Shown: piece by piece, positions 1 to 64,000 of the stretch
Numbering within the stretch: the first letter of the stretch is position 1
Layout of the letters: every line of letters begins with the position of its first letter
Virus record (IMG/VR): IMGVR_UViG_3300035204_001665
Coordinates: 18,870 to 82,869 of that record
Length of the DNA stretch: 64,000 bases
Reading direction: 5' to 3' (one strand)
Source of the DNA: a virus
Position numbers and translations under genes: made by a program
Notes under the pieces: generated by a model
The model's input: only the letters and a program-made list of their open reading frames with translations
What the model was told of the DNA's origin: nothing
Database searches by the model: none

Positions 1-894
1 ATTATTTCCTTCCAATTTCACCAAGTCACCCGTGTCTCCAGAATCTGGAATCATATCCGTAATCTCTGCTTCTTCTCCAGCAAACACGCCCATGTTAGCT
101 TGTCCCATTTTAATTTCGGTAGATATAATACCCCCTTCTCCCTCGGATACCGAGATACTTTTGTCTCCTATTTGCGCGTTAAGAATAAAAGACTGCTTTA
201 AATTTCCATTTTTATCATTTAAATTAATTTTATAGTTTTCTCTAATCCCCGTGGCCAACAAGCTTAGGTCATAGTTATATATTACGGCAGAAGCTTCTAT
301 TCTTTCTGGACCAAACACCATATCTGCAGGTGTCTTTTTGTCAACATTGTACGCTGGCTCAAAGCTGGAATTGTAAGTATAATTAAATGACCCTAACTGG
401 CCGGATTTAATATAAATCCCCTCGTCTATTGTGATATCTGAGGCATTCAATGGCTGTATATCATCGGGCAAATCGCTTGTTCCATATGAAATCTCCCCCA
501 GTATGGGTTCATAAAAACTAAAACTTGCCTGCGCGACTAATGAATCATAAGAATTAGTATCTACCTGATAGGAAGAAAGGTAACCGGATTTTACATGAAA
601 CCCACCAAAATATAACTCATGTGGGTTTTTTCTATTCCTAAAGTCTGCCAGAGGATCAACTCCAGTTAAAAGATACTCGATAGACAAGGTGCCCTCGGGG
701 TAATTCTCCCCAGCTAAATTGAAAGAGTGCTGAGAATCAGTGTTAAATGCTGGATTAAAAGAGGCCTGAGTATCCAGACTTGCATCTGTGCAGTATACCC
801 CTGAGTTATTTATCTTAACGTCGAGATCCCTATATGAGATGGGAGGACGGCTCCCGAACCCCAATGCCTGCATTAAATATTGAAATGTACCCAT
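1..894 (-). CDS. Partial virion structural protein (tail-tube-like beta-rich region leading into a probable IPT/TIG Ig-like domain); runs off the window start
   Basis: Absent from the ORF track because it is truncated. I read an open frame from ATG at 894 (MGTFQYLMQALGFGSRPPISYRDLDVKINN...) to position 1, ending ...ITDMIPDSGDTGDLVKLEGNN, an IPT/TIG-like start. It is divergent from the gpM-like gene. Confidence 0.7.
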   Translation of the reverse strand, partial: MGTFQYLMQALGFGSRPPISYRDLDVKINNSGVYCTDASLDTQASFNPAFNTDSQHSFNLAGENYPEGTLSIEYLLTGVDPLADFRNRKNPHELYFGGFHVKSGYLSSYQVDTNSYDSLVAQASFSFYEPILGEISYGTSDLPDDIQPLNASDITIDEGIYIKSGQLGSFNYTYNSSFEPAYNVDKKTPADMVFGPERIEASAVIYNYDLSLLATGIRENYKINLNDKNGNLKQSFILNAQIGDKSISVSEGEGGIISTEIKMGQANMGVFAGEEAEITDMIPDSGDTGDLVKLEGNN

Positions 895-929
895 CTATCT
901 AGCTACCTTTTTTTAATTTACATTAGTAA

Positions 930-948
930 TTACACTATTATAGTGTAA
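930..948. promoter_or_regulatory. Palindromic back-to-back copy of the recurrent AGTGTAA motif (putative divergent phage promoter)
   Basis: TTACACTA-TTA-TAGTGTAA is a perfect inverted repeat between divergent starts at 894 and 973. The same motif precedes several other genes. Confidence 0.6.
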
Positions 949-972
949 ATAAGATGCAAGGGTACAAGGAAT

Positions 973-1503
973 ATGGCTTCAATATATAATATAGCTGGCT
1001 GGGTAGATACTAGTAAAAAATACTATGTAAATGATATCGTCTCTGTGGGTGATAGATTTTGGTACTGCATTAAAGATCACACTAGCTCTGCCGTAAACAC
1101 TCCAGAGATAGGATCAATATATTGGGACGGCAGCGTCAATATTACCATTGCAGGTGCCTCCAAAACTTGGCCCCTGTTTATCTGGAGTCCCTCCTACAAT
1201 CTAGGGATAGCTCATGAACCCAGAGTTCTAACTATTCAGTTTGGGGATGGCTACGAACAAAGGCTAACTGACGGAATAAATAATGATAAGCTAAGCTTTA
1301 CGCTGAACTTCGATAAAAGAAACAAACAAGAAGCCACGGCCATAATCCACTTCCTTGCATCTAAGTCTGGAAGAGACCCGTTCTTCTTTAAAGCTCCAGA
1401 ACCATATGGAGTGATGAAAAAATTTATATGTACACAATGGAGTTCCACGCTACAATTTGATGATAATTATACAGTTTCTGCGACGTTCAGCGAAAGGTCA
1501 TAA
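973..1503 (+). CDS. Lambda gpM-like minor (distal) tail protein with a short N-terminal CBM5/12-like module
   Basis: PRVLTIQFGDGYEQRLTDGIN...F...C..W..ATF is typical of gpM. The N-terminal YYVNDIVSVGDRFWYCIKDHTS resembles CBM5/12 aromatic modules. First gene of an M-L-K-I-J order. Confidence 0.85.
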   Translation: MASIYNIAGWVDTSKKYYVNDIVSVGDRFWYCIKDHTSSAVNTPEIGSIYWDGSVNITIAGASKTWPLFIWSPSYNLGIAHEPRVLTIQFGDGYEQRLTDGINNDKLSFTLNFDKRNKQEATAIIHFLASKSGRDPFFFKAPEPYGVMKKFICTQWSSTLQFDDNYTVSATFSERS

Positions 1504-1505
1504 AG

Positions 1506-2681
1506 ATGCCAGATAAGATCAAGCCAGATACAGCAAAGACTACGGTGCAGGAAATTTCCAAAGAGGTTCATGCCCTAGAGGCAGATGCAATTATTTCCCT
1601 ATATGAAATTGACATTTCAGAAATCAAAAAAAATCTTATACTAGGAAGCACACTAGTACTCCAAGATAAGCTCCGCTTCCATAACATGGAAGTGTTAAAT
1701 AGAGAAAAAATTTATTTCAAAAATGAAGCCTATCACGCTCTCCCTATACTTACCGAAGGATTTGAAATCAGTTCCAGCAGTGATCTACCAAGACCAACAA
1801 TTACATTCGTCCCGATGAAGGGGATAGATGACAAAGGGGCAGACTACAACTTTACTTCGCTTAAGCAAGCGATCATATCCCTAGATAACATGGCCGGAGC
1901 CAAAGTCACCAGATGCAGAACATTTTTAAAATATCTAGACGCGAGTAACAATATCCCCGGAGCAGGGCAACATACAGGAACCAATCCAGAATTCCCTAGG
2001 GAAATTTATTATATAAATAGAAAAATTTCAGAGAGTAAAAGCTCTATCCAATTAGAACTCTCCTCGGTTTTAGACTTAGAAAATTTTAAAATTCCCAGCA
2101 GGCTTTGCCTTTCTAACCGTTGCCCATTTTCCTACAGGGGAGAGGGCTGTGCATACGAATACAGCGCAAGCGATCCGCCGCCTAATAATAGTTGTGAGAA
2201 TTGTCCTTCAGATATATCGAAACAAAAAGAAAGATTTGGAAATACAGCGATACTCCCCCAATTCGCTCCGCCCATAGCGGGAGACGACGACGTTCAGATA
2301 ACGGGATTCGGAGAGCCAGACGGGGCCTCATGGGTCGGCTACGCGATAGGAGAGGCACACACTAGGATATCTGGAGAATATCAAGGAAACATAAATTATC
2401 CTACGGGAGCAATAGTTTTTGTAGAAAAGAATGATATCAGATATTACTATATGTCCAAAGGTAATTCTGCAGCGAGTTATGGGCCAATAAAAAATATACC
2501 CCCGCCTAACTCAGCCTATTGGTATGCAGACAGATGTTCTAAAAGTATAGCTGGGTGCAAATATCGATGGGGTAAGACCGGCGCGGCAAAGTACCTAGAA
2601 AATAACGAATATAAACAAGCCAACAACTTCTTAATGTTTGGAGGCTTCCCCGGAACCAATAGCAAAACGAGCATACAATAA
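1506..2681 (+). CDS. Lambda gpL-like minor tail protein
   Basis: IISLYEID, GAKVTRCRTFLKYLD, EIYYINRK..E, CPFSYRGEGC, DRCSKSIAGCKYRW and terminal FGGFPG; includes the Cys set that ligates Fe-S in gpL. Confidence 0.9.
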   Translation: MPDKIKPDTAKTTVQEISKEVHALEADAIISLYEIDISEIKKNLILGSTLVLQDKLRFHNMEVLNREKIYFKNEAYHALPILTEGFEISSSSDLPRPTITFVPMKGIDDKGADYNFTSLKQAIISLDNMAGAKVTRCRTFLKYLDASNNIPGAGQHTGTNPEFPREIYYINRKISESKSSIQLELSSVLDLENFKIPSRLCLSNRCPFSYRGEGCAYEYSASDPPPNNSCENCPSDISKQKERFGNTAILPQFAPPIAGDDDVQITGFGEPDGASWVGYAIGEAHTRISGEYQGNINYPTGAIVFVEKNDIRYYYMSKGNSAASYGPIKNIPPPNSAYWYADRCSKSIAGCKYRWGKTGAAKYLENNEYKQANNFLMFGGFPGTNSKTSIQ

Positions 2682-3019
2682 TGGACCTACTGACAACAAA
2701 AGTAAAATCTAAAATTAAAGAACATTCCCTGTCTGAATTTCCAGATGAATGCTGCGGCCTAATAGTCTTAGATCAAGATAACTCTATCGATTCGATGAAG
2801 TGTAAAAATATAGCAAATAACAAAAGTTCCTTTTTTGAGATTGACCCGCTAGATTACCTAAAAGTATCTGAAAAGGGAGACATAAAGGCATACTATCACT
2901 CGCATACATCAGACAATCATTCTTTTTCTGGAGCAGACAAAGCGATAAGTCAAAGTAGTAATCTTCCGTTAATTATGTACTCGGTAAAAATAAATAAATT
3001 TTCAGAATATCATGGATAA
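2681..3019 (+). CDS. gpK-like tail assembly protein, JAB/MPN metallopeptidase domain only
   Basis: PDECCGLI and YHSH..(S)..D JAMM motif; only 112 aa, with no NlpC/P60 half. Confidence 0.85.
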   Translation: MDLLTTKVKSKIKEHSLSEFPDECCGLIVLDQDNSIDSMKCKNIANNKSSFFEIDPLDYLKVSEKGDIKAYYHSHTSDNHSFSGADKAISQSSNLPLIMYSVKINKFSEYHG

Positions 3020-3647
3020 GAAACTAACAAAAATAGTATTACATGGTACCCTAGGAAAGGCAGCGGGAAGAGGGGAGTGGGACCTACAAATAGATAGCGC
3101 AAACGAAGCACTGCACGCAATAAATGTCCAAACACATGATTCACTTAGAAGATATTTTTTAAATACCAAAAACGCTTACGGCAGATATAAAGTCCTAGTT
3201 AACGAAAAAGAAATTTCTCCGGGGTCAAAATTTTCAGAGTTAAATGAAATGGCGATCATCAGGGGAGACTTTAAAAGACTAGATATTATACCGGTTCTCG
3301 AAGGATCAGATTGGCTAGACATGGTTGGCACATTCGGCGGATTCTGGATATTCGCTGGAGCTGAGAACCCTTACACAGCGATGATTGGACTTATGCTTAT
3401 GAGTCTCGGCGCTTCGAATCTGCTGGCGCAGCCTCCTGCTATGCCGGATACTAGGCAGATGCTCAATCCTAGTTCAGACCCCCAAGCATTAGCAAACTCT
3501 TATCTTTTTGGCGGGCCGGTTAACGTAATTAACGAGGGCGGACCAGTTCCAGTGGGATATGGAAGATTAATTGTCGGCAGTCAAGTAGTCATGTCTTCGT
3601 ATGATGTGGCATACGCCAAGGTAGACGACGCAGGAAAGGTAGCGTAA
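3012..3647 (+). CDS. gpI-like tail assembly protein
   Basis: LHGTLGK at the N-terminus, IIPVLEGS, a hydrophobic middle segment, and SYLFGGPVNVINEGGPVPVGYGRLIVGSQVVMS. Confidence 0.9.
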   Translation: MDKKLTKIVLHGTLGKAAGRGEWDLQIDSANEALHAINVQTHDSLRRYFLNTKNAYGRYKVLVNEKEISPGSKFSELNEMAIIRGDFKRLDIIPVLEGSDWLDMVGTFGGFWIFAGAENPYTAMIGLMLMSLGASNLLAQPPAMPDTRQMLNPSSDPQALANSYLFGGPVNVINEGGPVPVGYGRLIVGSQVVMSSYDVAYAKVDDAGKVA

Positions 3648-3652
3648 ATAAA

Positions 3653-6600
3653 ATGTCAATACAAAATGATAATTCATTTATAAAAGGCAGGACGGTTACG
3701 AACACGTCCACCGACCCTTCTTTAGCTGGCACGAACGATCAGGTTTATGGTGTAGATACTGCAGCACAAAACGCAGAAGCATATTCTGATTACGACGGCT
3801 ATCAAGATATCGTCTTTTCTAATAGAACTGGAGAGGGGGTCTTTTCTGGTTACGCTACAGACGGAACAGAAACATGGGTTACCTCCAGAGGAATAATAAA
3901 GACCTTAGATTTAATTTCTGAAGGGGAGATTGATGGAATAGTTAGTGGCGAATGGGTTCCCGGAGGCGACAATTCCGAAGGCCAAGTGGGCTGGAGCGAA
4001 GTTAATTTTCAAGCTCACGGAGATTGGCCAGAGGCTATACTTAGATCAGTTTTTCTTAATGACACGCCAGTAGTAAACGCAAACAGTCAATACAATTTTC
4101 AAAGAGCAGTAGTTTCCTTCTCTAATGGCAGAGCAGAAGGAGTAAGAGAAGGCGATAATTTTTTAAAGGTAGGATCAGATCAGGGGTTAGAAAAGACTAG
4201 AACGATTAATGAAAGGTTGAGGGGTCCAGATGTCAATGATCCAGAAGGAGACGGAACCGATGTCACTGGGGGAACGATCGATAATCCATTCTTTTATCAC
4301 CCCAAGGTCTACAGTATTCTTAATCCTCAATTGGAAAAGGTAAGAATCAACTTAAAAGTAGGCTCACTGACTTATCAAAAAACCATGGACGACTTCGAAG
4401 AAGGTACAGAGGTCGATCAAGCTATACTGGACGATATGGCAAATTTAAGAGGAAGTAAAATTAGTTTTCGATATAGATATAGGCCCATATATGTTGATGA
4501 CGCTGGGTTTATGGACTTAAATACCGCTAGAGATTGGTACCCAGAAGACGGAGCGATTGAAAACGGAGTAGAGGGACTCATTAGGAGCGCATACTTAGCG
4601 AAGCAAGAGATAACGGTAGACGACAGTTTAAAAACGGATCAACTCGCGGGGTGGGAATTTGAAATAACCAGAGTCACGTTGGATTCCATAGAAAGTAATG
4701 TAAATAACGAGACCTACATAGATTCTATTACTGAGGTTTTCGAAGATACGTTCTCCTATCCTACCTCAGCCATGGCGGCCATGAAGTTTAACGCTGAATA
4801 CTTTTCCCAAGTTCCAACTCGAGCCTATGACGTTAGACTGCTTAAAGTTAAGGTACCTGCGGGTAATGGAGGATATGAGCCACTGACAAGAACATATAAC
4901 GAACAACCTTGGGGCGGAACGTTTTCGGAAGAAAAAAAATGGACCGATAACCCAGCTTGGATCTTTTATGATATACTCACCAACGATAGATATGGAGTAG
5001 GCAAGCACATCGACAAGAGCCTCGTAGATAAGTGGTCTCTCTATGAAATAGCTAAATATTGTGACGTATTGGTCGACAATGGAGAAGGTGGATTGGAGCC
5101 CAGATTTACAGCAAACGTATTAATTAACACGAGAGAAGACGCGTATAAAGTCTTAAAAGATTTTGCTAGTGTTTTCAGGTCAATACTTTACTATGGCCTA
5201 GGCAGCATACACACCGTACAAGATAGGCCAAAACCAGAAATAGCCCACTATACTAACGCTAATGTAGAGGGCGGAGACTTTACATATAGTTCGACTAGTA
5301 GCAATATCAGGCCGACCGTATGCTTGGTCAGATATAATGACAGAACGAACTTCTACAAACCGGCGATCGAATACGTAGAGGACACAGAGGGCATAAGAAA
5401 GCATGGAGTTATAGAAAAAGAGATTACTGCATTCGCATGCACTAGCCGGTCACAAGCAGTAAGACTGGGAAGATGGATACTAACCACCGAATCAGCTCAA
5501 GCAGAAACAATTGGCTTTACGATTGGTCCGGAAGGTATGCTCTTGCGCCCGGGAGATATTATTAGAGTCGTAGACGAAAATAGAGACGCCGATAGATACG
5601 GCGGTAGAGTTATTAACTACGATTATTACGATGACGAAAAGCACGTTAAGGCCATAACTCTAGACAGGGTGCCCACAATAAAGGAAGAGACAGAATATAC
5701 CTTATTCTTAAATACCCCATCATACTTTTACGACACATCTTTGGTAGCGGGGGCAGATGAGGTTGATGGCGGATTAGATAGTTCAGACGTGAAGGACATA
5801 AGAAAGCCCCACATACAGTCTTTTGTTTTTAATGAGTCATCATCTAATATCACCATAGATAACACTATCAATATCGGCCCAGAAGGTATTGGTAATAGCA
5901 AGGGGGATATTTTCGGCACAAAAATCGCTCACGCTGGAGACGTTTCGCAAGGAGAATGGATGTTCGAAAGCTCGTTAAATTCGGGCACGATCGTAGATAA
6001 CGCTACTTGGACACTGGTAGACAATGCGTACGCGAGTAACCAATATACTGTCATATCCACAAAGGAAGAAGAAAAGTTCAAATATTCTGTACAGGCCCTA
6101 GTGCACGAGCCACGAAAATATGACTATATAGAGAAGGGGTTAGTATATTCTCCCCCGACGGGGCCTGACAATCCAACGGCGGCTCCACCGGGTCCGGACG
6201 GGGTCTCACTAATTGTCGGTAACTATAATCTCAGCACAAGTAATACGAAGAAAATCAACATCACGGTAGATAAACCCGATGATGATACCATAGGAACGAC
6301 CGTAGGGTACAGAATTTATGTTAAAGAAGGGTCTCAATTTGATTCTGACGATACCGTATCTCCCGGATCATCCATTCCAAAGAAAGAGTTCTTAATGAGA
6401 ACCCTTTTCTTAACGGACCCAACAGATAATAACGATAACCCTATTACCTACTATATCCCACCGAGAAATAATAAAACCTATTATTTTAGAGTATTTGCAG
6501 TTAATGCTGTTTCCGTTTTGTCGAGTGCGCACAAAGACAATAATATTCAAGTAACAGACCACTATCCTATCAAAGATATTAAAGTTCATTCCCTGAGACT

Positions 6601-8806
6601 AGCTACGGACTCTCCGATTCTCAATGAGGAAAAAGACTCCGCCGAAAAACAATTCTATTCAAATTTAGAAGATAAAGACGCGGCAGTGAGTTGGGAGTCG
6701 ACCTTCCTTAACGAAGTAGACATACCCATTATTTTAAAGTATAAAATTACAATCAGAAAAGTTAGCCCGAATTCTAGTCCGGCAGATTTGATAACGTCTT
6801 TTGAAACTAATTCAAGCTACTTCAACTATACCTTTGCCCTTAACGCAGCGACGACCGGAGGACCCAGAAGACACTTTGATTTAGTTGTAGAAGCTTTGGA
6901 CGAAAACGGGCAGAGCTCGGCTGATAATTATGCATCCAATGGAGAAGGGTGGGATATTATTGAGGTAAACAATCCGAGGCCATCGAATTACTGGTTGACT
7001 CCGAGAAAAGACGGTGGGAAAAGACCGGGCGATCACGTATGCAAAACGGTTAATGGCGTGGCCGACGTATGTGAAACGATAACGACGGAACAGTTCATAA
7101 CTGCAGATGGGCATATTAAACTCAACCTTATAAATAATTCGTTTTCAGACCTAGCGGGAGGATTCTTATACTTGTCTAAGCATCCTTTTTCTGGGGCAGA
7201 TTTTACCCCGGATGGCAGACCCAAGGACATAGCCAATAGGCCTAATATAGAATTTGCAGCGCACGAAGTATCTAAAAAGCCAGATTTTAGAATTATTGAA
7301 ATCCCCTTCGAACGAGGAGTAAACGACGCCCAACTTCCTTCACAAATTACCCTCAGTCCTCCAGCTGGGGAAGACGGATCTTCTTACGTCTTTAATTATT
7401 CCAACGCCTACTATATGGCTCTAAAACTATATGATAGCTACGATAAAGAAATTAAAGATAAGAAACTCAATCCGTGCTACGACTCTAACGCGGACCGTAT
7501 AACCGATTGTTGGGAAAGCGGTATGCACATAGGATTTGCTAGGGATCACAGAGTTAACAAAACATCCGATTGCGACCCATGCGGAGAGTCTACCCTCTCT
7601 GGAATGTATAGATTTACCAGTCTATCATCAGGATGGTACGTCGGGGATCACGATCACCCGGATGGTTTTTCGACGATATCTCCCTCACCATCAACGGGAA
7701 CTTTTGCTTGCCCAGTTTATCCCACTCAATATTACAGTGCGAGTGCAGAAAATGGCTTTAAATATTGGTTAAGAATGAACGTAAATGGTCAATGGGAAGG
7801 TAACGGAATATCCCATGTTCGAGTCCTTACTCATCAAGACGTTGAAGAACTATATGATTACCAAGGTTACTACGAATATACATGTAGGATGTCAGAGAAA
7901 GTCACGACAAGTTATTATGTTTACCCTAATGACATGGATTCGATAAGTAGATGTAGATTTAGACAAGGGAAACGCTCATCTTCGGGGGGAATTTATGATG
8001 TAGATAGATCTACGATTTTCGCTGGACCAATCCCTGCGTTAGGAGCACCGAGTGGTCCGTTTACGTGGACCACTGGGGCGACTAGGCCACCCGCTGGTAG
8101 CGATCCAGCAGGTGGAACTTGGGTCCCGTTGCCTAGGGCAGGAATACCTTACGGCGGATGGGGAAGGCAGTACGATGGCCCAGCAGATAATGATACCCTA
8201 GCAAGTCCAGACGTAGACAAAATAGATTCTCATAACTGGAGGGGTCAAAAAATTGAAGGTAAAAGCAGGCCGCTTTACGGTTTCAGAAGATTTAGAGTAT
8301 ACTTCGATCCGAATAATTTACCCCCAGAACAGGAAAAGTCGCAGTTATCTTCTTACGCTATCGTAGGACTTAATTCTTGGAACGGTCCATATGAGGCCTA
8401 TCCCGGCACTACAGATTATTCCAAGAGTCTACTAACTGCGAAAAATGACCTTGGGACATTTCCATATAGTGTAAGACAATGGATGAAAGAGGGCGATGTA
8501 TTTGAAAATATTCCCGGAGTTTGGGACCATCACCCAGCGGGTTTCGGCGCTGGTTACGGAGGGCTCGTAAAAACAGACCGATATTTTGATGTGCACATGG
8601 GCAGGTTAATAGATGATAGTTATTTAAATGAAGGCTTTTTTGGGGTGGTCGCTACGAATGATTACTCTATACTAGATTCCACGGTAAGGACTCCAAGCGC
8701 ATACGACCAAGAAACGAAATTACATGAGTCCACATGGGACACAAACGCGTTCGTTACTTTACCATTTGCCGCCGGGGGAGACGGTACGAACCCATATAAC
8801 GATTAA
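3653..8806 (+). CDS. gpJ-like tail tip / central fibre (host specificity) protein with FN3-like domains
   Basis: LDLISEGEIDG, SVFLNDTPV, FSYPTSA...FSQVPTRAY, WTDNPAWIFYDILTNDRYGVG, EPRF, GCTS-like FACTSRSQAVRLGRW, LRPGDII; FN3-like YYFRVFAVN. Confidence 0.92.
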   Translation: MSIQNDNSFIKGRTVTNTSTDPSLAGTNDQVYGVDTAAQNAEAYSDYDGYQDIVFSNRTGEGVFSGYATDGTETWVTSRGIIKTLDLISEGEIDGIVSGEWVPGGDNSEGQVGWSEVNFQAHGDWPEAILRSVFLNDTPVVNANSQYNFQRAVVSFSNGRAEGVREGDNFLKVGSDQGLEKTRTINERLRGPDVNDPEGDGTDVTGGTIDNPFFYHPKVYSILNPQLEKVRINLKVGSLTYQKTMDDFEEGTEVDQAILDDMANLRGSKISFRYRYRPIYVDDAGFMDLNTARDWYPEDGAIENGVEGLIRSAYLAKQEITVDDSLKTDQLAGWEFEITRVTLDSIESNVNNETYIDSITEVFEDTFSYPTSAMAAMKFNAEYFSQVPTRAYDVRLLKVKVPAGNGGYEPLTRTYNEQPWGGTFSEEKKWTDNPAWIFYDILTNDRYGVGKHIDKSLVDKWSLYEIAKYCDVLVDNGEGGLEPRFTANVLINTREDAYKVLKDFASVFRSILYYGLGSIHTVQDRPKPEIAHYTNANVEGGDFTYSSTSSNIRPTVCLVRYNDRTNFYKPAIEYVEDTEGIRKHGVIEKEITAFACTSRSQAVRLGRWILTTESAQAETIGFTIGPEGMLLRPGDIIRVVDENRDADRYGGRVINYDYYDDEKHVKAITLDRVPTIKEETEYTLFLNTPSYFYDTSLVAGADEVDGGLDSSDVKDIRKPHIQSFVFNESSSNITIDNTINIGPEGIGNSKGDIFGTKIAHAGDVSQGEWMFESSLNSGTIVDNATWTLVDNAYASNQYTVISTKEEEKFKYSVQALVHEPRKYDYIEKGLVYSPPTGPDNPTAAPPGPDGVSLIVGNYNLSTSNTKKINITVDKPDDDTIGTTVGYRIYVKEGSQFDSDDTVSPGSSIPKKEFLMRTLFLTDPTDNNDNPITYYIPPRNNKTYYFRVFAVNAVSVLSSAHKDNNIQVTDHYPIKDIKVHSLRLATDSPILNEEKDSAEKQFYSNLEDKDAAVSWESTFLNEVDIPIILKYKITIRKVSPNSSPADLITSFETNSSYFNYTFALNAATTGGPRRHFDLVVEALDENGQSSADNYASNGEGWDIIEVNNPRPSNYWLTPRKDGGKRPGDHVCKTVNGVADVCETITTEQFITADGHIKLNLINNSFSDLAGGFLYLSKHPFSGADFTPDGRPKDIANRPNIEFAAHEVSKKPDFRIIEIPFERGVNDAQLPSQITLSPPAGEDGSSYVFNYSNAYYMALKLYDSYDKEIKDKKLNPCYDSNADRITDCWESGMHIGFARDHRVNKTSDCDPCGESTLSGMYRFTSLSSGWYVGDHDHPDGFSTISPSPSTGTFACPVYPTQYYSASAENGFKYWLRMNVNGQWEGNGISHVRVLTHQDVEELYDYQGYYEYTCRMSEKVTTSYYVYPNDMDSISRCRFRQGKRSSSGGIYDVDRSTIFAGPIPALGAPSGPFTWTTGATRPPAGSDPAGGTWVPLPRAGIPYGGWGRQYDGPADNDTLASPDVDKIDSHNWRGQKIEGKSRPLYGFRRFRVYFDPNNLPPEQEKSQLSSYAIVGLNSWNGPYEAYPGTTDYSKSLLTAKNDLGTFPYSVRQWMKEGDVFENIPGVWDHHPAGFGAGYGGLVKTDRYFDVHMGRLIDDSYLNEGFFGVVATNDYSILDSTVRTPSAYDQETKLHESTWDTNAFVTLPFAAGGDGTNPYND

Positions 8807-8807
8807 A

Positions 8808-9542
8808 ATGAAAACTGGAATTAATAGAATTTTAATGATCATATTAAAAAATGAGAAAAGATATGTCTACTCCGTTCCGTCAGACCGGTCGCCAGAGGTT
8901 ATGATGAACGATGTTATCATGTCAGATAGGATCGACAGAAATGAAATAAAATCAAATTACTTCTTTCCCAATACTTTATATTCTATTCATGATTATTTGT
9001 ATTACTTTAATGAAGATACTAAAAAAGTTGATGATGTACTCCTTGCTATAGATTTTAAAATAGAGGAAGTGAAAAAGCATAGACAATCATTTTTTTCTGT
9101 GTTAGACTTTGAATTTATGAAGTCCCTAGAGGAAGGGAGCAAGAGTTGGACAGAACATATAACTAAAATTAAGAACTACCTAAGAGATCTCCCTCCTGAA
9201 ATAGAGCCTTACTGCAAAAATATGCCAGTGGACCAAATAGTTAAATTTAATGGCTTTAATAACATTTTTGATATACATATAATAAATGGAGGCAGCGGAT
9301 ATACTAAACCACCGAAGGTTATCATTGAGGATCCGAACGGATTAGATATGTCTGGGTTTAAACTCAAAGCAGTTGCCACCATTAAAGACGGAAAAGTGGT
9401 GGAAATAACGGTAACGCAAGTTGGTAGCGGGTATGACAGGGCTCCGTCGATTAATATATCTCCACCGGATGGAGAAGGTAGCGTAGCTGTAGCAGCAGCT
9501 GCTCTACCAGAAAACGATATTCACTCAATAAAACAAAAATAA
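8808..9542 (+). CDS. Tail-associated protein (fibre-assembly-like N-half plus two GSGY beta repeats)
   Basis: Start reassigned to ATG 8808, just after the gpJ stop. It has KNYLRDLP (Tfa-like) and the repeats IINGGSGYTKPPKVII / TQVGSGYDRAPSINI seen in phage structural proteins. Confidence 0.55.
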   Translation: MKTGINRILMIILKNEKRYVYSVPSDRSPEVMMNDVIMSDRIDRNEIKSNYFFPNTLYSIHDYLYYFNEDTKKVDDVLLAIDFKIEEVKKHRQSFFSVLDFEFMKSLEEGSKSWTEHITKIKNYLRDLPPEIEPYCKNMPVDQIVKFNGFNNIFDIHIINGGSGYTKPPKVIIEDPNGLDMSGFKLKAVATIKDGKVVEITVTQVGSGYDRAPSINISPPDGEGSVAVAAAALPENDIHSIKQK

Positions 9543-9554
9543 AGGTATAAAGAT

Positions 9555-10445
9555 ATGGCAGTAATGATAAGAAAAAAATTCGGATATACAGTATCTGTTG
9601 TAAATGGTTCCAAAAGAATAACGGCTTGTTCCAAAGCTGACTGGATACCAATAAAAGATGGTAGCTTTATAATTATTGACGGAGATAATGAATACTATAG
9701 ATTATCACATAAAAAACAATTCCTTTATGTAAAAGAGGCCCGAGTAGATTCCGCGAATAAATTAGTTATAGATGGGATAGCAGAAAGCGGATCTATATCT
9801 GCTAATGATTCGTTAGAGTTTACAGCAAACGAATATCAGATCACAAAAGTAGACGTGGCTGATGGTGGCACAGATTATGTCGTCGGAGATATTATCTCTT
9901 GCGCTGGACCCCTTAGTAAACTTAATTCAAGCGATGATACTCAAGAGCACGCAAGGGTAGAGGTAAAATCTATTACCGAAAATGGATCCATTGAGTCAAT
10001 AGAGCTGATCTCGAACGGTACATATATTGCTGCTTCCGAAGAGGGTGACATTTTCAATATTAAAGATGGCTCTGGTTCAGGTGCGTCCCTTTCTTCTCGG
10101 TATACTCTGTCAGCTAATAAGCCAATAGAAGAGAGAAGCATTTCTGGAATAGAAAGGAAAGACAATAAAACCATAATCTACTTGTCTTATCCGTTACCGA
10201 TAAGTATGATCTCTGGCAATGTCTCTGTAAAAAAATGGGAAGCCGTTTTGGATTCTCCGTATCTAGGAGTGACTAAGGCTGGCGCATCATACGAAATAAT
10301 AAAAGACTTTACCCCTAATCTAGACCTGCCCCTCATAAAGGGAGAGCTAGCGTCTACTCCCTTGTTGTATAATGAGTCAATGGTACTAATTGATAAAAAA
10401 ATCAAGGAATTAGAAGAGCAGATCGAGTCACTTAAAGGAGAATAA
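9555..10445 (+). CDS. Putative virion structural protein
   Basis: VADGGTDYVVGD and GSGSGASL motifs, C-terminal coiled coil, in the tail operon. Confidence 0.5.
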   Translation: MAVMIRKKFGYTVSVVNGSKRITACSKADWIPIKDGSFIIIDGDNEYYRLSHKKQFLYVKEARVDSANKLVIDGIAESGSISANDSLEFTANEYQITKVDVADGGTDYVVGDIISCAGPLSKLNSSDDTQEHARVEVKSITENGSIESIELISNGTYIAASEEGDIFNIKDGSGSGASLSSRYTLSANKPIEERSISGIERKDNKTIIYLSYPLPISMISGNVSVKKWEAVLDSPYLGVTKAGASYEIIKDFTPNLDLPLIKGELASTPLLYNESMVLIDKKIKELEEQIESLKGE

Positions 10446-10457
10446 ATCCACTTATCA

Positions 10458-10465
10458 AGTGTAAT
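10458..10465 (+). promoter_or_regulatory. AGTGTAAT motif 7 nt upstream of the tubulin/FtsZ ATG (possible leaderless transcript)
   Basis: Same motif as at 930-948, 25579, 31600 and 53134; no Shine-Dalgarno between motif and ATG. Confidence 0.5.
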
Positions 10466-10472
10466 AAGTAGT

Positions 10473-11630
10473 ATGCAAGACCCGGTAGACGTAAACGCTT
10501 ATAATAACCCAGATATTCCTGATATTTCCTTGCCAGACATTCCAATGCCTGAGCCAGAAGAGGTAGTCGTAAAGGAAGTGAAAGACGAAATGGACGCAGC
10601 CTTCAAATTTGCTTTTGTAGGGGCTGGCCAAGGCGGATCGAGAATCGCAGAGACATTCCACAAATTGGGGTACAGAAAAATTGCGGTTCTCAACACTGCT
10701 CAACAAGACTTAAACACTGTTAACTTGCAAAATAAACTTCTAATTGGAGAAGGCGGTGCCGGGAAAGATCCCGCATATGCAAAAAAAGTATTCGCCGAAA
10801 AGAAAGAGGAAGTAGTAGATTTCATGAGATATTCGTTCGGCGAAGAACTGGATAAAATCATGGTGTGCGCAGGTGCGGGTGGAGGAACAGGGTCAGGTAC
10901 AGTGACTTCCTTAGTCCTCGCTGCGAAAGAATTACAGGATACACTCGGAGCAAAGACTCCGAAGGTCGGTGTCATTTTAGCCTTACCCAAACATTCCGAA
11001 GGAAAAAAGGTTAATGCAAATGCCCACAAATGTTTAAATGACGTTTATAAGTTGGTGGAAGAAGGTATAGTATCTCCTTTCGTCATCATTGATAATGAAA
11101 GGATCGGTAAGCTGTATCCCAACTTGGTTGTTTCTAAATTTTGGGATACCGCTAACATGAGCATGGCTGGTCTGTTTCACTTATTTAACTTAACTGCTTC
11201 TAGAGACAGCTCTTATACGGCTTTCGATTCTAGTGATTATAAGTCTGTACTAGATTCTGGATTAATGATGTTCGGTGCTGCCCCAGTGAAAGACTGGGAA
11301 GATCCGGTTAGTATTTCCAGAGCGATAAGAGACAATTTCAAAAAAGGTTTACTTTCGGGAGGTATCGATGTTTCTACGGGTAATTGCGCCGGAGCAATTG
11401 TCGTAGGAGGGAAAGAACAACTCGACAATATACCTCAATCCAGCCTCGATCAAGCATTTGACCAATTATGTAGGATGCTTAAGCCGGGGAACGTCGTCCA
11501 CAGGGGCATTTACAGCGGCGACAAGCCCTCTCTGACGGTTTATACGGCCGTTGGGGGTCTAGGTAAGCCTGTAGACAAACTGAGCGAATTAATGAAGCTC
11601 GGAGACATGGTTCCCCTCGAAGAGGACTAA
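10473..11630 (+). CDS. Tubulin/FtsZ-family GTPase (phage tubulin-like protein)
   Basis: T1 loop GAGQGGSRIA, NTAQQDL, GEGGAGKDP, signature GAGGGTGSG, IIDNE, and T7-like AFDSSDY. Confidence 0.93.
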   Translation: MQDPVDVNAYNNPDIPDISLPDIPMPEPEEVVVKEVKDEMDAAFKFAFVGAGQGGSRIAETFHKLGYRKIAVLNTAQQDLNTVNLQNKLLIGEGGAGKDPAYAKKVFAEKKEEVVDFMRYSFGEELDKIMVCAGAGGGTGSGTVTSLVLAAKELQDTLGAKTPKVGVILALPKHSEGKKVNANAHKCLNDVYKLVEEGIVSPFVIIDNERIGKLYPNLVVSKFWDTANMSMAGLFHLFNLTASRDSSYTAFDSSDYKSVLDSGLMMFGAAPVKDWEDPVSISRAIRDNFKKGLLSGGIDVSTGNCAGAIVVGGKEQLDNIPQSSLDQAFDQLCRMLKPGNVVHRGIYSGDKPSLTVYTAVGGLGKPVDKLSELMKLGDMVPLEED

Positions 11631-11636
11631 AGAGCC

Positions 11637-14600
11637 TTACCCCCTATTTTGTGTGGATTGATGGAGTATTCCTCCCTGTCTTTTCTGCTGTACGATAGTC
11701 TCTACTACGGTTTGTTTGATAAGTGTTCCAAGCGATCTGGCCTTTTCGAGAGATATCCCTTCTCCTCCAGTATTTACGTCGGTCGTTATCCCTCCGTTTT
11801 CGTTTAGATTTACGTTAATTGTAATATTGTTTGTTGTATCCCCATCAGCGACAGAGGGCTCAGACATTATTCCTTTGGCATTTTTCTCTGATCCCTTGCT
11901 TGATCGTAGACCATTTCCGCCCACGTACCCGCCCGAAGCAAACGCAGGGACATTCCCCTTGTTCAGTTGGGTAAAGAAATCTGAACCGTATTTTTGTACT
12001 GCACTTCTATTGACTACGTATTCTCCGCCCATTAACATGGCTGGGATAGCGTCGCCGATTAGTCCGCCCGTGGCCTTCCCGATACCTCTACTGGTTACCG
12101 CTCCTCCCGAAGCTCCACCTAGCCAGCTAAAGAAGTTGCCGCCGACGGTGCCTTGCGCTCCGGGCATGCCTAGCCCAGCGCCACCTGTTAATGCACTTAT
12201 GCCTAATGATGCCGCAGCAGCGATCATGGAGTACTTCATTCTCTTCTTCTTCGCGGCCTTCCATTTTGCTACTGCTTCTGCATGGGCAATTAGATCACTT
12301 GCTCTATCTTCGTAGTAGCTATAAAGTTTGGACACCTTGTCTTGTCTAATTTTGTTCCTTGGATTGTCACTGTCGGCAAGTGCTTGTCTAGTTAATCTAG
12401 GATCTATTGAAAAGTAACTATGATCAAGCGACGGGAACTTATCACTATCGTAAACAAATGCATTTCTTAAATTATAATCTACCCATCTTCCCTCTCTCCC
12501 ATGTTTTATATTCGAGACCAGTCCTTCTTGCGGATCGGCGAATGCGTTTGCCTCCCATTGCGCTTTTAACTTAGCTATGTCTTTGGTAGACATTCCTAGT
12601 CCACCGTGCGTCGTGGGCTCAGACAAGTGCGTCCAGTAATCTACCTTATAGTTCTTTTTTCCAAAGAAGCTGGGGTCTGGATCTGTGTGTTCATATTGAG
12701 GTAGACCTCTTTGTCTTCTTAAGGCGGTCATTTCTGACACTAAAGTTTTGCTGCCGTCAGGATATAGAATATATGCCGGCTGGCCTAATTTTGGATCTCC
12801 GACAATCTTTCCGGGGCCTCTTCCTGCACGGACGCCTGCACCGACTCTGCCTCCGGTGGCATATTTATTTACCGCCCCAAATCCCTCATTATTAATGAGA
12901 TCAATTAGAGAAACTCCATACTTTTTAACCGCCGCTTTTCTTAGTACATATTCCCCTTGTTGTAAAAATGCAGGCACATCGTCTTTGGTTCCTGACCCTC
13001 CTACAACTGGTCCACCTCTAGCAAATTTTTGAACACCATTATTAGTAATCAAGCCACCCGTTGCTGCTGGAGCAGCCTGCGCGAACGAGCCTATTACTCT
13101 ATTTACTGTCATCTGGAGTACTTGATCTAGAGCATAATCGGCCAACTTTAGGAACATGTCACTGAAAGCTTCCTCCAAAGTCTTAGTTCCCTTAATCGCT
13201 TCGCCAAACGCAGAAGCTATTCCGCTTCTGAACTCCATGCCAAATGTAAATAATGCTTCATCAGCATCGATCATCATTTCTTTGGTTCCGTAGTGCCAAG
13301 CGGCGAAGAGATCCTTGAAGGTCTGCTTCATTTGATAACTTCCGTCCTTAATAGACTTTCTAGTTTCTTCCCTTCGAGCTTCTATTGTTTCCCGACTTAG
13401 TGTTCCCGGGTCGAGCATGTCTAAATTAATTTGTTCTCTTAGGTCGGTTAAATCATTTTTTAGTTTCTTTATTTTTATATTTTTCCATGCTTCCTCTAGA
13501 CTCTTTCCATCTTTCGCCATTTGTTCCAGCAATTTTGCTTGGTGTTCATATTTCTTGGCCTCCTCAGAGGCCGCTAGGGCTCCTTCCACATCTTCGCCTA
13601 ACATCAAGGTATCGTGTTTAGCCCAAGCTCGCTTTGCTGCCACTTTCATATTTTCGATTACTGGAGCTATGGGAGTAGTAATACCCGGTTGGATTTTGCC
13701 CGGCATTAGATCTGGATGATCCTTAAGAAGAGACGCGGTACCCACTTGCCACGCTGCCCTTCCTGCTTGCCAAGTTTTTTCCTCTTGTGCAGAAATAGCT
13801 GAAGGCATTGCCCCAGAAGCCTTCATCAAATAAAGAGTTCTTCTTTCTAGTTGGAACCGATTATCGTGAGCCTCCTTGGACATTTTGAGACTATTCTCGT
13901 GAAAGTTCTTCTGAGCCTTTGTCATCGCTAAGTAAAACTCTCTTATCTGCTTAGGCGTTAGCTTCTGACCGCCAAGGTCTAGTTGGGTTAGCTCGTCAAA
14001 GAGCCGCTTTTGTACTTCCGGGCTTTGCCCGGGACCAAATACATCCTCCGAGGTACCAAGGCTACCCTGAAGATATCCATGAAGCACTCGGCCACCTTGC
14101 TTATTTAAGCCAAATTTCTTTTCTAAATCTGTTATCCATTTTGGGCGTTCCCCCTTTCCTTGTATGCCCAAAGACGCAAGCAGCCCTCCCAGCTTTTTCT
14201 TAAGGGGGCTTTTACTATCTGACCAGTAAGGTACTCCCGGAGCCTCGCCGCCCAAGGGCCTAGCATCTATACCGGCTCTACGGGCCGCCTCAGGGGTTTG
14301 GTTCCACCCTATGTTCAAGCTCCTCCAAGAATTAGCCGGGGCCTGTCCGGCTTGGATAAGCCTAGATTGACTAGGAAACAGCCCAAGCGGCGCATACCCG
14401 GGCCTTTTGCCCCCTGAAGAAGTATCAAGTCCCAAGCGTTTTTTGATCGTATCAATGAGGTTCTGGTCCTTGCCGCCTCCTCCAGTTCCAAACATAAACT
14501 GCTCTAAACTTTTTTCTATTCTCTTCTCAAGGCCGCTGGCCAATTGTTGCAAGTTGTCAGATGTCGCTGGGCCACTTCTCAATTGCAGGATTGAACGATC

Positions 14601-17600
14601 TAGTTCTTTTATCTCCGCGTCCAATTGTTGAAGCTGTAGGTTAAAGCCTTCTTTTAATAATTTTTGTAGCTCTTTAAGTGTGTCTCTCTGTGCGTCTGTA
14701 GCGTCCTCCATCACTGACCTAATATCTTCCATCACTAACTGGGTACCTAATTGTTCATTCGGGGCAAGTATTTTTCTTATTTGTTCATCTAATTTCTTCT
14801 TCTTGGCGGGCATCCTTTGAATTGCATATAAAGTGGGGTCGAGACCTTCCAGCCTTATCTGGTCTGTTAGACCACCAATCAAATCATCAAGATTGTCTAC
14901 TTGGTCCTCGACATATTGTTTTAATATTTTATCTACTTCCTTTTGGGCAATCTGGATATCGAGATATCTCTCACGAATTACAGAGTCTGACTGCATTGCT
15001 GCTTGCCTTAATGCGTTAGCTTGCGTTTTGTAATGTTCGTATTTGGCCCTTAGTTGTGCTATTTTTTTCGGGTCCTCTTCCTGCGCCTCCATAATCTCTA
15101 GCTCTAGTCGCATTTCCTCTGCCATGACCTTGGTTTGATCAGATTCCTTCAATCGCGCATTTCTCCAAGCGGTCGCAGTTGGTCGGGTAGCCTGCGCTGC
15201 ACTCGCTGCACTAGGATCTCTTGTCGCCGCTCCCCAGAAATCGAAACCGGTCGATTGACCTCCTTGGTATGCCATACTCGCATAATTTTTCCTCCAAGCG
15301 TCCATGGATAAACCTATTCGCCCACTACGCATTTCTCTTTGTCCGGCTCTATTAGCGGTTGGTGTAAGTGACGCCTCGAAAATTCTTCTATTTAATTGAC
15401 TTAAGTCTTCATTAGCTTGATCTGCATTCTTTAATTGCATTTCAAATAATATTCTTCGACGTTCTGTCTTGGCTGCTTCGTCTTTAATTTCGTTGTCGTA
15501 AATTTTAGCAAATTGGCTTTCGTATTTTCTTACTCTTAGTTCATTTAAATTAGCGAGTGAGGTTATTTTTTCCTGAACCGTTTTCATTGGGGATAATTGA
15601 GTATCCAAGTTATCTAACATGGCATTTTCTAAAGCATCATTGAGATCAATCATTTGATCCTTTATATACGTTTTCATCTCTTCGCCCAGTGGGCCCTGTT
15701 GGGCTTTAGCTAAGTGTCTCCATCCGCCAACGCCGAACATCTGACCTCCCACGCCAGAGAGTCTTCCCGCCTGATCCCAATTTGATCCGAGTTCAGGTTG
15801 CCCAAATAATCTGCCTATGCCGGGTTGATGCACGGAAGTTCTAAGCATGGAGCCTCTATCTCCTATTGGAATACCGGCAGCAGTAAATTTTTCTTCTGTA
15901 GCTTTTCTTCCTCGTCTCCAATCCCCCACAGCCGAAGCGTGCTCTGTTGCCATTTGTTTTTTCCATTCTACATGTTTTTCCGCTGGAGTCAACCCGGCCC
16001 ATTTTGCCTTGGCATTGTCGCCGTATTTTTTAACGTAGTGTGCTGGTGGAACTGTCTGAGTGTCAGCTGGCATCGCCCCCCTTCTCGGCGCGGGAGCGTC
16101 ATAGCCTTTAACCTCTTCAGCTGTGATGCCATATCTAGCCGCCTGTAAACTCACGTTGGGAGTATAACCCCCGAATTGGAGCCTTTCCATACTCGCACTA
16201 TGACGCGTGGCTCGTGCAGCAGAAAAAGCTGCCCGATTGTCCCTAGTCGCAGGAAGTCTTTCGAGCTTCATCAATTTTTGTACGTTATCGTCTAGCGTGC
16301 CTTGTAGTTTTCTGAAGAAGTTCTCATGATCTTCGTCGAAAAGAACTTCTAGTCTGTCGACTAAAGTTTTTTGGAAATCTGTTAAGGCGAAGTCACCACC
16401 GAGAATCTTATCGAAATCTTGATCTCTTCCCCAGTCCGCAAATACTTCTTTAAATTTATAGCCAAGCGAAGTGTCTTTTAATTGACCCAATTCAGTCCTA
16501 GATTCAAGACCTGTAAACTTTGCGCGTTTAAAGGCCGTGTCTGCCGCATAGCCTTTTTCCATAAATTTTTGTATATCTATATCCCTCAAGATTTGAAGGG
16601 CCTTTATTTGATCTTGAAGGCTTCCGGCTTGGACGTTCGCTATGGCTTTTTCAATTCTTAGCCTGTACTCTTGGAGCTTTACGACATCTCCATGCTCCTC
16701 CCCAATCTTCTTGATTGCTTCCAAGACTCCCATCAGCTGCGCCTGTTCCAATGCGTCCTGTCGGTCGAAATTATCAATGTCATTATCAAACTTGTCTTGC
16801 AGCTGCTCGAGTCTCGATCTTATAGAACCCTCTATTTTGCTTTCCTTAATGCCTGTCTCCAATGCCATTTGTACTTCATTGAGGACGGATTGAGGGCTAC
16901 TTTCTGCCACCGCAGTCAATCCCAGACGTGTCCCAGTTCCGAAGCCCGCCCATTCCTTAGCAGTTCCGCCTCTGAAGAGCCACTCTGCCTCTTTTTGTAT
17001 TCTTTTAAAGTCTGGTAATATAGCATCCATTTGCGACATGCGCTCTTGCTGCTGGTTCCACCAAAACTCTTTACCCCAATCTGTAAATAAGGACGGTCCG
17101 GCTGTCATAGGCCTTAAGTTAGGGTCACGGCCTTCATTTAGGCGTTCCCTCTCCTCGTTGTAGTATTCTTGATCTCTCAATGCTGCCAGCCTTTTTAGTC
17201 CGGTAGCTAAATCTCTTAACTCAGCATCAGTCATATCTATAGACTTCTTGCCTCCCTTACCGCCTTTGGTCCATCCGCCAACAAGTGAAGCTTTATATCT
17301 CTCGGCATCCTCTTGATCTTTGAGATTCTCAGATGCCTGCAGCCTGAAATAAGCGTCGATCGCAAGAGCACCTTGCCAGAATCTATTCTTTTTCATTCCA
17401 GACTCTCCGTACGAGCCGGCCTTCGGAACCTCTTTCCTTGCTGTCTCTTTATCTACTGCGAGCTCTATCCTCGCATCTCTCACTTTTAGTGCTTGGTTGC
17501 GCACAGCTCTTTCTCTAAAATCCCTTGCTAAATCCGCCGGCGGCGGCGGATTTAAAGGCCCGGCCCCGGAAACTTCAAAAACTTGACCACCTTGGTCGAT

Positions 17601-20600
17601 GGCACGTTCCTTAGCCTTAAGATTCAGAACCGCCTCTTGCCTGTCAATCCTTTCGTCGAGGAGTCTAATTCGTCTCCTTTCCCATTCTAGTGCATCTTTA
17701 AAATACTGTTCCTGCTTGTCGTTCGGCGCTAGATCCCATTCCTCACTCATGCCAAGTGCTTCTTTACTTAGCTTAATAGACAGTTTCTTATGACGCTCCG
17801 CTTCTGAATACGCCTTTTTGCGCTGTATTTCTAACTCGCGCTTTTCATGTTTATCGATATTGTCACGGCGCGAAAACTCCGTTATATTATCCCCTTTCAA
17901 TGTCCATATATCGCCTCGCTGTCTATGAGCCTCCGCGAGCCTTTCCTTTTCAGCGATCTGAGCCCTGCGGGAGATATTAGGAAGGTCTTCGCCGTATTTC
18001 ATGTATTTTTGATATGCATGTTTATAGCTTGCCAGCCAATCTTCATCGCCCCTATCTCCGGTCCTATCATTGGGCTCTACTCCCGTGTACCCCAGCTTTT
18101 TCGCCATAAACCATGCGCCTTGTTGATTTATGACCCTATCGCCACCAGTGGTTCCGCCGAGGAGGCTGGTAAACATCTTCACCCACTGAGTTCCGGTGCC
18201 CACGTTCCTGTCAATTATTTGAGAAAGGGCTCCATACAGAGTAGCTTCCTCTCCCTTTTTATATTTCACGAAGAAGTCACCCTCGTCTGATACCCCATTC
18301 TCGAAAAAGTCGTCCCCAATGGCTGGCAGAGCGCCGCCGCCGAGTGGCACGATTCTACCCGCATCGAGCTCCTTCTGCGTATATGTTCCTCGTTTCCTAT
18401 ACATGCCATCCTGACTCCAAACCGTATTGCCGGCTGCATCTTTTTCCCATGGTTGCCAATTGCCCGCTTTTGCTACAGCTAAATTTGCCTGAAAGTCTGG
18501 TCCCATGTTCGCGAGCACGCCTGAATCAAATCTTACATCTGATGGTATTTGTCCACGTGCTATTTGCTTAAGTGCTTCTACTCGTCCAGCATGACTGAGA
18601 TTCGGATCATCAAATAGAGCTTGCCCGACTGACATGAAAGCTTTAGCTTGCGCCGTCCTTGCCTCCCTTTGCGCTTTCTCAGCCGTACCCCCGGAACCAT
18701 CAGCGAGCAAGTTTCCCTGATCCCACTTCATCCAACCCATCTGCATAGCTAGATATTTTGACCGCAGATCTTTAAATTGTACATCCATCTTGCCTTGTTG
18801 GCTCAATCTTTCCTGTTCTGCGTCACTCGTGCTATTCATTAGCTGCATCGCTCTTTTTTCGTTCTTGTTAATCTCTTGGAGATTCTTCATGTACGTTTGA
18901 ATTCCGAAACCAACGTTAAAAGCAGTGATGAGACGTGACAGGCTATCATCTATTGACTGGAATCCCGCTTCATTTGTCGCCGTTATCACTGTCCCGATAT
19001 TGTCTATTCCGGTTTCTTTTATTGCTCGAGTAAAGGCACTTTGGTTTGCCTCCTCCAAGAATCTCCACTGATCCCCAAACATCTCCCTCAACAACTCCAT
19101 ATCATTTCTAATTTTGATCACATCTTCAGGCAAGGCTTTCAATTTCAACGCAGCGCTGACTTGCTGCATCGCGTCGTCTATTGCTCCTTCGCTCATTGAT
19201 TTAAAGACGCCCTGCCTCCACAATTCATCGTCTGGTTTAGCGCCCCCCCAAGACCTCAGGTTTTTATCCTTAATTTTGAGCTGTTTTTGTACGTCTAAAG
19301 TCAGGCCCAGTACGGCACTAGCAATCATCTTGTCGTAAGTCGGGTCGGAAAGCTGTCCCGCGTCCATACTGAAATTTTTTGTTAGATCCTGTAAAGACTT
19401 AAAGTCCGCCCTTCCTCTATTCATAAGTCGCTGCGGTATAGTCGGGCTAAATTCCGCCTCCGCCCTTTCCTCTCGCAGACTTCTAGTCTTTTTCCATCTT
19501 TCTCCTCCAGCAAAGCTAGCTATCCCTCCTCCAAATTTTAACTGTTGTTGAAGTTCGATTAGTCTTTCTTGATTCTTTGTTTGTATTTTTTGAATCATTA
19601 TCTCTTCTTGTTGTTGCTGTAGCAACTTCATTAAGCTTTGTTCGGCCGATTCTTTCAGAGAGCCTATCTCATTCACTACGGAATCTATCTCGGTAGAACT
19701 CAATCCTACGGTATTAAGCTCCCGACGAAGATTTTTCACTATGTTCGGCATCATTTGTTCCGGGGCAGCGGCTGATTGGTGCAGGGCTTTTCCCAGTATT
19801 TCAGAGAACGCCTGTTGAGCTCTCTCTCTTTTCTTTAATTCAGTTTTTTCAGTGATCGATAAGGGCTGGCCTTCTTTATATTGTTTTAGTTGTAGTCTTT
19901 GTACTGTCTTAGCATTTTCGTCCAGCTTTTTATCAAGAACACCAATTATGCTGCGCTGAGTTTTTGCAACCAATAACTGCCCTGACGCTAAATATTTCTC
20001 CATAGTGGCCATCTCTGCTATCTGTTGCTTCCGCTGCATTTGATCCCATTTTCCCTCGAAAGGATCAATCAATTTCGAGTGACCCCTCGCGTTTGTTAGG
20101 ACGGCCTTCCTAGAATAAGATTCTCTCATTCTTCTTCTTTCATTATGCCCTTCTACTCTTTTTCTTGCAATGTCAGTAATTGATTTAAGATTAAAATTAA
20201 AATGATCAAGCTGTTCTCCAGCTCTCTTCATTGCTACGTTAAATACGCCAGATATCTCTTTATTTTTTCTTATTACTTCCGCCAGCTTATCTAACTCGTC
20301 TGCGGCCTCGCTTTCAGCCTTTAGGCGATGCAGAATCGCCCCGTTGAGAGCGGTCATATCATGTATTCCTTTAACTAATACCTGCTCTATCGCCTCCATC
20401 AGTTCGGGGTTTAGGCCAACCTCCGCGAACCACTGCATATTATTTTTTACTCTCTCGTTATGCTTTATCCCGGGTCGGGTACCGGCCATCAATTTTCTTC
20501 TGAGCTCTTTGCCCGCAAAACCCTGAACGTCTTCCTTCTCTAACCTCCTCATGACAGAATCCACCACCGCATCTCTCGCAGCAGCTGCATTAAATCTCTG

Positions 20601-23600
20601 TTTTCTTGCCTGTTCAGCGCCACCCGCTGCAGCGGCTCCTCCACCGAATCCACCTTCTACACCTGTTTTGTCACCGCCCTGATGGCCCCAGAACCACCAC
20701 CCAATTTCGTCACGCTCCTTCCTGCCTTTTTCTATAGTTCCCGCAGCTTCAATGTCTTTAGCAACATCCTTCAGGGATTTTTCGATTCTTTCGAAGGTCT
20801 TTTTGAGTTCGTCGCCGCTATGAGCAGCCGCCCTAACATCCGCAGCAAATTCTCTCGGTACATTTCTTACGGACTCGAACATCGCGTCCGTTCTCTTTTT
20901 TAATTGTTCGGGGCTGATATCTGGATCAGTTAAAGCCTGCTGGTATTCAGCTTGATTCTTAAGATACTCTTGGGAAAGATTTTGAAACTCTTGCAGTTTT
21001 TCATTTGCCCCCTCTAGGGCCTCCTTCCATTTTTTGGTTTGGTCTCTAGAAGCTTCTCCCCACTTTTCAATTCCATCCAACACAGCGAATGTTGCAGCGC
21101 CAGCCATCACCCATGGATTGCCGCTCATTGCTCCCATCAAGCCAATGCTCATGCTATCTTGGACGACCTTGGACTTCTGCTCATCCATTCCGAGCCCGGC
21201 CATTGCTCCGCCGACCATAGGCATCGCCATCATTCCCATCATTGCCCCCTGTTGACCCCACTGTCCAACCATTCCTCCGCCGCGCTTCAACGAACCCATC
21301 ATACCGCCCCCCGCCGCTCCAGCGGCGGCACCGCCTACCATTTGCCCTGACGACATTGCATTTCTATTGTGCGCAGCAGCTTCTCTCGTGAGAGCTGCAG
21401 AATTTTTGTCATGTGCAGCGCGCTCTTCTTGAAGATCTATTTCTAGTTGCTTTCTTGTTGCTACTTCCTTATCGAGAGCTGCTCCTTCTTTTGTTCTTGA
21501 AACTTTATTCTTTTTTCTTTGTTGGACGCTGGCCCTTATTTCGTCCGCTTCTTTTTTTCGGTCTTTATTAGATTGGGTTAAAATTTTGTTTTCTTCCTTT
21601 TCCAGCTTTTCCTTTTCCTCATCAGTCATCGAGCTAGTCTTCCTTCCTTTAAGTCCAGCCTTTTCTCTAGCTTCCGATTTTTCTTTTCCGGTTAAATCGT
21701 CCCTTCCTCTTTCCTTATCTAACTTGTCGGCCTTGGCTAAATCTTTATCGTCTTTCTTTGTATTTTTTAAGTTTTTGGCAAACTCTTCTAGCGCTTGTTC
21801 TGCTTGCTCTGCGCCGTCGCCCAATTCTCTCTGCCGTTCCTTAAGATCCTCGCCCTCTGCCTGCATTGCTTCGAACCTAGTTCTAAGCTCTATGGCGGCT
21901 GAGCCTGTCTCTTTAAATTTATCTGCCAAGTCTTTGGCTCCCATAGCCATAAAGGCCAGAGCCATCGTATTTATGCCGGTGTCTACGCCGGTCATTCCTC
22001 CCCCCTCATCCTCCGCAAAGTTGGGAACAAACCCGCTTGAAGACAAAACCTTTTGAGCAGCCTTGGAGTTTTGCACTGCCCTACCTATACCTTCTGGATG
22101 ATCCCTTACTACATCAGCGAAACTACTTTGAGTTTTAGCGTCTCTTACATAAACTCCCACCCTAGGATTATAATCTAACGTCGGCTTTCCACCGAGCGCC
22201 TGCTCTGTCTCGATTGCTTCCATCACTCCGAAATTAGGAATGAAGCCCCCAGATTTTCCTTTGCCCTTTGTTCCCTTTTTACTACTTACTTCCGAACGTA
22301 TTCTCCTAAATTCATTGGCTATTTTTTCAGCCATACTTTTTCGAAGGGTCGGTGAATTCTGGGCCTTGTAATCTGCATGACCAACAAAGGGTACACCAAA
22401 TAAGTTTCTAACTTTTCCTGATCCTTTTGTACCCGATCTAACATCAAATCGTGCAGTTTCTACATCTTTAGCTCTAGCGAACGCTGCGTCTAATCCTGCT
22501 TCAAATACGTTGCCAACCGCAGATTTGAGAGCGCCAGTATTAAAATATTTCCCCGGCTCAGGAGTTAAAGCAGGCTTAATTGGGTCTGGACTGAATTCCC
22601 TTGCATACGCTGTCGCTGTTTTTGTCAAAGATTTTTCTACCTTTTTATGTAAAGAGTCCCTCCTGTTCTTGGGTATGTCTGGGTCATAAATATTAAATTT
22701 TATTCTCGTACTTTTCTTTCCTCTACCTGTTCCCGGAACTGACGCTATTGCTGAGGTCCCACGCCCAGCCCCGAGTCCCATCTCTGGCACTAACATCGCA
22801 GCCGACCGAGTAGCATCCCAAACTCCCCCAACTCTTCTCGGCTCAGCGACAGCGAAATTAGGAATAAATCCTCCAGAGAATAGTTTTTCTTTTCTTGCCG
22901 CTAAAGCGTTTTTGGTATCAAACCCCATTATCCTATTCATTTCGCCAAGGCTTCCTATGGCGGGAGTGCCAGAGGGAGACATCGTCCAAGTAGAAAGTTC
23001 ATTACCTCTATTTTTCGTTTCTATACCTATACGATTTTCTAGAGTACGTAAATGGGCAGCAGCCATTTGATCACCGCCCTTTATTTTTGATTGCAGCCTT
23101 CTCTTTAGGTGGCGCAAGCTAGAACTATTTGTTTCATATAAAGTTTTTTTAAAAATTTGAGCGACATATCTGGCTCTAAAAGATGGCTTAGATTCAACCG
23201 CAAAGTTTCTTCCTCCCACTCTTTCTCCCGAATCATAAGGTAACTTGAGTTTCTGTGGGTCCATGTCTTTTGCCGCTTGACTCTTGCCTCTAAATCGACC
23301 CATTCCAAATCCTCCGTATCTTGCGGCAAGTGCGGCTTCCTGTTGTCCTCCTTTTTTCGCCGCTCTCCTTCCTGTTCCTTTCGTAAATCCGGCCCTTTCT
23401 TTTTCGGTTATTGGTTTTTGTTGACCCAGCGTATTGATGGTTACATATTCACTTCCGGGAATAACATATTTAATGACTTTGCCTAGTTCTGGGCCGACCT
23501 CTTTAGCTAGCACGTCTCCCCTAATTTTTAATCTGCCACTAGACCCCTGTCTTCCCTGCTTGTCTACGCCAAGGCGTAGGGACGTAAGAAATTGCAAAAG

Positions 23601-25556
23601 GTTTGGAACAAATCCAAATGCGCTAGGTCCAGACGAATCCGGACTAAACCCCCATTGAGATTCGAATGCTTTCCCGTAAGATTTTCCCGCCTTGCCGGGG
23701 GGGATAATCGCTGGCTGTTTTATTCCGGGAAATCTTTTTACTTTTTCTGCGCCGTTATAAGTCACCCTTCCTTCTCCCGGAATACTCATTGTTTTAATCC
23801 GTCCGGGTTTATAACCTGCCTGCAGAGCACCAATGTATTCGCTCATTCCGGCGTTAAAGCTAGGAACATGACCTGAACTTTTTCTGATGAGTGTAGTCGT
23901 TCCTGTAGATTTATCAATTCTCGCGCCGACTTGCGAGCCCACCGCCGGAGTCATTTGTCTTGAAAGGGACAAGAGCTTTTCTCTTGCGATAATTTCTGAC
24001 TTCAAGGCTTCTAAAATCAAGTTTTCAGCTTTGAGTACGGACATCTCTCCGGTTTCTATCTTTTTAATTAAAGCTGGGTTAGACGAAAGGATACCGTGAA
24101 TTTGTTGCTGAACCGCTGCCTGTTGCTGGGCAGCTTTATTCAGCCCCATCATATCTTTCGTAGACTTAGCAAGGAAAGTTACAAAGTTATAAAATAATTT
24201 ACCCGCTATCGCTGTTAGCGCTATCAATCCCGGTCCAGATAAAAAGTTCCCGATAGACTGCATTACGCCCTTTGCCATCCTCCCCCCGAAATCGTTAGCT
24301 TCTTTATCGTTGAAACCGAAGAACCCTGCGATGTCTCCAAAAAAACTAGTTTTCTCAGTCAATTTATTAAAACCGTCCAATAGAGCCCTAAACGCTGGCT
24401 CAAATGACAGTGCCCCTATCTCTGCGCCCATCTTGGTAAGATTTTGCACAGACTCATTTGTTAGTGCCGCTAAGGTTTTATTTAGTTCTTGATTTCTACG
24501 TATGGCTTCATCAGTAGTATTAAGCGAAGTCTTAAGTGCTTGTTCATATATAGACGTTCCCTTTTTTAAATCTCCTAAAATCGCCTTTAAAATATTCATC
24601 TGATAAACACCACCGACCAGCTCTGCGGTTTGAGCCTTGGCTGCAGAACCCAAGCCATCATACGCCTTCGCGAAATCTTTCATGATTGCCATGGCTGGGC
24701 GTAAGTCTCCGTTCATCTTCTTTACTTGAACGCCCAAAGCTTCTAACTGTTGCTGGACACCTGTCCTCTGGACTCTTGTAAAAATTGTTTTTAGGGAGTT
24801 ACCAATAATATTACCGCCTCTGGCAGTTGTTTGTTGGGCTGAAGTAACCACCGCTATCAGTTCATCAAAACTTACATTTGCTCCTTCAGCGGTTGATGCG
24901 ACTCTTTTTATAGCCTCAGCTAAATCATTAGTACTAACCGCGAAAGCTGCATCCACATTTGCCATTTTATTAATAATTTCCGTAGAGGTAATTGCCGTTC
25001 TATTGAAACTGTTAATAGCGGCCGTTAGAGAATTCACGGCGGCGGTGGCATCCATACCCGATAGTCTCATTAATATCAGAGCGTCTCTTGTTCGAGTAAT
25101 GGTTTTTTCCATTCCCAGACCCTGCCTAGCAAATTCTTGAGCGGCCTCACCGACCTGTTGAAAAGATTGCCCTGTATTTTTTGCTACGTCGAAGAGGTTA
25201 TTACTGAATTTTTTTAAATTTGAACTTGAAGCATTGAGAATTACATTGATGCCAGCTAGAGTTTTTTCAACCTCTATTGTAGCTTTAGCCATTTCCTTAA
25301 AAGCACTAGTAACTCCATATAAAATTCCTGCCGAAGCGGTAAAGGCAATAACGCGGGCGTTAGAAGCATCTAAACTTTTTTGGAATTCGGCGATTGAACC
25401 AGTAATTTTACCAAGTGGTTGGGTGAATTTTTTAGAGTCTATGCCCTGTAGTTTTATTTGGGTACGCTCAGCCTTTCTGGCAAAATTAGCCAGATCCTTC
25501 TCCGCTCGACTAGTATCTAACCTAGCCTCTCCTTCAATTCTAAAGTCTACAGCCAT
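11637..25556 (-). CDS. Giant tail tape measure protein (4639 aa)
   Basis: TP901-like N-terminal TMP core (EFARQG, VDAAFAVST.DLAEAI.RV.S.A, T.RGG.IIGNSLKTIFTRV), long coiled coils, Gly/Ala/Met hydrophobic segments, and C-terminal FARGG..GSGTKDDVPA.L..GEYV motifs; lies downstream of tail tube and chaperone genes. Confidence 0.92.
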   Translation of the reverse strand: MAVDFRIEGEARLDTSRAEKDLANFARKAERTQIKLQGIDSKKFTQPLGKITGSIAEFQKSLDASNARVIAFTASAGILYGVTSAFKEMAKATIEVEKTLAGINVILNASSSNLKKFSNNLFDVAKNTGQSFQQVGEAAQEFARQGLGMEKTITRTRDALILMRLSGMDATAAVNSLTAAINSFNRTAITSTEIINKMANVDAAFAVSTNDLAEAIKRVASTAEGANVSFDELIAVVTSAQQTTARGGNIIGNSLKTIFTRVQRTGVQQQLEALGVQVKKMNGDLRPAMAIMKDFAKAYDGLGSAAKAQTAELVGGVYQMNILKAILGDLKKGTSIYEQALKTSLNTTDEAIRRNQELNKTLAALTNESVQNLTKMGAEIGALSFEPAFRALLDGFNKLTEKTSFFGDIAGFFGFNDKEANDFGGRMAKGVMQSIGNFLSGPGLIALTAIAGKLFYNFVTFLAKSTKDMMGLNKAAQQQAAVQQQIHGILSSNPALIKKIETGEMSVLKAENLILEALKSEIIAREKLLSLSRQMTPAVGSQVGARIDKSTGTTTLIRKSSGHVPSFNAGMSEYIGALQAGYKPGRIKTMSIPGEGRVTYNGAEKVKRFPGIKQPAIIPPGKAGKSYGKAFESQWGFSPDSSGPSAFGFVPNLLQFLTSLRLGVDKQGRQGSSGRLKIRGDVLAKEVGPELGKVIKYVIPGSEYVTINTLGQQKPITEKERAGFTKGTGRRAAKKGGQQEAALAARYGGFGMGRFRGKSQAAKDMDPQKLKLPYDSGERVGGRNFAVESKPSFRARYVAQIFKKTLYETNSSSLRHLKRRLQSKIKGGDQMAAAHLRTLENRIGIETKNRGNELSTWTMSPSGTPAIGSLGEMNRIMGFDTKNALAARKEKLFSGGFIPNFAVAEPRRVGGVWDATRSAAMLVPEMGLGAGRGTSAIASVPGTGRGKKSTRIKFNIYDPDIPKNRRDSLHKKVEKSLTKTATAYAREFSPDPIKPALTPEPGKYFNTGALKSAVGNVFEAGLDAAFARAKDVETARFDVRSGTKGSGKVRNLFGVPFVGHADYKAQNSPTLRKSMAEKIANEFRRIRSEVSSKKGTKGKGKSGGFIPNFGVMEAIETEQALGGKPTLDYNPRVGVYVRDAKTQSSFADVVRDHPEGIGRAVQNSKAAQKVLSSSGFVPNFAEDEGGGMTGVDTGINTMALAFMAMGAKDLADKFKETGSAAIELRTRFEAMQAEGEDLKERQRELGDGAEQAEQALEEFAKNLKNTKKDDKDLAKADKLDKERGRDDLTGKEKSEAREKAGLKGRKTSSMTDEEKEKLEKEENKILTQSNKDRKKEADEIRASVQQRKKNKVSRTKEGAALDKEVATRKQLEIDLQEERAAHDKNSAALTREAAAHNRNAMSSGQMVGGAAAGAAGGGMMGSLKRGGGMVGQWGQQGAMMGMMAMPMVGGAMAGLGMDEQKSKVVQDSMSIGLMGAMSGNPWVMAGAATFAVLDGIEKWGEASRDQTKKWKEALEGANEKLQEFQNLSQEYLKNQAEYQQALTDPDISPEQLKKRTDAMFESVRNVPREFAADVRAAAHSGDELKKTFERIEKSLKDVAKDIEAAGTIEKGRKERDEIGWWFWGHQGGDKTGVEGGFGGGAAAAGGAEQARKQRFNAAAARDAVVDSVMRRLEKEDVQGFAGKELRRKLMAGTRPGIKHNERVKNNMQWFAEVGLNPELMEAIEQVLVKGIHDMTALNGAILHRLKAESEAADELDKLAEVIRKNKEISGVFNVAMKRAGEQLDHFNFNLKSITDIARKRVEGHNERRRMRESYSRKAVLTNARGHSKLIDPFEGKWDQMQRKQQIAEMATMEKYLASGQLLVAKTQRSIIGVLDKKLDENAKTVQRLQLKQYKEGQPLSITEKTELKKRERAQQAFSEILGKALHQSAAAPEQMMPNIVKNLRRELNTVGLSSTEIDSVVNEIGSLKESAEQSLMKLLQQQQEEIMIQKIQTKNQERLIELQQQLKFGGGIASFAGGERWKKTRSLREERAEAEFSPTIPQRLMNRGRADFKSLQDLTKNFSMDAGQLSDPTYDKMIASAVLGLTLDVQKQLKIKDKNLRSWGGAKPDDELWRQGVFKSMSEGAIDDAMQQVSAALKLKALPEDVIKIRNDMELLREMFGDQWRFLEEANQSAFTRAIKETGIDNIGTVITATNEAGFQSIDDSLSRLITAFNVGFGIQTYMKNLQEINKNEKRAMQLMNSTSDAEQERLSQQGKMDVQFKDLRSKYLAMQMGWMKWDQGNLLADGSGGTAEKAQREARTAQAKAFMSVGQALFDDPNLSHAGRVEALKQIARGQIPSDVRFDSGVLANMGPDFQANLAVAKAGNWQPWEKDAAGNTVWSQDGMYRKRGTYTQKELDAGRIVPLGGGALPAIGDDFFENGVSDEGDFFVKYKKGEEATLYGALSQIIDRNVGTGTQWVKMFTSLLGGTTGGDRVINQQGAWFMAKKLGYTGVEPNDRTGDRGDEDWLASYKHAYQKYMKYGEDLPNISRRAQIAEKERLAEAHRQRGDIWTLKGDNITEFSRRDNIDKHEKRELEIQRKKAYSEAERHKKLSIKLSKEALGMSEEWDLAPNDKQEQYFKDALEWERRRIRLLDERIDRQEAVLNLKAKERAIDQGGQVFEVSGAGPLNPPPPADLARDFRERAVRNQALKVRDARIELAVDKETARKEVPKAGSYGESGMKKNRFWQGALAIDAYFRLQASENLKDQEDAERYKASLVGGWTKGGKGGKKSIDMTDAELRDLATGLKRLAALRDQEYYNEERERLNEGRDPNLRPMTAGPSLFTDWGKEFWWNQQQERMSQMDAILPDFKRIQKEAEWLFRGGTAKEWAGFGTGTRLGLTAVAESSPQSVLNEVQMALETGIKESKIEGSIRSRLEQLQDKFDNDIDNFDRQDALEQAQLMGVLEAIKKIGEEHGDVVKLQEYRLRIEKAIANVQAGSLQDQIKALQILRDIDIQKFMEKGYAADTAFKRAKFTGLESRTELGQLKDTSLGYKFKEVFADWGRDQDFDKILGGDFALTDFQKTLVDRLEVLFDEDHENFFRKLQGTLDDNVQKLMKLERLPATRDNRAAFSAARATRHSASMERLQFGGYTPNVSLQAARYGITAEEVKGYDAPAPRRGAMPADTQTVPPAHYVKKYGDNAKAKWAGLTPAEKHVEWKKQMATEHASAVGDWRRGRKATEEKFTAAGIPIGDRGSMLRTSVHQPGIGRLFGQPELGSNWDQAGRLSGVGGQMFGVGGWRHLAKAQQGPLGEEMKTYIKDQMIDLNDALENAMLDNLDTQLSPMKTVQEKITSLANLNELRVRKYESQFAKIYDNEIKDEAAKTERRRILFEMQLKNADQANEDLSQLNRRIFEASLTPTANRAGQREMRSGRIGLSMDAWRKNYASMAYQGGQSTGFDFWGAATRDPSAASAAQATRPTATAWRNARLKESDQTKVMAEEMRLELEIMEAQEEDPKKIAQLRAKYEHYKTQANALRQAAMQSDSVIRERYLDIQIAQKEVDKILKQYVEDQVDNLDDLIGGLTDQIRLEGLDPTLYAIQRMPAKKKKLDEQIRKILAPNEQLGTQLVMEDIRSVMEDATDAQRDTLKELQKLLKEGFNLQLQQLDAEIKELDRSILQLRSGPATSDNLQQLASGLEKRIEKSLEQFMFGTGGGGKDQNLIDTIKKRLGLDTSSGGKRPGYAPLGLFPSQSRLIQAGQAPANSWRSLNIGWNQTPEAARRAGIDARPLGGEAPGVPYWSDSKSPLKKKLGGLLASLGIQGKGERPKWITDLEKKFGLNKQGGRVLHGYLQGSLGTSEDVFGPGQSPEVQKRLFDELTQLDLGGQKLTPKQIREFYLAMTKAQKNFHENSLKMSKEAHDNRFQLERRTLYLMKASGAMPSAISAQEEKTWQAGRAAWQVGTASLLKDHPDLMPGKIQPGITTPIAPVIENMKVAAKRAWAKHDTLMLGEDVEGALAASEEAKKYEHQAKLLEQMAKDGKSLEEAWKNIKIKKLKNDLTDLREQINLDMLDPGTLSRETIEARREETRKSIKDGSYQMKQTFKDLFAAWHYGTKEMMIDADEALFTFGMEFRSGIASAFGEAIKGTKTLEEAFSDMFLKLADYALDQVLQMTVNRVIGSFAQAAPAATGGLITNNGVQKFARGGPVVGGSGTKDDVPAFLQQGEYVLRKAAVKKYGVSLIDLINNEGFGAVNKYATGGRVGAGVRAGRGPGKIVGDPKLGQPAYILYPDGSKTLVSEMTALRRQRGLPQYEHTDPDPSFFGKKNYKVDYWTHLSEPTTHGGLGMSTKDIAKLKAQWEANAFADPQEGLVSNIKHGREGRWVDYNLRNAFVYDSDKFPSLDHSYFSIDPRLTRQALADSDNPRNKIRQDKVSKLYSYYEDRASDLIAHAEAVAKWKAAKKKRMKYSMIAAAASLGISALTGGAGLGMPGAQGTVGGNFFSWLGGASGGAVTSRGIGKATGGLIGDAIPAMLMGGEYVVNRSAVQKYGSDFFTQLNKGNVPAFASGGYVGGNGLRSSKGSEKNAKGIMSEPSVADGDTTNNITINVNLNENGGITTDVNTGGEGISLEKARSLGTLIKQTVVETIVQQKRQGGILHQSTQNRG

Positions 25557-25578
25557 GTCCCTTAAACCTTAATTATTA

Positions 25579-25586
25579 ATTACACT
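25579..25586 (-). promoter_or_regulatory. AGTGTAAT motif upstream of the tape measure gene
   Basis: The minus strand reads AGTGTAATTAATAATTAAGGTTTAAGGGACATG. Confidence 0.5.
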
Positions 25587-25598
25587 GGTTTAATGGGA

Positions 25599-26627
25599 TT
25601 ATTGATGATGAATCTCAATAAAATCATCCATATCCATAGTTCCCCCTCTTTTGGCTGCTTCATCAGCTAAGTTTATAGTTTGACTACTATTTTGCTTGTA
25701 TCCTAGTTTTTCTAGGTCCTTTTTGGTCGCACCGACAATTGTAGACGCGCCTTGCCCTTGCGCCCCCTTACCTTTGCTCATTTTCTCCATAGCTTCTTCT
25801 GCGTTTTTAGACCCCTCATAGAATTCAATCAGCGCGTCAGGGTCTTTTCTGATTTGCATTGGGGCTGGCGTCTTGGCGTCTTGAGCTAAATTTTTAAAAT
25901 ATCTACCATAAGTATATAGTTCATTTTGATTGTGGGTAAGTTGAACGACTGGTCTGCCATAAAAGTTGTATATATTATCATCACACAAATAAAAGAAATT
26001 TGTAAAAAATGTACATAACGATATTCTTTTTATGTTTAAGTGATTAAGTAACTTACTTCTTGAACTATACGCTTGATATATAGAGGTCAGTTCCTGATCA
26101 TTTAGTTCATCGAATTCCTCGGGAGAATAGAGTAGCTTTTTATATTCCTTATCCTTAAAGAGTACTTGGTGCATAAAATATTCGTTGCTTCTTTTTTCTG
26201 CGTATGCTTCTGCCACGAAACCTACTAGCTGATTTCTTCTGTTTATTATCTCATTAAGTTTTTTAGAGTTTTCTTCAATTAATTTTCTAACCCTTTGGAT
26301 TTCGGAGTCTAGAAATAACTTGCTTTTAGTTGCTTGAAGATTGTCGGTATAAGTTTTGAGCTGGGCCATTTCTGTCTCTTGTGACCTATCCCAAAGACCT
26401 TCCGAAGCTAGATAGTCTAATTGCTCTCTTCTAGTGGGTAGCCCCATACCCCTAGCTTTATCAAAAGAATTTTTGTAACATTTGTCCGTATCTATGGAGT
26501 CATAGACATTTAGATGCTTTATATACCCCTCGTTATAATCGGTTTTTATGGGGGTATAGCCATTTAGAATATCTAGATATACTATTTTTAACTCTTCCTC
26601 AGAGGGCGCTGCTTCCTTTTTGGCCAT
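25599..26627 (-). CDS. Putative tail assembly chaperone
   Basis: Helical, charged 342-aa protein immediately upstream of the TMP; function inferred from position only. Confidence 0.45.
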   Translation of the reverse strand: MAKKEAAPSEEELKIVYLDILNGYTPIKTDYNEGYIKHLNVYDSIDTDKCYKNSFDKARGMGLPTRREQLDYLASEGLWDRSQETEMAQLKTYTDNLQATKSKLFLDSEIQRVRKLIEENSKKLNEIINRRNQLVGFVAEAYAEKRSNEYFMHQVLFKDKEYKKLLYSPEEFDELNDQELTSIYQAYSSRSKLLNHLNIKRISLCTFFTNFFYLCDDNIYNFYGRPVVQLTHNQNELYTYGRYFKNLAQDAKTPAPMQIRKDPDALIEFYEGSKNAEEAMEKMSKGKGAQGQGASTIVGATKKDLEKLGYKQNSSQTINLADEAAKRGGTMDMDDFIEIHHQ

Positions 26628-26637
26628 GATAAAAGTT

Positions 26638-27621
26638 TTAAGTTAGGTTCACATCTTGATTTTCTTTTTCGACTTTGGCTTCGCTTTCCGTTTTTTCTTT
26701 GTCCGCAGCTTCGCTTTTAACTTTAGCTTTTGTTTTGACCCTTTTCTTTTTTTCTTTTGCACTAGACTCTTTAGCCACAGCCACAGTTTCTTCAACTTGT
26801 ATTTCATTTTCTGCTCCTTCTTCTCCCTCTTTTCCTTGTTCGAATTCTACCTCGTATTTAGAGTCATCCTCTCCTAGGTCTGCTTGCTCTGCGAATTTAA
26901 TTAGTTCCTTAAACTGATCGGGATCGCTAGTCTTACTTACGTACCAGAAACTTACATAATAAAAAAACTTATTAAGTGTGCCCAGTACCCAATCATCATC
27001 GTTTTCTTCCATCTCATCATATCTAGCCAGCTTTTCTTCATAAGTGCCCTCTCCAAAATAGCTAGACTCTTTTTCTTTTTCGTCGACCTGATAACCAAGG
27101 TGGAGAACCCACCAAAGAATAGTCTTGTTTCTTGCCCTATTTTCTGCAGTTTGATCATAAAGACTAGACTGATTCGATTCAAATTCCTGTATCCTTTCTC
27201 TAGCGTTAGAAAGAAATTCCGAAATCTCTGTGAATTTTTCCTTTTCTTCTGCGGATCTTTCTTCTGTAGTTTTTAGGGCAATCTTTTGTAATTCTACTTG
27301 CTTGTCGAATACGTCGTTATATAACGCGCCGAACTCGTCTTTTTCCTTGTCACTTAAGATGCCCCCATCGTTACTAAATCTTTTTGCCAACAACGCCCTA
27401 GTTAAAAGGCCGGCCTTAATACCTTCTGATAGCTTGACCCCATAGAATAGCTCCGCATCATCATATAGTTTTCTAGTGGGCCTTCTAATGAAAAACTTCT
27501 TGTCTACAGATTTAATTACATCTTTACTGACTGTAATATCTGCACCGTCATCGCCCTTTCCCTGAGATACCTCCTTTACCGTCTCCTCTTTAGGGAGAAC
27601 AAATTCATATATTCTTTTCAT
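26638..27621 (-). CDS. Putative tail assembly chaperone
   Basis: Helical 327-aa protein with an E/K-rich tail between tail tube and TMP; function inferred from position only. Confidence 0.45.
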   Translation of the reverse strand: MKRIYEFVLPKEETVKEVSQGKGDDGADITVSKDVIKSVDKKFFIRRPTRKLYDDAELFYGVKLSEGIKAGLLTRALLAKRFSNDGGILSDKEKDEFGALYNDVFDKQVELQKIALKTTEERSAEEKEKFTEISEFLSNARERIQEFESNQSSLYDQTAENRARNKTILWWVLHLGYQVDEKEKESSYFGEGTYEEKLARYDEMEENDDDWVLGTLNKFFYYVSFWYVSKTSDPDQFKELIKFAEQADLGEDDSKYEVEFEQGKEGEEGAENEIQVEETVAVAKESSAKEKKKRVKTKAKVKSEAADKEKTESEAKVEKENQDVNLT

Positions 27622-27645
27622 ACCTTTTTCCTTATTATTATATTT

Positions 27646-27870
27646 TTATTTGAACTTAATATCAAAATTTTCCAGACTTTCCTCGAGCTCTCTTATGGCG
27701 TCATTACCATAATCTAGTACTCTTTTCCTAATTTTTTGATAATCTTCGGGGGGAATAGATTGATCGTGGACCTTTAAGTCTTCAATAAGAATCAGAAAGT
27801 TTTTACACAAATTGATTACTTTCCTCCTATTGTGGAATGCAATAAATTCCCTACCTTTTTTTCCGTCCAT
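27646..27870 (-). CDS. Small hypothetical protein
   Basis: 74-aa ORF with AAGGAG RBS and a TGTATAAT element upstream. Confidence 0.6.
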   Translation of the reverse strand: MDGKKGREFIAFHNRRKVINLCKNFLILIEDLKVHDQSIPPEDYQKIRKRVLDYGNDAIRELEESLENFDIKFK

Positions 27871-27922
27871 TAATCCTTACTCCTTACCTATATTATACAG
27901 TTCAAAAAGCCTTAATTAATAT

Positions 27923-27954
27923 AAAAAAACCCCCCATTTTTCAATGGGAGGTTT
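27923..27954 (-). terminator. Rho-independent terminator after the major tail gene
   Basis: Minus strand AAACCTCCCATT-GAAA-AATGGGGGGTTT followed by a T run. Confidence 0.8.
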
Positions 27955-27975
27955 CTGTTTGTGTTAACTAAGGAA

Positions 27976-29085
27976 TTAGCTTACCGAACCACTCATGAAC
28001 AATCCTCTATCAGTTTGAGAGGATGAACCGATTTGAGTACTAAACGTTAGCGTTACGGACTCGTTATCTCCAATCGAGCTAGTAAAGGACTGGCTGTCCA
28101 ATTTAGCCTTCTTAAGGAGGAACGCGATGTGTGCGTTTGCGCCATCGTTCAGGTGAACCGTCACGTCGTGGCTACGGTCCAAATCAATGATATCCGCTAG
28201 GTTACCAGTGGTTAAGTCTCCGACCAGTGCGTCTACGGTCATGGTTACTGTCACCGGGAAGGTAATCTCTCTAGCGAATGCAAAACGGCTGCCTAACTTA
28301 TTCAGCGGCTCTCTTGCGAGGTCGAAACTAAGGTTATAGTTTTGAACCTTGGCATCACTAATCGCACCTTCCACGAATGGGAGGTCAAGAGTGATGTCAC
28401 CGGGTTTGATCGCGTTAACGATACTCGAACCGGTTTGAGAGGTAGCTTCAGCAAGGCTGAACTTATATTTTGTGTTCTTCAAGCCGTCTGATGGGTTAAC
28501 ATGAGGTGAATATCCACCCGTACCTTGAATAAAGGCCATGTTAAGGGCTTCCACAGTAGATGAAGCCGTCGGGAATCCACCGACTGCTGCTTCAGATGTG
28601 TACGAAGCCATAAATCCATTACCAACGCCGATCACGCGACTAAGATTAGTTGGGTTGCCGCCGTCTTCGGCTTCTGCGAATCCGACTGCGTCACTACCTT
28701 CAGATACAATCCGAATGTAGTAGTTTCTCTCGTCAGCGTCGTTATCCAAAATGTCAGTCAAACAGGACTCTGTCCCGCCTCCGATTTTGAATCCCATTTT
28801 ATCTTCGTTATGGAAGCTGCAGAGATACCAAGAAAAGTCCAGACTTACAGTCGGCTGTTCCAAGATAACTCTATCGATGGCGGCGAGATCGCCGTATTGG
28901 TTTACGTCTTGTCTAGCGATGTCAAAACTATAGTTAGCGCTTTGAATTCGCTTGAGCTGGTTAGGTGCATGTGTTCCAGACTCGTGATCCCAATCTCTTG
29001 TATCAACATGATTCGCGGAGTACCGCTTATCCGGTCCGGCGTACACTGCTTGACTTTGATAAATTACTCTATTTCTAGTGGCCAT
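27976..29085 (-). CDS. Major tail tube protein
   Basis: Beta-rich 369 aa with two related halves (RIQSANYSFDIARQDVNQYG / KVQNYNLSFDLAREPLNKLG); strong RBS; followed by a terminator; lies between neck genes and chaperones/TMP. Confidence 0.7.
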   Translation of the reverse strand: MATRNRVIYQSQAVYAGPDKRYSANHVDTRDWDHESGTHAPNQLKRIQSANYSFDIARQDVNQYGDLAAIDRVILEQPTVSLDFSWYLCSFHNEDKMGFKIGGGTESCLTDILDNDADERNYYIRIVSEGSDAVGFAEAEDGGNPTNLSRVIGVGNGFMASYTSEAAVGGFPTASSTVEALNMAFIQGTGGYSPHVNPSDGLKNTKYKFSLAEATSQTGSSIVNAIKPGDITLDLPFVEGAISDAKVQNYNLSFDLAREPLNKLGSRFAFAREITFPVTVTMTVDALVGDLTTGNLADIIDLDRSHDVTVHLNDGANAHIAFLLKKAKLDSQSFTSSIGDNESVTLTFSTQIGSSSQTDRGLFMSGSVS

Positions 29086-29144
29086 AATAAATATTCCTTA
29101 TTTGTTATAAATTACATTTTATTTTAATTGTTGGGAACTATTGG

Positions 29145-29999
29145 TTACCCTTCTCGAGGATATCTTTCCAGCCCCAGTTCAAAATCTATGATTGCCTTAA
29201 ATACCTCAGGGTTGGCGTTCTTTAGATTTTCCATATATCCCAAGCTAAATCTAGAAACATTTACTTCATCTATATGCAATTGATTATTATTGCCAATATC
29301 TCTAGTCAAGTTGTTATAATTATATACACCAGTTTTTAGTCCCCCAAGCACATTAAATGGATAATTTTGATCGGACAATATCGGGACCATAGTTCGAGCC
29401 TGATCCTTAAAAATAGAGCACGCTGCATCTAGGTTATATTGGGAATCAGCTAATATGACACCCCGAATGCTAATCTGAGTCCTGTCCAACCCGCCGAACG
29501 CCATCGGTTGGTTAGATCCACCGTTATTTTTAATAAAAATAGCAGGGTATGTAGTTACGGACGTGGGCAAACCCTCTACTGTTTGAGAGGTACTGGGTCT
29601 TAAGTCTATTTTATTCTCGAAAAGCAGTTCCTGTTCTGCCTTTGCAGTTAAATATACATTAAAATCTTTGACAGCATAATTTCCGCTAATTGTGCTGCTC
29701 GTGGTCGAATCGAAATAGACCTGCCCTTGGTTATAGTTAATATCTACCAACGGAGACTGGCCCGTGCTTTTAAAATTATTATCAACATATACTCCACTCA
29801 ATATTTTAGCGTCTGTGATTGATTCGTCCGCCACCATTTGTTTGAACGGAGCTCCGTATGCATTGTAATTATAATATAACCCATCGACAGAATAGAAATT
29901 AGATCCGTAATTAGTATAGGCGTCTCCTTTGTCCAGCAAAGTATGATCTAACCATAATAGAAAGCTAGACATTACTCTATTTTCAAATTGAGTTTTCAT
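29145..29999 (-). CDS. Putative tail terminator / neck protein
   Basis: TYPAIFI motif and position immediately upstream of the tail tube gene. Confidence 0.45.
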   Translation of the reverse strand: MKTQFENRVMSSFLLWLDHTLLDKGDAYTNYGSNFYSVDGLYYNYNAYGAPFKQMVADESITDAKILSGVYVDNNFKSTGQSPLVDINYNQGQVYFDSTTSSTISGNYAVKDFNVYLTAKAEQELLFENKIDLRPSTSQTVEGLPTSVTTYPAIFIKNNGGSNQPMAFGGLDRTQISIRGVILADSQYNLDAACSIFKDQARTMVPILSDQNYPFNVLGGLKTGVYNYNNLTRDIGNNNQLHIDEVNVSRFSLGYMENLKNANPEVFKAIIDFELGLERYPREG

Positions 30000-30628
30000 A
30001 ATCTACCCCATCCCGTTTTAAAAGTTTTCAATATAGCTGACATATAGATAGTTCTTGTATACATTGCTGTACGCATTTCTCTGCTGGATTGTGTGCCCTT
30101 TCCGGACCGACTAGTCGGCACTATGTAAGTATGATATATATAATTTCCTAACCCAGAGATCCCCTTTTCTATTCTCCGCAGCCAACTTCCCGGCTCCCAA
30201 GGCATAGGGGACGCAGAGTCCAGCTGTTTCATATCTGGAGATTTTATACGGTAAGAATAGCTCACGCTTTTTTTTCTTACGGTCACGGTCGGCTTTCTTA
30301 TTAATCTTGTATTAAATTCCAACATACTTCTTACTATACTAACCGGGCTGCTCCCAGCGTCAAAACCTATAAAAGTAAATAAGTTTCCATATCCGCCCAA
30401 CGTTCCGCTTATATTCGCTGCAGATGCACCAGCTTCAATTTCTTTGGTGACTGGATGGTTATTAAAATTAGAAATTAATTCATTTCTTTTTCTAATAAAT
30501 GCAGCGTTTACTCTTTGATGGACCTTGCGCTCTGGCTCGGAAGAAATTTGCCTTCCTTTTTTCTTCATACCGCTGTGCATCTTCGTTCTAACAGCGGTCT
30601 TGTTAATTTTAGCTTTAAATTTTCCCAT
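29996..30628 (-). CDS. Putative tail completion / neck protein (basic)
   Basis: Basic 210-aa protein in the neck gene order, with overlapping start/stop codons on both sides. Confidence 0.4.
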   Translation of the reverse strand: MGKFKAKINKTAVRTKMHSGMKKKGRQISSEPERKVHQRVNAAFIRKRNELISNFNNHPVTKEIEAGASAANISGTLGGYGNLFTFIGFDAGSSPVSIVRSMLEFNTRLIRKPTVTVRKKSVSYSYRIKSPDMKQLDSASPMPWEPGSWLRRIEKGISGLGNYIYHTYIVPTSRSGKGTQSSREMRTAMYTRTIYMSAILKTFKTGWGRL

Positions 30629-31068
30629 TAAAATACCTCCTCGACAAAATATACATACATTTTCATACCGAAGTAGTCTTTAACTGAAGCACTGCTAACT
30701 AATTTGAAACTTTTTTCATCTATCTCTATTTTTATGGTTTTGCCAGTGTCTATGTAGTCCTTGGTGGCCTCCCTGACCTTAATCGCCACCTCTCCTTGGG
30801 GAATATTGATACCTGCCCAAGCTTCGGTCTCTTGTCCTTGTTTTCTATTGTACTGTATGATCGCCTTGTGCTTTTCACTTCTAGGCAAGTATTCTATGTT
30901 GGCGGGGGCAGAGGTCTCATCATATCCGGGTAATAGGTGAGCATCTACAGCCACCACTTTTTTCTGTGGTTCTTTATGAACAGTTATATCCCTAGAAAAT
31001 GTATCAAACAAATCCAAAACTGAATTTTGGAAAGATACCTTATCTGTATTTGACAGTAGATCAGCCAT
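30628..31068 (-). CDS. Putative head-closure (stopper) protein
   Basis: 146-aa beta-rich protein in the adaptor-stopper-completion-terminator order. Confidence 0.45.
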   Translation of the reverse strand: MADLLSNTDKVSFQNSVLDLFDTFSRDITVHKEPQKKVVAVDAHLLPGYDETSAPANIEYLPRSEKHKAIIQYNRKQGQETEAWAGINIPQGEVAIKVREATKDYIDTGKTIKIEIDEKSFKLVSSASVKDYFGMKMYVYFVEEVF

Positions 31069-31070
31069 AT

Positions 31071-31589
31071 TTAACTAGGATTCGTAGTGGGGCGGTTGAA
31101 ATCTGTTCCAGCTCCATAGTCTCCAGCCGTAGTATCGTCCCCAGCGACCTGAAGGGGCGCAGAAGCCCTACGTTGATAAGCTGCAATTAGCTTGTCTAAG
31201 TCTTCCATCTCCGTTTTCTTGGCCGTTTGATAGGTTTGGCTTTGCTGTATTTTGTTAACTCTTCTTACCGATGTGCCGTCGGTTGATATTTCGACCCAAG
31301 TGTCTGTAGAAGCCGCGCCAAGAGACTCTCTCAATTTGACGTCGTAATGATAAATCATATACATTTTCTTGAGAATATTAGCTTCATCTACACATATTTC
31401 TAATATAGCCCCAGATTTATCTACCGTTTTTATTTCAAAATCAGTACTATCTATGTAAAAATCGGTATTAATTCTAGAATTTAATAATCCGATGTTTGTT
31501 CTTAACCAAAAAGTTATGGGAGGGATTGATAAAGTGGATGGTTCTCCTAATTCTACATATATCTCATTTGCAACGTCAACTACTTTCAT
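31071..31589 (-). CDS. Putative head-tail adaptor protein
   Basis: Helical 172 aa with a beta hairpin (VEISTDGTSVRR); first of the neck cluster; preceded by AGTGTAAT at 31600-31607. Confidence 0.45.
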   Translation of the reverse strand: MKVVDVANEIYVELGEPSTLSIPPITFWLRTNIGLLNSRINTDFYIDSTDFEIKTVDKSGAILEICVDEANILKKMYMIYHYDVKLRESLGAASTDTWVEISTDGTSVRRVNKIQQSQTYQTAKKTEMEDLDKLIAAYQRRASAPLQVAGDDTTAGDYGAGTDFNRPTTNPS

Positions 31590-31625
31590 ATCTCTTTATA
31601 TTACACTTAATAATTTCTTCTTCTA

Positions 31626-34226
31626 TTAGGGAAATTCATTTAGGTCGTCTGCGCTTTTGACTCTGCCAAGCGCATTGCAAGAATGAGGAGGCTGATTAGT
31701 AATGCCCCAGCCATTTTTTTGTGTACAAGCATTTCCCGCATTAGACCAACATTTAGAATAAAACTTATCTTCATCGAATTTAAGTCTATTATCTAATAAG
31801 CAAACGGGCGTAGGCAAAACTGCCCAAGTAAAGTCTTTCCACGCAGACACTAACTTACAACACCCTCTTCCGCTATCAATTTTCGTGTATTTTCCCAAGG
31901 CGTCTTCTACATCGCCATTATCGACATCGTCTAGGAGGTCCCATTTGTCTACGGTAGTTCCGCCCCCATTCGCATAGCGACATTCAAATTTATATCTCAT
32001 AATCTTTGTTGCTACACCATTAGGAAGCATTGATTGTACGTCGCGGCAACTGGTAGCGGTACGATTGCAGTATACTTTATCGGGATTTGCATTCTTATCA
32101 GCCTTATTTGTAGCACATTGTTTGCCCGCGCTAAATGCCCACCCATCATTTGTGAAATTCTGTTTCCCCCCAGCTTGCCTATAGCAGTCGGAAAGTGTTA
32201 TGTCATTTATACAGCCTCCCCCTATGGTCAGTCTGCCGAGACGTTCGGTATTCGTTCCTCCTCCGCACCTTCCTATTCTACGACACTTCGGATCGCAGCA
32301 CGCCCCCTTTTCGTCTGGAGGAGCGGGGCAATTACAATTAACCATGGGCTTGCCCTCTTTATCGCTTGGGTCTGTTATTCCAGCGGGGACAACTCCTGCG
32401 CCATTTTGGCAATCACATATAGGTTTCTTCTTACATTCAGATTTTCCTACGCCATTGGCGTCATGCCATGTAAAACAGCAGTTGTAATCCGGTTGAGGGC
32501 ACCCCTTAACTCCCTTGGGTATGCCGCCGAGACCGAGTATCCCTAAAAGCGCTGCCCACGCGCCGCCTAATCCGCAGTCTTGCTTCACCCCGCATGCACT
32601 TCCACCGGTCCATGAGGATTTTTTCTTTTCGGGTCCCTTCTTTATTTTTTCGCAAGAATCTTTATCCATGTTGTCAGTGCACGTTCCATCTCCATGGCAG
32701 CATTTGCCCTTTTTGAGATTGCACTTTATTTTTCCAGTATAGCAACCCCCCGCTTCTCCCGAGACCCCGTCATCTCTTTTCCCTCCTAATTGTTCATCTA
32801 ATCCGCAACAGTCCTTTAAAGAAGCGTATCTTTTTATCCAAGCCCAGTCTCCCGACCCCACGTACAAAGGATCTTTTACGTATACCGATTGTTTTCCACT
32901 TCCACTAATGTTATACCATCTACATAAATTAAGCTGCCAGTTGCTAGGGCTCGTGATTAAGTGAGCTTTGTAGCAAAATCCATCTCTGCCGAGAAAAGTA
33001 AAACCATGTGTCCCGCCCGCCGTGAACCCTTCGAATATAACCCTCGTGGTTGGATCGGTCTCATCACCTATTCTTCTGAAAAGTATCTTACCTTTTTTTA
33101 CGGCGTTCCATATTTCTGCGCAATTTGACCCGCCGGGTAGAGGATCTACGTTGTCGTCGTCTCCGCACCTTTGTATCGATATTAGCATATCATAAGCACA
33201 AGTAAGGCAGTCTTTTTTATAGCTCCAACTACCCCTAGGCTCATCAAGATGTAAAGCATCCTGTGCATTTGATACCCCGAGGGAAACATTCCAACAGCTC
33301 CAAGTATCTTCTCCTGCCCAGAATACGCTACCGGCGGTCTGGTAGTGATTTCTCTGTCTATCCCAAATGTTTCCGTCTTGTTGTCTTAATATCTTAGTCG
33401 TATCTAACCTGTATTTCGCAGGTAAACATATTTCCATTTTATAGTCTAGGCCTCCCGGTGTGCATGCAGGCTTTCCTCCGGGATCAAAAAGTCCCCCCGC
33501 AATATGATGAATAATTGTATCCTTCCATCCGCAGGCCCCCTGAATATGTGCATGACATGGACAAAAAGTATAGCAATTCGGACATTGTACCCCTAGCGCT
33601 GCCCATTCAGCTAGAGTCGGTGGAGCGCTAGGCCCAGCGGAAGGGTCCATTACATTATTCGGGTCAGGGGGCGCGGGCGGATTAGGGCATTGCCATCCAT
33701 CACCCAGCTCAGATGTTTTAACTTTGTGAGTAACCAATCTAAAATATTGCGCATAGAAGTCTCGGCCTTTCCTAGCGGTATCCTCTACGTCCCACTCCTG
33801 CCAGTATCCACATATTCCATTAACCAAAACTCCCCCCATATCGCCACAATTAAAATTGCTCGGAGGAAGGGGGATGAATCTTTTTAATCTCTTCATTGTC
33901 GCACATGGATTACATCCCTTACTAACGCTTCCCTCTGGACTACATAAATACCACTTACCGCATAGTCCCTTAATTCTAGTAAACTCTGCCTGAGTTGTAG
34001 CCTGCCAACTTAGAGCACATTCATACCATGGCCCATGGATAGGGGCCTGTATTTGTATTTGTACCCCGTCCGGGCGCGTATGATTAATAGTTTGTTGTGG
34101 TTGCCCATTATAGTCACAATTATATTTTGCCCTATATTCATATAGGCACCAAACGTCAACCGTTTGATCTGGATCTTCCGGTTTACCGATCTCTTCACAT
34201 AATTTATTTGTTTGTGCGTCAGGCAT
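31626..34226 (-). CDS. Very Cys-rich protein (866 aa) of unknown function
   Basis: Dense Cys with GKCCHGDGTCTD, YNCCF and GACCDP repeats; one hydrophobic stretch (GGAWAALLGILGLGG). Confidence 0.7.
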   Translation of the reverse strand: MPDAQTNKLCEEIGKPEDPDQTVDVWCLYEYRAKYNCDYNGQPQQTINHTRPDGVQIQIQAPIHGPWYECALSWQATTQAEFTRIKGLCGKWYLCSPEGSVSKGCNPCATMKRLKRFIPLPPSNFNCGDMGGVLVNGICGYWQEWDVEDTARKGRDFYAQYFRLVTHKVKTSELGDGWQCPNPPAPPDPNNVMDPSAGPSAPPTLAEWAALGVQCPNCYTFCPCHAHIQGACGWKDTIIHHIAGGLFDPGGKPACTPGGLDYKMEICLPAKYRLDTTKILRQQDGNIWDRQRNHYQTAGSVFWAGEDTWSCWNVSLGVSNAQDALHLDEPRGSWSYKKDCLTCAYDMLISIQRCGDDDNVDPLPGGSNCAEIWNAVKKGKILFRRIGDETDPTTRVIFEGFTAGGTHGFTFLGRDGFCYKAHLITSPSNWQLNLCRWYNISGSGKQSVYVKDPLYVGSGDWAWIKRYASLKDCCGLDEQLGGKRDDGVSGEAGGCYTGKIKCNLKKGKCCHGDGTCTDNMDKDSCEKIKKGPEKKKSSWTGGSACGVKQDCGLGGAWAALLGILGLGGIPKGVKGCPQPDYNCCFTWHDANGVGKSECKKKPICDCQNGAGVVPAGITDPSDKEGKPMVNCNCPAPPDEKGACCDPKCRRIGRCGGGTNTERLGRLTIGGGCINDITLSDCYRQAGGKQNFTNDGWAFSAGKQCATNKADKNANPDKVYCNRTATSCRDVQSMLPNGVATKIMRYKFECRYANGGGTTVDKWDLLDDVDNGDVEDALGKYTKIDSGRGCCKLVSAWKDFTWAVLPTPVCLLDNRLKFDEDKFYSKCWSNAGNACTQKNGWGITNQPPHSCNALGRVKSADDLNEFP

Positions 34227-34267
34227 TCTTTTAATTATATCATATTTTTGTCTCTATGTCTTACGGT

Positions 34268-37200
34268 TTAATTGCCGTCAATTACCCAAACTGCGCAAGT
34301 ATCATCTGCGGGACTGCCACAGACCGCGGGGCAGCCACTCATGTCGTCGCAAAGGTAACAAACATCCTGATAGCATACTAAATCACCCAGAGTATAGTCG
34401 GATCCGGATGACCACGCAGGCCCGCAACTAGAATCACATCCTCCCCCGTCGCCGCAACTATCACAATCTCCATTTGCATCTACTTGCCCCGTGAACACCC
34501 ATTCTGCGTCGTGAGTCGCCGAGTAATCAGTATCATCTTCGACCCACATGCATTCATATTCTTCCGTCTCACAATTCTGAACGGTAAAGTATCCACCCTC
34601 GTTACTCGTCACAAAATTATCAGCTAGCCCATTAATAATACATATATAATGCGTGCCCCCTGTTGGATTATTACCCGCACCGCTATCTTCACATAATTCT
34701 CCTGCGTATACCTTGGTGTTGCCTGTTTTACATTGGCATAATTGAGATTGCGCCCCCGAATAAACGTCCGTAGCCGATGCTGTACCGGTTTTCCAATCGC
34801 GGGAGGCAGAGGGAGTTGCGCTTATCGTGGCAGTCGGTGTCGGCGTTTCCGTTATCGAAGCGGTTGCCGTATCCGTTGGGCAACTTTGACAAGAAGAGAT
34901 TATATACCTGTCTCCCGCGGCATAACTATCCTGCGCGCCATTATCGTATCCGGCCCAAGCAATACTACTGACCTCATACGTTCCCCCATTCGCGGATATT
35001 ACAATATTACCATTGACTAGAATATCATTTGTGGGATGATGGTTAGTTATCTTAAATAATTGCGTAATCGTCGAAAGGTCCACCTCATCACTACAGTTAC
35101 TATGTTGATTGAACCATACTCTAAATTTTCTATTATCGTTAAAATGTTTACATGAGGTCGAAGTGACCTTCTCTGGGCTCTCTGGAGTATTACTACACCC
35201 AGCGTGCGCATCATGATTTAACTTTATTTCCCACTGCCCGCCACCGATCTTATTGCCCTGAGCACTCGTATTTCCATACCATACCGTTTTAGTTGCTTCA
35301 TCACAGCCGTCGTAAGTCTTTAAATATATGTCTAAGTCTGATATTCCGCTCCAACCAAGGGAGGCTTCTACAGAGTAGTCACAAGTATCGTCTATAGCAC
35401 AAGCGGTCTCTGATGCCGTATGAGTTACCGTATACGGATTAGAGGCAGTGTGGCTTGCAGTTTGCGTTTGAGATGGAGTGGGGGTAATATCACTGGATTC
35501 CGTGGCAGATGCAGTAAACGATGCGGTGATGAAGCCAGTAGCGCTTGAGGTAGGAGATTCAGTTATTGATGCGGTTGGGGTAAACGACGCGGTTTGTGAC
35601 AGCGTAGCTGTCGCCGACAAAGTAGCAGACTCGGTAGCCGTAGCACTAGCGGTTCCAGTTTTTGTTGCCGTTTCTGTGAGTTCGGAGGCTGTGGCTGAGA
35701 TTGTGTGCGAAACCGATGCGCTCGGACTTGCAGAAGCAGTTCTGGTAAATGATGCACTCGGAGTGACAGATTCCGATGCAGACGGTGTAATGCTTTCAGT
35801 TGCGGATGCAGTAACGGTTCGGTGAGCGCTTGCACTTGCGGTTGCGCTGGCCGTCTCTGTCGAAGTTCCACTAGCTGTTTCTGATGGAGTTGCAGAACCT
35901 GTCCCCGTAACCGAAGGGGAAGCAGTTATAGATAAAGTTGGCGTTACCGAGACAAGGGTCGCCGATGGGGTTGCGGTTGCGGAGACCGTAGGGCCAGTAG
36001 CACTTGGAGTAGGAGATTTACTTATTGAGACGGTTGGTGTTACGCTATCGGTTGCAGACAAAGTAGCCGAAATAGTTGCACTGGCCGTGGCTGTATCTGT
36101 TTGGCAACAGTAACATTCAACCCAATAGTCACTTGAGGCCGGCAAGAAATTCTGCCCTCCACCGATCATATTATACGGATGGGGCGGATTACCAGTATCC
36201 ATAATGGAAGACCAAACCAATTGTGCCTTTTTCCATGGAGACAAAGGCGCTACTGCTTGGAACTCAAATGTTTGATCTAACCAGCCCCAGTCCCCGTTCC
36301 CAGCTTGGGTTATCAACGCACTAAAATCAAGATTTTGCTTAAGCGTCCAGCATCTCTCTAGGTGGAAAGAGGCCTTCAGAACTTGCCCTGTGCCCATCGG
36401 AGAAGCCGGAGGCACGGAGCCTTCCTGATAGTCCCCAGTAAGAGGATCACGTGGAAAAGAAAACTGATTCGTATCAAAATCGTCGAAAAGCACCGGCTCG
36501 CAACAACCCTCTGACGCGGATGGTGTTGGCGAGATGGTCGCGGTAGCAGTACCGGGTGAGGGCGTGGCGCCCTCGCAGTCTTCGCAATCATCATGAGTCG
36601 TCAAATTTGGATCGACCTCGCTTAGATCATTATGAGTAGTATGATTATTTAAAGTATCCCATATATATTGATGGAAAGGAATCAGCCCCGCAGAGTTACG
36701 ACCCATATCTCTTTCTACTGAATTATTCGGTGCGCTATCTGCATACTGAGGAGAACTGGGACTGTTCTGATTATAAGTTATAAGCGGAAAATCCGTCCAA
36801 GGTTCATCTACGTGGAACTGTCCATCGTAACAGTCTCCCGATATTTTTATTACATTATTTCCTATTGTGTCAACGAAGTTATCAGTAGCATAAGTTCCGT
36901 TTAGTAGAAAAGAAATATTTCCAACGTTACTCACCGGACAAGCTTTTAAACCTACTAAGGCCACCTGATTGTCTGGGGCAGTGAGAGAAACTGTGGCCGT
37001 CGCAGTTTCCGTAACTCCATGAAGACATTCGTGACAGTCTGTGTAAGATTGAAAGGTAGAATCATAATCAGCTAAATCGTCAAATATAGATTTTGAACCG
37101 ACGCTTCTGACTTGATCATACATCTGTTGGTGTATGGGAAGCAATCCGACACGATTTACCCCTCGGTCTCTTAAGAAGTCATTATTTATTGAATCATCGC

Positions 37201-38545
37201 AGTATTGTGGCTGATTACTATCATCTATAAAAATTAATGGGACTTCCGTAATCCCGCCATGATAATAAGTTTCCCCGTTATAGCAGCCTGAGCCTTCAGA
37301 TGAGCTTCCTATTTCTAAAGTAGTATTTCCGACCAAGCTCGTATATGAAGTATTTGCGTTTGCCTTATCTAGCAACAAAGCAAAATGATTAATAGTATAT
37401 GGATCTTCGTGAGGACACACCGGCAGACCGAACAGAGCAATACATTCTTCTTCCACCGCTTCGCTGGCGCTAGCCGACGGGGTAAGCGTTGCAGACTTAG
37501 TCGCAGACGCCGTTGCTGACGCAGTCCTAGATGCGCTAGCTGTCGCCGTTATTGTGCACGTCGGCATGGCCGTAGGCGTATCAAAAATACATTCTGAGTT
37601 AGTAAGATTACCGTCGCAGCCTTCAAAACCGACCGCGCATTCGCCGCTAACGCCTACTATTTGTGCATCTCCATCCGAGCCAACGGCACAAGTTGAATTT
37701 AAGTTATCAATAGCCTTATCGGTTAGCTGAGTCATGGGATCCCCAACCAAATACTCTGCATAAAAAAGGTTACCAAATTCATGACTATCTCCCGCATCAT
37801 AAGCGGCTTTAAATATAAAAGCACCCGTATATCTACATGTTTGAGGGGGAGTACAATCATCCTTCTGTATATCAAATTCGTAATCTGGATCAAATTTTAA
37901 TTCTGCCCATAGTTTCGCGTGGTGAACTGAGTTCGTGACATTTGGTCCGGCACATTCACAACTCCCGCCGTTCGTGGCATTTTCATCTGCCGAAAAGTCT
38001 CTTTGGTAATAGACTCCATAGTCGCAGTCTTGATAAACCCACTTAATCCAATCTTCGCCCGACCCCGCCTGATGCAATACAAAGTTATTATTTAAAACGC
38101 CATTAAGCGGAGCGTTTGGGTTTGTAAGCTCTTCTATTTTTCTATAAGCGTCATCTTGCACGCATCCCCCCGTGCACAAAATAATATTCGTAAAGTCAAG
38201 AAAGATATCTTCCGTATGTGCCTTAATGAGATCTATAACATTTTCTGTAACTTCGAAATCCCAAGTTAAATTTGATCCCGCGCTCCATTCTGCGGCAGCA
38301 GTTGTCGTAGCCCTTCCCGGCCTTAGTGAGTTCTCTTCTATGTAGGCCGTAACGTTATAGCTGATTTGATATTTCCCTTTTGGAGTGTCTTTCGTAATCC
38401 AGACTTCCCCAGTGTCTTCATCATAGCCTGCGCCTTCCGGTAGGTTAAATACCTTATACTTATAAGACAAACCGGAACTATGATCCTCGTCACCGAGAAC
38501 CTGTATCGTGTAAATCACTTTTTTTGGTATGTCGCAACAACTCAT
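34268..38545 (-). CDS. Cys-rich, Ser/Thr/Ala mucin-like multidomain protein (probable virion fibre or decoration)
   Basis: Long TATASAT-type tracts, a duplicated Cys module, LGWSGISDLDIYL (DUF2135/YfaP-like) and a C-terminal CBM5/12-like WSSGSDYTLGDLVCY. Confidence 0.7.
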   Translation of the reverse strand: MSCCDIPKKVIYTIQVLGDEDHSSGLSYKYKVFNLPEGAGYDEDTGEVWITKDTPKGKYQISYNVTAYIEENSLRPGRATTTAAAEWSAGSNLTWDFEVTENVIDLIKAHTEDIFLDFTNIILCTGGCVQDDAYRKIEELTNPNAPLNGVLNNNFVLHQAGSGEDWIKWVYQDCDYGVYYQRDFSADENATNGGSCECAGPNVTNSVHHAKLWAELKFDPDYEFDIQKDDCTPPQTCRYTGAFIFKAAYDAGDSHEFGNLFYAEYLVGDPMTQLTDKAIDNLNSTCAVGSDGDAQIVGVSGECAVGFEGCDGNLTNSECIFDTPTAMPTCTITATASASRTASATASATKSATLTPSASASEAVEEECIALFGLPVCPHEDPYTINHFALLLDKANANTSYTSLVGNTTLEIGSSSEGSGCYNGETYYHGGITEVPLIFIDDSNQPQYCDDSINNDFLRDRGVNRVGLLPIHQQMYDQVRSVGSKSIFDDLADYDSTFQSYTDCHECLHGVTETATATVSLTAPDNQVALVGLKACPVSNVGNISFLLNGTYATDNFVDTIGNNVIKISGDCYDGQFHVDEPWTDFPLITYNQNSPSSPQYADSAPNNSVERDMGRNSAGLIPFHQYIWDTLNNHTTHNDLSEVDPNLTTHDDCEDCEGATPSPGTATATISPTPSASEGCCEPVLFDDFDTNQFSFPRDPLTGDYQEGSVPPASPMGTGQVLKASFHLERCWTLKQNLDFSALITQAGNGDWGWLDQTFEFQAVAPLSPWKKAQLVWSSIMDTGNPPHPYNMIGGGQNFLPASSDYWVECYCCQTDTATASATISATLSATDSVTPTVSISKSPTPSATGPTVSATATPSATLVSVTPTLSITASPSVTGTGSATPSETASGTSTETASATASASAHRTVTASATESITPSASESVTPSASFTRTASASPSASVSHTISATASELTETATKTGTASATATESATLSATATLSQTASFTPTASITESPTSSATGFITASFTASATESSDITPTPSQTQTASHTASNPYTVTHTASETACAIDDTCDYSVEASLGWSGISDLDIYLKTYDGCDEATKTVWYGNTSAQGNKIGGGQWEIKLNHDAHAGCSNTPESPEKVTSTSCKHFNDNRKFRVWFNQHSNCSDEVDLSTITQLFKITNHHPTNDILVNGNIVISANGGTYEVSSIAWAGYDNGAQDSYAAGDRYIISSCQSCPTDTATASITETPTPTATISATPSASRDWKTGTASATDVYSGAQSQLCQCKTGNTKVYAGELCEDSGAGNNPTGGTHYICIINGLADNFVTSNEGGYFTVQNCETEEYECMWVEDDTDYSATHDAEWVFTGQVDANGDCDSCGDGGGCDSSCGPAWSSGSDYTLGDLVCYQDVCYLCDDMSGCPAVCGSPADDTCAVWVIDGN

Positions 38546-41500
38546 CTAAGATTTATCCTCGCATTATAAACCGGATAGTAATAAGGTCTATACCATCTAT
38601 ATTGATACCAGTACCATTGGTAATAGTACCAATTCCAATACCAATTACCCCACCAATACCAAGGGTAATAAGGATACCCATACCACCCATAGCAATCATT
38701 CTGCCCCGGCATGTGTGTATTAAAAACAGACCAAGGGCTCATTATCTGAGGTACGTCAGCAAAGACTACAGAATAGGTTACTGAAGTCTTTTTTGCTCCG
38801 GCAAAGTTATTCGGGCCCGGTAGATTACTGTAAATCTCTATCGTTATGTTATGATTCTTATTCGGAAAAGCATTCCTATCGGCCATAATTCTAATGGTAT
38901 TGTAATAAATAGTAAAACCTGCTCCTTGATAATAAATGTATCCCGAATAAGGAGTATACCCAGTTAGCGGTTGACCGTCTTTAAGTATTCGATAATACGA
39001 ACAAGATGTACCCCAAAAAGGATAGATACTAAAATATCCAGACCAATAAGTGGGACTATAATAATAGTATGACTCAACCTGCCCAGTCCACCAATTCCAA
39101 TAACACTGCCTATACCTCCAGAATGCTGCGGTTGTTCCTCCCCAGCCAGATGATATGGTTACTGCTCGATTGTTTCTTACGTGGATGGTTGTAGATAGAC
39201 GGGACGTGCCGCATTCGCTTTTGAAGTCTACAGTAATTACGTCTCCATGCTGAGGGGTATATATATCTTTTGTTATAATTAATTTATCTGGCTTGTACCA
39301 GTAGTTAGTAGAGTATTCATATCTCGCAGATTTATAGCTTCCACTAATGGTTATATTATCTGTATACCCTCTACGATACCTTGACATCATGGCTGCTCCC
39401 GGAGGGGTATTTCTATTTCCATAGAATTGATAAACTAATTGGTAATCGTTATGGCAACCATTGGTCGTAACTATAGAACTTGTGCAGTAATTTCCTCTGC
39501 GTTGTGCTTGCCAATCTGGGCACCCATAAGAGACAGTCGGAGCTTGACAAGCGGGGTAATTAATATAAAATATTACATAAGTATATTTTGTTTCTGAACA
39601 TCGTTTCGCGTCTTTTCCATTGCCATAATTTTTATAACTTATCCTACAATAAATATAAGTATTTGTGCTATGAGTTAAAGTAAATGTTCTACTTGGCCCT
39701 CCCGAGTGCCACACTTCTCCCAAGCTCGGGGTATACCAGTGGTATTCCAAGCCTCCTGTATTTTTTATGAAAGGATTTCGATCCAATGCGGTCACCGAAA
39801 ATACTTGAGTTATACTGGGCTGAGAACTTCTGACGGTATAGTGGGCCGTCCATTGGTCATATTCACTCCACCAGCCAGTGTACTGCCTTCTTAACCATCG
39901 GGTCATAGTTAAATTACTGTTAGAAGAGGGGGTTACCCTAGTTATCCACGGAGCAAGTAGTTTTGGCGAATCCACGCACAGGCCCTTCGTAGCTGTACTA
40001 GTACCTGTCGGGCCATAAGGACTTGTCGCACTAGGCGTAAAAGTAAGTGGAGCAGTCTTTGTCGCTGATGCCGTTACTGTCTCGGTCGCTGTGACCGTTA
40101 GTGTTCCTGTCCCCCCGCAATAACAGTCGGGGTGGAATGTGGGTGGATTGAACTCCGTGAAGGTATCTAGAGCCGTCTGCTCAATGGTACCTCCCCCATT
40201 TGGATTAGCATCCCCCCCATTGACTTCAGAAATAATTTTCATACAATTTAACATCCCGCCCATGCCTCCATATGCGGCGAGAATAGTATATTGACCTATC
40301 GGTAACTCTATGTAGCTACCAACATATACATAATCTGTAGGGCTACTAGAGCAATCCCCATTGAGCTGAACGTTTACTGGGATACGATTCGGATCAATAC
40401 TTACGCACGGACAGAGTTTCCAGTAACGAGTATAAGTGGTAGGTGTCGCAGAAGCTGTACCAGTGTAAGTATGAGTAGATAAGGTCTGTGTTGGAGTCGC
40501 CGAAACTGTCCCCGTCTTCGTCGCGGTCGCAGTTAATGAACTAGTTACCGTCGGAGTTAGTGAGACAGTCGCGGTCGATGTCCTCGTAAACGTTGCTGTG
40601 TGAGTCGCTGTCCCCGAGGGAGTGTCGGTAGCCGATGCAGTAACAGATCCGGTTGCTGTGTGAGTGAACTCACAGAAACACATGTAAGACCAAGCGCTAA
40701 GAACGGTGAGGTTCTCGTTAAAATATACTCTTACGAGCTCGCCCTGATGGAACCAATTTTCGACGGCACCGAAAGACGTGATTTCATAATAATAACGAGT
40801 TCCGCCAACAATAAAATAAACACAATCTCCTGTTTTATACTTGCTTACTTGATCTGCATAAACGTATATCCAATTTTTAACGCCCCGCCATCCGAGGTGC
40901 TGTGAATTTGGGTCACTCCAAGTATATTTACCCCACCAATTTCCCGAACAATCCGGGCAACTAACGACCTTGGAACAAGAGGGCACGGTATGGGTGGCAG
41001 TGATAGTATGCGTACTCGTTCCAGATCGAGTTGCCGTATGCGTTCCCGTTTTTGTTAGAGATATGGTCGGTGTGGGAGTAGCCGTAATGGTAGGCGTGGT
41101 TGTGGCAGAAACGGTATGCGTATGAGTAAATTCGCAGAAACACATTTCTGTAAATCGGGGCATGTAGGCAGTAGTATTAGATACTAGGTTCAAGGGAACC
41201 ACAGACACCGTTCCGATGGTAGGCACGGTCGCATTAAAAGGAGCCCCTATAGAATGAACTTGATGATAGTAACGTACTCCGTTTACGGTAAAATGAATAC
41301 ATGATCCGTCGGGATATCTATGGGCCTCACTTTCTCGGATAATAACAGAATTTTGAGGGTTATTATTATTGTGAGCAGAAAATAATATTTCCGAACACGG
41401 AGGTACAGAATGAGTTGGAGTCGGCGAAATCGTAGGAGTTGAAGTCAGTGAAATCGTTGGGGTCACAGTAGCTGTCTTAGACAACGAAGAAGTGATACTA

Positions 41501-44500
41501 GCTGTTGGGGTTGGTAGATAACAGATTTTATACCCAGAGTAAAGATTACCTTGATACGCTGGAGTGACCTCTACCCACGGCCTACAGAGAGAAGCGTCCA
41601 AACAGTCACTTCCTGTCGGTTCACAATGTTTTTCTACGACGGTAAATCTGGTCCCCCCATCCACATTTTGCACTAAATTTCCACTGTTATCTATAATCTC
41701 TACGATGTCTGGAGGATCAACCCCTTTGCATTCACTAGAGCAATCATTATTCGGTAATGGATACCCAACCCATATTCTCTTTCTCTCCCATTGAGTATAA
41801 GGTCTACCTTCTTCCAAGTATCCATCTGGAGAAGTATAAGGGATATTGCAGCAGTCTCCATATGTAGCAGTTGCCGTTACTGTCGGCGTGTCGGAAATCG
41901 TTGCCGTTACTGTCGGCGACGCGGATACAGACGCGCTTACTGTAGCAGTTTCTGTAGGTGGACATTCACAAGCCTGTTGACATTCTTGTTGGGATTGGTG
42001 TGCCCCCATTACTATCGCGTGTACTCCGAGTAGTCCATTTTGGACCGTCGGATACTCGGTACTTTGCATACAAAAAGTGGCTTGAGATGGGTTATTAATT
42101 TGATTCCATCTATCACATATGCAATACCAAGGTCCAGCTAAAGTAATCGTTGCGGTTGCCGTTGGAGTTAAGCTTACCGTAACGGTCGAGGTCACCGTCG
42201 AAGATGGGGTGACCGTAGGTGTAACGGTTTCTGTTATTGTCGCCGTAGGCGTGACTGTTAAAGTTTCTGTCTGGGTCGAAGATGGGGTAGTCGTAGCTGT
42301 AACGGTTTCTGTTATTGTCGCCGTAGGCGTGACTGTTAAAGTCCCTGTCGGGGTGGCAGTCAATGTATCCGTAAATGTCGCCGTTACGGTTGGAGTTTTG
42401 GTAATGGTTTGCGTTTGAGTAATTGTGGGAGTGAGAGTAACCGTTTTGGTTGCGGTCGGCGTAAAGGTTTCCGTTGACGTCGGGGTCGCAGTGATGGTCG
42501 GTGTAGAGCTTTCCGTTGGGGTTACGGTCACAGTAAGCGTAAGAGGTCTCGTAGCCGTAATTGTCGGAGTATATGTAATTGTTGGAGTAACTGTAGCGCT
42601 TACGGTAGCTGTGGCGGGACAATCATAAACTATAACGTCGCAATCTGCTGAAAAGTATGCATTTCCATCTGCATCTATAGCTTCGACATTAATATCTAAT
42701 ATATCCTTTTTTAAATCAAGAATCGTTAATCTAGAATAATGATAGTCTACAGTGCTACCCTCTTCTATTGTGTACCCGTTCCCCTGTAGACTAAAAGCAC
42801 TTAGGGAATCTAGTATGCGGCGATTCCATTTCCATATAATTGGTTCCGAAGCGCACCAAGACGGCGTTAACCTTGCTTCGACTACGGGAGAACTGGAGTA
42901 GCAGTGAGCTCCGCAGTTTTCTATCGTTAATACTGGTTCACATCTAGTTTTATTATGAACCAAAGCCCCTTCGGCGAAGTAGTTCTCTGTGTTTTCCACA
43001 GACAAGTTATAAACGGGTATTTCTTTTTCTATTAACCTCTTTCTCTTAACTTCGCTAAGAAGAATCTTATCCCTGTAAGGACACTCAGTACAGTCTCTTG
43101 TCCATAAATGTATGTGTAATAAATCTCCTTCAGAAATGTCCTTGACTGGCACATATTTGCCCTCACTAACATGTTCGTTGTCTTTGCAAACGAAGAACGG
43201 ATGATCCTCAGTTACCTTTAAGGTTTTGGTTAATTGAACGATTTTAGAAACAATTGTATTGTATTGAATTTCATAATATCTACTTGCTGTATGTTCATGA
43301 AGCTCTTTTACTTTATTTTGTACGGCTTTGAATTTGTTATTGTGTTCAATTCCTAAGACCTTTTCGCCTACCTCTATGTCCTCTATTCGCTTTACTCTAT
43401 TTTCTTTTAGCAGGACTTGGGTCCCCTTGGCAAAACAGGGCTCGCAATAATGAGTTAAATTAACTGACCTAACAGATGGTCCCTCGACTATGCTTATTGG
43501 TCTCAACGGATCCGGACCAAACAGTACCTTAGCCGTATACCAGCCCTCGTCCGCTTCTCCAAAATCTCTAATCTTTAATTCGCCCAATCCATATTGGCCA
43601 ACTATATATTTTTTATTAGCATATTCTGTATCGGTTCCCACTTTACCGTCTTTACTTGTGGCGATATACTTCCCGTCTTTAAACCATCTAATTTCATATG
43701 GAAGTGGTATTTTTTCATGATATCTAGGATCAATAGGCGGACAAACCTTGACGAACAAGATGGGACTTTCATGACACTTAATTGGCATTTGCTCGCTCCA
43801 ACAGTCATTTTCGTTTTCTATTAGAAGCTCTCTATTTCTTTGGTCGTCGAATCGTGTATCATTTTTAAATACGCAAACCCCCGAGGCTATTGGCCCATGA
43901 CAATAAGGCTTTAAGCAGTGAAAAGGCTCTGGCCCATAAATGGCTTCACACCAGACCTTGAATTCATCTACCCAACCAGTGAAAAAGTTTGTTCCGCTTA
44001 TTGTAGATCCAATTGTTCTAACATTCCTATACGGTATATCAGCCTTACCCGTAATCTTCTCTGAGCAATATGTCTCTGCCGAATTAATTCCATTAACAAA
44101 AAAGTTGAGTTGCCTATTTCTTCTCACTACGGCGTAGTGATTAAATTTTCCCTCCATTCCCCACTCTAGGTAACCGTTCAGAGTTCTTTCATTGTCGTCA
44201 TATGTGAACTCTTCATCGTAATAACTTAAAACTACCGGGTCGTATGATTCTTCGCCTGCTTCCCTATGTACTTCTACATCAAAACGACCCTCTCTATTAA
44301 ATAATTTTAAATTACCCCAATCGACCATACACTCTCCGCTTGCGCCGCTAGGGATTCCATCAAATAACGCATTAAATTCTATAGTAAAATCTTCATCAAA
44401 ATTGAGTGATTCAGGATCTGCCGTTAAGCCTGTACCAGATACTGCTAGTGAATCGTATCCAATTCCCGTAGCGGTTACCAAATCCGCCTTTTCTCCGGCG

Positions 44501-45000
44501 GCATGATTATAGTATAGATTTTCGTTTACCGTTATACTTCCGTTATCTGGAGCCGGCAAGGTTATTGCATTTACTGTACCAACCTCTTCATTAGATAATC
44601 CAGATGCCAACAGGACCCTATCTCCTTCATTAAAGGCACTTGGATCCCCAACATAAATTCTGTCGTTACCAGCACTAGCCCCGTACATCGGTCCAACAAC
44701 TGTAGCGGGACTAGCACCAGTAACAACAAGATGTTCACCTCTAAAACGCGCGGAAGCGGGAGGGGATACATATTTAGAGGTATCAAAAATAGGATAAGTA
44801 ATTATGCGTTGACTGATAGGTACAACGTCTGGGTTTAACCCGGTTATTTGCTGAAGAGGCTGGGTTCCGGGTCTACCCAATTTAATTAAAGTTCTAGATG
44901 AATCTATGAAATTGTTTTCAAATTTTAGCCACAAAGGGAAACAGGCAAGACGCCAATGAGCATTATTCCTCCTTAATGGTTGGACCGTGGACCGATTCAT
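38542..45000 (-). CDS. 2152-aa multidomain protein: LamG/concanavalin-like, Ig-like, Hint domain, Thr-rich stalks, Cys modules, Trp/Tyr-rich tail
   Basis: LamG motifs DFTIEF, NHYAVVR, FVNG, TIGS, FTGWVDEFKV; Ig-like IRWFKDG...LKI.....DEGWYTA; Hint CF...VHN; T-P-T repeats. Confidence 0.8.
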   Translation of the reverse strand: MNRSTVQPLRRNNAHWRLACFPLWLKFENNFIDSSRTLIKLGRPGTQPLQQITGLNPDVVPISQRIITYPIFDTSKYVSPPASARFRGEHLVVTGASPATVVGPMYGASAGNDRIYVGDPSAFNEGDRVLLASGLSNEEVGTVNAITLPAPDNGSITVNENLYYNHAAGEKADLVTATGIGYDSLAVSGTGLTADPESLNFDEDFTIEFNALFDGIPSGASGECMVDWGNLKLFNREGRFDVEVHREAGEESYDPVVLSYYDEEFTYDDNERTLNGYLEWGMEGKFNHYAVVRRNRQLNFFVNGINSAETYCSEKITGKADIPYRNVRTIGSTISGTNFFTGWVDEFKVWCEAIYGPEPFHCLKPYCHGPIASGVCVFKNDTRFDDQRNRELLIENENDCWSEQMPIKCHESPILFVKVCPPIDPRYHEKIPLPYEIRWFKDGKYIATSKDGKVGTDTEYANKKYIVGQYGLGELKIRDFGEADEGWYTAKVLFGPDPLRPISIVEGPSVRSVNLTHYCEPCFAKGTQVLLKENRVKRIEDIEVGEKVLGIEHNNKFKAVQNKVKELHEHTASRYYEIQYNTIVSKIVQLTKTLKVTEDHPFFVCKDNEHVSEGKYVPVKDISEGDLLHIHLWTRDCTECPYRDKILLSEVKRKRLIEKEIPVYNLSVENTENYFAEGALVHNKTRCEPVLTIENCGAHCYSSSPVVEARLTPSWCASEPIIWKWNRRILDSLSAFSLQGNGYTIEEGSTVDYHYSRLTILDLKKDILDINVEAIDADGNAYFSADCDVIVYDCPATATVSATVTPTITYTPTITATRPLTLTVTVTPTESSTPTITATPTSTETFTPTATKTVTLTPTITQTQTITKTPTVTATFTDTLTATPTGTLTVTPTATITETVTATTTPSSTQTETLTVTPTATITETVTPTVTPSSTVTSTVTVSLTPTATATITLAGPWYCICDRWNQINNPSQATFCMQSTEYPTVQNGLLGVHAIVMGAHQSQQECQQACECPPTETATVSASVSASPTVTATISDTPTVTATATYGDCCNIPYTSPDGYLEEGRPYTQWERKRIWVGYPLPNNDCSSECKGVDPPDIVEIIDNSGNLVQNVDGGTRFTVVEKHCEPTGSDCLDASLCRPWVEVTPAYQGNLYSGYKICYLPTPTASITSSLSKTATVTPTISLTSTPTISPTPTHSVPPCSEILFSAHNNNNPQNSVIIRESEAHRYPDGSCIHFTVNGVRYYHQVHSIGAPFNATVPTIGTVSVVPLNLVSNTTAYMPRFTEMCFCEFTHTHTVSATTTPTITATPTPTISLTKTGTHTATRSGTSTHTITATHTVPSCSKVVSCPDCSGNWWGKYTWSDPNSQHLGWRGVKNWIYVYADQVSKYKTGDCVYFIVGGTRYYYEITSFGAVENWFHQGELVRVYFNENLTVLSAWSYMCFCEFTHTATGSVTASATDTPSGTATHTATFTRTSTATVSLTPTVTSSLTATATKTGTVSATPTQTLSTHTYTGTASATPTTYTRYWKLCPCVSIDPNRIPVNVQLNGDCSSSPTDYVYVGSYIELPIGQYTILAAYGGMGGMLNCMKIISEVNGGDANPNGGGTIEQTALDTFTEFNPPTFHPDCYCGGTGTLTVTATETVTASATKTAPLTFTPSATSPYGPTGTSTATKGLCVDSPKLLAPWITRVTPSSNSNLTMTRWLRRQYTGWWSEYDQWTAHYTVRSSQPSITQVFSVTALDRNPFIKNTGGLEYHWYTPSLGEVWHSGGPSRTFTLTHSTNTYIYCRISYKNYGNGKDAKRCSETKYTYVIFYINYPACQAPTVSYGCPDWQAQRRGNYCTSSIVTTNGCHNDYQLVYQFYGNRNTPPGAAMMSRYRRGYTDNITISGSYKSARYEYSTNYWYKPDKLIITKDIYTPQHGDVITVDFKSECGTSRLSTTIHVRNNRAVTISSGWGGTTAAFWRYRQCYWNWWTGQVESYYYYSPTYWSGYFSIYPFWGTSCSYYRILKDGQPLTGYTPYSGYIYYQGAGFTIYYNTIRIMADRNAFPNKNHNITIEIYSNLPGPNNFAGAKKTSVTYSVVFADVPQIMSPWSVFNTHMPGQNDCYGWYGYPYYPWYWWGNWYWNWYYYQWYWYQYRWYRPYYYPVYNARINLR
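42197..42342 (-). repeat. 78-nt-period tandem duplication inside the Thr-rich stalk
   Basis: An identical 45-mer (tgtaacggtttctgttattgtcgccgtaggcgtgactgttaaagt) occurs at 42220-42264 and 42298-42342. Confidence 0.85.
42952..43437 (-). other. Hint (bacterial intein-like) autoprocessing domain, 162 aa, with no homing endonuclease
   Basis: Block A CFAKGTQVLL..RIEDIEVGEKV, block B VTEDHPF, blocks F/G VYNLSVENTENYFAEGALVHN; the +1 residue is Lys. Confidence 0.9.
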
Positions 45001-45024
45001 TTTATATTTTTTTTAGTATGTGTT

Positions 45025-45648
45025 TTAAATTGTAATCACAGAAGTACTTAATAAACTTTGGTCTTGGCTTAGACCTGTTTTAATATCATTAGCCATAGTA
45101 CAAAAATAAAAATCATTTATCCTTGTTGCCACCATTACATCTTTACTTCCAGAGGTCAGTGTAATGTTATCCCATCCTCCATCAAATTCATAAACTGGAC
45201 TAAAAGTCACACTGTTATTCCCTTGTCCAGCCTGCCTTAGAGCGACGCTAATGGTCCTGCCATTTTGCATATTTGTTGGCTCAGCGAGGATACAGCTCCC
45301 GCTGTGAGTTATGTCAAAAATATTGTATTCATTCGCGTCAGGGGTAAACGTCTCATTAGTAATATTTTGCGTCCATATTTTAGCGTAATATCTATCCGAA
45401 GCACACTTCCACCCTGATGGATCTACATAAGTTGGGGGATTTACCCCATTCGTACCCTCTAAAACCTCTGTGCAAGAAGCAGGGACATCGACCCCTCCCC
45501 CATGTATTCCAGAGGGCCCTATGGGGCCCGTGGGGCCAGTACCACCCACTGCTTCGGGTACATGACATATCGCGTCTTTTACATTTTCTGGGAAAGATTT
45601 TCCCTGCTTAAACCAACCTTTACATGAGTCTGCGTCTGATGGATGCAT
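45025..45648 (-). CDS. Short collagen-motif fibre protein
   Basis: Start reassigned to MHPSDADSC. Contains [13 protein letters not shown] and a C-terminal beta domain (PTNMQNGRTISVALRQAG) related to the end of 46834-47946. Confidence 0.6.
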   Translation of the reverse strand: MHPSDADSCKGWFKQGKSFPENVKDAICHVPEAVGGTGPTGPIGPSGIHGGGVDVPASCTEVLEGTNGVNPPTYVDPSGWKCASDRYYAKIWTQNITNETFTPDANEYNIFDITHSGSCILAEPTNMQNGRTISVALRQAGQGNNSVTFSPVYEFDGGWDNITLTSGSKDVMVATRINDFYFCTMANDIKTGLSQDQSLLSTSVITI

Positions 45649-45712
45649 TTTTGGACCTCTTCTAATATTATATTGAAAAAATGCCCAAGATATGATATTT
45701 TTATTACACAAT

Positions 45713-46837
45713 ATGAAACTGCATGCACTAGCGATTCCTCACACCGTTACCTCAAAAGAGTATCTTTCTTGTGCTTTTACCCAAAAAGTATTGAAATTTT
45801 GTCAAATGATGCACCCTCACTATGAAATTATACATTATGGTCATGAAGAGTCTGAAGTTTTATGTAGCGAGCACGTCACAGTCACAACAAATGAAACCCT
45901 AAAAGAGGCATACGGATCCTATGATTGGAAAAAGGAATTTTTTAAACATAACACTGGCGATCACGCACACCAGACTTTTTATCACAAAGGTAAACACGAA
46001 CTAGAGAAACGGCTAGAAGAGGGGGACGCAATCCTATGTTTTTGGGGGTACGGGCACCAACCGATTGCTTCAAGTTTTAGCGACAAGGCTTTCGTCATAG
46101 AACCGGGTATAGGGTATAATGCCGGTGGCGTGTTTGCCCCCCATAAGGTTTTCGAATCTTACGCAGTCATGCATGCTATATATGGTGATCTTAAAAAGGC
46201 TCATCCATCATGGTACGATGCGGTCATACCAAACTATTTTGATCTTGACGATTTTGAATATTGCGACGATAAAGATGATTACTATCTATACCTAGGCAGG
46301 ATCACGGAAATAAAAGGGGTTAATATAATCGTAGACGCGATGCAAAGAACAGGTAAAACACTTTTGGTCGCGGGTCAGGGGGATTTAAAAGATATCGGTT
46401 ACGATGAAGTTCCAGATAATGTAGTAGATGTTGGGTTCGCAGACGTAGAGAAAAGGAAAAAGCTACTCAAGAAAGCAAAGGCATTAATCTTACCTACGTA
46501 TTATATTGAGCCTTTCGGTGGGGTAACCGTAGAAGCCATGTTGAGCGGTACGCCTATCATTACGAGTGACTGGGGATGCTTCGCAGAAAATAACTTACAT
46601 GGAACAACGGGGTATAGATGTAGAAACATGGATCACTTCATCTGGGCGATAGAAAATATAGATAAAATAAAACACGAAGACTGTAGAAAATGGGCAGAAA
46701 AAAACTTTTCCCTAGAGAGAGTCTCTAAGATGTATAAAGAGTATTTATACGGAATAGAAAACCTTAAAGGAGAAGGATTTTACCATACAAACAAAGGTAG
46801 AGATAATTTAGACTGGATTAAGAGGTATTATCCTTAA
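45713..46837 (+). CDS. Glycosyltransferase, GT-B fold, family 4-like
   Basis: Start MKLHALAIPH; YLYLGRITEIKGV, PTYYIEPFGGVTVEAMLSGTPIITSDWG (E-x7-E motif), HGTTGY. Confidence 0.92.
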   Translation: MKLHALAIPHTVTSKEYLSCAFTQKVLKFCQMMHPHYEIIHYGHEESEVLCSEHVTVTTNETLKEAYGSYDWKKEFFKHNTGDHAHQTFYHKGKHELEKRLEEGDAILCFWGYGHQPIASSFSDKAFVIEPGIGYNAGGVFAPHKVFESYAVMHAIYGDLKKAHPSWYDAVIPNYFDLDDFEYCDDKDDYYLYLGRITEIKGVNIIVDAMQRTGKTLLVAGQGDLKDIGYDEVPDNVVDVGFADVEKRKKLLKKAKALILPTYYIEPFGGVTVEAMLSGTPIITSDWGCFAENNLHGTTGYRCRNMDHFIWAIENIDKIKHEDCRKWAEKNFSLERVSKMYKEYLYGIENLKGEGFYHTNKGRDNLDWIKRYYP

Positions 46838-47946
46838 ACAGAATAGTTTCCGAAAGCTGTGCCCAAATATATACCATCTGTATGGACTTTTACTATCTTG
46901 TAAAGGGTACTTTTCCCTGTCGTAGAAGACTGAGTGGGGACCGTATCGTTTTCCCAATAGATATTTCCATCAGAAGGGTTAGCCCAACTTAGGCTATAGT
47001 TGCCGTCTTGCTTAACCCTAATATAAAGAACTTGGCCAGCGCTTACATTACTCGGCTGAATGGTAGAATTGTCGCCTAAAACGCAATTAAACAAGTCAGT
47101 GCTCATTGCATTCAATGCTATTGTCCCCCCGCTTAAGGTTATACTTGTATCTGCTGCGCCCCTTAAGGTCCTCGGTCCAGTGGGCCCCAGCGGACCTGTG
47201 GGCCCCGAAGGTCCCGAAGGACCGCTTGGTCCAGTTGGCCCCGAGCTACCTAGATCTCCGCTGACATTTATATTCCAAGATGAAGTTTCTACACTACCCA
47301 CCCTCTTTATAACTTTGAACGACAGAACAGTACCATTAGGGTCATATTCTGTCACCGTTCCGACAAGATAATCTGTAGTCGTCGTCGGATAAGACAGTAT
47401 AATTATCTGACCAACTGTCCAGCATTTTAAAGACTGAGTTGTAACTGATACGATCGCGCCTTCCTGAGTAGTATTAGAAATTAAACTAAGTGATGTTCCA
47501 TTTACTGTACCTGAACAATCTGGCCCCGTGGGCCCTGTTCCGCCTATCGGTCCCGTCGGTCCCGTGGGTCCCGTAGGCCCCTGAGAAGGCCCTGTTGGTC
47601 CGACGTTGTGACCGTGGCATAATGTAATCTCATAATCCGTATCATAGACGTGCAAGGTTTGAACCGTTACGACCTCATTGGTTGTAGTATCTATCGCGTC
47701 AATTGTACTCTCTTCTGAGATCGGATTATTATTAGAGTCCCTGCCACTAATTGTTATTAATTCTCCCACCGTCCAGCAGCTAGCGCTATGTCCAGTTAGA
47801 TTTTCAAGAGTTCTAACTTTTCCGTCAGACTCCAGCCTTGTCCAAGTCGCATTCGGCAACAACAGACATGACGGACACCCTATAGGCCCCGTCGGCCCAG
47901 TCGGGCCCGTTCCTCCCAATATATTACCTAAATAAAATGTCGACAT
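46834..47946 (-). CDS. Collagen-like (GPT/GPS) fibre protein
   Basis: Three Gly-X-Y blocks dominated by GPT/GPS, separated by beta domains. Confidence 0.8.
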   Translation of the reverse strand: MSTFYLGNILGGTGPTGPTGPIGCPSCLLLPNATWTRLESDGKVRTLENLTGHSASCWTVGELITISGRDSNNNPISEESTIDAIDTTTNEVVTVQTLHVYDTDYEITLCHGHNVGPTGPSQGPTGPTGPTGPIGGTGPTGPDCSGTVNGTSLSLISNTTQEGAIVSVTTQSLKCWTVGQIIILSYPTTTTDYLVGTVTEYDPNGTVLSFKVIKRVGSVETSSWNINVSGDLGSSGPTGPSGPSGPSGPTGPLGPTGPRTLRGAADTSITLSGGTIALNAMSTDLFNCVLGDNSTIQPSNVSAGQVLYIRVKQDGNYSLSWANPSDGNIYWENDTVPTQSSTTGKSTLYKIVKVHTDGIYLGTAFGNYSV

Positions 47947-47966
47947 GTTCCCTCTTTATTTTATAC

Positions 47967-48644
47967 TTATTCGTCTGGATATATAAAAGTTAAAAGTCCA
48001 AATATATCTAATCCAGTGACATGGGCCTGAATTCCAGAAAATCCTATAAAATGTTCTCTATATCCTGTAACATACCAAGTCATGTCTCCCCCCAAATGCT
48101 GCATTCCCGTTCCGACTTCCATATATAAATGTGCTGCATCATAACACGTTTCTGTACATCCTGTGACCCCGGAAACTCCCGTATAATTATGCTCCCTAAA
48201 CGTTCCGAATTTGTTACAGACTTGAGCTCCTATATTATGATTATAATATAAATTTTCGCCGCTTAATCCAACGAAATCCCGACTCCCGTCATTCGCTATT
48301 CCTGAGACTGTCCTAGTCTCCTCCCCACTCGCACCACAGTCTACAATCATATGGTCTCCGCTTGCAAAAAGATGCGGGTTTGTGACGTAAACGCCAGTAT
48401 CCCCGGCAGATGCATTATAATAGTCTAGTTCCGTACATCCCCCTCCGAATCTAAAAGCATATACAAAATTAATTTTTGGTATATGTTTAACACCAGCCAC
48501 ATATAGTTCTTCATAATTACCAGTTTTTCCATCAACCAAGTCTCCACTAATTACAGGCGAAGATAACAACTCTAGCCCGCAAATCTGCTGAGTACGTATT
48601 TGATCTGCACGAAAAGTTTTTGAGTTTGGGTTACAAGATGCCAT
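47967..48644 (-). CDS. Hypothetical structural protein
   Basis: Shares an ASAG....V.....F..GD......EE...V......ENLYYNH module with the 2152-aa protein. Confidence 0.6.
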   Translation of the reverse strand: MASCNPNSKTFRADQIRTQQICGLELLSSPVISGDLVDGKTGNYEELYVAGVKHIPKINFVYAFRFGGGCTELDYYNASAGDTGVYVTNPHLFASGDHMIVDCGASGEETRTVSGIANDGSRDFVGLSGENLYYNHNIGAQVCNKFGTFREHNYTGVSGVTGCTETCYDAAHLYMEVGTGMQHLGGDMTWYVTGYREHFIGFSGIQAHVTGLDIFGLLTFIYPDE

Positions 48645-48646
48645 TT

Positions 48647-49588
48647 TTATATAATAATATTTCTTATGTCTATAGTCCCGTTGGGCGGATCATTAGGAAA
48701 AGATAACGTAGTTCCATTTAAATTATAAGTACTGGGGTCCCTTATTAGGCCATCGACAGCGATAATTAAATATTCTTTACTTACTGGGGCATGTGCGAGC
48801 TGGTATACGCTAGCGCTTCCATTTCCATTAAATGATTCGTGTACTAATTCTAATTTTGGTTTCCATTTTAATTCGTTTCCTAACCCATCTACGACAACTG
48901 GATATATGTCTAACGCTCCGGCTTGGTCCATCGTTTTAATCTTTGCTTTTCCGCTCACTTCTAGCTCCACCGTTGGTACAGATTCATTTATCCCAAGCGA
49001 AGCGAAAGCTTCTCCGTCTTCATTTATTCCACCAATATAATATAAATTTGTTCCATTGATTGCCCCATCATCATTAAATAATATTTGCCCGTCATTTCCG
49101 CCCGGCAAAACAGAAGGCCCTGTCGCTCCCTCTGGCCCTGTTGCTCCCACGACTCCAGCTATGTTTACATTCCAATTAGAACTAGAGGCAGATCCCATGA
49201 CTCTGTAGTCTACGGTAAAAGTTAGAGATGTATTACTGTACTGAATCACTCTTCCCTCTAAATGGGCATCAGAGCCAGCTGTCCTATCAAATATTCTAAC
49301 TCGAGAGCCTTCTGCATAAGCTAAATCTGCGGGTACGGTTATCGTAACATTTTGCCCCGGTGCGTTCGCTGGAAGACTTAAGTCTAAGTTCGTCGTGGAT
49401 ATCGCTGTATAACTAGGGCCAGTCGGTCCAGATGGGCCCACCTCTCCCGCTGGGCCCGTGGGTCCAGTAGGCCCTCCAGCTGGACCCGTAGCCCCAGATG
49501 GTCCCGTACTCCCAATTGGTCCTATTGGCCCAGTCGGTCCTGTACCGCCTAATATGTTACCTAAATATATATTTTTAGATTGAGACAT
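48647..49588 (-). CDS. Collagen-like fibre protein
   Basis: Start reassigned to [24 protein letters not shown]. It has GXY repeats, [25 protein letters not shown] and a C-terminal FNGNGS...YQL...VDGL..P..Y domain typical of phage fibres. Confidence 0.8.
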
Positions 49589-49644
49589 AAAACCTATCGC
49601 TATAATATAGCATACTATTATACTTTTCGGGAGTAAAGTAATAC

Positions 49645-49681
49645 AAAAAAACCCGCCCTCATACAAAATAAAGGGCGGGTT
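49645..49681 (-). terminator. Rho-independent terminator
   Basis: AACCCGCCCT...AGGGCGGGTT stem followed by a T run on the minus strand, downstream of 49702-51645. Confidence 0.75.
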
Positions 49682-49701
49682 ATATGGTTATAGCGTGAGA
49701 A

Positions 49702-51645
49702 TTACACTGTAGATACCCAAGCCTTTAGATGATAATCAGAAAGAACCTGATTAGTAACTGTCGACTCTGGAATAGCTGAAGAAAAATCTACATTAAATCC
49801 TGTAGTATTAACCTTGGTTACAATTGTTGCAAGTAAGTCTGCATTTGTGTCTACCGTATTTTGCAGAGTTACCACCACAGTGGGTGTACTCTTTAGTTCT
49901 ACGTTTGAAGCAATATCGTTATGTAAAGAGAACAAGAAGCTCTCTCTAGTTACGGTATCGGGAAGCTGCTTCGAAATCATAAATGATCCGACCATGTCTG
50001 TGGTATTTAATGGGTCAGTTGATGTCCGAGGCGCCGTCAAGATTTCTCCTTCTGAGCCCTTCTTACCAGCTTTCCATACGTCATCCGTATCGTCAAAAAT
50101 AAGAGTACCGTTATGGAGTGATCCCCGCTCGACTTCAATACCCGCATCGGGAGGAGATCCCATGGTGTAATAAGCGTTCAGAACGATAACGGAGTCACCG
50201 ATATTTACTTCACTGTTTTGAGTTACTAAGGTCTGACCCCGAACTTCAAGGTCTCCCGCGACTGTGATTCCTGACAAGAAATCAACGATCTTGGTGAAAG
50301 ACTTGTTGCCATCGATTTCTTGGGTTCCAGTAGTTCTGACAACGTCTGCCGCTACGGCCATATTATCAGCATAGGCGATCATACCATCGCCCGCTCCGAC
50401 GTCTATGGTGTTACCATTTGTGTCACCAGCGTTGAAAAGCAAACCTGCGCCTGCGACCATGTTTGTCCTATTGACATTGATTTTGTTACTGGTGTCAATG
50501 TGCGCGTTTCCTACCACTCCGTCTGCAATCATGGAAGCGACGATTCCGTCTTCCTTTATGTTTACATAATCGCCTTCTACGTGAAGACCTGAGCCCCCAC
50601 CGACAGAAATCATAGAACTTGTATCTCCGCTACAGCCTGCTCCCGCAACTGCGTCAGCATTTAATTCTGCTGCAGCAATGGCGTTGTCTGCGATGTACAA
50701 CCCACCATTACTCGTGGCTGTGGAGCCACCGGCAAGTCCACCATTTAAAAGAACCTGAACAGCTGTACCGGCGACTTTGTCATTAGTAGAAAGCTGTTCG
50801 AGTTTGGTTTGCTTAATACTTCCGTCCTTAATAAAGTCTTCATGGGAACCTGCACCACCAGCAATCACGCGAGCTGAATCGCTAGTTTTGCTATTAGAGA
50901 TATTTACGAAGTCGCCCTCTACGTGAATACCTGAACCATCACCGACGTAAAGGCCTAGTGCGTCGGTAAGTTTAATACCTGCACCCGCGACTTCAGCGTC
51001 TAGCCTGACATTCGTAATAGCATCATTTGCAATGTTTAGACCTTGATTGTTTACGTGCTCAAGACCTCCTTGGCTATGTAATCTAACTGAACCATCAACC
51101 AAATTAGTTTCAGAAATTGTCTTTAGGGAGCGGTTGGAAATCGTATCGTCTTTGATCATTCGGCCTTCTATTCCGCGAAGACTGTCATTTCCTTCTGAAT
51201 CATTAGCAACACTAAGAATATTTAAGTAGTCTCCTTCCACATAAAGGCCAGATCCATCACCTACGTGTACGGAGTCAGTTCCTGCGGCGCCCGCTGTATT
51301 TCCCAAACGAAGGCCAAGTCCCGGAACGTCAGCATGAAGGTTGCCGCCCGTGATTCCTTGGTACTTTACGTAGATCTCGTCCCAACTGTTTACGCCGATA
51401 GTACTATCGTCATACTCGACGTTCATTGTTCGATCAGAGGTTAAGTTAACCGTGTCATACGGGTAGTCTGTCCATTTTAGTCCTAACCCAGCAGTGATTT
51501 CTCTATCTGTTGGTACAGCTTGACCACCTTGAGCCAGTCTCTCACCTACACCGTTATCGTCTGCGTCATAAAAGAGGCCTTCTGCACTACCTGTGAGAAG
51601 ATGTCCTCCGATTCTCAGTTGTTCTACATTAAATACTTTAGCCAT
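49702..51645 (-). CDS. Tail or capsid fibre protein with repeats
   Basis: Repeats VAGAG...VGDGSG(L/I)(Y/H)VEGD(Y/F)(L/V)NI (3x), VVRTTGTQEIDGNKSF, DAGIEVERG and a C-terminal beta-sandwich. Confidence 0.7.
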   Translation of the reverse strand: MAKVFNVEQLRIGGHLLTGSAEGLFYDADDNGVGERLAQGGQAVPTDREITAGLGLKWTDYPYDTVNLTSDRTMNVEYDDSTIGVNSWDEIYVKYQGITGGNLHADVPGLGLRLGNTAGAAGTDSVHVGDGSGLYVEGDYLNILSVANDSEGNDSLRGIEGRMIKDDTISNRSLKTISETNLVDGSVRLHSQGGLEHVNNQGLNIANDAITNVRLDAEVAGAGIKLTDALGLYVGDGSGIHVEGDFVNISNSKTSDSARVIAGGAGSHEDFIKDGSIKQTKLEQLSTNDKVAGTAVQVLLNGGLAGGSTATSNGGLYIADNAIAAAELNADAVAGAGCSGDTSSMISVGGGSGLHVEGDYVNIKEDGIVASMIADGVVGNAHIDTSNKINVNRTNMVAGAGLLFNAGDTNGNTIDVGAGDGMIAYADNMAVAADVVRTTGTQEIDGNKSFTKIVDFLSGITVAGDLEVRGQTLVTQNSEVNIGDSVIVLNAYYTMGSPPDAGIEVERGSLHNGTLIFDDTDDVWKAGKKGSEGEILTAPRTSTDPLNTTDMVGSFMISKQLPDTVTRESFLFSLHNDIASNVELKSTPTVVVTLQNTVDTNADLLATIVTKVNTTGFNVDFSSAIPESTVTNQVLSDYHLKAWVSTV

Positions 51646-51729
51646 TTTGTTTATTCCTTAAGAAAGTGTTTCCCTGAATAAAAATACACGGGAATACGAC
51701 GTAGAGAAATTAATGTTAAAATGTGATAT

Positions 51730-52755
51730 TTAGATGTCGTGAGGGGAAATAAAACAATTTAATTTGTATCCATTTTGTATTATTTTACTACTAAATACAG
51801 CTTTGCAACTAGATTTAGTTATATCCTCTACAAACGTAAAATATAATTCATCTGACCCTTCAGCAGGGACCATACTACAAAGAACCTTGGGAGTATAAGA
51901 TAACGTTTCTCCGAAATCTACAGTTACTTCATTAGAATTCTGAGGAATATCTTGTTCGATATATATACCGTTATCTGTAATTCCCGTATAGGGCATGTTA
52001 GTGACTTTGGATCCGTCCATTTTGAATCCATCAATAAATTCAGCTATACCTGATATTTTGCTTCCTCCAATGCCAGTTAATACGGTAAATATATTTTTTA
52101 CTTCAGCTCTTCCTTCTGCGTCGACCTCTTCAACAAAGAAATTAAATCCACCTTTATTTGCTTTAATTTGAGCATTGGCATCAACGAAATTGACACTGTT
52201 CCCCTGAAGGTATAATTCCCCGAAAGGTTTCGAATGTGACCCAAGGTCTGAAATTCCGCTTTGCGCAGGTAAGATGTCTCCAGTAAGGTACAGATTAGAA
52301 GTAGCGGATATGTTTCCATATTCATCTACTTTAAATATTTCGTTTGCTGCGTTCTTAATTAAAAATTCGCTAGTATCTATATGGCTGTTGTCTATTTTAA
52401 AAACAGAATTCTTTACAGTAAATATTCCCCCATCAACTACTGCGTTATTTGTGTCTGGATAATAAAGAAACGCCTTGGAGCCAGAAACCAAGCCTAGTCT
52501 ATTGTATTGAAATTGCCCATCGCTTCCTCGGGCGGCCAATGATGATCCCGCAGCCCCTTGTATGCCAGCCATGCCTACATTGACATTTTGGCTTTGGGCA
52601 GAAACGGTCGCACTTGGGGAAGATCCTTGCGTGACAGTAACGTTCGGATTGCTATACCCGACGCTCACTTGGTTATTACCCGCGAGAGACCTAACGCTAG
52701 TATTACTCGCTCCAGAAAGAACTACGTCTACCTGTATGTCATTTGATATAGGCAT
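51730..52755 (-). CDS. Fibre-like structural protein
   Basis: GQFQYN and GDILP.....DLGS.SKPF.ELYL motifs; C-terminal domain related to that of 49702-51645 (TP.V.......V.......F...FSS). Confidence 0.6.
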   Translation of the reverse strand: MPISNDIQVDVVLSGASNTSVRSLAGNNQVSVGYSNPNVTVTQGSSPSATVSAQSQNVNVGMAGIQGAAGSSLAARGSDGQFQYNRLGLVSGSKAFLYYPDTNNAVVDGGIFTVKNSVFKIDNSHIDTSEFLIKNAANEIFKVDEYGNISATSNLYLTGDILPAQSGISDLGSHSKPFGELYLQGNSVNFVDANAQIKANKGGFNFFVEEVDAEGRAEVKNIFTVLTGIGGSKISGIAEFIDGFKMDGSKVTNMPYTGITDNGIYIEQDIPQNSNEVTVDFGETLSYTPKVLCSMVPAEGSDELYFTFVEDITKSSCKAVFSSKIIQNGYKLNCFISPHDI

Positions 52756-52761
52756 TCAATT

Positions 52762-53121
52762 TTATTGAGGTTTAGTTACTTCTGGGTGAACTCTAACCTT
52801 ACCATCCAATACCTTGTTTACTTCTTCGTCGTTTACTGTATAAGTTTCTATATCATAGACGCCCATGACAACCGGTAAAGCTTGCGTTTGTGTTGGTGTG
52901 AGCTTAACGCTAATTACCCCACTGGCTGGAGTTAGTGAGCCCTCGGTATTAACTTGTGGACCAAGATCAACTAAATATGCCCCTGTTCCATAGTTATATT
53001 TAAGATGACCACGGACACTGTAGCCGTTTAAATCGACAGCTGTCCCATCTGAATTCTTAATGGATAGTTGGGCGGAAAATGACGACCCCTGAATAACGTC
53101 TAAATTGTAGTAGATAAGCAT
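52762..53121 (-). CDS. BppU-like fibre anchoring protein
   Basis: QGSSF...DGTAVDLNGY...G.I...LTPTQT..L...GVYDIE...G...V.PEVT pattern. Confidence 0.65.
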   Translation of the reverse strand: MLIYYNLDVIQGSSFSAQLSIKNSDGTAVDLNGYSVRGHLKYNYGTGAYLVDLGPQVNTEGSLTPASGVISVKLTPTQTQALPVVMGVYDIETYTVNDEEVNKVLDGKVRVHPEVTKPQ

Positions 53122-53133
53122 AATATAATTAAT

Positions 53134-53141
53134 ATTACACT
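53134..53141 (-). promoter_or_regulatory. AGTGTAAT motif upstream of the fibre gene block
   Basis: Same motif, 12 nt upstream of ATG 53121. Confidence 0.5.
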
Positions 53142-53165
53142 TAAATTTATCCTAGCTAAACCAAA

Positions 53166-53543
53166 TTATCTTCCCTCTTCAAGAATTTTTCTTACGTCAG
53201 CATTCAAATCTGGATCTTTAGTTGGATCAGAAGCTGGTTTGTTAAACGTAGATGCGTAACGATTAAACTCGGTAAGCAGTCTTTCCTTTAACATTTTTGT
53301 ATTATCTATGGGGATCAGTCCCATTTTTTGGGCGTGCGCCATGAGGTCAGTTTTGCCATAGGCGTCCAGTCTTGTTTCGTACTCTTTTGCGTCGAGTGTC
53401 CCGTACCTAGCTAGCCCATCATCACCCCAAATTTGAGCTAATGTAGTCGGCTCGGTTTGTCTCTTTTCCACCATACCATGAGTCTGTGAAAGAGATTCCA
53501 TTTTCGTGCTCTTTTTCTTACTTGTTTTCTTTTTCGCTGTCAT
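53166..53543 (-). CDS. Hypothetical protein (125 aa, basic N-terminus) directly downstream of the ribozyme
   Basis: Clean ORF with no recognisable Shine-Dalgarno and an A-rich leader. Confidence 0.7.
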   Translation of the reverse strand: MTAKKKTSKKKSTKMESLSQTHGMVEKRQTEPTTLAQIWGDDGLARYGTLDAKEYETRLDAYGKTDLMAHAQKMGLIPIDNTKMLKERLLTEFNRYASTFNKPASDPTKDPDLNADVRKILEEGR

Positions 53544-53560
53544 AATATTTTTTTTGGATT

Positions 53561-53636
53561 AGCCGACACGTAGTTTCGTAAACTTCATTGACATTCGCAT
53601 TAATGCCAATTAGCACTCTGCACGAACCACGTAGTC
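53561..53636 (-). ncRNA. Predicted 76-nt structured exon or circular RNA product of the adjacent ribozyme
   Basis: Lies between the predicted omega-G (53637) and the U of the IGS-complementary GGCU|AAU (53561). Its ends pair (GACUACGUGGUUCGU with ACGAAACUACGUGUC), and it has an inner hairpin UUGGCAUU/AAUGUCAA. Confidence 0.5.
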
Positions 53637-53866
53637 CAATTGTGTTATCGCCGCTTTTTTAATTACGACTTCTGCATGTCGCCATGCAGTTCGGACTATA
53701 TCTTCACTTTTTACAGTGTTGGGCGCTCGTGGAGGGGTTATTGCTGGGACTCACCCTCTAGTCTCTACACCTTCCGGAAGCACTAAGCCCACTTCCGACT
53801 TGGCTCGGTATTGTCTCAGAGAGAGTTCTACCGAATTCACCCAATAAGGCCAATTTTCAAATAACT
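53637..53866 (-). ncRNA. Group I intron catalytic core (ORF-less, intergenic)
   Basis: P3 UUGGGUG (53844-38) with CGCCCAA (53725-19); P4 UUCGGU with ACCGAG; R element GUAGAGACUA; P8 CACU/AGUG; S element AAGAUAUAGUCC (53704-693); P9 CUGCAUG-GCGA-CAUGCAG; 3' end ...GAUAACACAAUUG. Confidence 0.9.
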
Positions 53867-53871
53867 ATATT

Positions 53872-53900
53872 ATTATACATTAACTTAACCCTTAATGCAA
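53872..53900 (-). promoter_or_regulatory. Sigma70-like promoter driving the ribozyme
   Basis: TTGCAT (53900-895), 17-nt spacer, TATAAT (53877-872); predicted start about 53866-53865. Confidence 0.7.
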
Positions 53901-55289
53901 TTAAAAATCAATAACTTGTCCATCGCACTCTTTCTTTAAGAACATTATTCCTCCCAAGCCTGATTTGTCTGAAGAATAATACGTCATATACATGTCTTTT
54001 TGTTGATTTAATGTTATTCTCACTGTTTCGCCGGGCTTATCTCCATTAGCTGCCGTAGGATCAGAGAGATTTAGTTTACCTCCCATATATTGATGGTTTT
54101 GGCACTGGTAATATAAAGTGTCTGGAGCATCATAAGGGACATTAAATATCAATCTCCCCTCTCCGTTACCTGTGTCTCTTACTAGCACTCCCGATGGGAA
54201 TATGTTTGTATTTGCTCCGCCCGAGTCAGTACTGATGTATAATGGGTGCCCGTCGTTTGAACTGCCGGTTTGACTAAAGCTGTAGGTATGACCCCTAGTT
54301 AAAGAAAGATCTAAGGACTGGTTTGATTCACCACTGACGACATAACCATTAGAACTCCCTGCGGTGGGATATGGGTGAGTATTGTCTTTTGCCGCAACGG
54401 TAATATACCATGGAAGATGGACCTGCGGAGATACGAATCTTTGCACATTAGTTGTGTATTCGTCAAACCCTTCCCAAGTTCCATCGCTACCGGTACTAAA
54501 TGTAAATTTATATCCGCTCCAATTAGCGTAAGAACCCCCACTCGGCCAAATTTGGTATGAGCCGCCGTCTCCACTTTGCAAATGAAAATTATACGAAGAG
54601 CCAGAGCTATTTAAAGTGAGGGGGTATCTATAAAATCCGTCAATATAAAATGCAGTATCTCCATTATCGTCTTGAACGTATACGTTTATATCTTCCTCAT
54701 GACAAGAATAGGCGGTAGGCTCTACGTAATATGTTGATGACGCGCTATATTCCGAGTACTGACTCGTCGTAGAATCAAGAGGCGGGACGGTTCCCTTGGG
54801 AAACTTTACCCTTACCAATTCATTAATTTCGAATTCTATATACGGATAAGCATGACCTTGATCATAGGATCCATCAGCTTGCAATATTGGTTTTTTTTGT
54901 AGACTAGTATGCTTTTCCCAGTAGTTACGGTAATGTGCTTGGAACGCTTCATCTTGTTTCACATCAAGTATATACTTCAGATAAGAAGGCATATCGTTTT
55001 CCTTATATCCATATGGGTAACTAGTCTTAATATTCTCCCATATCTCTTCAGCTTTTGTGTCCGTAAGCTCATCTGCTTTTTTGTATTTCCAAAACCTGTT
55101 TCCCTTTTCTTGGTATCCGTGATTTCTAGACTCTTTTGTGAACCCTACCTTTTCTACCCGAAGAAGCTTAATAGGCTTTAAAAAATATCTTGGGGTTGTA
55201 TCTCCATCTCTGTTTTCAGAATTAACATTAAAACATAATTGCACTTTGATTCTAAAAGCATAATTAACCCTATTGATAGATAAACTCAT
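53901..55289 (-). CDS. Structural protein with a cupredoxin-like domain
   Basis: LSLTRGHTYSF...GHPLYIST...FNVPYDAPDTLYYQCQNHQYMGG supplies H...C-x2-H-x2-M. Confidence 0.65.
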   Translation of the reverse strand: MSLSINRVNYAFRIKVQLCFNVNSENRDGDTTPRYFLKPIKLLRVEKVGFTKESRNHGYQEKGNRFWKYKKADELTDTKAEEIWENIKTSYPYGYKENDMPSYLKYILDVKQDEAFQAHYRNYWEKHTSLQKKPILQADGSYDQGHAYPYIEFEINELVRVKFPKGTVPPLDSTTSQYSEYSASSTYYVEPTAYSCHEEDINVYVQDDNGDTAFYIDGFYRYPLTLNSSGSSYNFHLQSGDGGSYQIWPSGGSYANWSGYKFTFSTGSDGTWEGFDEYTTNVQRFVSPQVHLPWYITVAAKDNTHPYPTAGSSNGYVVSGESNQSLDLSLTRGHTYSFSQTGSSNDGHPLYISTDSGGANTNIFPSGVLVRDTGNGEGRLIFNVPYDAPDTLYYQCQNHQYMGGKLNLSDPTAANGDKPGETVRITLNQQKDMYMTYYSSDKSGLGGIMFLKKECDGQVIDF

Positions 55290-56812
55290 TAGTAAGAACT
55301 CCCTCCCGTTGATGACGATGACGATGATGTTGTTGTCGTCGCATCAGTCGTAGATAAATCTGTATATTGTCTAGCCTTAGACGTATAAAGTGCATCATAA
55401 GCAGAATGTTCTAATGATCCCCCGTACAATTCAGAAGACCCATCGTAGTACATTGGGCTATCTGATGGATCCGTAGGAGTAACCTGTAACTTAGCCACCT
55501 GTTCGTTTCTTACGATTCCCAATCCGTCATATACATCTTGAGCAACTTTTTCTAACATTTTTTCATAACGAACGAACCCCTTGCTCTTATATTTATGCCC
55601 CTTATCTACTAAAATTTTATTTAATTTTTTATAAAAACGAGACTTAGCCTTATTTACTGCTATCCTTACTGAAGCTTGATAATCTGAGCTTACGCCCTCA
55701 CCTTCTTCGGTAAAGGATATATCAATGTCTTCGGCTTTGGAGGCATCTACAGGCACTACAGATATACCTCCATCAAAACCTATATATCTTGGGTTAGTTG
55801 ACCAAGTCTCTATGCTAAACGACGCACCGGAGGGTATAGTTCCGTCCCACATTCCGGTAAGCGCTTTATCTTTGTATTCCGGATAAGCATAATAAAACAC
55901 AGAATTTTCTATCCCCCAATCTTGTTGCTTCTTAATGAGTTCGGAAGAGTTAATTAAATTGTAGTTTATTTGAGTCTTAATTTGTTCGTTCTCAAGTATC
56001 TTAATAAATCTTGAAGAGATTGCATAGACCCCCGTGTTATTAACCAAGCCGATATTTCTATCGAAAAATGATACACCGGACGAATGAGACCCACTATGAC
56101 CGAGGCTCTCTACTAAGGCTGTACCAGTGACAACATAATTTCCCGCGCCTGAATAGTTCAAAACCTCATGAGGAGAAACCCATACTATGGTGCTGCCAGA
56201 GGGGGAAACGATAAAACTATTAGATGACTTATCGTATATTGTATGGGTTTCCCCGGTGCGTATAACAATTAAGTCATTAATAAAATCTAATTCTCTTGAA
56301 ACGAGTAATTTAGTATCGTGATTGTAAGGACCGAACTGAGTAGAGTCTACATAAATTTTATTCCAGAGACTTCCATAACGAGTGTTTGTAAAGATGAATT
56401 CATTTTTTGTTTTTAATATTTTATCTACTTGCTTCTTCCATGATTTTCTTAGGCTTTTATATCTATCTAATTCTTTTACTACAAACTTCCTAACTTCTCC
56501 CTCATATACGGCAAAGGCCTGTTTGATCTGAAATGACCTCGATACCTTCGTCCTATATTGTTTGGTTATATCATGGGGGACGTATTCCTCTGAGGTGTTT
56601 TCATCTAGCTCCTTGCTAAAATAGTACTTTTTACCCTTTTCAGTAAAATTTAAACTTAGTTGCTTACTATCCCTTTCTCTTATGTTCTCAGCCTCCAGAG
56701 TTCCGTCATTGTAAATTTTTACCCTCTTTCCGTCAGGAAGGTTGGTTGGCCCCAGAACCACAGGTTCCCTGTTATCTTCTGGAAGCGGGGATTGTTGGTA
56801 TTTCGTTGGCAT
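55289..56812 (-). CDS. Hypothetical protein (507 aa)
   Basis: Long ORF in the same orientation as its neighbours, ending in TTTTTSSSSSSTGGSSY. Confidence 0.65.
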   Translation of the reverse strand: MPTKYQQSPLPEDNREPVVLGPTNLPDGKRVKIYNDGTLEAENIRERDSKQLSLNFTEKGKKYYFSKELDENTSEEYVPHDITKQYRTKVSRSFQIKQAFAVYEGEVRKFVVKELDRYKSLRKSWKKQVDKILKTKNEFIFTNTRYGSLWNKIYVDSTQFGPYNHDTKLLVSRELDFINDLIVIRTGETHTIYDKSSNSFIVSPSGSTIVWVSPHEVLNYSGAGNYVVTGTALVESLGHSGSHSSGVSFFDRNIGLVNNTGVYAISSRFIKILENEQIKTQINYNLINSSELIKKQQDWGIENSVFYYAYPEYKDKALTGMWDGTIPSGASFSIETWSTNPRYIGFDGGISVVPVDASKAEDIDISFTEEGEGVSSDYQASVRIAVNKAKSRFYKKLNKILVDKGHKYKSKGFVRYEKMLEKVAQDVYDGLGIVRNEQVAKLQVTPTDPSDSPMYYDGSSELYGGSLEHSAYDALYTSKARQYTDLSTTDATTTTSSSSSSTGGSSY

Positions 56813-56852
56813 TATTATTCCTTATATTATAACAGCCGAAGAATATAAAAGC

Positions 56853-56883
56853 AAAAAAAAACTCGGGGGAAACCCCCCGAGTT
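56853..56883 (-). terminator. Rho-independent terminator after the major capsid gene
   Basis: AACTCGGGGG...CCCCCGAGTT stem followed by a long T run on the minus strand. Confidence 0.85.
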
Positions 56884-56902
56884 GTGTGAATATGAAGCTT
56901 GG

Positions 56903-58060
56903 TTAAACAACCATGCCGACGATTGCTCTCGCATCGATACAAACGCGACCCTCTTCTAGGAAACCGTAGAAGCCGGTCTTATCTGCTCTGGCAACCCACT
57001 GGTCGTCAGGCAGAACGGTGAACGTGCCACCGCTGTCCATTTGTTGAGCGACAGGCCTGATGAAGGCATCGCGCGAAGCGTCAAGACCGATGATCAGCTG
57101 ATCATCAGCATTTGCCCAAGTTCCGCCTTGAAGACCCGCAGTAGCACTGTGGGCGATATCAGCAGGAGCAGCACCGTTAGGTCCGAGCTTGTCGAACAAC
57201 TTGGTGTACTTCTGACCAACACCGAGCTCAAGAAGGTCGGTAAGTCTTACTCCCCAAAGCTCTTGCGTACCAGCAGCACGGAAGATATCTTCACGTACAG
57301 CGTCGGGCAAAGCGATACTGGACACCGTATTTGCACCGCTAGGTGAATCTTGGGTGTTCATTGGGTTATAAGCGAAACCGCGAACTTGCTCTTTGATCTC
57401 AGGGCTAACGAAAAGGTCAGTAAGACCATAAGCGTCAGCACCAGCAGGAGTGCCGTCCACCCAAGAAGCACTCAGTCTTCTCATGAGGGTAAGCATTCTG
57501 CTTAAGTCATCAACGATGAACTCAGTAGGATTACGACTGGACAAAATGTGTCCATTGTTTTTACCACTAGAGTTGCTAGATTCAGCATTCGCTAAGGCAC
57601 GAACAACAACTGCCCATGCGTTTCTTTCTTGTTTAACTAGAACCTCTTGAGCCATTCTCTCGAGGGTCTTGCTAACTACGTCCAAACGAGACTTGCGGGC
57701 CCACTTCTTCAACCAGCTAACAGCTGTGTCGATTCTGTAAGTCGCAATTTTCATTTCGGCTACGCCCTCGACTTGCGAGGTGGGCATGCCGCCAGCAATG
57801 TTTTGAGACCAAATGGTCACATAACCTTGGTTGTCATCGTAATAAAGGTCAAGCGGATAGCTCGGGGAATCATCCTCATCGAACAAGGTATCCGTATAGA
57901 ACATACCGGCAGTACCAGCATGAGCAATAACCTTTTGAATTACAGGACCAATAAATGCAGCGAACGCGGAAGCAGCCTCAGCGGACACGTTCTGATCTCT
58001 CGATCCGAGTGCCTTGATAAGCTCTACTTGTTCTGGAGTATTTTTTAATTTTAATTTCAT
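56903..58060 (-). CDS. Major capsid protein (HK97 fold inferred)
   Basis: 385 aa; order protease/scaffold, decoration, this gene, terminator; strong GGAG RBS; backbone-helix-like LDVVSKTLERMAQEVLVKQE; C-terminal GFYGFLEEG....D.RA. Confidence 0.8.
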   Translation of the reverse strand: MKLKLKNTPEQVELIKALGSRDQNVSAEAASAFAAFIGPVIQKVIAHAGTAGMFYTDTLFDEDDSPSYPLDLYYDDNQGYVTIWSQNIAGGMPTSQVEGVAEMKIATYRIDTAVSWLKKWARKSRLDVVSKTLERMAQEVLVKQERNAWAVVVRALANAESSNSSGKNNGHILSSRNPTEFIVDDLSRMLTLMRRLSASWVDGTPAGADAYGLTDLFVSPEIKEQVRGFAYNPMNTQDSPSGANTVSSIALPDAVREDIFRAAGTQELWGVRLTDLLELGVGQKYTKLFDKLGPNGAAPADIAHSATAGLQGGTWANADDQLIIGLDASRDAFIRPVAQQMDSGGTFTVLPDDQWVARADKTGFYGFLEEGRVCIDARAIVGMVV

Positions 58061-58083
58061 ACTTTTATTCTCCTATTAAATGT

Positions 58084-58704
58084 TTACAGACCTACTGTGT
58101 CCGATCCGTTATGGAATCCTCCATCGCAGTCGAGCTTGATAAGTACGTCTTTGTTAGTTGCGTCGTCCGCTGCGCCACCAATACAATAACCAACGTAACT
58201 TGGCTTTAGTGTACCGGGCACTTGTGCGTCCGTGTGAGTCATAATCGAGCCGTTGTCGCCAGCGTATAGCTTGACGCCCGGGCCTACGGCTACGCCGTGA
58301 CCTTGAGCAGTGTCGATTCCGTTTACGAGAACAATGCCTCTAGTCAATACGGGTACAGCTTGTCCGCTAAGAGATACTTGCATCTCATGAGCCTTCCGAG
58401 GATGCCAGATCAGCTTTTCGCCGTTCTCGTCATACTCTTTGACGTCATGCATAAGCATACCAAAGGCTGCGTCACCAGAACTGGTGAGTGCAACACGGGC
58501 TGTAACGGCGTAACGATCGGAAGTTGTATTCGCGTAACTATTATTAATAGATACAGCGTCTAGTTCCCAATCTGCCTTCCAGTCTTTCTTGGATGCAGTA
58601 CTTAGCTTGACCATAGCGCCCCTAGTTGCGTCTGAACCATCATACGCGAACATGTTGACTACGTCGTTCTCACTATATTGTCTAAATGGTTTTAATAATG
58701 CCAT
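58084..58704 (-). CDS. Capsid decoration / cement protein
   Basis: 206 aa between scaffold and MCP; FGML..DV, GQAVPVLTRG and G.KLY..DNG beta-tulip-like pattern. Confidence 0.65.
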   Translation of the reverse strand: MALLKPFRQYSENDVVNMFAYDGSDATRGAMVKLSTASKKDWKADWELDAVSINNSYANTTSDRYAVTARVALTSSGDAAFGMLMHDVKEYDENGEKLIWHPRKAHEMQVSLSGQAVPVLTRGIVLVNGIDTAQGHGVAVGPGVKLYAGDNGSIMTHTDAQVPGTLKPSYVGYCIGGAADDATNKDVLIKLDCDGGFHNGSDTVGL

Positions 58705-58738
58705 AATTTTTTTCTCCTATATAATGAATTGTTAAATT

Positions 58739-60268
58739 TTACTTTCTGTTAGTGTTAATATCGAATCCTTCGAGACTAAATGCAGAAGCGTACTTTTGGT
58801 ACAGCGTTTGCTCTGCTTCAGAACTTACAGGAATTTCTTCGCTGGTTTCTTCAGCATTGTCTACGACCTCGTCGACAACTTCTTTTGCTTCCTCTGAGGA
58901 TGCGATGACTTCTTCAGTCTTTTCCTCTACCTTTTCAGCAACAGGCTCTTCAACCTCTTCTGTCTTGGCTTCGGCTTCGACTTCAGCACTCTTTTGGGCA
59001 AGCGACTCTTTGTCCTTGTCTTTAAGAAGTACAGCCATCTTCTCCTGATAGGAAGAAAATGCTTCTTCGTCTAGTTCCTTAACGTCAGAGGCAATAAACT
59101 GACGATCTTCATCGGTCAGTTCGTATTTCTCATCCATTAGGGACATACGATTGTTAAATTTCTCTTCGGCTTCTTTTTCCGCCTTGGCTTTTTCAAGCGT
59201 TTCAAGGTTTGACTTAATCTCCGCCAACTCTTTAGCCATCTCGGACTGTTCCTTCGTAAGATCATCTGACTTTTCGTTAGCGGCTTTTAGAGCCTCTTCC
59301 GCCTCAGTCATCTCTTTCTGGTACTGCTCGGATGCCTTTTCGAGTTCACTTTGGATAAAGTCGGAAATCGAGGAAGCTGAAAGTTCCTGCAACGTCTCGT
59401 CGTTGATATCTTTAATGCTTTCGATCTTTTTCATAACTTTATTAATTTTTACATTGTTTTTGTTGTTTTGTGAACTATTATTTTGGTCTGATTGTTCTGT
59501 TTCATCAGGCTGTGTCGTCGTTCCCTTGTCCTCTTTAGCTAAAATGCCTTTGACATCCGCTGCAGGGGACTCTGTGAGACCAATCCCCAGAGGAACAACC
59601 CCTGCCACTACTTGACGGTAAATGTATTTGCCGTTGTCCAGCTTGCCAGTACCACCAAAAGACTTAAGATGCTCTTCCATTTCTTCTATTTTCGTTGCAT
59701 CTGTAATAAATTGTCCGTTTTCTATGTTCTTCTCTCCCTCGGGAAGAACTACTAAATTATAATCTGAGAACCCTAATTCCCAGCTAGCAGAAATTTTTCT
59801 ATAGCTGGAGCTAGTAGGGTCAGCCGCTTCTTCAATCAATTCCGCCAATCCGCTATTAGTCACCTTCCAAATAACTCCGCCCAAAGTCACATTAAACGGC
59901 TCGCTACCTTCTTTAACCTGTTCTTCCGTTAAAGGTCGATCTGTCCCGAAAGCACTAAATCCAGCGGTCAAGATTACACCGACCACTCTCTCTCTATTAT
60001 GTTCGACATTGATAGGTTTGTTAATAAAATTTTTATGCACTGCCACCGCCGTATCAGTATCAATTACATCGCCGTTTTTGTTTACTCTATTTGCTACAAA
60101 GGCATTAAATGCGACGGGAAGTAGATCAACGTCCTTCTCTATGTCGATATCTGGAACGAAATCGGCCAGATTCATCAACGTGGCCATGGCCAAATACTTA
60201 TCCTTTTCCTCAGCGATAAGGGGCTTTAAGGTAGAACTAAAAGCGGATGTATATTTGGAATCTTTCAT
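58739..60268 (-). CDS. Prohead protease fused to an acidic coiled-coil scaffold
   Basis: Start MKDSKYTS (TAATG overlap with the upstream stop). It has NKNGD, KPINVEH, SASWELGF and GIGLT..PA protease motifs, and an E/K-rich C-terminal half. Confidence 0.75.
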   Translation of the reverse strand: MKDSKYTSAFSSTLKPLIAEEKDKYLAMATLMNLADFVPDIDIEKDVDLLPVAFNAFVANRVNKNGDVIDTDTAVAVHKNFINKPINVEHNRERVVGVILTAGFSAFGTDRPLTEEQVKEGSEPFNVTLGGVIWKVTNSGLAELIEEAADPTSSSYRKISASWELGFSDYNLVVLPEGEKNIENGQFITDATKIEEMEEHLKSFGGTGKLDNGKYIYRQVVAGVVPLGIGLTESPAADVKGILAKEDKGTTTQPDETEQSDQNNSSQNNKNNVKINKVMKKIESIKDINDETLQELSASSISDFIQSELEKASEQYQKEMTEAEEALKAANEKSDDLTKEQSEMAKELAEIKSNLETLEKAKAEKEAEEKFNNRMSLMDEKYELTDEDRQFIASDVKELDEEAFSSYQEKMAVLLKDKDKESLAQKSAEVEAEAKTEEVEEPVAEKVEEKTEEVIASSEEAKEVVDEVVDNAEETSEEIPVSSEAEQTLYQKYASAFSLEGFDINTNRK

Positions 60269-60561
60269 TATGCTTCGTCCCTCCAAATTACAGTGAGGTT
60301 AGCGTGGCTGATATGCATCTTGTGGCACTTTATTGGTACAGTTAAAGCAAGCGTGCTCTCTTTCGGAATAATTAGATCTCCGCCTAGTCCCGGATCAACG
60401 TTAGTGTCGAAACCTATACTTCGTGCTGAGTCGTCTGAGTTCATAACGGCCCATATATAAATTGTATTTCCATCGGGAGACGTATACTGCCCACCAGCGT
60501 TAGTTATCCCACTAGTAACTTTATTTGGGTAAAAATGTGAATTATTTGATCTTGTTGACAT
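60268..60561 (-). CDS. Small hypothetical protein
   Basis: Start reassigned to MSTRSNN, which has an AAGGAG RBS. Confidence 0.55.
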   Translation of the reverse strand: MSTRSNNSHFYPNKVTSGITNAGGQYTSPDGNTIYIWAVMNSDDSARSIGFDTNVDPGLGGDLIIPKESTLALTVPIKCHKMHISHANLTVIWRDEA

Positions 60562-60949
60562 TATTTTCCTCCTTATTAGCGTACATGTTGTCTCGAAGTG
60601 GGTATAGTTTCGCAGCAATATTACCACAATTAGAACAAACGATATCTTGACTATGGTTTACTTCAGGAAAATACTTTGGCAAATCCCTTTGGTATTCGTT
60701 TGGGTCCCTAAGTTTGTGGTTATTCTGGTTAAATCGATTCGCACTGGCTCGAAATTCTTTTTTCTTTTCTTTTTCTGGGGTGCCTTTGTATTTTAGCGGC
60801 TCTTCATAATTGTCTCCGCACGATTCATGTACTAATTTCGCTGCGGTTGAGCCACAATGACCACATACGACATCGTAAGTCGCTCCTGCGCCCGCTTTTG
60901 CTTGATTGATCTTTTTACTAAAGTCTACGCTATAACTTGCATTTTCCAT
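60542..60949 (-). CDS. Small protein with two CxxCG zinc-ribbon-like motifs
   Basis: DVVCGHCGSTAAKL and DIVCSNCGNIAAKL internal duplication. Confidence 0.6.
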   Translation of the reverse strand: MENASYSVDFSKKINQAKAGAGATYDVVCGHCGSTAAKLVHESCGDNYEEPLKYKGTPEKEKKKEFRASANRFNQNNHKLRDPNEYQRDLPKYFPEVNHSQDIVCSNCGNIAAKLYPLRDNMYANKEENNVNKIK

Positions 60950-60950
60950 T

Positions 60951-61454
60951 TTATACCCAAGTTTGCCAGTTTTCTATCTTTTTATATTCTTCCAAATATA
61001 GTTCATTTATGTTATTAAAGTTAGAGAGCTTGTATATCTCTAGATCTCTGGAGGCTAAGTCGAAATCCTCCTCTAAAGGCTCCCAACTAGCACTAATATC
61101 AATAAAATTATCTACCTTAATGACTTTTCCCTTTTTGGCTGTAGCCAAGTCGTCGCTTTTCATTCTTAAAAACATATTGACTCTAGCCATTGCCCAAAGA
61201 GACTTGTCGTCTTCCGGTACTTCTGCCCCTCGGTGATATACCTTTTTTAACTGAGCGAGAGTCACCTTTTTACGGGGGTACAATTTGTTGTGAGCTTTAG
61301 CCTTCTCTGCTAGGGCTTTAATTATACTATTAGACAATTCGATTGCCTCCTCTTCGCTCATTCGCTTTTCTGCCTGCTGATCCGCAGGAGACCTGTCTTC
61401 GTGAGGGGCTACGCCATCGCTAAATTCGAAGTTCTCAAATTCTAGTTTGTCCAT
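60951..61454 (-). CDS. Hypothetical phage head-region protein
   Basis: Start MDKLEFENF; contains LKKVYHRGA...WAMARVNMFL, a motif I associate with phage head-morphogenesis regions. Confidence 0.55.
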   Translation of the reverse strand: MDKLEFENFEFSDGVAPHEDRSPADQQAEKRMSEEEAIELSNSIIKALAEKAKAHNKLYPRKKVTLAQLKKVYHRGAEVPEDDKSLWAMARVNMFLRMKSDDLATAKKGKVIKVDNFIDISASWEPLEEDFDLASRDLEIYKLSNFNNINELYLEEYKKIENWQTWV

Positions 61455-61546
61455 TTTTGCATCTACCGTAATTATTATAGTTCCTACCAATGAAAAATAC
61501 ACCTATTTTATTGATTTTAATTATTTAATTTATAAAAATTATACCT

Positions 61547-62086
61547 TTAGCTGTTCTTCCACTTTAAGAGATACACTAGATCTATTATAGTTTTATCTCC
61601 ATAGTAATTTTTTATATCGTCGACAGGGAAAACGAGCCAATGATATTGCTTCGTAAAATACTCACCATGGACCAAAACTATAGCTATGTCTACAGTTGCG
61701 TCCAGCTTTTCTATGTCATTTAGTTTAACTAACTCGAACCCATATTTTTCAATAATGTATCTTATCTCACTGGTCCAAGTTATAGCAATTGCTTCTGGGT
61801 CAAAGAAGGTTAATAGCCCCTTTAACTTCATTCCTCTTTTTTGGATCTGCTGAGAAATTTCTTTTCTTGGAGCGGGGTTCTTCGCGAAGACTACCCCTTC
61901 TCTTTTGTAAAATTCGTTGATGGCCTTTTCTAAAGCTATTGGTCCGCAGGCATAGTAATGTCTTTCATAAAAACCTTTCGAATTTTTTTGATATTGATTT
62001 TTGAAGACGCCACACCCGCTCAACAATAACGGAACCACACAAAGTACTAAAGATAGAGAGTAGGAAATAGTTCGCAGGATCTTCAC
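61547..62086 (-). CDS. Predicted lipoprotein with a papain-like (C39-type) peptidase domain
   Basis: Signal peptide with lipobox LLSGC; ACGPIAL (catalytic Cys), YHWLVF (His). Confidence 0.65.
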   Translation of the reverse strand: MKILRTISYSLSLVLCVVPLLLSGCGVFKNQYQKNSKGFYERHYYACGPIALEKAINEFYKREGVVFAKNPAPRKEISQQIQKRGMKLKGLLTFFDPEAIAITWTSEIRYIIEKYGFELVKLNDIEKLDATVDIAIVLVHGEYFTKQYHWLVFPVDDIKNYYGDKTIIDLVYLLKWKNS

Positions 62087-62089
62087 ATA

Positions 62090-62380
62090 CTATAGTACAC
62101 CTAAAAAATATAACAAATTTACTGCTAAACTTATTCCAAGTATGCTAGAGATAAAAATCCACAAATAAAAATAGACACTGAAAACGTGAGACCTTTGTTT
62201 CATTCTTTTTTTGTTGACTCTCACTTTGTCTTCGTTGGATATTTTTTGTTCTGAGAATTCTGAGCCGGGGATAATCCACCACACACCCTTTTTATCTTGA
62301 ATCGCCCAATCGACCTTTTGCTTTTCCCAATAGTATGCGTTCGGATCATCTAACATGACAAGTTTTTTTTTGTGATTCAT
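62090..62380 (-). CDS. Small membrane protein
   Basis: C-terminal hydrophobic segment. Confidence 0.55.
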   Translation of the reverse strand: MNHKKKLVMLDDPNAYYWEKQKVDWAIQDKKGVWWIIPGSEFSEQKISNEDKVRVNKKRMKQRSHVFSVYFYLWIFISSILGISLAVNLLYFLGVL

Positions 62381-62790
62381 GATCCAATAATTATTTTATC
62401 TACTTGTATTTCTGAGACCTCAGGTCCAGATTCGAGCTCCTTTTCTAATTGTTCTATGTCTTCTATCTCTGCTTCTAGCAACGCAACAACTTCGTCAGGA
62501 TCTGATCCATCTTTTAATAAGTTTATGCATTTTTCTAGTACCTGTGTATCAGCCAAAATTATCGATGTGTTTTTGTTGCCCATTGAAAGGTACTCTCCAT
62601 TAAAATTTTTGTCTTTTTCCTGATCTCTTTTTCTATACCCTTTGTCAAAACCTTTTTCTTTCCTATAACCTATTTCTCCTTGTATAAAAATTTTTTGTAT
62701 TTCCGGCTTATTCATTAGCCGAGTAAATAACATATTGTCCCAAAGCGGATTCGGGTTTTTATATAGATCCGCTGCCTTCTGTAGGTCCAT
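62377..62790 (-). CDS. Hypothetical protein
   Basis: Start reassigned to MDLQKAADLY; overlaps both neighbours. Confidence 0.5.
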   Translation of the reverse strand: MDLQKAADLYKNPNPLWDNMLFTRLMNKPEIQKIFIQGEIGYRKEKGFDKGYRKRDQEKDKNFNGEYLSMGNKNTSIILADTQVLEKCINLLKDGSDPDEVVALLEAEIEDIEQLEKELESGPEVSEIQVDKIIIGS

Positions 62791-63235
62791 TGTATTTAGC
62801 CTCCGAACGTGTAATCTTATCGGGGTCAGAAAATGGTGGCTCCTCTTTTGGGGGCCATTCATCTATCTTTTTCATGTATTCAATTAGTGTGTCATAGTAA
62901 AGTTTTAAATTATATAATGTGCTTTTTAATTCTCGCATTTGATCTTCTTGGTTTCTTATCTCCATCCCTTGTTCTGTGGCGAGGTTAAATACTTCCGTTA
63001 GGTGCCTATTTTGCTCCTTTATCAAAAAGGACTGTTCTTTAATCACTACCTGTAACTCTAAACTATCTTTTAGGAGACCGAATTCCCTTTCAGCGTGCTC
63101 CGCATTCTTAACGATAGTTAAAGAAAAGTACACGCAAGTTAATACTAGACCAACACATACTGCGTTATAGTTCTTCAATACAATTTCCCATGATTTACCA
63201 TACGCGAACTTAATCCAATTCCATATTTTTTTCAT
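62759..63235 (-). CDS. Membrane-anchored coiled-coil protein
   Basis: N-terminal TM segment (AVCVGLVLTCVYFSLTIV) followed by a heptad-rich region; AAGGAG RBS. Confidence 0.6.
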   Translation of the reverse strand: MKKIWNWIKFAYGKSWEIVLKNYNAVCVGLVLTCVYFSLTIVKNAEHAEREFGLLKDSLELQVVIKEQSFLIKEQNRHLTEVFNLATEQGMEIRNQEDQMRELKSTLYNLKLYYDTLIEYMKKIDEWPPKEEPPFSDPDKITRSEAKYNGPTEGSGSI

Positions 63236-63244
63236 GTTCTCTCC

Positions 63245-63412
63245 TTATTCTTTAGAATACTTTTTTAATATTTTTGCTTTAAATTCGGCGCGAGCCTTCC
63301 TAATAAAAAATATTCCCATAGTCCCAGCTAGGGAATTCCCTGATTTTTTTAGCTCTATATATTCTTTTTCAAGTTTATCTAGAACCTCTACTATTTCCTT
63401 GTAGTTGAGCAT
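63245..63412 (-). CDS. Small hypothetical protein (55 aa), below the ORF-track cutoff
   Basis: MLNYKEIVEVLDKLEKEYIELKKSGNSLAGTMGIFFIRKARAEFKAKILKKYSKE; AGGA upstream and GGTGTAAT at 63432-63439. Confidence 0.6.
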   Translation of the reverse strand: MLNYKEIVEVLDKLEKEYIELKKSGNSLAGTMGIFFIRKARAEFKAKILKKYSKE

Positions 63413-63448
63413 TCATAAATTCCTATATAAAATTACACCCCAAAACAG

Positions 63449-63473
63449 AAAAAGCCCCTCAAATCTGAGGGGC
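63449..63473 (-). terminator. Rho-independent terminator
   Basis: GCCCCTCA...TGAGGGGC stem followed by TTTTT on the minus strand. Confidence 0.75.
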
Positions 63474-63506
63474 ATAACCAGTAACATTATAAATGTAAAC
63501 GGTTAA

Positions 63507-63704
63507 TTATTTACTTTCACTGTTATCGCCTTGTTCTTCTTTGTTAGAGTTCAATGCCTCGTGGACCATCTTAATGGCATTGTCGACTAAAGAATGTTCT
63601 TGATAATTTAACCTAGTATTTCTAGCTAAATTTACCAAAAGGTTAAAGGCTCCCTCTAGATCCATCTCTTTTAATTGCTCTTCTGTTTGGTTTTCTTGTT
63701 CCAT
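63507..63704 (-). CDS. Small hypothetical protein
   Basis: 65-aa ORF followed by a terminator. Confidence 0.55.
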   Translation of the reverse strand: MEQENQTEEQLKEMDLEGAFNLLVNLARNTRLNYQEHSLVDNAIKMVHEALNSNKEEQGDNSESK

Positions 63705-63733
63705 ATTCTACTTTACCACTTTTAAAATAAATG

Positions 63734-64000
63734 TCAATCAGATAATGCTCCGTGAACTTGCAGTACATCTAGCTGCCCCGAGTCAGTAAGTGTCAGCTCG
63801 TCTGTACAGCTGGCGTCCGCTGACGTATGTTTTGCCCACAGGACGAAATTAATACAATTTCTAGAGGCATTTACGTCACTTGCAGTCACTTTGTACATCG
63901 CGCTCATCTGCTGTTCTTGTGGAAAAATTGTCCCCGAGGTCACAGATCCGATTTCGAACATTTCTATTTCATACATTGAAGTATAAACTGACATGTGACT
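63734..64000 (-). CDS. Partial CDS (3' end of a gene starting beyond the window)
   Basis: The frame stays open to the window end; beta-rich C-terminal domain. Confidence 0.55.
   Translation of the reverse strand, partial: SHMSVYTSMYEIEMFEIGSVTSGTIFPQEQQMSAMYKVTASDVNASRNCINFVLWAKHTSADASCTDELTLTDSGQLDVLQVHGALSD

What the first reader, a model, noticed from the sequence alone, without database searches (positions are those of the whole stretch)
22014..23880. Motif-delimited cassettes inside the TMP, two resembling PD-(D/E)xK nucleases
Seen: five copies of an (S/F)(S/G)G(F/H)(I/V)P(N/S)F-like motif: SSGHVPSFN (~23850-80), AFGFVPNLL (~23595-624), SGGFIPNFA (~22851-80), SGGFIPNFG (~22228-57) and SSGFVPNFA (~22014-43). 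They bracket basic, non-coiled-coil segments. The segment of about 240 aa has GGQQE...PYD...VESK and the segment of about 200 aa has GNVFE...RFD...ADYK. Both match the E / D / (D/E)xK spacing of restriction-endonuclease-fold domains. Established: the TMP is ejected into the cell at infection. Inference: the TMP is a polyprotein delivery vehicle whose repeats are cleavage or recombination joints, releasing interchangeable effectors (nucleases or DNA-binding anti-defence proteins) at DNA entry.
Basis: partly seen in the sequence, partly recalled or inferred. Interest (0 to 1): 0.75.

Follow-up and report, generated by a model that had tools for sequence, protein, structure and literature searches.

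The report
Peptide-fenced modules in giant tape measure
The 4,639-residue tail "ruler" protein of this uncultured marine phage carries four folded modules near its start, each fenced by the same short peptide that relatives use as the joint for adding or swapping modules; two modules keep a nuclease-like set of charged residues, but no nuclease fold, cutting or delivery has been shown.

Summary
All five motif copies lie in frame at the stated coordinates in one 4,639-aa TP901-type tape measure protein (TMP, window 11637-25556, minus strand). The motif, [AK][AS]xG[FYHL][IV]PN[FY][AS], is family-wide: 833 copies in 188 related giant TMPs against 3.65 expected by shuffling, with 0-24 per protein.

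It fences modules that relatives add, drop, duplicate and reorder: 979 segments fall into 161 families. The commonest layout has four motifs; this phage's lineage has one extra 239-aa module.

Both long segments keep an E...D...(D/E)xK signature. In the 199-aa module family only nine positions are at least 90% conserved over 94 sequences, and four of them are that signature.

The motif is modelled as disordered linker, its codons differ between copies, and it occurs in no other gene. Whether it is cut, docked or bound by a host chaperone is untested.

This scan has found the same architecture in at least 17 other genomes. My literature searches found no description of it.

The parts
11637..25556 (-). 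Giant tape measure protein gene, 4639 aa (P0001)
   Evidence: ORF list and translation. PF10145 92.7 bits. TIGR01760 106.9 bits. TMP PHROGs at N and C termini.
24621..25184 (-). TP901-type TMP core domain (residues 125-312)
   Evidence: PF10145 E 3.6e-26. 61-71% identical to P0002-P0008 over residues 1-555.
23853..23879 (-). Motif copy 1, SSGHVPSFN (residues 560-568), degenerate (S in place of N)
23625..23855 (-). Module A (residues 568-644, 77 aa). The most widespread small module of the family; Pro/Gly-rich.
   Evidence: Family 0: 212 segments in 211 proteins. 19 positions at least 90% conserved over 187 unique sequences. No Pfam or PDB relative.
23595..23621 (-). Motif copy 2, AFGFVPNLL (residues 646-654)
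   Evidence: Lies in a pLDDT<50 stretch of model m131b9c969592.
22881..23597 (-). Module c2 (residues 654-892, 239 aa, net +25). A lineage-specific insertion with invariant E740, D775, E788-x-K790.
   Evidence: Family 5: 19 segments in 19 proteins. Invariant columns. Model pLDDT 60.9, mostly helical, signature region below 50. No fold match.
22851..22877 (-). Motif copy 3, SGGFIPNFA (residues 894-902)
   Evidence: pLDDT<50 in both models.
22257..22853 (-). Module c3 (residues 902-1100, 199 aa, net +19). A core module of the family with G1015, F1018, E1019, D1038, F1053, D1062, K1064, S1074 and K1078 conserved.
   Evidence: Family 2: 106 segments in 105 proteins. Nine positions at least 90% conserved over 94 unique sequences. 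Alpha/beta model with pLDDT 62-93 per ten-residue block over this part. Homologous to family 4, hhalign 95.2%. No fold match.
22227..22253 (-). Motif copy 4, SGGFIPNFG (residues 1102-1110)
   Evidence: pLDDT<50 (model residues 205-219).
22044..22229 (-). Module D (residues 1110-1171, 62 aa). A small alpha-beta-beta-alpha-alpha module containing YVRD...RDHPEG...NS.
   Evidence: Family 3: 88 segments in 88 proteins. 22 positions at least 90% conserved over 75 unique sequences. Model blocks at pLDDT 77-92. No PDB relative.
22014..22040 (-). Motif copy 5, SSGFVPNFA (residues 1173-1181), the end of the cassette array
   Evidence: Its C-terminal residues fall in the pLDDT<50 tail of the model.
21057..21386 (-). 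Gly/Met-rich hydrophobic stretch (residues 1391-1500) after a Lys/Glu-rich stretch. Read as the membrane-active part typical of TMPs; this is an inference.
   Evidence: Translation. 24.5% Pro+Gly.
16152..16175 (-). Loose sixth match FGGYTPNV (residues 3128-3135), probably chance
   Evidence: Not conserved in P0002, and no other of the eight proteins tried (P0002-P0008, P0048) aligned there.
25599..27621 (-). Two conserved genes (342 aa and 327 aa) directly upstream of the TMP, in the position of tail assembly chaperones. Function unknown.
   Evidence: tblastn hits in 76 and 73 of 86 related loci, directly upstream of the TMP. No PHROG or Pfam match.

Best explanation
What it is. This is the tail tape measure protein of an uncultured marine long-tailed phage, from a large lineage without cultured members. 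A rack of separately folding modules sits between the conserved N-terminal TMP core (residues 1-555) and the hydrophobic and ruler parts. Every junction is the same flexible peptide of about 10 residues, [AK][AS]xG[FYHL][IV]PN[FY][AS].

Module layout. The ancestral rack is motif-A-motif-c3-motif-D-motif. This phage's lineage has inserted one further module (c2), with its own motif, between A and c3. Other lineages carry up to 24 motifs, and in some lineages even the long ruler segments are bounded by motifs.

How it probably works (inferred). The modules travel as part of the TMP in the tail lumen and leave the tail ahead of the DNA. Precedents are the RNA-polymerase part of Thermus phage P23-45 TMP and the muralytic part of T5 pb2. 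c3, and probably c2, are metal-dependent enzymes built around the E...D...(D/E)xK signature. They are most likely nucleases or DNA-binding enzymes acting at DNA entry.

The motif (my committed but unproven mechanism). It is a recognition peptide for one common partner. I favour a processing site that separates modules from the ruler after tail assembly or after ejection, as T5 pb2 is cut between its enzyme part and the rest while both pieces stay in the tail.

Shown here: the motif, its family-wide conservation, module shuffling at the motif, the conserved signature, and disorder of the motif in the models. Inferred: delivery, enzyme activity and cleavage.
For: TMP identity.

Motif statistics: 833 observed against 3.65 expected in 188 proteins. 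All 43 proteins of the first search carry 3-24 copies. 55 of 64 complete IMG/VR ORFs have exactly four copies, near residues 540, 622, 890 and 965.

Module shuffling: 979 inter-motif segments form 161 families. The same families appear in different orders, positions and copy numbers; for example family 0 is N-terminal in most proteins but C-terminal in P0026-P0032, and P0026 has 8|8|8.

Linker behaviour: the motif residues lie in, or for copy 5 partly in, pLDDT<50 stretches of both models, while module D and most of c3 are modelled confidently. Codons differ between copies, so selection acts on the peptide. The strict motif occurs in 0 ORFs other than the TMP in 86 related loci plus the whole 82.9-kb record.

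Enzyme-like signature: nine positions at least 90% conserved in 94 unique c3-family sequences include E1019, D1038, D1062 and K1064. By my reading of the consensus strings, the same G..E / hD / (D/E)xK pattern recurs in families 4 and 19 and in c2 (family 5). Family 4 is homologous to c3, hhalign 95.2%. The secondary structure around the c3 signature runs helix(E)-strand(D)-helix-strand(DxK)-helix.

Recognised nuclease cargo: SNase PF00565 lies inside motif-bounded cassettes of P0037 and P0039.

Selection: modules are better conserved (38-65% identity) than the ruler (20-34%) against P0002-P0008.

Precedents: the N-terminal part of P23-45 gp96 (5,002 aa) is a virion RNA polymerase (PMC10770324: abstract and passages). 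T5 pb2 is cut after R1127 between its hydrophobic stretch and its metallopeptidase motif, and both parts stay in the tail (PMC10038345: passages).

Against: No peptidase domain was recognised in the protein, and no protease was looked for elsewhere in the record.

c3, A and D are core parts of nearly all relatives. They may therefore serve tail assembly rather than act as cargo.

Position 4 of the motif is S in about 5% of copies, including copy 1 here. More distant relatives keep only A-S-G-h-[IV]-P. Any chemistry that needs the Asn therefore cannot be universal.

Contigs of four seawater runs show no cassette gain or loss in this phage.

Folded modules of 200 aa in three copies are hard to fit in a tail lumen of about 4 nm (established dimension, recalled).
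Confidence: 0.5

Rival explanations
1. The motif is a docking peptide and is not cut. It would bind a phage partner that coats or holds the TMP during tail assembly. Candidates are the conserved 342-aa and 327-aa proteins encoded directly upstream, in the place of tail assembly chaperones, or the lumen of the tail tube. Every inserted module would then bring its own handles.
For: The motif is disordered in monomer models and restricted to the TMP. The two upstream genes are syntenic in 76 and 73 of 86 loci. In lambda the chaperone gpG binds gpH along its length (recalled, not checked here). In some lineages motifs also bound the long ruler segments, which suits a general handling signal.
Against: Spacing between motifs is very irregular, from under 10 residues to more than 1,900. 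The upstream proteins have no recognisable family.
Confidence: 0.25
2. The motif recruits a host periplasmic chaperone or prolyl isomerase (SurA-, FkpA- or PpiD-like) to the unfolded TMP as it leaves the tail. That would keep the modules soluble, or ratchet the very long chain out of the tail.
For: Positions 1-5 of the consensus, [FY]-I-P-N-[FY], resemble Y-I-P-N-V of the phage-display peptide WEYIPNV. That peptide binds the SurA P1 domain with Kd 1-14 uM, and the reported preference is Ar-X-Ar-X-Pro (PMC11401910: passages). HK97 infection needs the periplasmic PPIase FkpA together with its TMP (Cumby 2015, as cited in PMC7229145; that paper itself was not read). The only binning hints for hosts are four taxa: Proteobacteria, Flavobacteriales, Neomarinimicrobiota and Nomurabacteria. 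That the first three are diderms is recalled; for Nomurabacteria I do not know the envelope type.
Against: The first aromatic residue of Ar-X-Ar-X-Pro is absent; that position is S, G, K or R. The resemblance was recalled after the fact from one peptide. The host is unknown. Motifs cluster at module borders rather than being spread along the chain.
Confidence: 0.1
3. The modules are structural parts of the tail and not effectors. Together with the motif they would form a trimeric plug, collar or head-proximal end of the TMP, and the charged signature would bind a metal or a partner.
For: A, c3 and D are present in most relatives at fixed positions just after the TMP core. They are as conserved as the core itself. 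No enzyme fold was found.
Against: Nine conserved positions dominated by E, D, D, K, S and K in an otherwise free-drifting domain of 200-260 aa look like an active site. Relatives place SNase, and by my reading a Walker-A-like module, in equivalent fenced slots. Cassette number varies from 3 to 24 among the giant relatives, which is hard to reconcile with a fixed structural role.
Confidence: 0.2
4. The small conserved modules (A, D and the related E family) are cis-acting self-processing domains that cut at their own flanking motifs. Cutting could for instance be at Asn-Phe by Asn cyclisation. This would turn the TMP into a self-cleaving polyprotein.
For: Small modules are always flanked by two motifs and alternate with large segments, as in P0028: 7|4|22|1|6|3|30|0. 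They hold many invariant polar residues, such as RDHPEG and NS in D. D and E are weakly related, hhalign 28%, E 6e-4. Self-cleavage at Asn is known in other viral and secretion proteins (recalled).
Against: No similarity to any known autoprocessing domain. Asn is replaced by Ser in about 5% of copies. Models place the motifs away from the module body as disordered tails.
Confidence: 0.08

Closest known systems
Thermus phage P23-45 gp96, a 5,002-aa tape measure protein with an N-terminal virion RNA polymerase (PMC10770324; abstract and passages read)
   Same: A giant TMP of a very long-tailed phage that carries a folded enzyme in its N-terminal part and is thought to be injected ahead of the DNA.
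   Different: gp96 carries one large enzyme, with no repeated fence peptide and no array of shuffled modules. No sequence similarity was seen: tblastn of residues 540-1200 found nothing in 50,697 phage records (I did not check that P23-45 is among them). Here the modules follow a PF10145 core, and their function is unknown.
Phage T5 pb2 maturation cleavage (PMC10038345; passages read)
   Same: A TMP that is cut during tail assembly between the ruler/hydrophobic part and an enzyme part, with both pieces staying in the tail. This is a precedent for processing at a module border.
   Different: T5 has a single site after R1127 near the C terminus. No G-h-[IV]-P-N-[FY] motif is reported in the passages I read. 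Cleavage here is not shown.
Polyvalent proteins of phages and conjugative elements (PMC5512222; abstract and passages read)
   Same: Many unrelated domains joined in one giant polypeptide that enters the host with the DNA. Domains are shuffled between relatives, and release by processing has been proposed.
   Different: Those proteins are head-packaged or conjugation-transferred and rely on embedded peptidase domains. The phrase 'tape measure' occurs 0 times in that paper's main text. No peptidase domain was recognised here. A uniform fence peptide is not a feature described in the passages I read.
TMPs with embedded cell-wall enzymes, such as mycobacteriophage TM4 motif 3 and lactococcal or staphylococcal TMPs (recalled, not checked here). 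Relatives P0014 and others carry PF01832 glucosaminidase.
   Same: Enzyme domains built into a TMP and used at entry.
   Different: Those domains are single, lie in the C-terminal half and are not fenced by a repeated peptide. The glucosaminidase of P0014 (residues 2098-2230) lies outside the motif array, whose last motif is at residue 972.

Membership tests
TP901-type tape measure protein (PF10145 / TIGR01760) | N-terminal PhageMin_Tail / tape_meas_TP901 core domain above the curated cut-off | tested here: met
   PF10145 92.7 bits against 33.2. TIGR01760 106.9 bits against 28.8.
TP901-type tape measure protein (PF10145 / TIGR01760) | C-terminal region and overall length typical of TMPs, within a tail gene neighbourhood | tested here: met
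   TMP PHROGs match residues 4444-4638. A lambda-J-like central fibre gene lies at 3653-8806 (phrog_31, E 3.6e-150), but on the opposite strand and convergent. That arrangement recurs in 55 of 86 related loci.
TP901-type tape measure protein (PF10145 / TIGR01760) | Sets tail length and lies in the tail lumen | not testable with these tools
   No cultured member: searches found no match in 50,697 phage records.
PD-(D/E)xK nuclease superfamily | Conserved E ... D ... (D/E)xK residues | tested here: met
   c3: E1019, D1038 and K1064 at 100% and D1062 at 93% over 94 unique sequences. c2: E740, D775, E788 and K790 at 100% over 11 unique sequences.
PD-(D/E)xK nuclease superfamily | Alpha-beta-beta-beta-alpha-beta core fold with the signature on helix 1, strand 2 and strand 3 | tested here: inconclusive
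PD-(D/E)xK nuclease superfamily | Profile match to a described nuclease family | tested here: inconclusive
   hmmscan of both segments against Pfam at E<=10 gave 0 families. Remote members of this superfamily often escape such scans (established).
PD-(D/E)xK nuclease superfamily | Metal-dependent nuclease activity | not testable with these tools
   Needs purified protein.
Viral or phage polyprotein / polyvalent protein | Several unrelated modules in one chain, shuffled between relatives | tested here: met
   161 module families. Order, number and position vary.
Viral or phage polyprotein / polyvalent protein | Embedded or accompanying peptidase | tested here: inconclusive
   Pfam on the whole protein found only PF10145. 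Twelve cassette-rich relatives were scanned; PF10145 was the only family found and 11 of the 12 carry it. The rest of the phage record was not screened for proteases.
Viral or phage polyprotein / polyvalent protein | Cleavage at the junctions | not testable with these tools
   Needs mass spectrometry of virions or expressed fragments.
SurA P1-binding peptides (Ar-X-Ar-X-Pro) | Aromatic, any, aromatic, non-polar, Pro | tested here: not met
   The second aromatic (F/Y/H 84%, L 12%), the non-polar residue (I/V 96%) and Pro are present. The first aromatic position is S, G, K, R, Q or D. The resemblance to WEYIPNV covers only Y-I-P-N-V.

The most novel reading that the evidence does not exclude
The G-h-[IV]-P-N-[FY] peptide is a dedicated processing or hand-off signal. 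It would make the tape measure protein a plug-in delivery polyprotein. Any module inserted between two copies would be loaded into the tail lumen, ejected ahead of the DNA and set free in the host. Free modules would include nucleases (PD-(D/E)xK-like c2 and c3 here, SNase in relatives), NTPase-like modules and unknown enzymes. This would be a phage counterpart of effector-loaded secretion-system spikes, with the small flanked modules (A, D, E) acting as the self-cutting or chaperone-recruiting units.
Probability: 0.2. Interest if true: 0.85.

Novelty: new variant of a known kind. Interest (0 to 1): 0.62.

Why it matters
Tape measure proteins are usually treated as rulers with at most one cell-wall enzyme attached. 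Here a whole uncultured lineage uses one short peptide as a universal joint for an exchangeable set of modules, in the protein that enters the host first. The lineage has 340 cluster representatives in a 1.84-billion-protein library and 213 IMG/VR stretches.

If the modules are released, this would be a new route for phages to deliver ready-made enzymes, possibly anti-defence nucleases. It would also offer a natural design for loading cargo into phage tails.

The fence peptide is a sharp, testable handle. One mass-spectrometry or peptide-binding experiment would decide between cutting, docking and chaperone recruitment.

The conserved nine-residue signature of c3 defines a new candidate enzyme family with no recognisable fold.

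Tried and rejected
Fold and family searches
- Foldseek against PDB for both models and against BFVD for the c3+D model gave nothing at E<=0.001.
- Pfam on the four segments at E<=10 gave none. NCBIfam found only the TP901 core plus a sub-threshold chance hit. PHROGs matched the TMP ends only.
- PDB profile searches with modules A and D gave nothing meaningful. The ESM Atlas search for c3 gave best 0.86, a lead only.
- Pfam on 12 cassette-rich relatives found only PF10145.

Other tests
- hhalign of module A against module D aligns only the motif itself, 16 columns. They are therefore not shown to be homologous.
- Cultured relatives: blastn and tblastn against 50,697 phage records found none. 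A recollection that the E-type small module occurs in known phage TMPs was therefore not confirmed, and I dropped it.
- Single-protein search for related loci in viral contigs found nothing. The alignment-based scan worked.
- GTDB genomes gave only six MAG contigs, so no host could be named.
- DNA-level recombination site: rejected, because the five copies use different codons.
- Trans-loaded proteins carrying the motif: none in 86 loci plus the whole record.
- Natural split of the gene at a motif: the one short ORF (L019, 1011 aa) is broken by a frame change in a run of A after the fourth motif and continues in another frame. It is uninformative.
- Population variants: contigs of four seawater runs show no cassette-sized joints. 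Two of the runs may be the source of this DNA, and contigs drop rare variants.

Literature
- 'tape measure protein' with 'polyprotein': 14 papers, none relevant by listing.
- Motif strings: 3 unrelated papers.
- 'tape measure protein' with 'nuclease domain' and 'ejected': 0 papers.
- 'tape measure protein' with 'embedded', 'domain' and 'cargo': 15 papers, none on this by listing.
Supplements of PMC10038345 (pb2 cleavage-site figure) and PMC5512222 (architecture lists) could bear on the comparison.

Limits
- No multimer or peptide-partner model could be made.
Full report
WHAT IS THERE

The finding lies inside one open reading frame, window 11637..25556 on the minus strand, 4,639 codons.

The product is a TP901-type tape measure protein (TMP):
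- Pfam PF10145 matches residues 125-312 at 92.7 bits against a cut-off of 33.2.
- TIGR01760 matches at 106.9 bits against 28.8.
- TMP families of PHROGs match the first 480 or so residues and the last 200 or so.
- Nothing in Pfam, NCBIfam or PHROGs covers residues 540-1200.

The record is an 82,869-base IMG/VR virus contig with estimated completeness 54%. A lambda-J-like central fibre gene lies at 3653-8806 on the other strand, convergent with the TMP (phrog_31, E 3.6e-150).

The five copies are in frame at residues 560-568, 646-654, 894-902, 1102-1110 and 1173-1181. Their window coordinates are 23853-23879, 23595-23621, 22851-22877, 22227-22253 and 22014-22040.

A sixth loose match at residues 3128-3135 is not conserved in the one relative that aligns there. 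I count it as chance.

In the whole window the loose pattern has nine six-frame matches. Six are in this frame and the other three are weak matches in other frames.

The five copies use different codons for G, F, P and N. What is conserved is therefore the peptide, not the DNA.

The two long segments are 239 aa (net charge +25) and 199 aa (net charge +19), so both are basic.

THE MOTIF IS A FAMILY TRAIT

A word-indexed search with residues 540-1200 found 43 proteins, self included, of 2,589-7,487 aa among 1,486 candidates. All 43 carry 3-24 copies.

A full HMMER scan of 1.84 billion cluster representatives gave 340 hits at E<=0.001 and 256 at E<=1e-10.

Over the 188 proteins then in hand:
- The pattern occurs 833 times against 3.65 per shuffle.
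- Five proteins have none.
- The mode is four copies (67 proteins).
- The consensus is [AK][AS]xG[FLYH][IV]PN[FY][AS], with G and P fixed by the pattern, N 93%, F/Y 95% and I/V 96%.
- The five proteins without a match keep degenerate forms such as A-S-G-G-L-I-P-Q-V.

An alignment-based scan of IMG/VR confirmed 213 stretches that encode module A, of which 80 were kept. GTDB species genomes gave six loci, all on metagenome-assembled contigs binned to four different taxa, so no host can be named.

All relatives are metagenomic, from Tara Oceans, JGI and ENA. Neither blastn nor tblastn found any match in 50,697 phage records.

Contigs identical to this stretch occur in seawater metagenomes. Two of the four runs laid may be the source of this DNA.

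MODULES AND THEIR SHUFFLING

I cut all proteins and locus ORFs at the motif. The set was 212 proteins plus 83 locus ORFs and includes some near-identical cluster members.

This gave 979 segments of at least 30 aa in 161 families. Of these, 38 have three or more members and 97 are singletons.

This protein reads A (family 0, 77 aa) | c2 (family 5, 239 aa) | c3 (family 2, 199 aa) | D (family 3, 62 aa), followed by 1,946 aa without a credible motif.

The commonest layout is four motifs near residues 540, 622, 890 and 965, that is A | c3-like (about 260 aa) | D or E. It is found in 55 of 64 complete IMG/VR ORFs of 1.0-2.6 thousand aa, all but one above 1,860 aa.

c2 occurs in only 19 proteins of this phage's own lineage. 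It is an insertion, with an extra motif, between A and c3.

Other lineages differ strongly:
- Family 0 sits at the far C-terminal end in P0026-P0032.
- P0026 (7,487 aa) has 24 motifs and three tandem copies of family 8.
- Families 8, 9, 13, 15, 17 and 23 appear in different orders in different proteins.
- In P0027-P0033 even the 700-1,600-aa ruler-like stretches are bounded by motifs and alternate with the small modules.

Against P0002-P0008, identity by region is as follows:

| Region | Identity |
|---|---|
| N-terminal core | 61-71% |
| Module A | 55-65% |
| Module D | 44-64% |
| c2 | 38-61% |
| c3 | 40-51% |
| Ruler, residues 1181-4100 | 20-34%, partial coverage only |

The modules are thus under stronger constraint than the ruler.

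THE NUCLEASE QUESTION

For c3, nine positions are at least 90% conserved over 94 unique family members: G1015, F1018, E1019, D1038, F1053, D1062, K1064, S1074 and K1078.

For c2, E740, D775, E788 and K790 are invariant, but in only 11 unique sequences that share many other positions.

Family 4, the alternative central module of 59 relatives, is homologous to c3 (hhalign 95.2%, E 2.6e-8). By my reading of the consensus strings it carries the same G..E / FD / ADxK pattern, and the family 19 consensus shows G..GE / FDL / EVK.

A signature of this kind, standing out of otherwise free-drifting sequence, is what an active site looks like.

The fold evidence, however, is absent:
- The c2 model (12 sequences) has mean pLDDT 60.9, is mostly helical, and places the D...ExK stretch in a region below 50.
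- The c3+D model (28 sequences) has mean pLDDT 75.1. Around the signature it runs helix 118-136 (E130), strand 150-151 (after D149), helix 157-163, strand 171-174 (D173, then K175), helix 180-193 (S185, K189). This order is compatible with, but does not prove, a PD-(D/E)xK core.
- Foldseek against PDB gave best E 2.0 and 0.16. Foldseek against BFVD gave best E 0.16.
- None of these showed a nuclease that I recognise as PD-(D/E)xK. All the scores are below what the tool's own notes regard as meaningful.

I therefore rate c3 as a PD-(D/E)xK-type enzyme at about one in three, and c2 lower.

Independently, relatives do carry a recognised nuclease in a fenced slot. SNase (PF00565) lies at residues 2146-2243 of P0037, between motifs at 2113 and 2315. 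It lies at residues 903-1001 of P0039, between motifs at 864 and 1065.

By eye, the family 13 consensus contains a Walker-A-like G-P-S-G-V-G-K-x-T, although Pfam did not recognise it.

The glucosaminidase of P0014 (residues 2098-2230) lies outside the motif array.

WHAT THE MOTIF DOES

What is shown:
- The motif lies in, or for copy 5 partly in, stretches below pLDDT 50 at the module borders of both models, while module D and most of c3 are modelled confidently.
- It is conserved as a peptide.
- The strict form occurs in no ORF other than the TMP in 86 related loci plus the whole record.
- Modules A and D share nothing but the motif.

It therefore behaves as a short linear recognition peptide in a flexible linker, used only within the TMP.

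What recognises it is not shown. I favour processing, with T5 as the precedent. Its TMP pb2 is cut after R1127 during tail morphogenesis, between the hydrophobic stretch and the metallopeptidase motif, and both pieces remain in the tail (PMC10038345, passages).

The main rival is docking to a phage partner. Seven genes upstream of the TMP are syntenic in 57-76 of 86 loci. Among them are a 342-aa and a 327-aa protein in the place of tail assembly chaperones, and none has a recognisable family.

A third lead is recruitment of a periplasmic chaperone. Positions 1-5 of the consensus resemble Y-I-P-N-V of the SurA P1-binding peptide WEYIPNV (Kd 1-14 uM; PMC11401910, passages). HK97 needs the periplasmic prolyl isomerase FkpA together with its TMP (as cited in PMC7229145). 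The first aromatic residue of the Ar-X-Ar-X-Pro preference is missing here, so this remains only a lead.

A self-cutting role for the small modules is the boldest option and has no direct support.

COMPARISON WITH WHAT IS KNOWN

The closest case is Thermus phage P23-45 gp96. It is a 5,002-aa TMP whose N-terminal part is a virion RNA polymerase thought to be injected with the TMP (PMC10770324, abstract and passages).

The polyvalent proteins of phages and conjugative elements share the logic of many shuffled domains delivered in one chain and released by processing. That paper never mentions tape measure proteins in its main text, and it relies on embedded peptidases (PMC5512222).

What is new here is a uniform fence peptide and an exchangeable array inside a TMP.

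My searches for the motif strings, and for TMP together with polyprotein, nuclease domain or cargo, found no description of it.

Within this scan, the same architecture has already been followed up on other DNA, in at least 17 genomes, with the same outcome.

VERDICT

c3 is a core module rather than an interchangeable one.

I class this as a new variant of a known kind, namely TMPs that carry enzymes, with a sharp and experimentally testable handle in the fence peptide.

Noticed in passing
window 10473-11630 (+): A tubulin/FtsZ-family GTPase gene (PF00091, E 1.2e-12; weak TubZ-like C-terminal hit) sits between the convergent TMP and tail-fibre operons. It has no counterpart in any of the 86 related loci.
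   Followed up: partly
window 973-11630 (+) versus 11637-31589 (-): Unusual tail-gene layout. The TMP ends one operon and converges on the operon that holds the J-like central fibre. The same convergent layout recurs in 55 of 86 related loci, and seven upstream genes are syntenic in 57-76 loci.
   Followed up: partly
window 11900-13070 (-), residues about 4166-4555: The C-terminal part holds five A-[ST/R]-G-G-x-[IV]-like peptides and two copies of a D-D/A-V/I-P-A-x-L-x-x-G-E-Y-V...K-Y-G stretch. Distant relatives whose fence motif has decayed keep A-S-G-G-L-I-P. The fence peptide may therefore be an elaborated form of this commoner TMP peptide.
   Followed up: no
L019 11380-11860: A relative's TMP is broken by a frame change in a run of A shortly after its fourth motif and continues in another frame. 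This could be a sequencing error or slippage; it is undecided.
   Followed up: partly
P0026, P0037, P0040, P0041 (module family 13): A fenced module of 155-180 aa whose consensus holds a Walker-A-like G-P-S-G-V-G-K-x-T. Pfam does not recognise it.
   Followed up: no
window 31626-34226 (-): The 866-aa protein upstream of the conserved tail genes has no counterpart in any of the 86 related loci, unlike its seven neighbours. The 1425-aa and 2152-aa genes further upstream gave only weak PHROG hits of unknown function.
   Followed up: no
window 46834-49666 (-): Two proteins with collagen-like tail-fibre PHROG matches flank a plus-strand gene at 45692-46837.
   Followed up: no

Follow-up and report, generated by a model that had tools for sequence, protein, structure and literature searches.

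A group I ribozyme whose guide precedes its catalytic core, and whose target lies behind that core, is encoded on the minus strand of a 64,000-nt stretch of DNA (hereafter the window) from an uncultured marine phage. It is probably a promoter-driven, guide-first ribozyme, permuted in loop L1, that serves as the 5' leader of a gene for a 125-aa protein (all features described here lie on the minus strand). In the proposed course of events, transcription would begin about 11 nt ahead of the guide, and the core from P3 to P9.1 folds, as its covariance-model score and covariation show. The guide AUUGGCC (53854-53848) pairs in cis with GGCUAAU (53564-53558) to form P1, as covariation also shows, and guanosine or GTP, following standard group I chemistry, would attack after U53561 to give an mRNA that begins G + AAUCCAAAAAAAAUAUU-AUG.... 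In a further step, the 3'-OH of U53561 would attack after omega-G53637; this would close a rod-shaped circle of 76 nt with GGCU as its loop cap and set free a ribozyme of about 230 nt with G53637 at its 3' end. Because the target lies behind the core instead of ahead of it, the ribozyme should free the message of the next gene and may close the 76-base ring; for the whole two-step path, circle included, the chances appear even. It looks as if a textbook intron catalyst has been rewired by evolution to serve as the leader of a gene and to cut the transcript it belongs to beside the start codon.

Catalytic core, promoter and flanking genes

The earlier note on this DNA, made from the letters alone, had described a full P3-P9 group I core and named a covariance-model search as a check. 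In that search, the Rfam group I model RF00028 matches at 53912-53672 with 71.3 bits (cut-off 50, E 5.4e-18) over the full length of the model (positions 1-253 of 253), and the match is the sole one in the 82.9-kb virus record. J1/3 and the catalytic core P3-P9, which carries a P7.1-type insert but lacks P2, occupy 53672-53847, as delimited by RF00028 and RNAalifold. Across 23 sequences, RNAalifold finds 72 pairs, 40 of them with compensatory changes on both sides; J8/7, P7 and J6/7 are near-invariant across phages whose flanking proteins share only 34-50% identity. Behind the core, a P9.1 hairpin GUCGU...GCGGC (53650-53669) covaries (alignment columns 243-248 with 261-264) and reads, for example, GUUAG...CUAAU at locus L013. 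By sequence and structure, 53912-53672 is a full group I core, and its catalysis is predicted.

Besides RF00028, no Rfam family gives a meaningful match at the locus. Permuted group II domains (D1-D6) were not found, the only meaningful Rfam match being group I. The allosteric group I ribozyme of the c-di-GMP type has a riboswitch aptamer beside the ribozyme; here, riboswitch families searched over 53300-54100 at E up to 10 gave no match, so that no adjacent aptamer was found.

The relatives are 23 distinct members from viral and metagenome contigs (alignment A2). This set leaves out L018 and L025 (contigs of L010 and L009) as well as L119 and L126, which end before the guide, and the L175 sequence stops after P7. 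All eight loci reached through the 462-aa protein encoded upstream carry an RF00028 match in the same place (58-68 bits). The guide-first layout is seen in 27 of 150 unique regions, the 23 members and the four omitted loci together, a membership enlarged by pattern scans; 16 of the other 123 regions were looked at for layout. Against 50,697 phage records, the element gives only 35-49-nt core pieces by blastn and the 125-aa protein gives no match by tblastn, so no cultured phage with the element was found among these records. A quick tree, built on few columns and leaving many forks open, requires 9 changes of the ribozyme label, compared with 22.4 in shuffles.

The sigma70-like promoter that the earlier note had placed upstream is borne out by comparison with relatives. 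Its -35-like hexamer TTGCAT (53895-53900) and its -10 hexamer TATAAT (53872-53877) are separated by a 17-nt spacer. Judging from the position of the promoter, transcription would start at about 53865, and a short 5' leader (53855-53866) would precede the guide. Relatives carry TTGACT, TTGCAT, TTGATT, TTGCTA or TTGAAA at the -35 place, which is kept while the spacer sequence differs, and in most of them 7-18 nt separate the -10 end from the guide. A match of at least 10/12 is found in 11 of 23 relatives as against 3.4% of mononucleotide shuffles; nine of the 23 score 8/12 or less. Conservation in relatives thus speaks for the promoter, whereas the window's own -35 is weak and, because it matches only 3 of the 6 consensus bases, a consensus promoter scan does not list it.

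The ribozyme stands alone and interrupts no gene, as had been claimed. Upstream, the virion-type ORF of 462 aa (53901-55289) is complete and is no exon: its C-terminus, ...CDGQVIDF, aligns with the ends of homologs P0002, P0003, P0004 and P0006. Downstream, the 125-aa protein gene (53166-53543), whose product has a basic N-terminus, is a separate conserved gene with a homolog 3' of the ribozyme at 25 of 26 loci (the 26th is truncated). The protein has no Pfam or PHROG family match, and its matches in the protein atlas are viral hypothetical proteins only. Members of the gene family occur without the ribozyme at L007 and at 69 of the 80 loci fetched for the best 80 of 235 relatives, so the gene can do without it. 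The upstream neighbour varies, with eight loci that have at least 1 kb of upstream sequence lacking a homolog of the 462-aa protein. At this locus there is no interrupted gene that exon ligation would restore. With the upstream ORF complete, the downstream gene a separate family and no upstream 5' splice site conserved, the element is not to be filed as an intron.

A split P1 across the core

The guide (53848-53854) is the 3' strand of a split P1 and ends 3 nt ahead of P3, both in the window and in all 23 relatives. The target strand GGCU/AAU (53558-53564), with the predicted cut at U53561/A53560, pairs with it over 7 bp including the wobble G53851.U53561, and this pairing, which the earlier note had proposed, is kept in 23/23 relatives. 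Some 290 nt separate the two strands, whose order is reversed. The minimum-free-energy fold of 53900-53540 contains the long-range helix (z = -3.16, with none of 100 shuffles as good), and RNAalifold recovers it unprompted from the 23 sequences.

Conservation and covariation point the same way. In every one of the 23 relatives a fitting target is found 139 to 145 nt beyond the P7 motif, and in each the P1 G.U wobble is present, never Watson-Crick, while neighbouring pairs covary. In alignment A2 (n=23), 89.4% of P1 cells are paired, a share that falls to 3-54% if the partner is shifted 1-3 columns out of register. Covariation between guide and target in homologs, which had been suggested as a check, is found at three pairs that change on both sides (n=23): G-C becomes A-U in two members, U-A becomes C-G in two and U.G in two, and A-U becomes U-A or U.G in three. 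The covariation score, 0.149, exceeds the 0.102 of shuffles, and none of 500 shuffles reaches it. L196, found after alignment A2, is a third GACC:GGUU member.

These data bear on the possibility that the element is an inactive intron relic, retained by chance or as an RNA structure without catalysis, such as a stabilising 5' leader. The absence of the ribozyme at 69 of the best 80 homolog loci marks it as dispensable and would suit a relic. Near-invariant J8/7, P7 and J6/7 beside such divergent flanking proteins, compensatory changes in more than half of the pairs (40/72) and a P1 G.U never swapped for a Watson-Crick pair argue for an active ribozyme instead and make a relic very improbable.

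The element might also be an ordinary cis-splicing intron of a longer transcript, with its 5' exon upstream. Two P1 candidates exist there: the hairpin at 53908-53888 that spans the stop codon of the 462-aa ORF and that the Rfam alignment takes as P1, and the 6-nt guide complement GGUUAA at 53890-53885, within the promoter spacer, which could pair with UUGGCC. The earlier statement that no normal upstream P1 can form therefore needs amending, since GGUUAA can pair, but the complement is unconserved: a 6-mer complementary to the guide occurs upstream in only 2 of 23 relatives, whereas the fixed-distance downstream site is present in 23. Both candidates were dropped because they are not conserved in relatives. 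Further points against cis-splicing are that a promoter with a variable spacer occupies the region, that the 462-aa ORF is complete, that the upstream gene differs among members (the eight loci without a 462-aa homolog), and that conventional relatives have P2 between guide and P3 whereas the guide-first family has no P2. Cis-splicing is scarcely credible on this evidence. Given a cis site in 23/23 and an upstream site in only two, comparison of the sequences indicates that a guide-first arrangement with a split P1 truly exists and is maintained by selection.

RNAs in trans could in principle be bound by a guide whose 5' side is free, and the earlier note had offered trans-splicing of GGCU-bearing RNAs as its alternative; simple cutting of such RNAs would be a variant. 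Covariation of the guide with the cis site, at three positions, weighs against this alternative. The cis site is moreover at a fixed distance in 23/23, and a specificity of 4-6 nt would expose very many RNAs to attack. Action in trans is thus highly unlikely, and pairing of the guide with its own downstream target remains the preferred reading.

The predicted cut, omega-G and the spacer

In 22 of 23 relatives, the cut site lies 2-35 nt ahead of an AUG (84 nt in the remaining one). At L011 and L010 only 2 and 4 nt would be left between cut and AUG, so that cleavage would give a near-leaderless mRNA. In the window, the cut-to-AUG distance predicts an A-rich mRNA leader of 17 nt (53544-53560) plus the added G. 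The short-leader mRNA for 53543-53166 that the earlier note had derived from a cut after U53561 gains comparative support from this proximity of target and AUG in relatives, and cis-cleavage after U53561 is predicted with good confidence. If the leaderless form is true of some members, a gene of the virion module would need both the action of the ribozyme and guanosine nucleotides for its translation.

The putative 3' splice site lies ahead of this cut. A conserved single strand, GAUAACACAAUUG (53637-53649), ends in the predicted omega-G53637, and U276, G277 and G278 of the alignment are invariant in 23/23. G53637 is the first G of the invariant UUGG (UUG|G at 53639-53636, 58 nt after P7), and AUUG before the spacer also persists in L020 and L030, two distant ribozymes in which a different base follows it. 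L030 suggests that the guide-first layout is carried by at least one further gene family. Its role as omega-G, placed at the same base by the earlier note, is inferred from position and invariance. The order is thus permuted, the predicted 3' splice site standing upstream of the 5' splice site. An attempt to establish homology of the omega-G by aligning the 3' end to the intron of Vibrio phage S4-7 gave no usable result. Another reading, in which the omega-G follows the spacer (...GUCGG|CU) and the guide helix acts as P10, was rejected because the invariant G.U is the mark of a 5' splice site.

Between the two sites lies a spacer of 76 nt (53561-53636), a rod-like hairpin and the predicted circular "cargo". 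Its helix covaries (columns 278-291 with 345-358) and directly adjoins P1. Conservation of the interior stops at the subfamily level and thus reveals no cargo function common to all members. Copies of guide and target, which a separate note on this DNA had placed in the spacer, are present in partial form in the window and at L170 but absent in the other A2 relatives. A permuted tRNA was considered for the spacer and discarded: ARAGORN detects no tRNA anywhere in the window, and folding predicts a rod. A P10 of 2-3 bp is possible in 23/23 relatives, the third pair forming in 13; P10 shows no covariation signal, with 85.5% of cells paired compared with a shuffled mean of 86.3% (n=23).

Metatranscriptomes offer limited hints. 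In 24 runs from 15 studies, at most 0.22 of sampled words were present, which means that none of these runs contains this phage itself. The back-splice joint was not seen in the contigs of four runs, and because the contigs are built from 31-letter words with at most 30 letters per branch side, such a joint could escape listing. The four runs have no coverage of 53480-53560, and nothing is inferred from that. A depth-12 contig in X9, with 4 differences, spans approximately 53561-53636, a weak hint derived from depth and end figures; a 215-letter contig in X1 lies on 53643-53849 and, if colinear, would end at 53637, which is likewise weak. Four contigs (X2 record 2, X3 records 4 and 5, X9 record 8) cross 53637/53636 into the spacers of relatives, which shows that the runs include unprocessed RNA or DNA. 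With an end at each predicted site, the depth-12 contig of X9 has the look of a linear molecule, and an excised linear spacer would explain it at least as well as a ring. A ring from G53636 to U53561 fits the anatomy and the two weak contig hints, and the case for it seems evenly balanced.

The reaction may instead stop after one step. The mRNA would be freed after U53561, and the spacer hairpin would stay on as a peripheral domain or tether. The evidence from P1 and from the coupling to the start codon applies equally to such a leader-cleaving ribozyme, and the P10 without covariation support, the spacer interior without universal conservation and the back-splice joint unseen in the contigs of four runs all agree with it. 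The invariant UUG|G and the AUUG of distant ribozymes tell against it, since a mere tether would not require such conservation, as do, weakly, the X9 contig start near 53636 and the X1 contig end near 53637. By analogy, engineered RNAs of the same layout go on to form circles (PMC10415121, PMC11417360). Cleavage without ring closure is on this balance rather unlikely, although it deserves serious weight.

Group I introns have a known side path, in which the 3' splice site is hydrolysed and the omega-G then attacks. Applied here, hydrolysis of the bond after omega-G53637 would be followed by attack of the omega-G after U53561, giving a fusion of ribozyme and mRNA together with a linear 76-nt RNA, a product that the X9 contig, with its apparently linear form and its ends at the predicted sites, would resemble. 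The X1 contig, if it ends at 53637, argues weakly for a free ribozyme instead. The structured ribozyme would moreover stay on the mRNA, and the advantage suggested by the near-leaderless products of L010 and L011 would then be lost. This order of events is improbable, and attack by guanosine after U53561 remains the preferred first step.

Relation to known ribozymes

Permuted intron-exon (PIE) constructs are the classical engineered group I circularising systems. Engineered ribozyme-first group I RNAs, with the target behind, also circularise (PMC10415121, Tetrahymena-based; PMC11417360, a "cis-splicing system"). As described there, they resemble the phage element in placing the omega-G 3' splice site ahead of the 5' splice site and in forming P1 from a 5'-end guide and a far-end strand; P9.0 and P10 are said to aid their second step (PMC10415121, PMC11417360). 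Compared with these laboratory designs, the phage family is natural, DNA-encoded and driven by a promoter of its own. A short non-coding RNA (about 76-86 nt) takes the place of the "exon", and the predicted first-step product is a functional mRNA.

A literature search for natural guide-first group I ribozymes returned nothing beyond engineered constructs, a single case from coral mitochondria and permuted group II introns. The earlier note knew of no natural example; for phages and bacteria none was found in that search, whereas back-splicing by a group I intron of coral mitochondria is in print (PMC6545197). That intron, ND5-717 of corallimorpharian mitochondria, back-splices naturally (Chi et al. 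2019, PMC6545197). It is a true intron in a protein gene, its P8 holds nearly the whole mitochondrial genome, and the permutation concerns the small primary transcript of that genome (PMC6545197). The phage element, in contrast to ND5-717, interrupts nothing, is broken in loop L1 and heads a gene as its leader. Bacterial circularly permuted group II introns are also natural, with permuted domains, and yield RNA circles rather than joined exons (Roth et al. 2021, PMC8637638). They belong to another ribozyme class with branching chemistry and have no kinship in sequence or structure with the phage element.

That phages encode a natural, widespread guide-first group I class performing true back-splicing, which would yield a small closed RNA (here 76 nt) and an mRNA with a GTP-added 5' end, leaderless in some members, is a tentative proposal that we place a little below even. 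If true, it would be the first DNA-encoded group I circular-RNA factory of the bacterial and phage world, and it would supply there a natural group I route to circular RNA, a route for which the literature searched holds only engineered systems and a single intron of coral mitochondria. Formation of mRNA 5' ends by guanosine addition, with leaders short or nearly absent, would be a further novelty, and the finding would alter the annotation of Rfam group I matches in phage intergenic regions. For circRNA engineering it would offer a compact scaffold of about 215 nt, ready-made and without P2. The covarying guide/target pairs are exact predictions that can be tested cheaply at the bench.

The nrdD intron of the T4-like phage EC128 (L180) and the DNA-polymerase intron of Vibrio phage S4-7 (L181) are canonical and split annotated genes. 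Their P3-P4 or J8/7-P7-P9 sequence is 87-97% identical to that of the phage element over 35-49 nt (blastn), and they share the core insert between P7 and P3', a core type that we take to be subgroup IA2. Other canonical relatives have P1 and P2 ahead of P3, whereas the guide-first family has neither P2 nor a 5' exon and carries its target behind the core.

The lariat-capping ribozyme GIR1 uses branching to build a 2',5' lariat cap, and its core is remodelled; the phage element, by contrast, keeps a standard group I core. As PMC8637638 presents it, GIR1 resembles the phage element in being group I-derived, in lying before an ORF and in shaping the 5' end of an mRNA by a single cleavage-type reaction.

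The locus and its neighbouring genes

On the minus strand, a 462-aa ORF ends with its stop codon (53903-53901) directly before a -35-like TTGCAT (53900-53895), which stands 17 nt before the -10 hexamer TATAAT (53877-53872). The guide AUUGGCC follows (53854-53848), and the group I core starts 3 nt later. A P9.1 hairpin lies between this core and the single strand GAUAACACAAUUG, whose 3' end is G53637; next come a 76-nt hairpin region (53636-53561) with GGCU as its final four bases, AAUCCAAAAAAAAUAUU, and a 125-aa gene with its ATG at 53543. The full, stand-alone group I core claimed by the earlier note is recognized by the Rfam model RF00028 at 53912-53672 (full model, 71.3 bits against a cut-off of 50, E 5.4e-18), although a whole-window Rfam scan with default filters overlooked it. 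It is the sole group I match in the entire IMG/VR record (82,869 bases, completeness estimate 54). In the minimum-energy fold of 53900-53540 (z = -3.16), a helix AAUUGGC.../...GGCUAAU closes the whole ribozyme. Group II elements, lariat-capping ribozymes and riboswitch-ribozyme tandems were rejected, as Rfam gave no such match. Pieces of the core match canonical introns, among them those in the nrdD gene of a T4-like phage and the DNA polymerase gene of Vibrio phage S4-7.

The ribozyme interrupts no gene, as the same note had proposed. For the 462-aa protein, 96 relatives (about 18 full-length) were retrieved at E <= 0.001, and the protein's C-terminus ...FLKKECDGQVIDF aligns with the termini of the closest ones (e.g. 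...CDGEPVDF, ...CDGKVVDF); the 125-aa protein is a family of its own. An intron in the strict sense is thus rejected, since no gene would be restored. Relatives were collected in two ways. A search with aligned 462-aa family members led to eight viral loci, and at all eight RF00028 matches (58-68 bits) directly after the 462-aa gene and before a 125-aa homolog. Two pattern scans, guide plus P3 and J8/7-P7-P9 (the latter putting no constraint on guide or target), yielded 171 regions, which reduce to 150 unique ones; the P9.1/GAUAACA/UUGG signature together with a downstream site occurs in 27. Once two duplicates from contigs already represented and two rows truncated at the 5' end had been removed, 23 distinct members remained for the alignment. 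A dead relic was rejected, because the core hardly varies between phages that share 34-50% identity in their flanking proteins.

Of 26 loci, 25 have a 125-aa homolog behind the ribozyme, and the remaining one ends too early. In front of the ribozyme, 13 loci have a full 462-aa homolog, and 8 loci with 1 kb or more of sequence on that side lack any 462-aa homolog; the ribozyme therefore travels with the 125-aa gene, not the 462-aa gene. Among the best 80 of the 235 IMG/VR relatives of the 125-aa protein, the ribozyme stands in front of 11 and is absent in 69, a core-motif search and an nhmmer core profile agreeing. In locus L007, a ribozyme-less 125-aa homolog comes after a capsid-type gene; a weak Rfam anti-hemB match before it (L007:2885-2963, 28.9 bits, cut-off 49.5) is probably due to chance.

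The 125-aa protein (53166-53543 on the minus strand of the window; L183-L262 among the relatives) is one of a large family in phages that carries no name in Pfam or PHROG. Lysines are abundant at its N-terminus, and the motifs Q-[IV]-W-G-D and I-L-x-E-G-[RK] are conserved. A PHROG 1084 protein usually comes after it (the 119-aa ORF 52762-53121 in the window). Residues 310-409 of the 462-aa protein (53901-55289, minus strand) match PHROG 677 (E 1.5e-16), a family annotated as "baseplate wedge tail fiber protein connector". Its C-terminal Y-Y-x-C-x-x-H-x-x-M-G-G, kept in homologs, presumably resembles a type-1 copper (cupredoxin-like) site. Elsewhere, a single 4639-aa ORF (11637-25556, minus strand) lies in the structural block; the earlier note labelled it a very long tape measure protein.

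Conserved pairing of the guide with a downstream site

Between guide columns 19-25 and site columns 359-365, 89.4% of cells are paired; shifting the partner by 1-3 columns lowers this to 3-54%. Pairs 53848:53564 and 53849:53563 are C-G in all 23 members, and 53850:53562 is G-C in 21 and A-U in 2. At 53851:53561, G.U is kept in 23/23. Beyond it, 53852:53560 is U-A in 19, C-G in 2 and U.G in 2, and 53853:53559 is U-A in 21 and U.G in 2; the seventh pair, 53854:53558, is A-U in 3, U-A in 2, U.G in 1 and unpaired in 17. A third GACC:GGUU member, L196, lies outside these initial counts. A wobble that never turns Watson-Crick beside covarying neighbours is what characterises a group I 5' splice site. 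The P1 covariation score is 0.149; shuffles give 0.102, and none of 500 attains the observed value. From the alignment alone, RNAalifold recovers the long-range P1 together with P3, P4, P5, P6, P7.1, P8, P9 and P9.1 (72 pairs in total, with compensatory changes in 40).

A guide-complementary 6-mer occurs between +139 and +145 relative to the P7 motif in 23/23 members, and within the 52-185 nt searched upstream in only 2/23. The two upstream cases are the window itself, at -37, and L016, at -45; both fall within promoter spacers. The guide-P3 interval is 3 nt in this family, whereas conventional relatives with the same P7-P9 have a P2 hairpin there. The guide-first, split-P1 architecture, with the wobble that the note had read from one sequence, is confirmed as real, conserved and under selection.

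Predicted cleavage beside the start codon

In standard group I chemistry, guanosine or GTP attacks after the P1 U and becomes joined to the next base. Here it would attack after U53561 and end on A53560. The leader left would be 17 nt in the window, 2-35 nt in 22/23 members and 84 nt in L041. It would be shortest in two relatives, L011 (2 nt; 4826-4845) and L010 (4 nt; 4817-4839), where the AUG adjoins P1 in the uncut RNA and would come to lie almost at the 5' terminus once the RNA is cut. Neither leader contains a Shine-Dalgarno sequence, so the processed mRNA is predicted to be practically leaderless. We infer that the first step would mature the mRNA, and at least in L010 and L011 it probably licenses translation. 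Cis-cleavage beside the start codon has the strongest support as a function and is quite probable.

The promoter hexamers are kept among relatives, with a variable spacer. Matches of at least 10/12 ending 7-18 nt before the guide occur in 11/23 members versus 3.4% of mononucleotide shuffles, and matches of at least 9/12 in 14/23 versus 20%. The sigma70-like promoter proposed earlier gains from this conservation, but the window's own -35 is weak, and a consensus scan skipped it because only 3/6 bases match.

The proposed second step and related layouts

U276, G277 (G53637) and G278 (G53636) are invariant in the alignment. In the distant loci L030 and L020, AUUG also precedes the spacer but is followed by C or A, which points to the first G, G53637, as the putative omega-G, in line with the earlier assignment. 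The spacer helix covaries: G53636-C53565 is G-C in 20 and G.U in 3, A53635-U53566 is A-U in 17, G-C in 3 and G.U in 3, and C53634-G53567 is the third pair. These first pairs adjoin P1 on the same strand and would have to be opened for ligation, in which G53636 and A53635 would pair with U53852 and U53853 as P10. This P10 is possible in 23/23 members, and the 23 give no P10 covariation signal. The ligated ring would be rod-shaped, with a closing GGCU loop; ring closure is plausible, the chances for and against being about equal. At 53600-53620 (minus strand), the window spacer carries GCUAAUUGGC, partial copies of target and guide; these are shared with L170 only, other relatives having GUACUAAC there, and so are not a family feature.

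Metatranscriptome data came from 24 runs of 15 studies; 22 of the runs are recorded as RNA. The sampled-word share is at most 0.22, so the runs contain relatives and not the window phage. Four were compared with the locus as Logan contigs. No joints, the back-splice junction named in the earlier note included, were reported in these four runs of relatives. In run X1, a contig of 215 letters matches 53643-53849, leaving 2 and 6 letters unplaced; if colinear, it spans 53851 to 53637. In X9, the aligned part of a depth-12 contig (4 differences) is calculated to lie at 53561-53636, give or take one base, from from_end values of 33, 38, 33 and 32 at 53593, 53599, 53604 and 53605 and bin depths of 7.21 (53555-53569) and 13.5 (53630-53644). 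Against this, X2 record 2, X3 records 4 and 5, and X9 record 8 cross 53637/53636 into relatives' spacers. These contig data are weak and compatible with processing at both sites, fitting a ring and a linear excised spacer alike.

Published engineered designs include ribozyme-first and PIE constructs. RNAs engineered with the ribozyme-first layout circularise, the authors stressing P9.0, P10 and P1 extension (PMC10415121, PMC11417360). Natural permuted group II introns have also been described (PMC8637638). The claim that no natural phage example is known stands in that literature searches yielded no natural phage or bacterial group I element of guide-first layout, but one natural case of group I back-splicing has been described in coral mitochondria, by a paper that calls it the first reported (PMC6545197).

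L030 (IMGVR_UViG_3300028569_002318, ~7529-7925) carries a distant group I ribozyme of the same guide-first layout with guide ...GGUGGCC, then AUUG, a ~115-nt spacer and GGCU|AAAC. The ATG of an unrelated 564-aa ORF comes 8 nt later, and the ~530 nt upstream contain no ORF. This arrangement suggests that the layout may also head another gene. Two further IMG/VR contigs, L020 and L024, carry another distant ribozyme, whose guide is ...UAUGGCC; some 430-500 nt beyond this guide and 50-120 nt before a 270-aa ORF, GGCU occurs twice.
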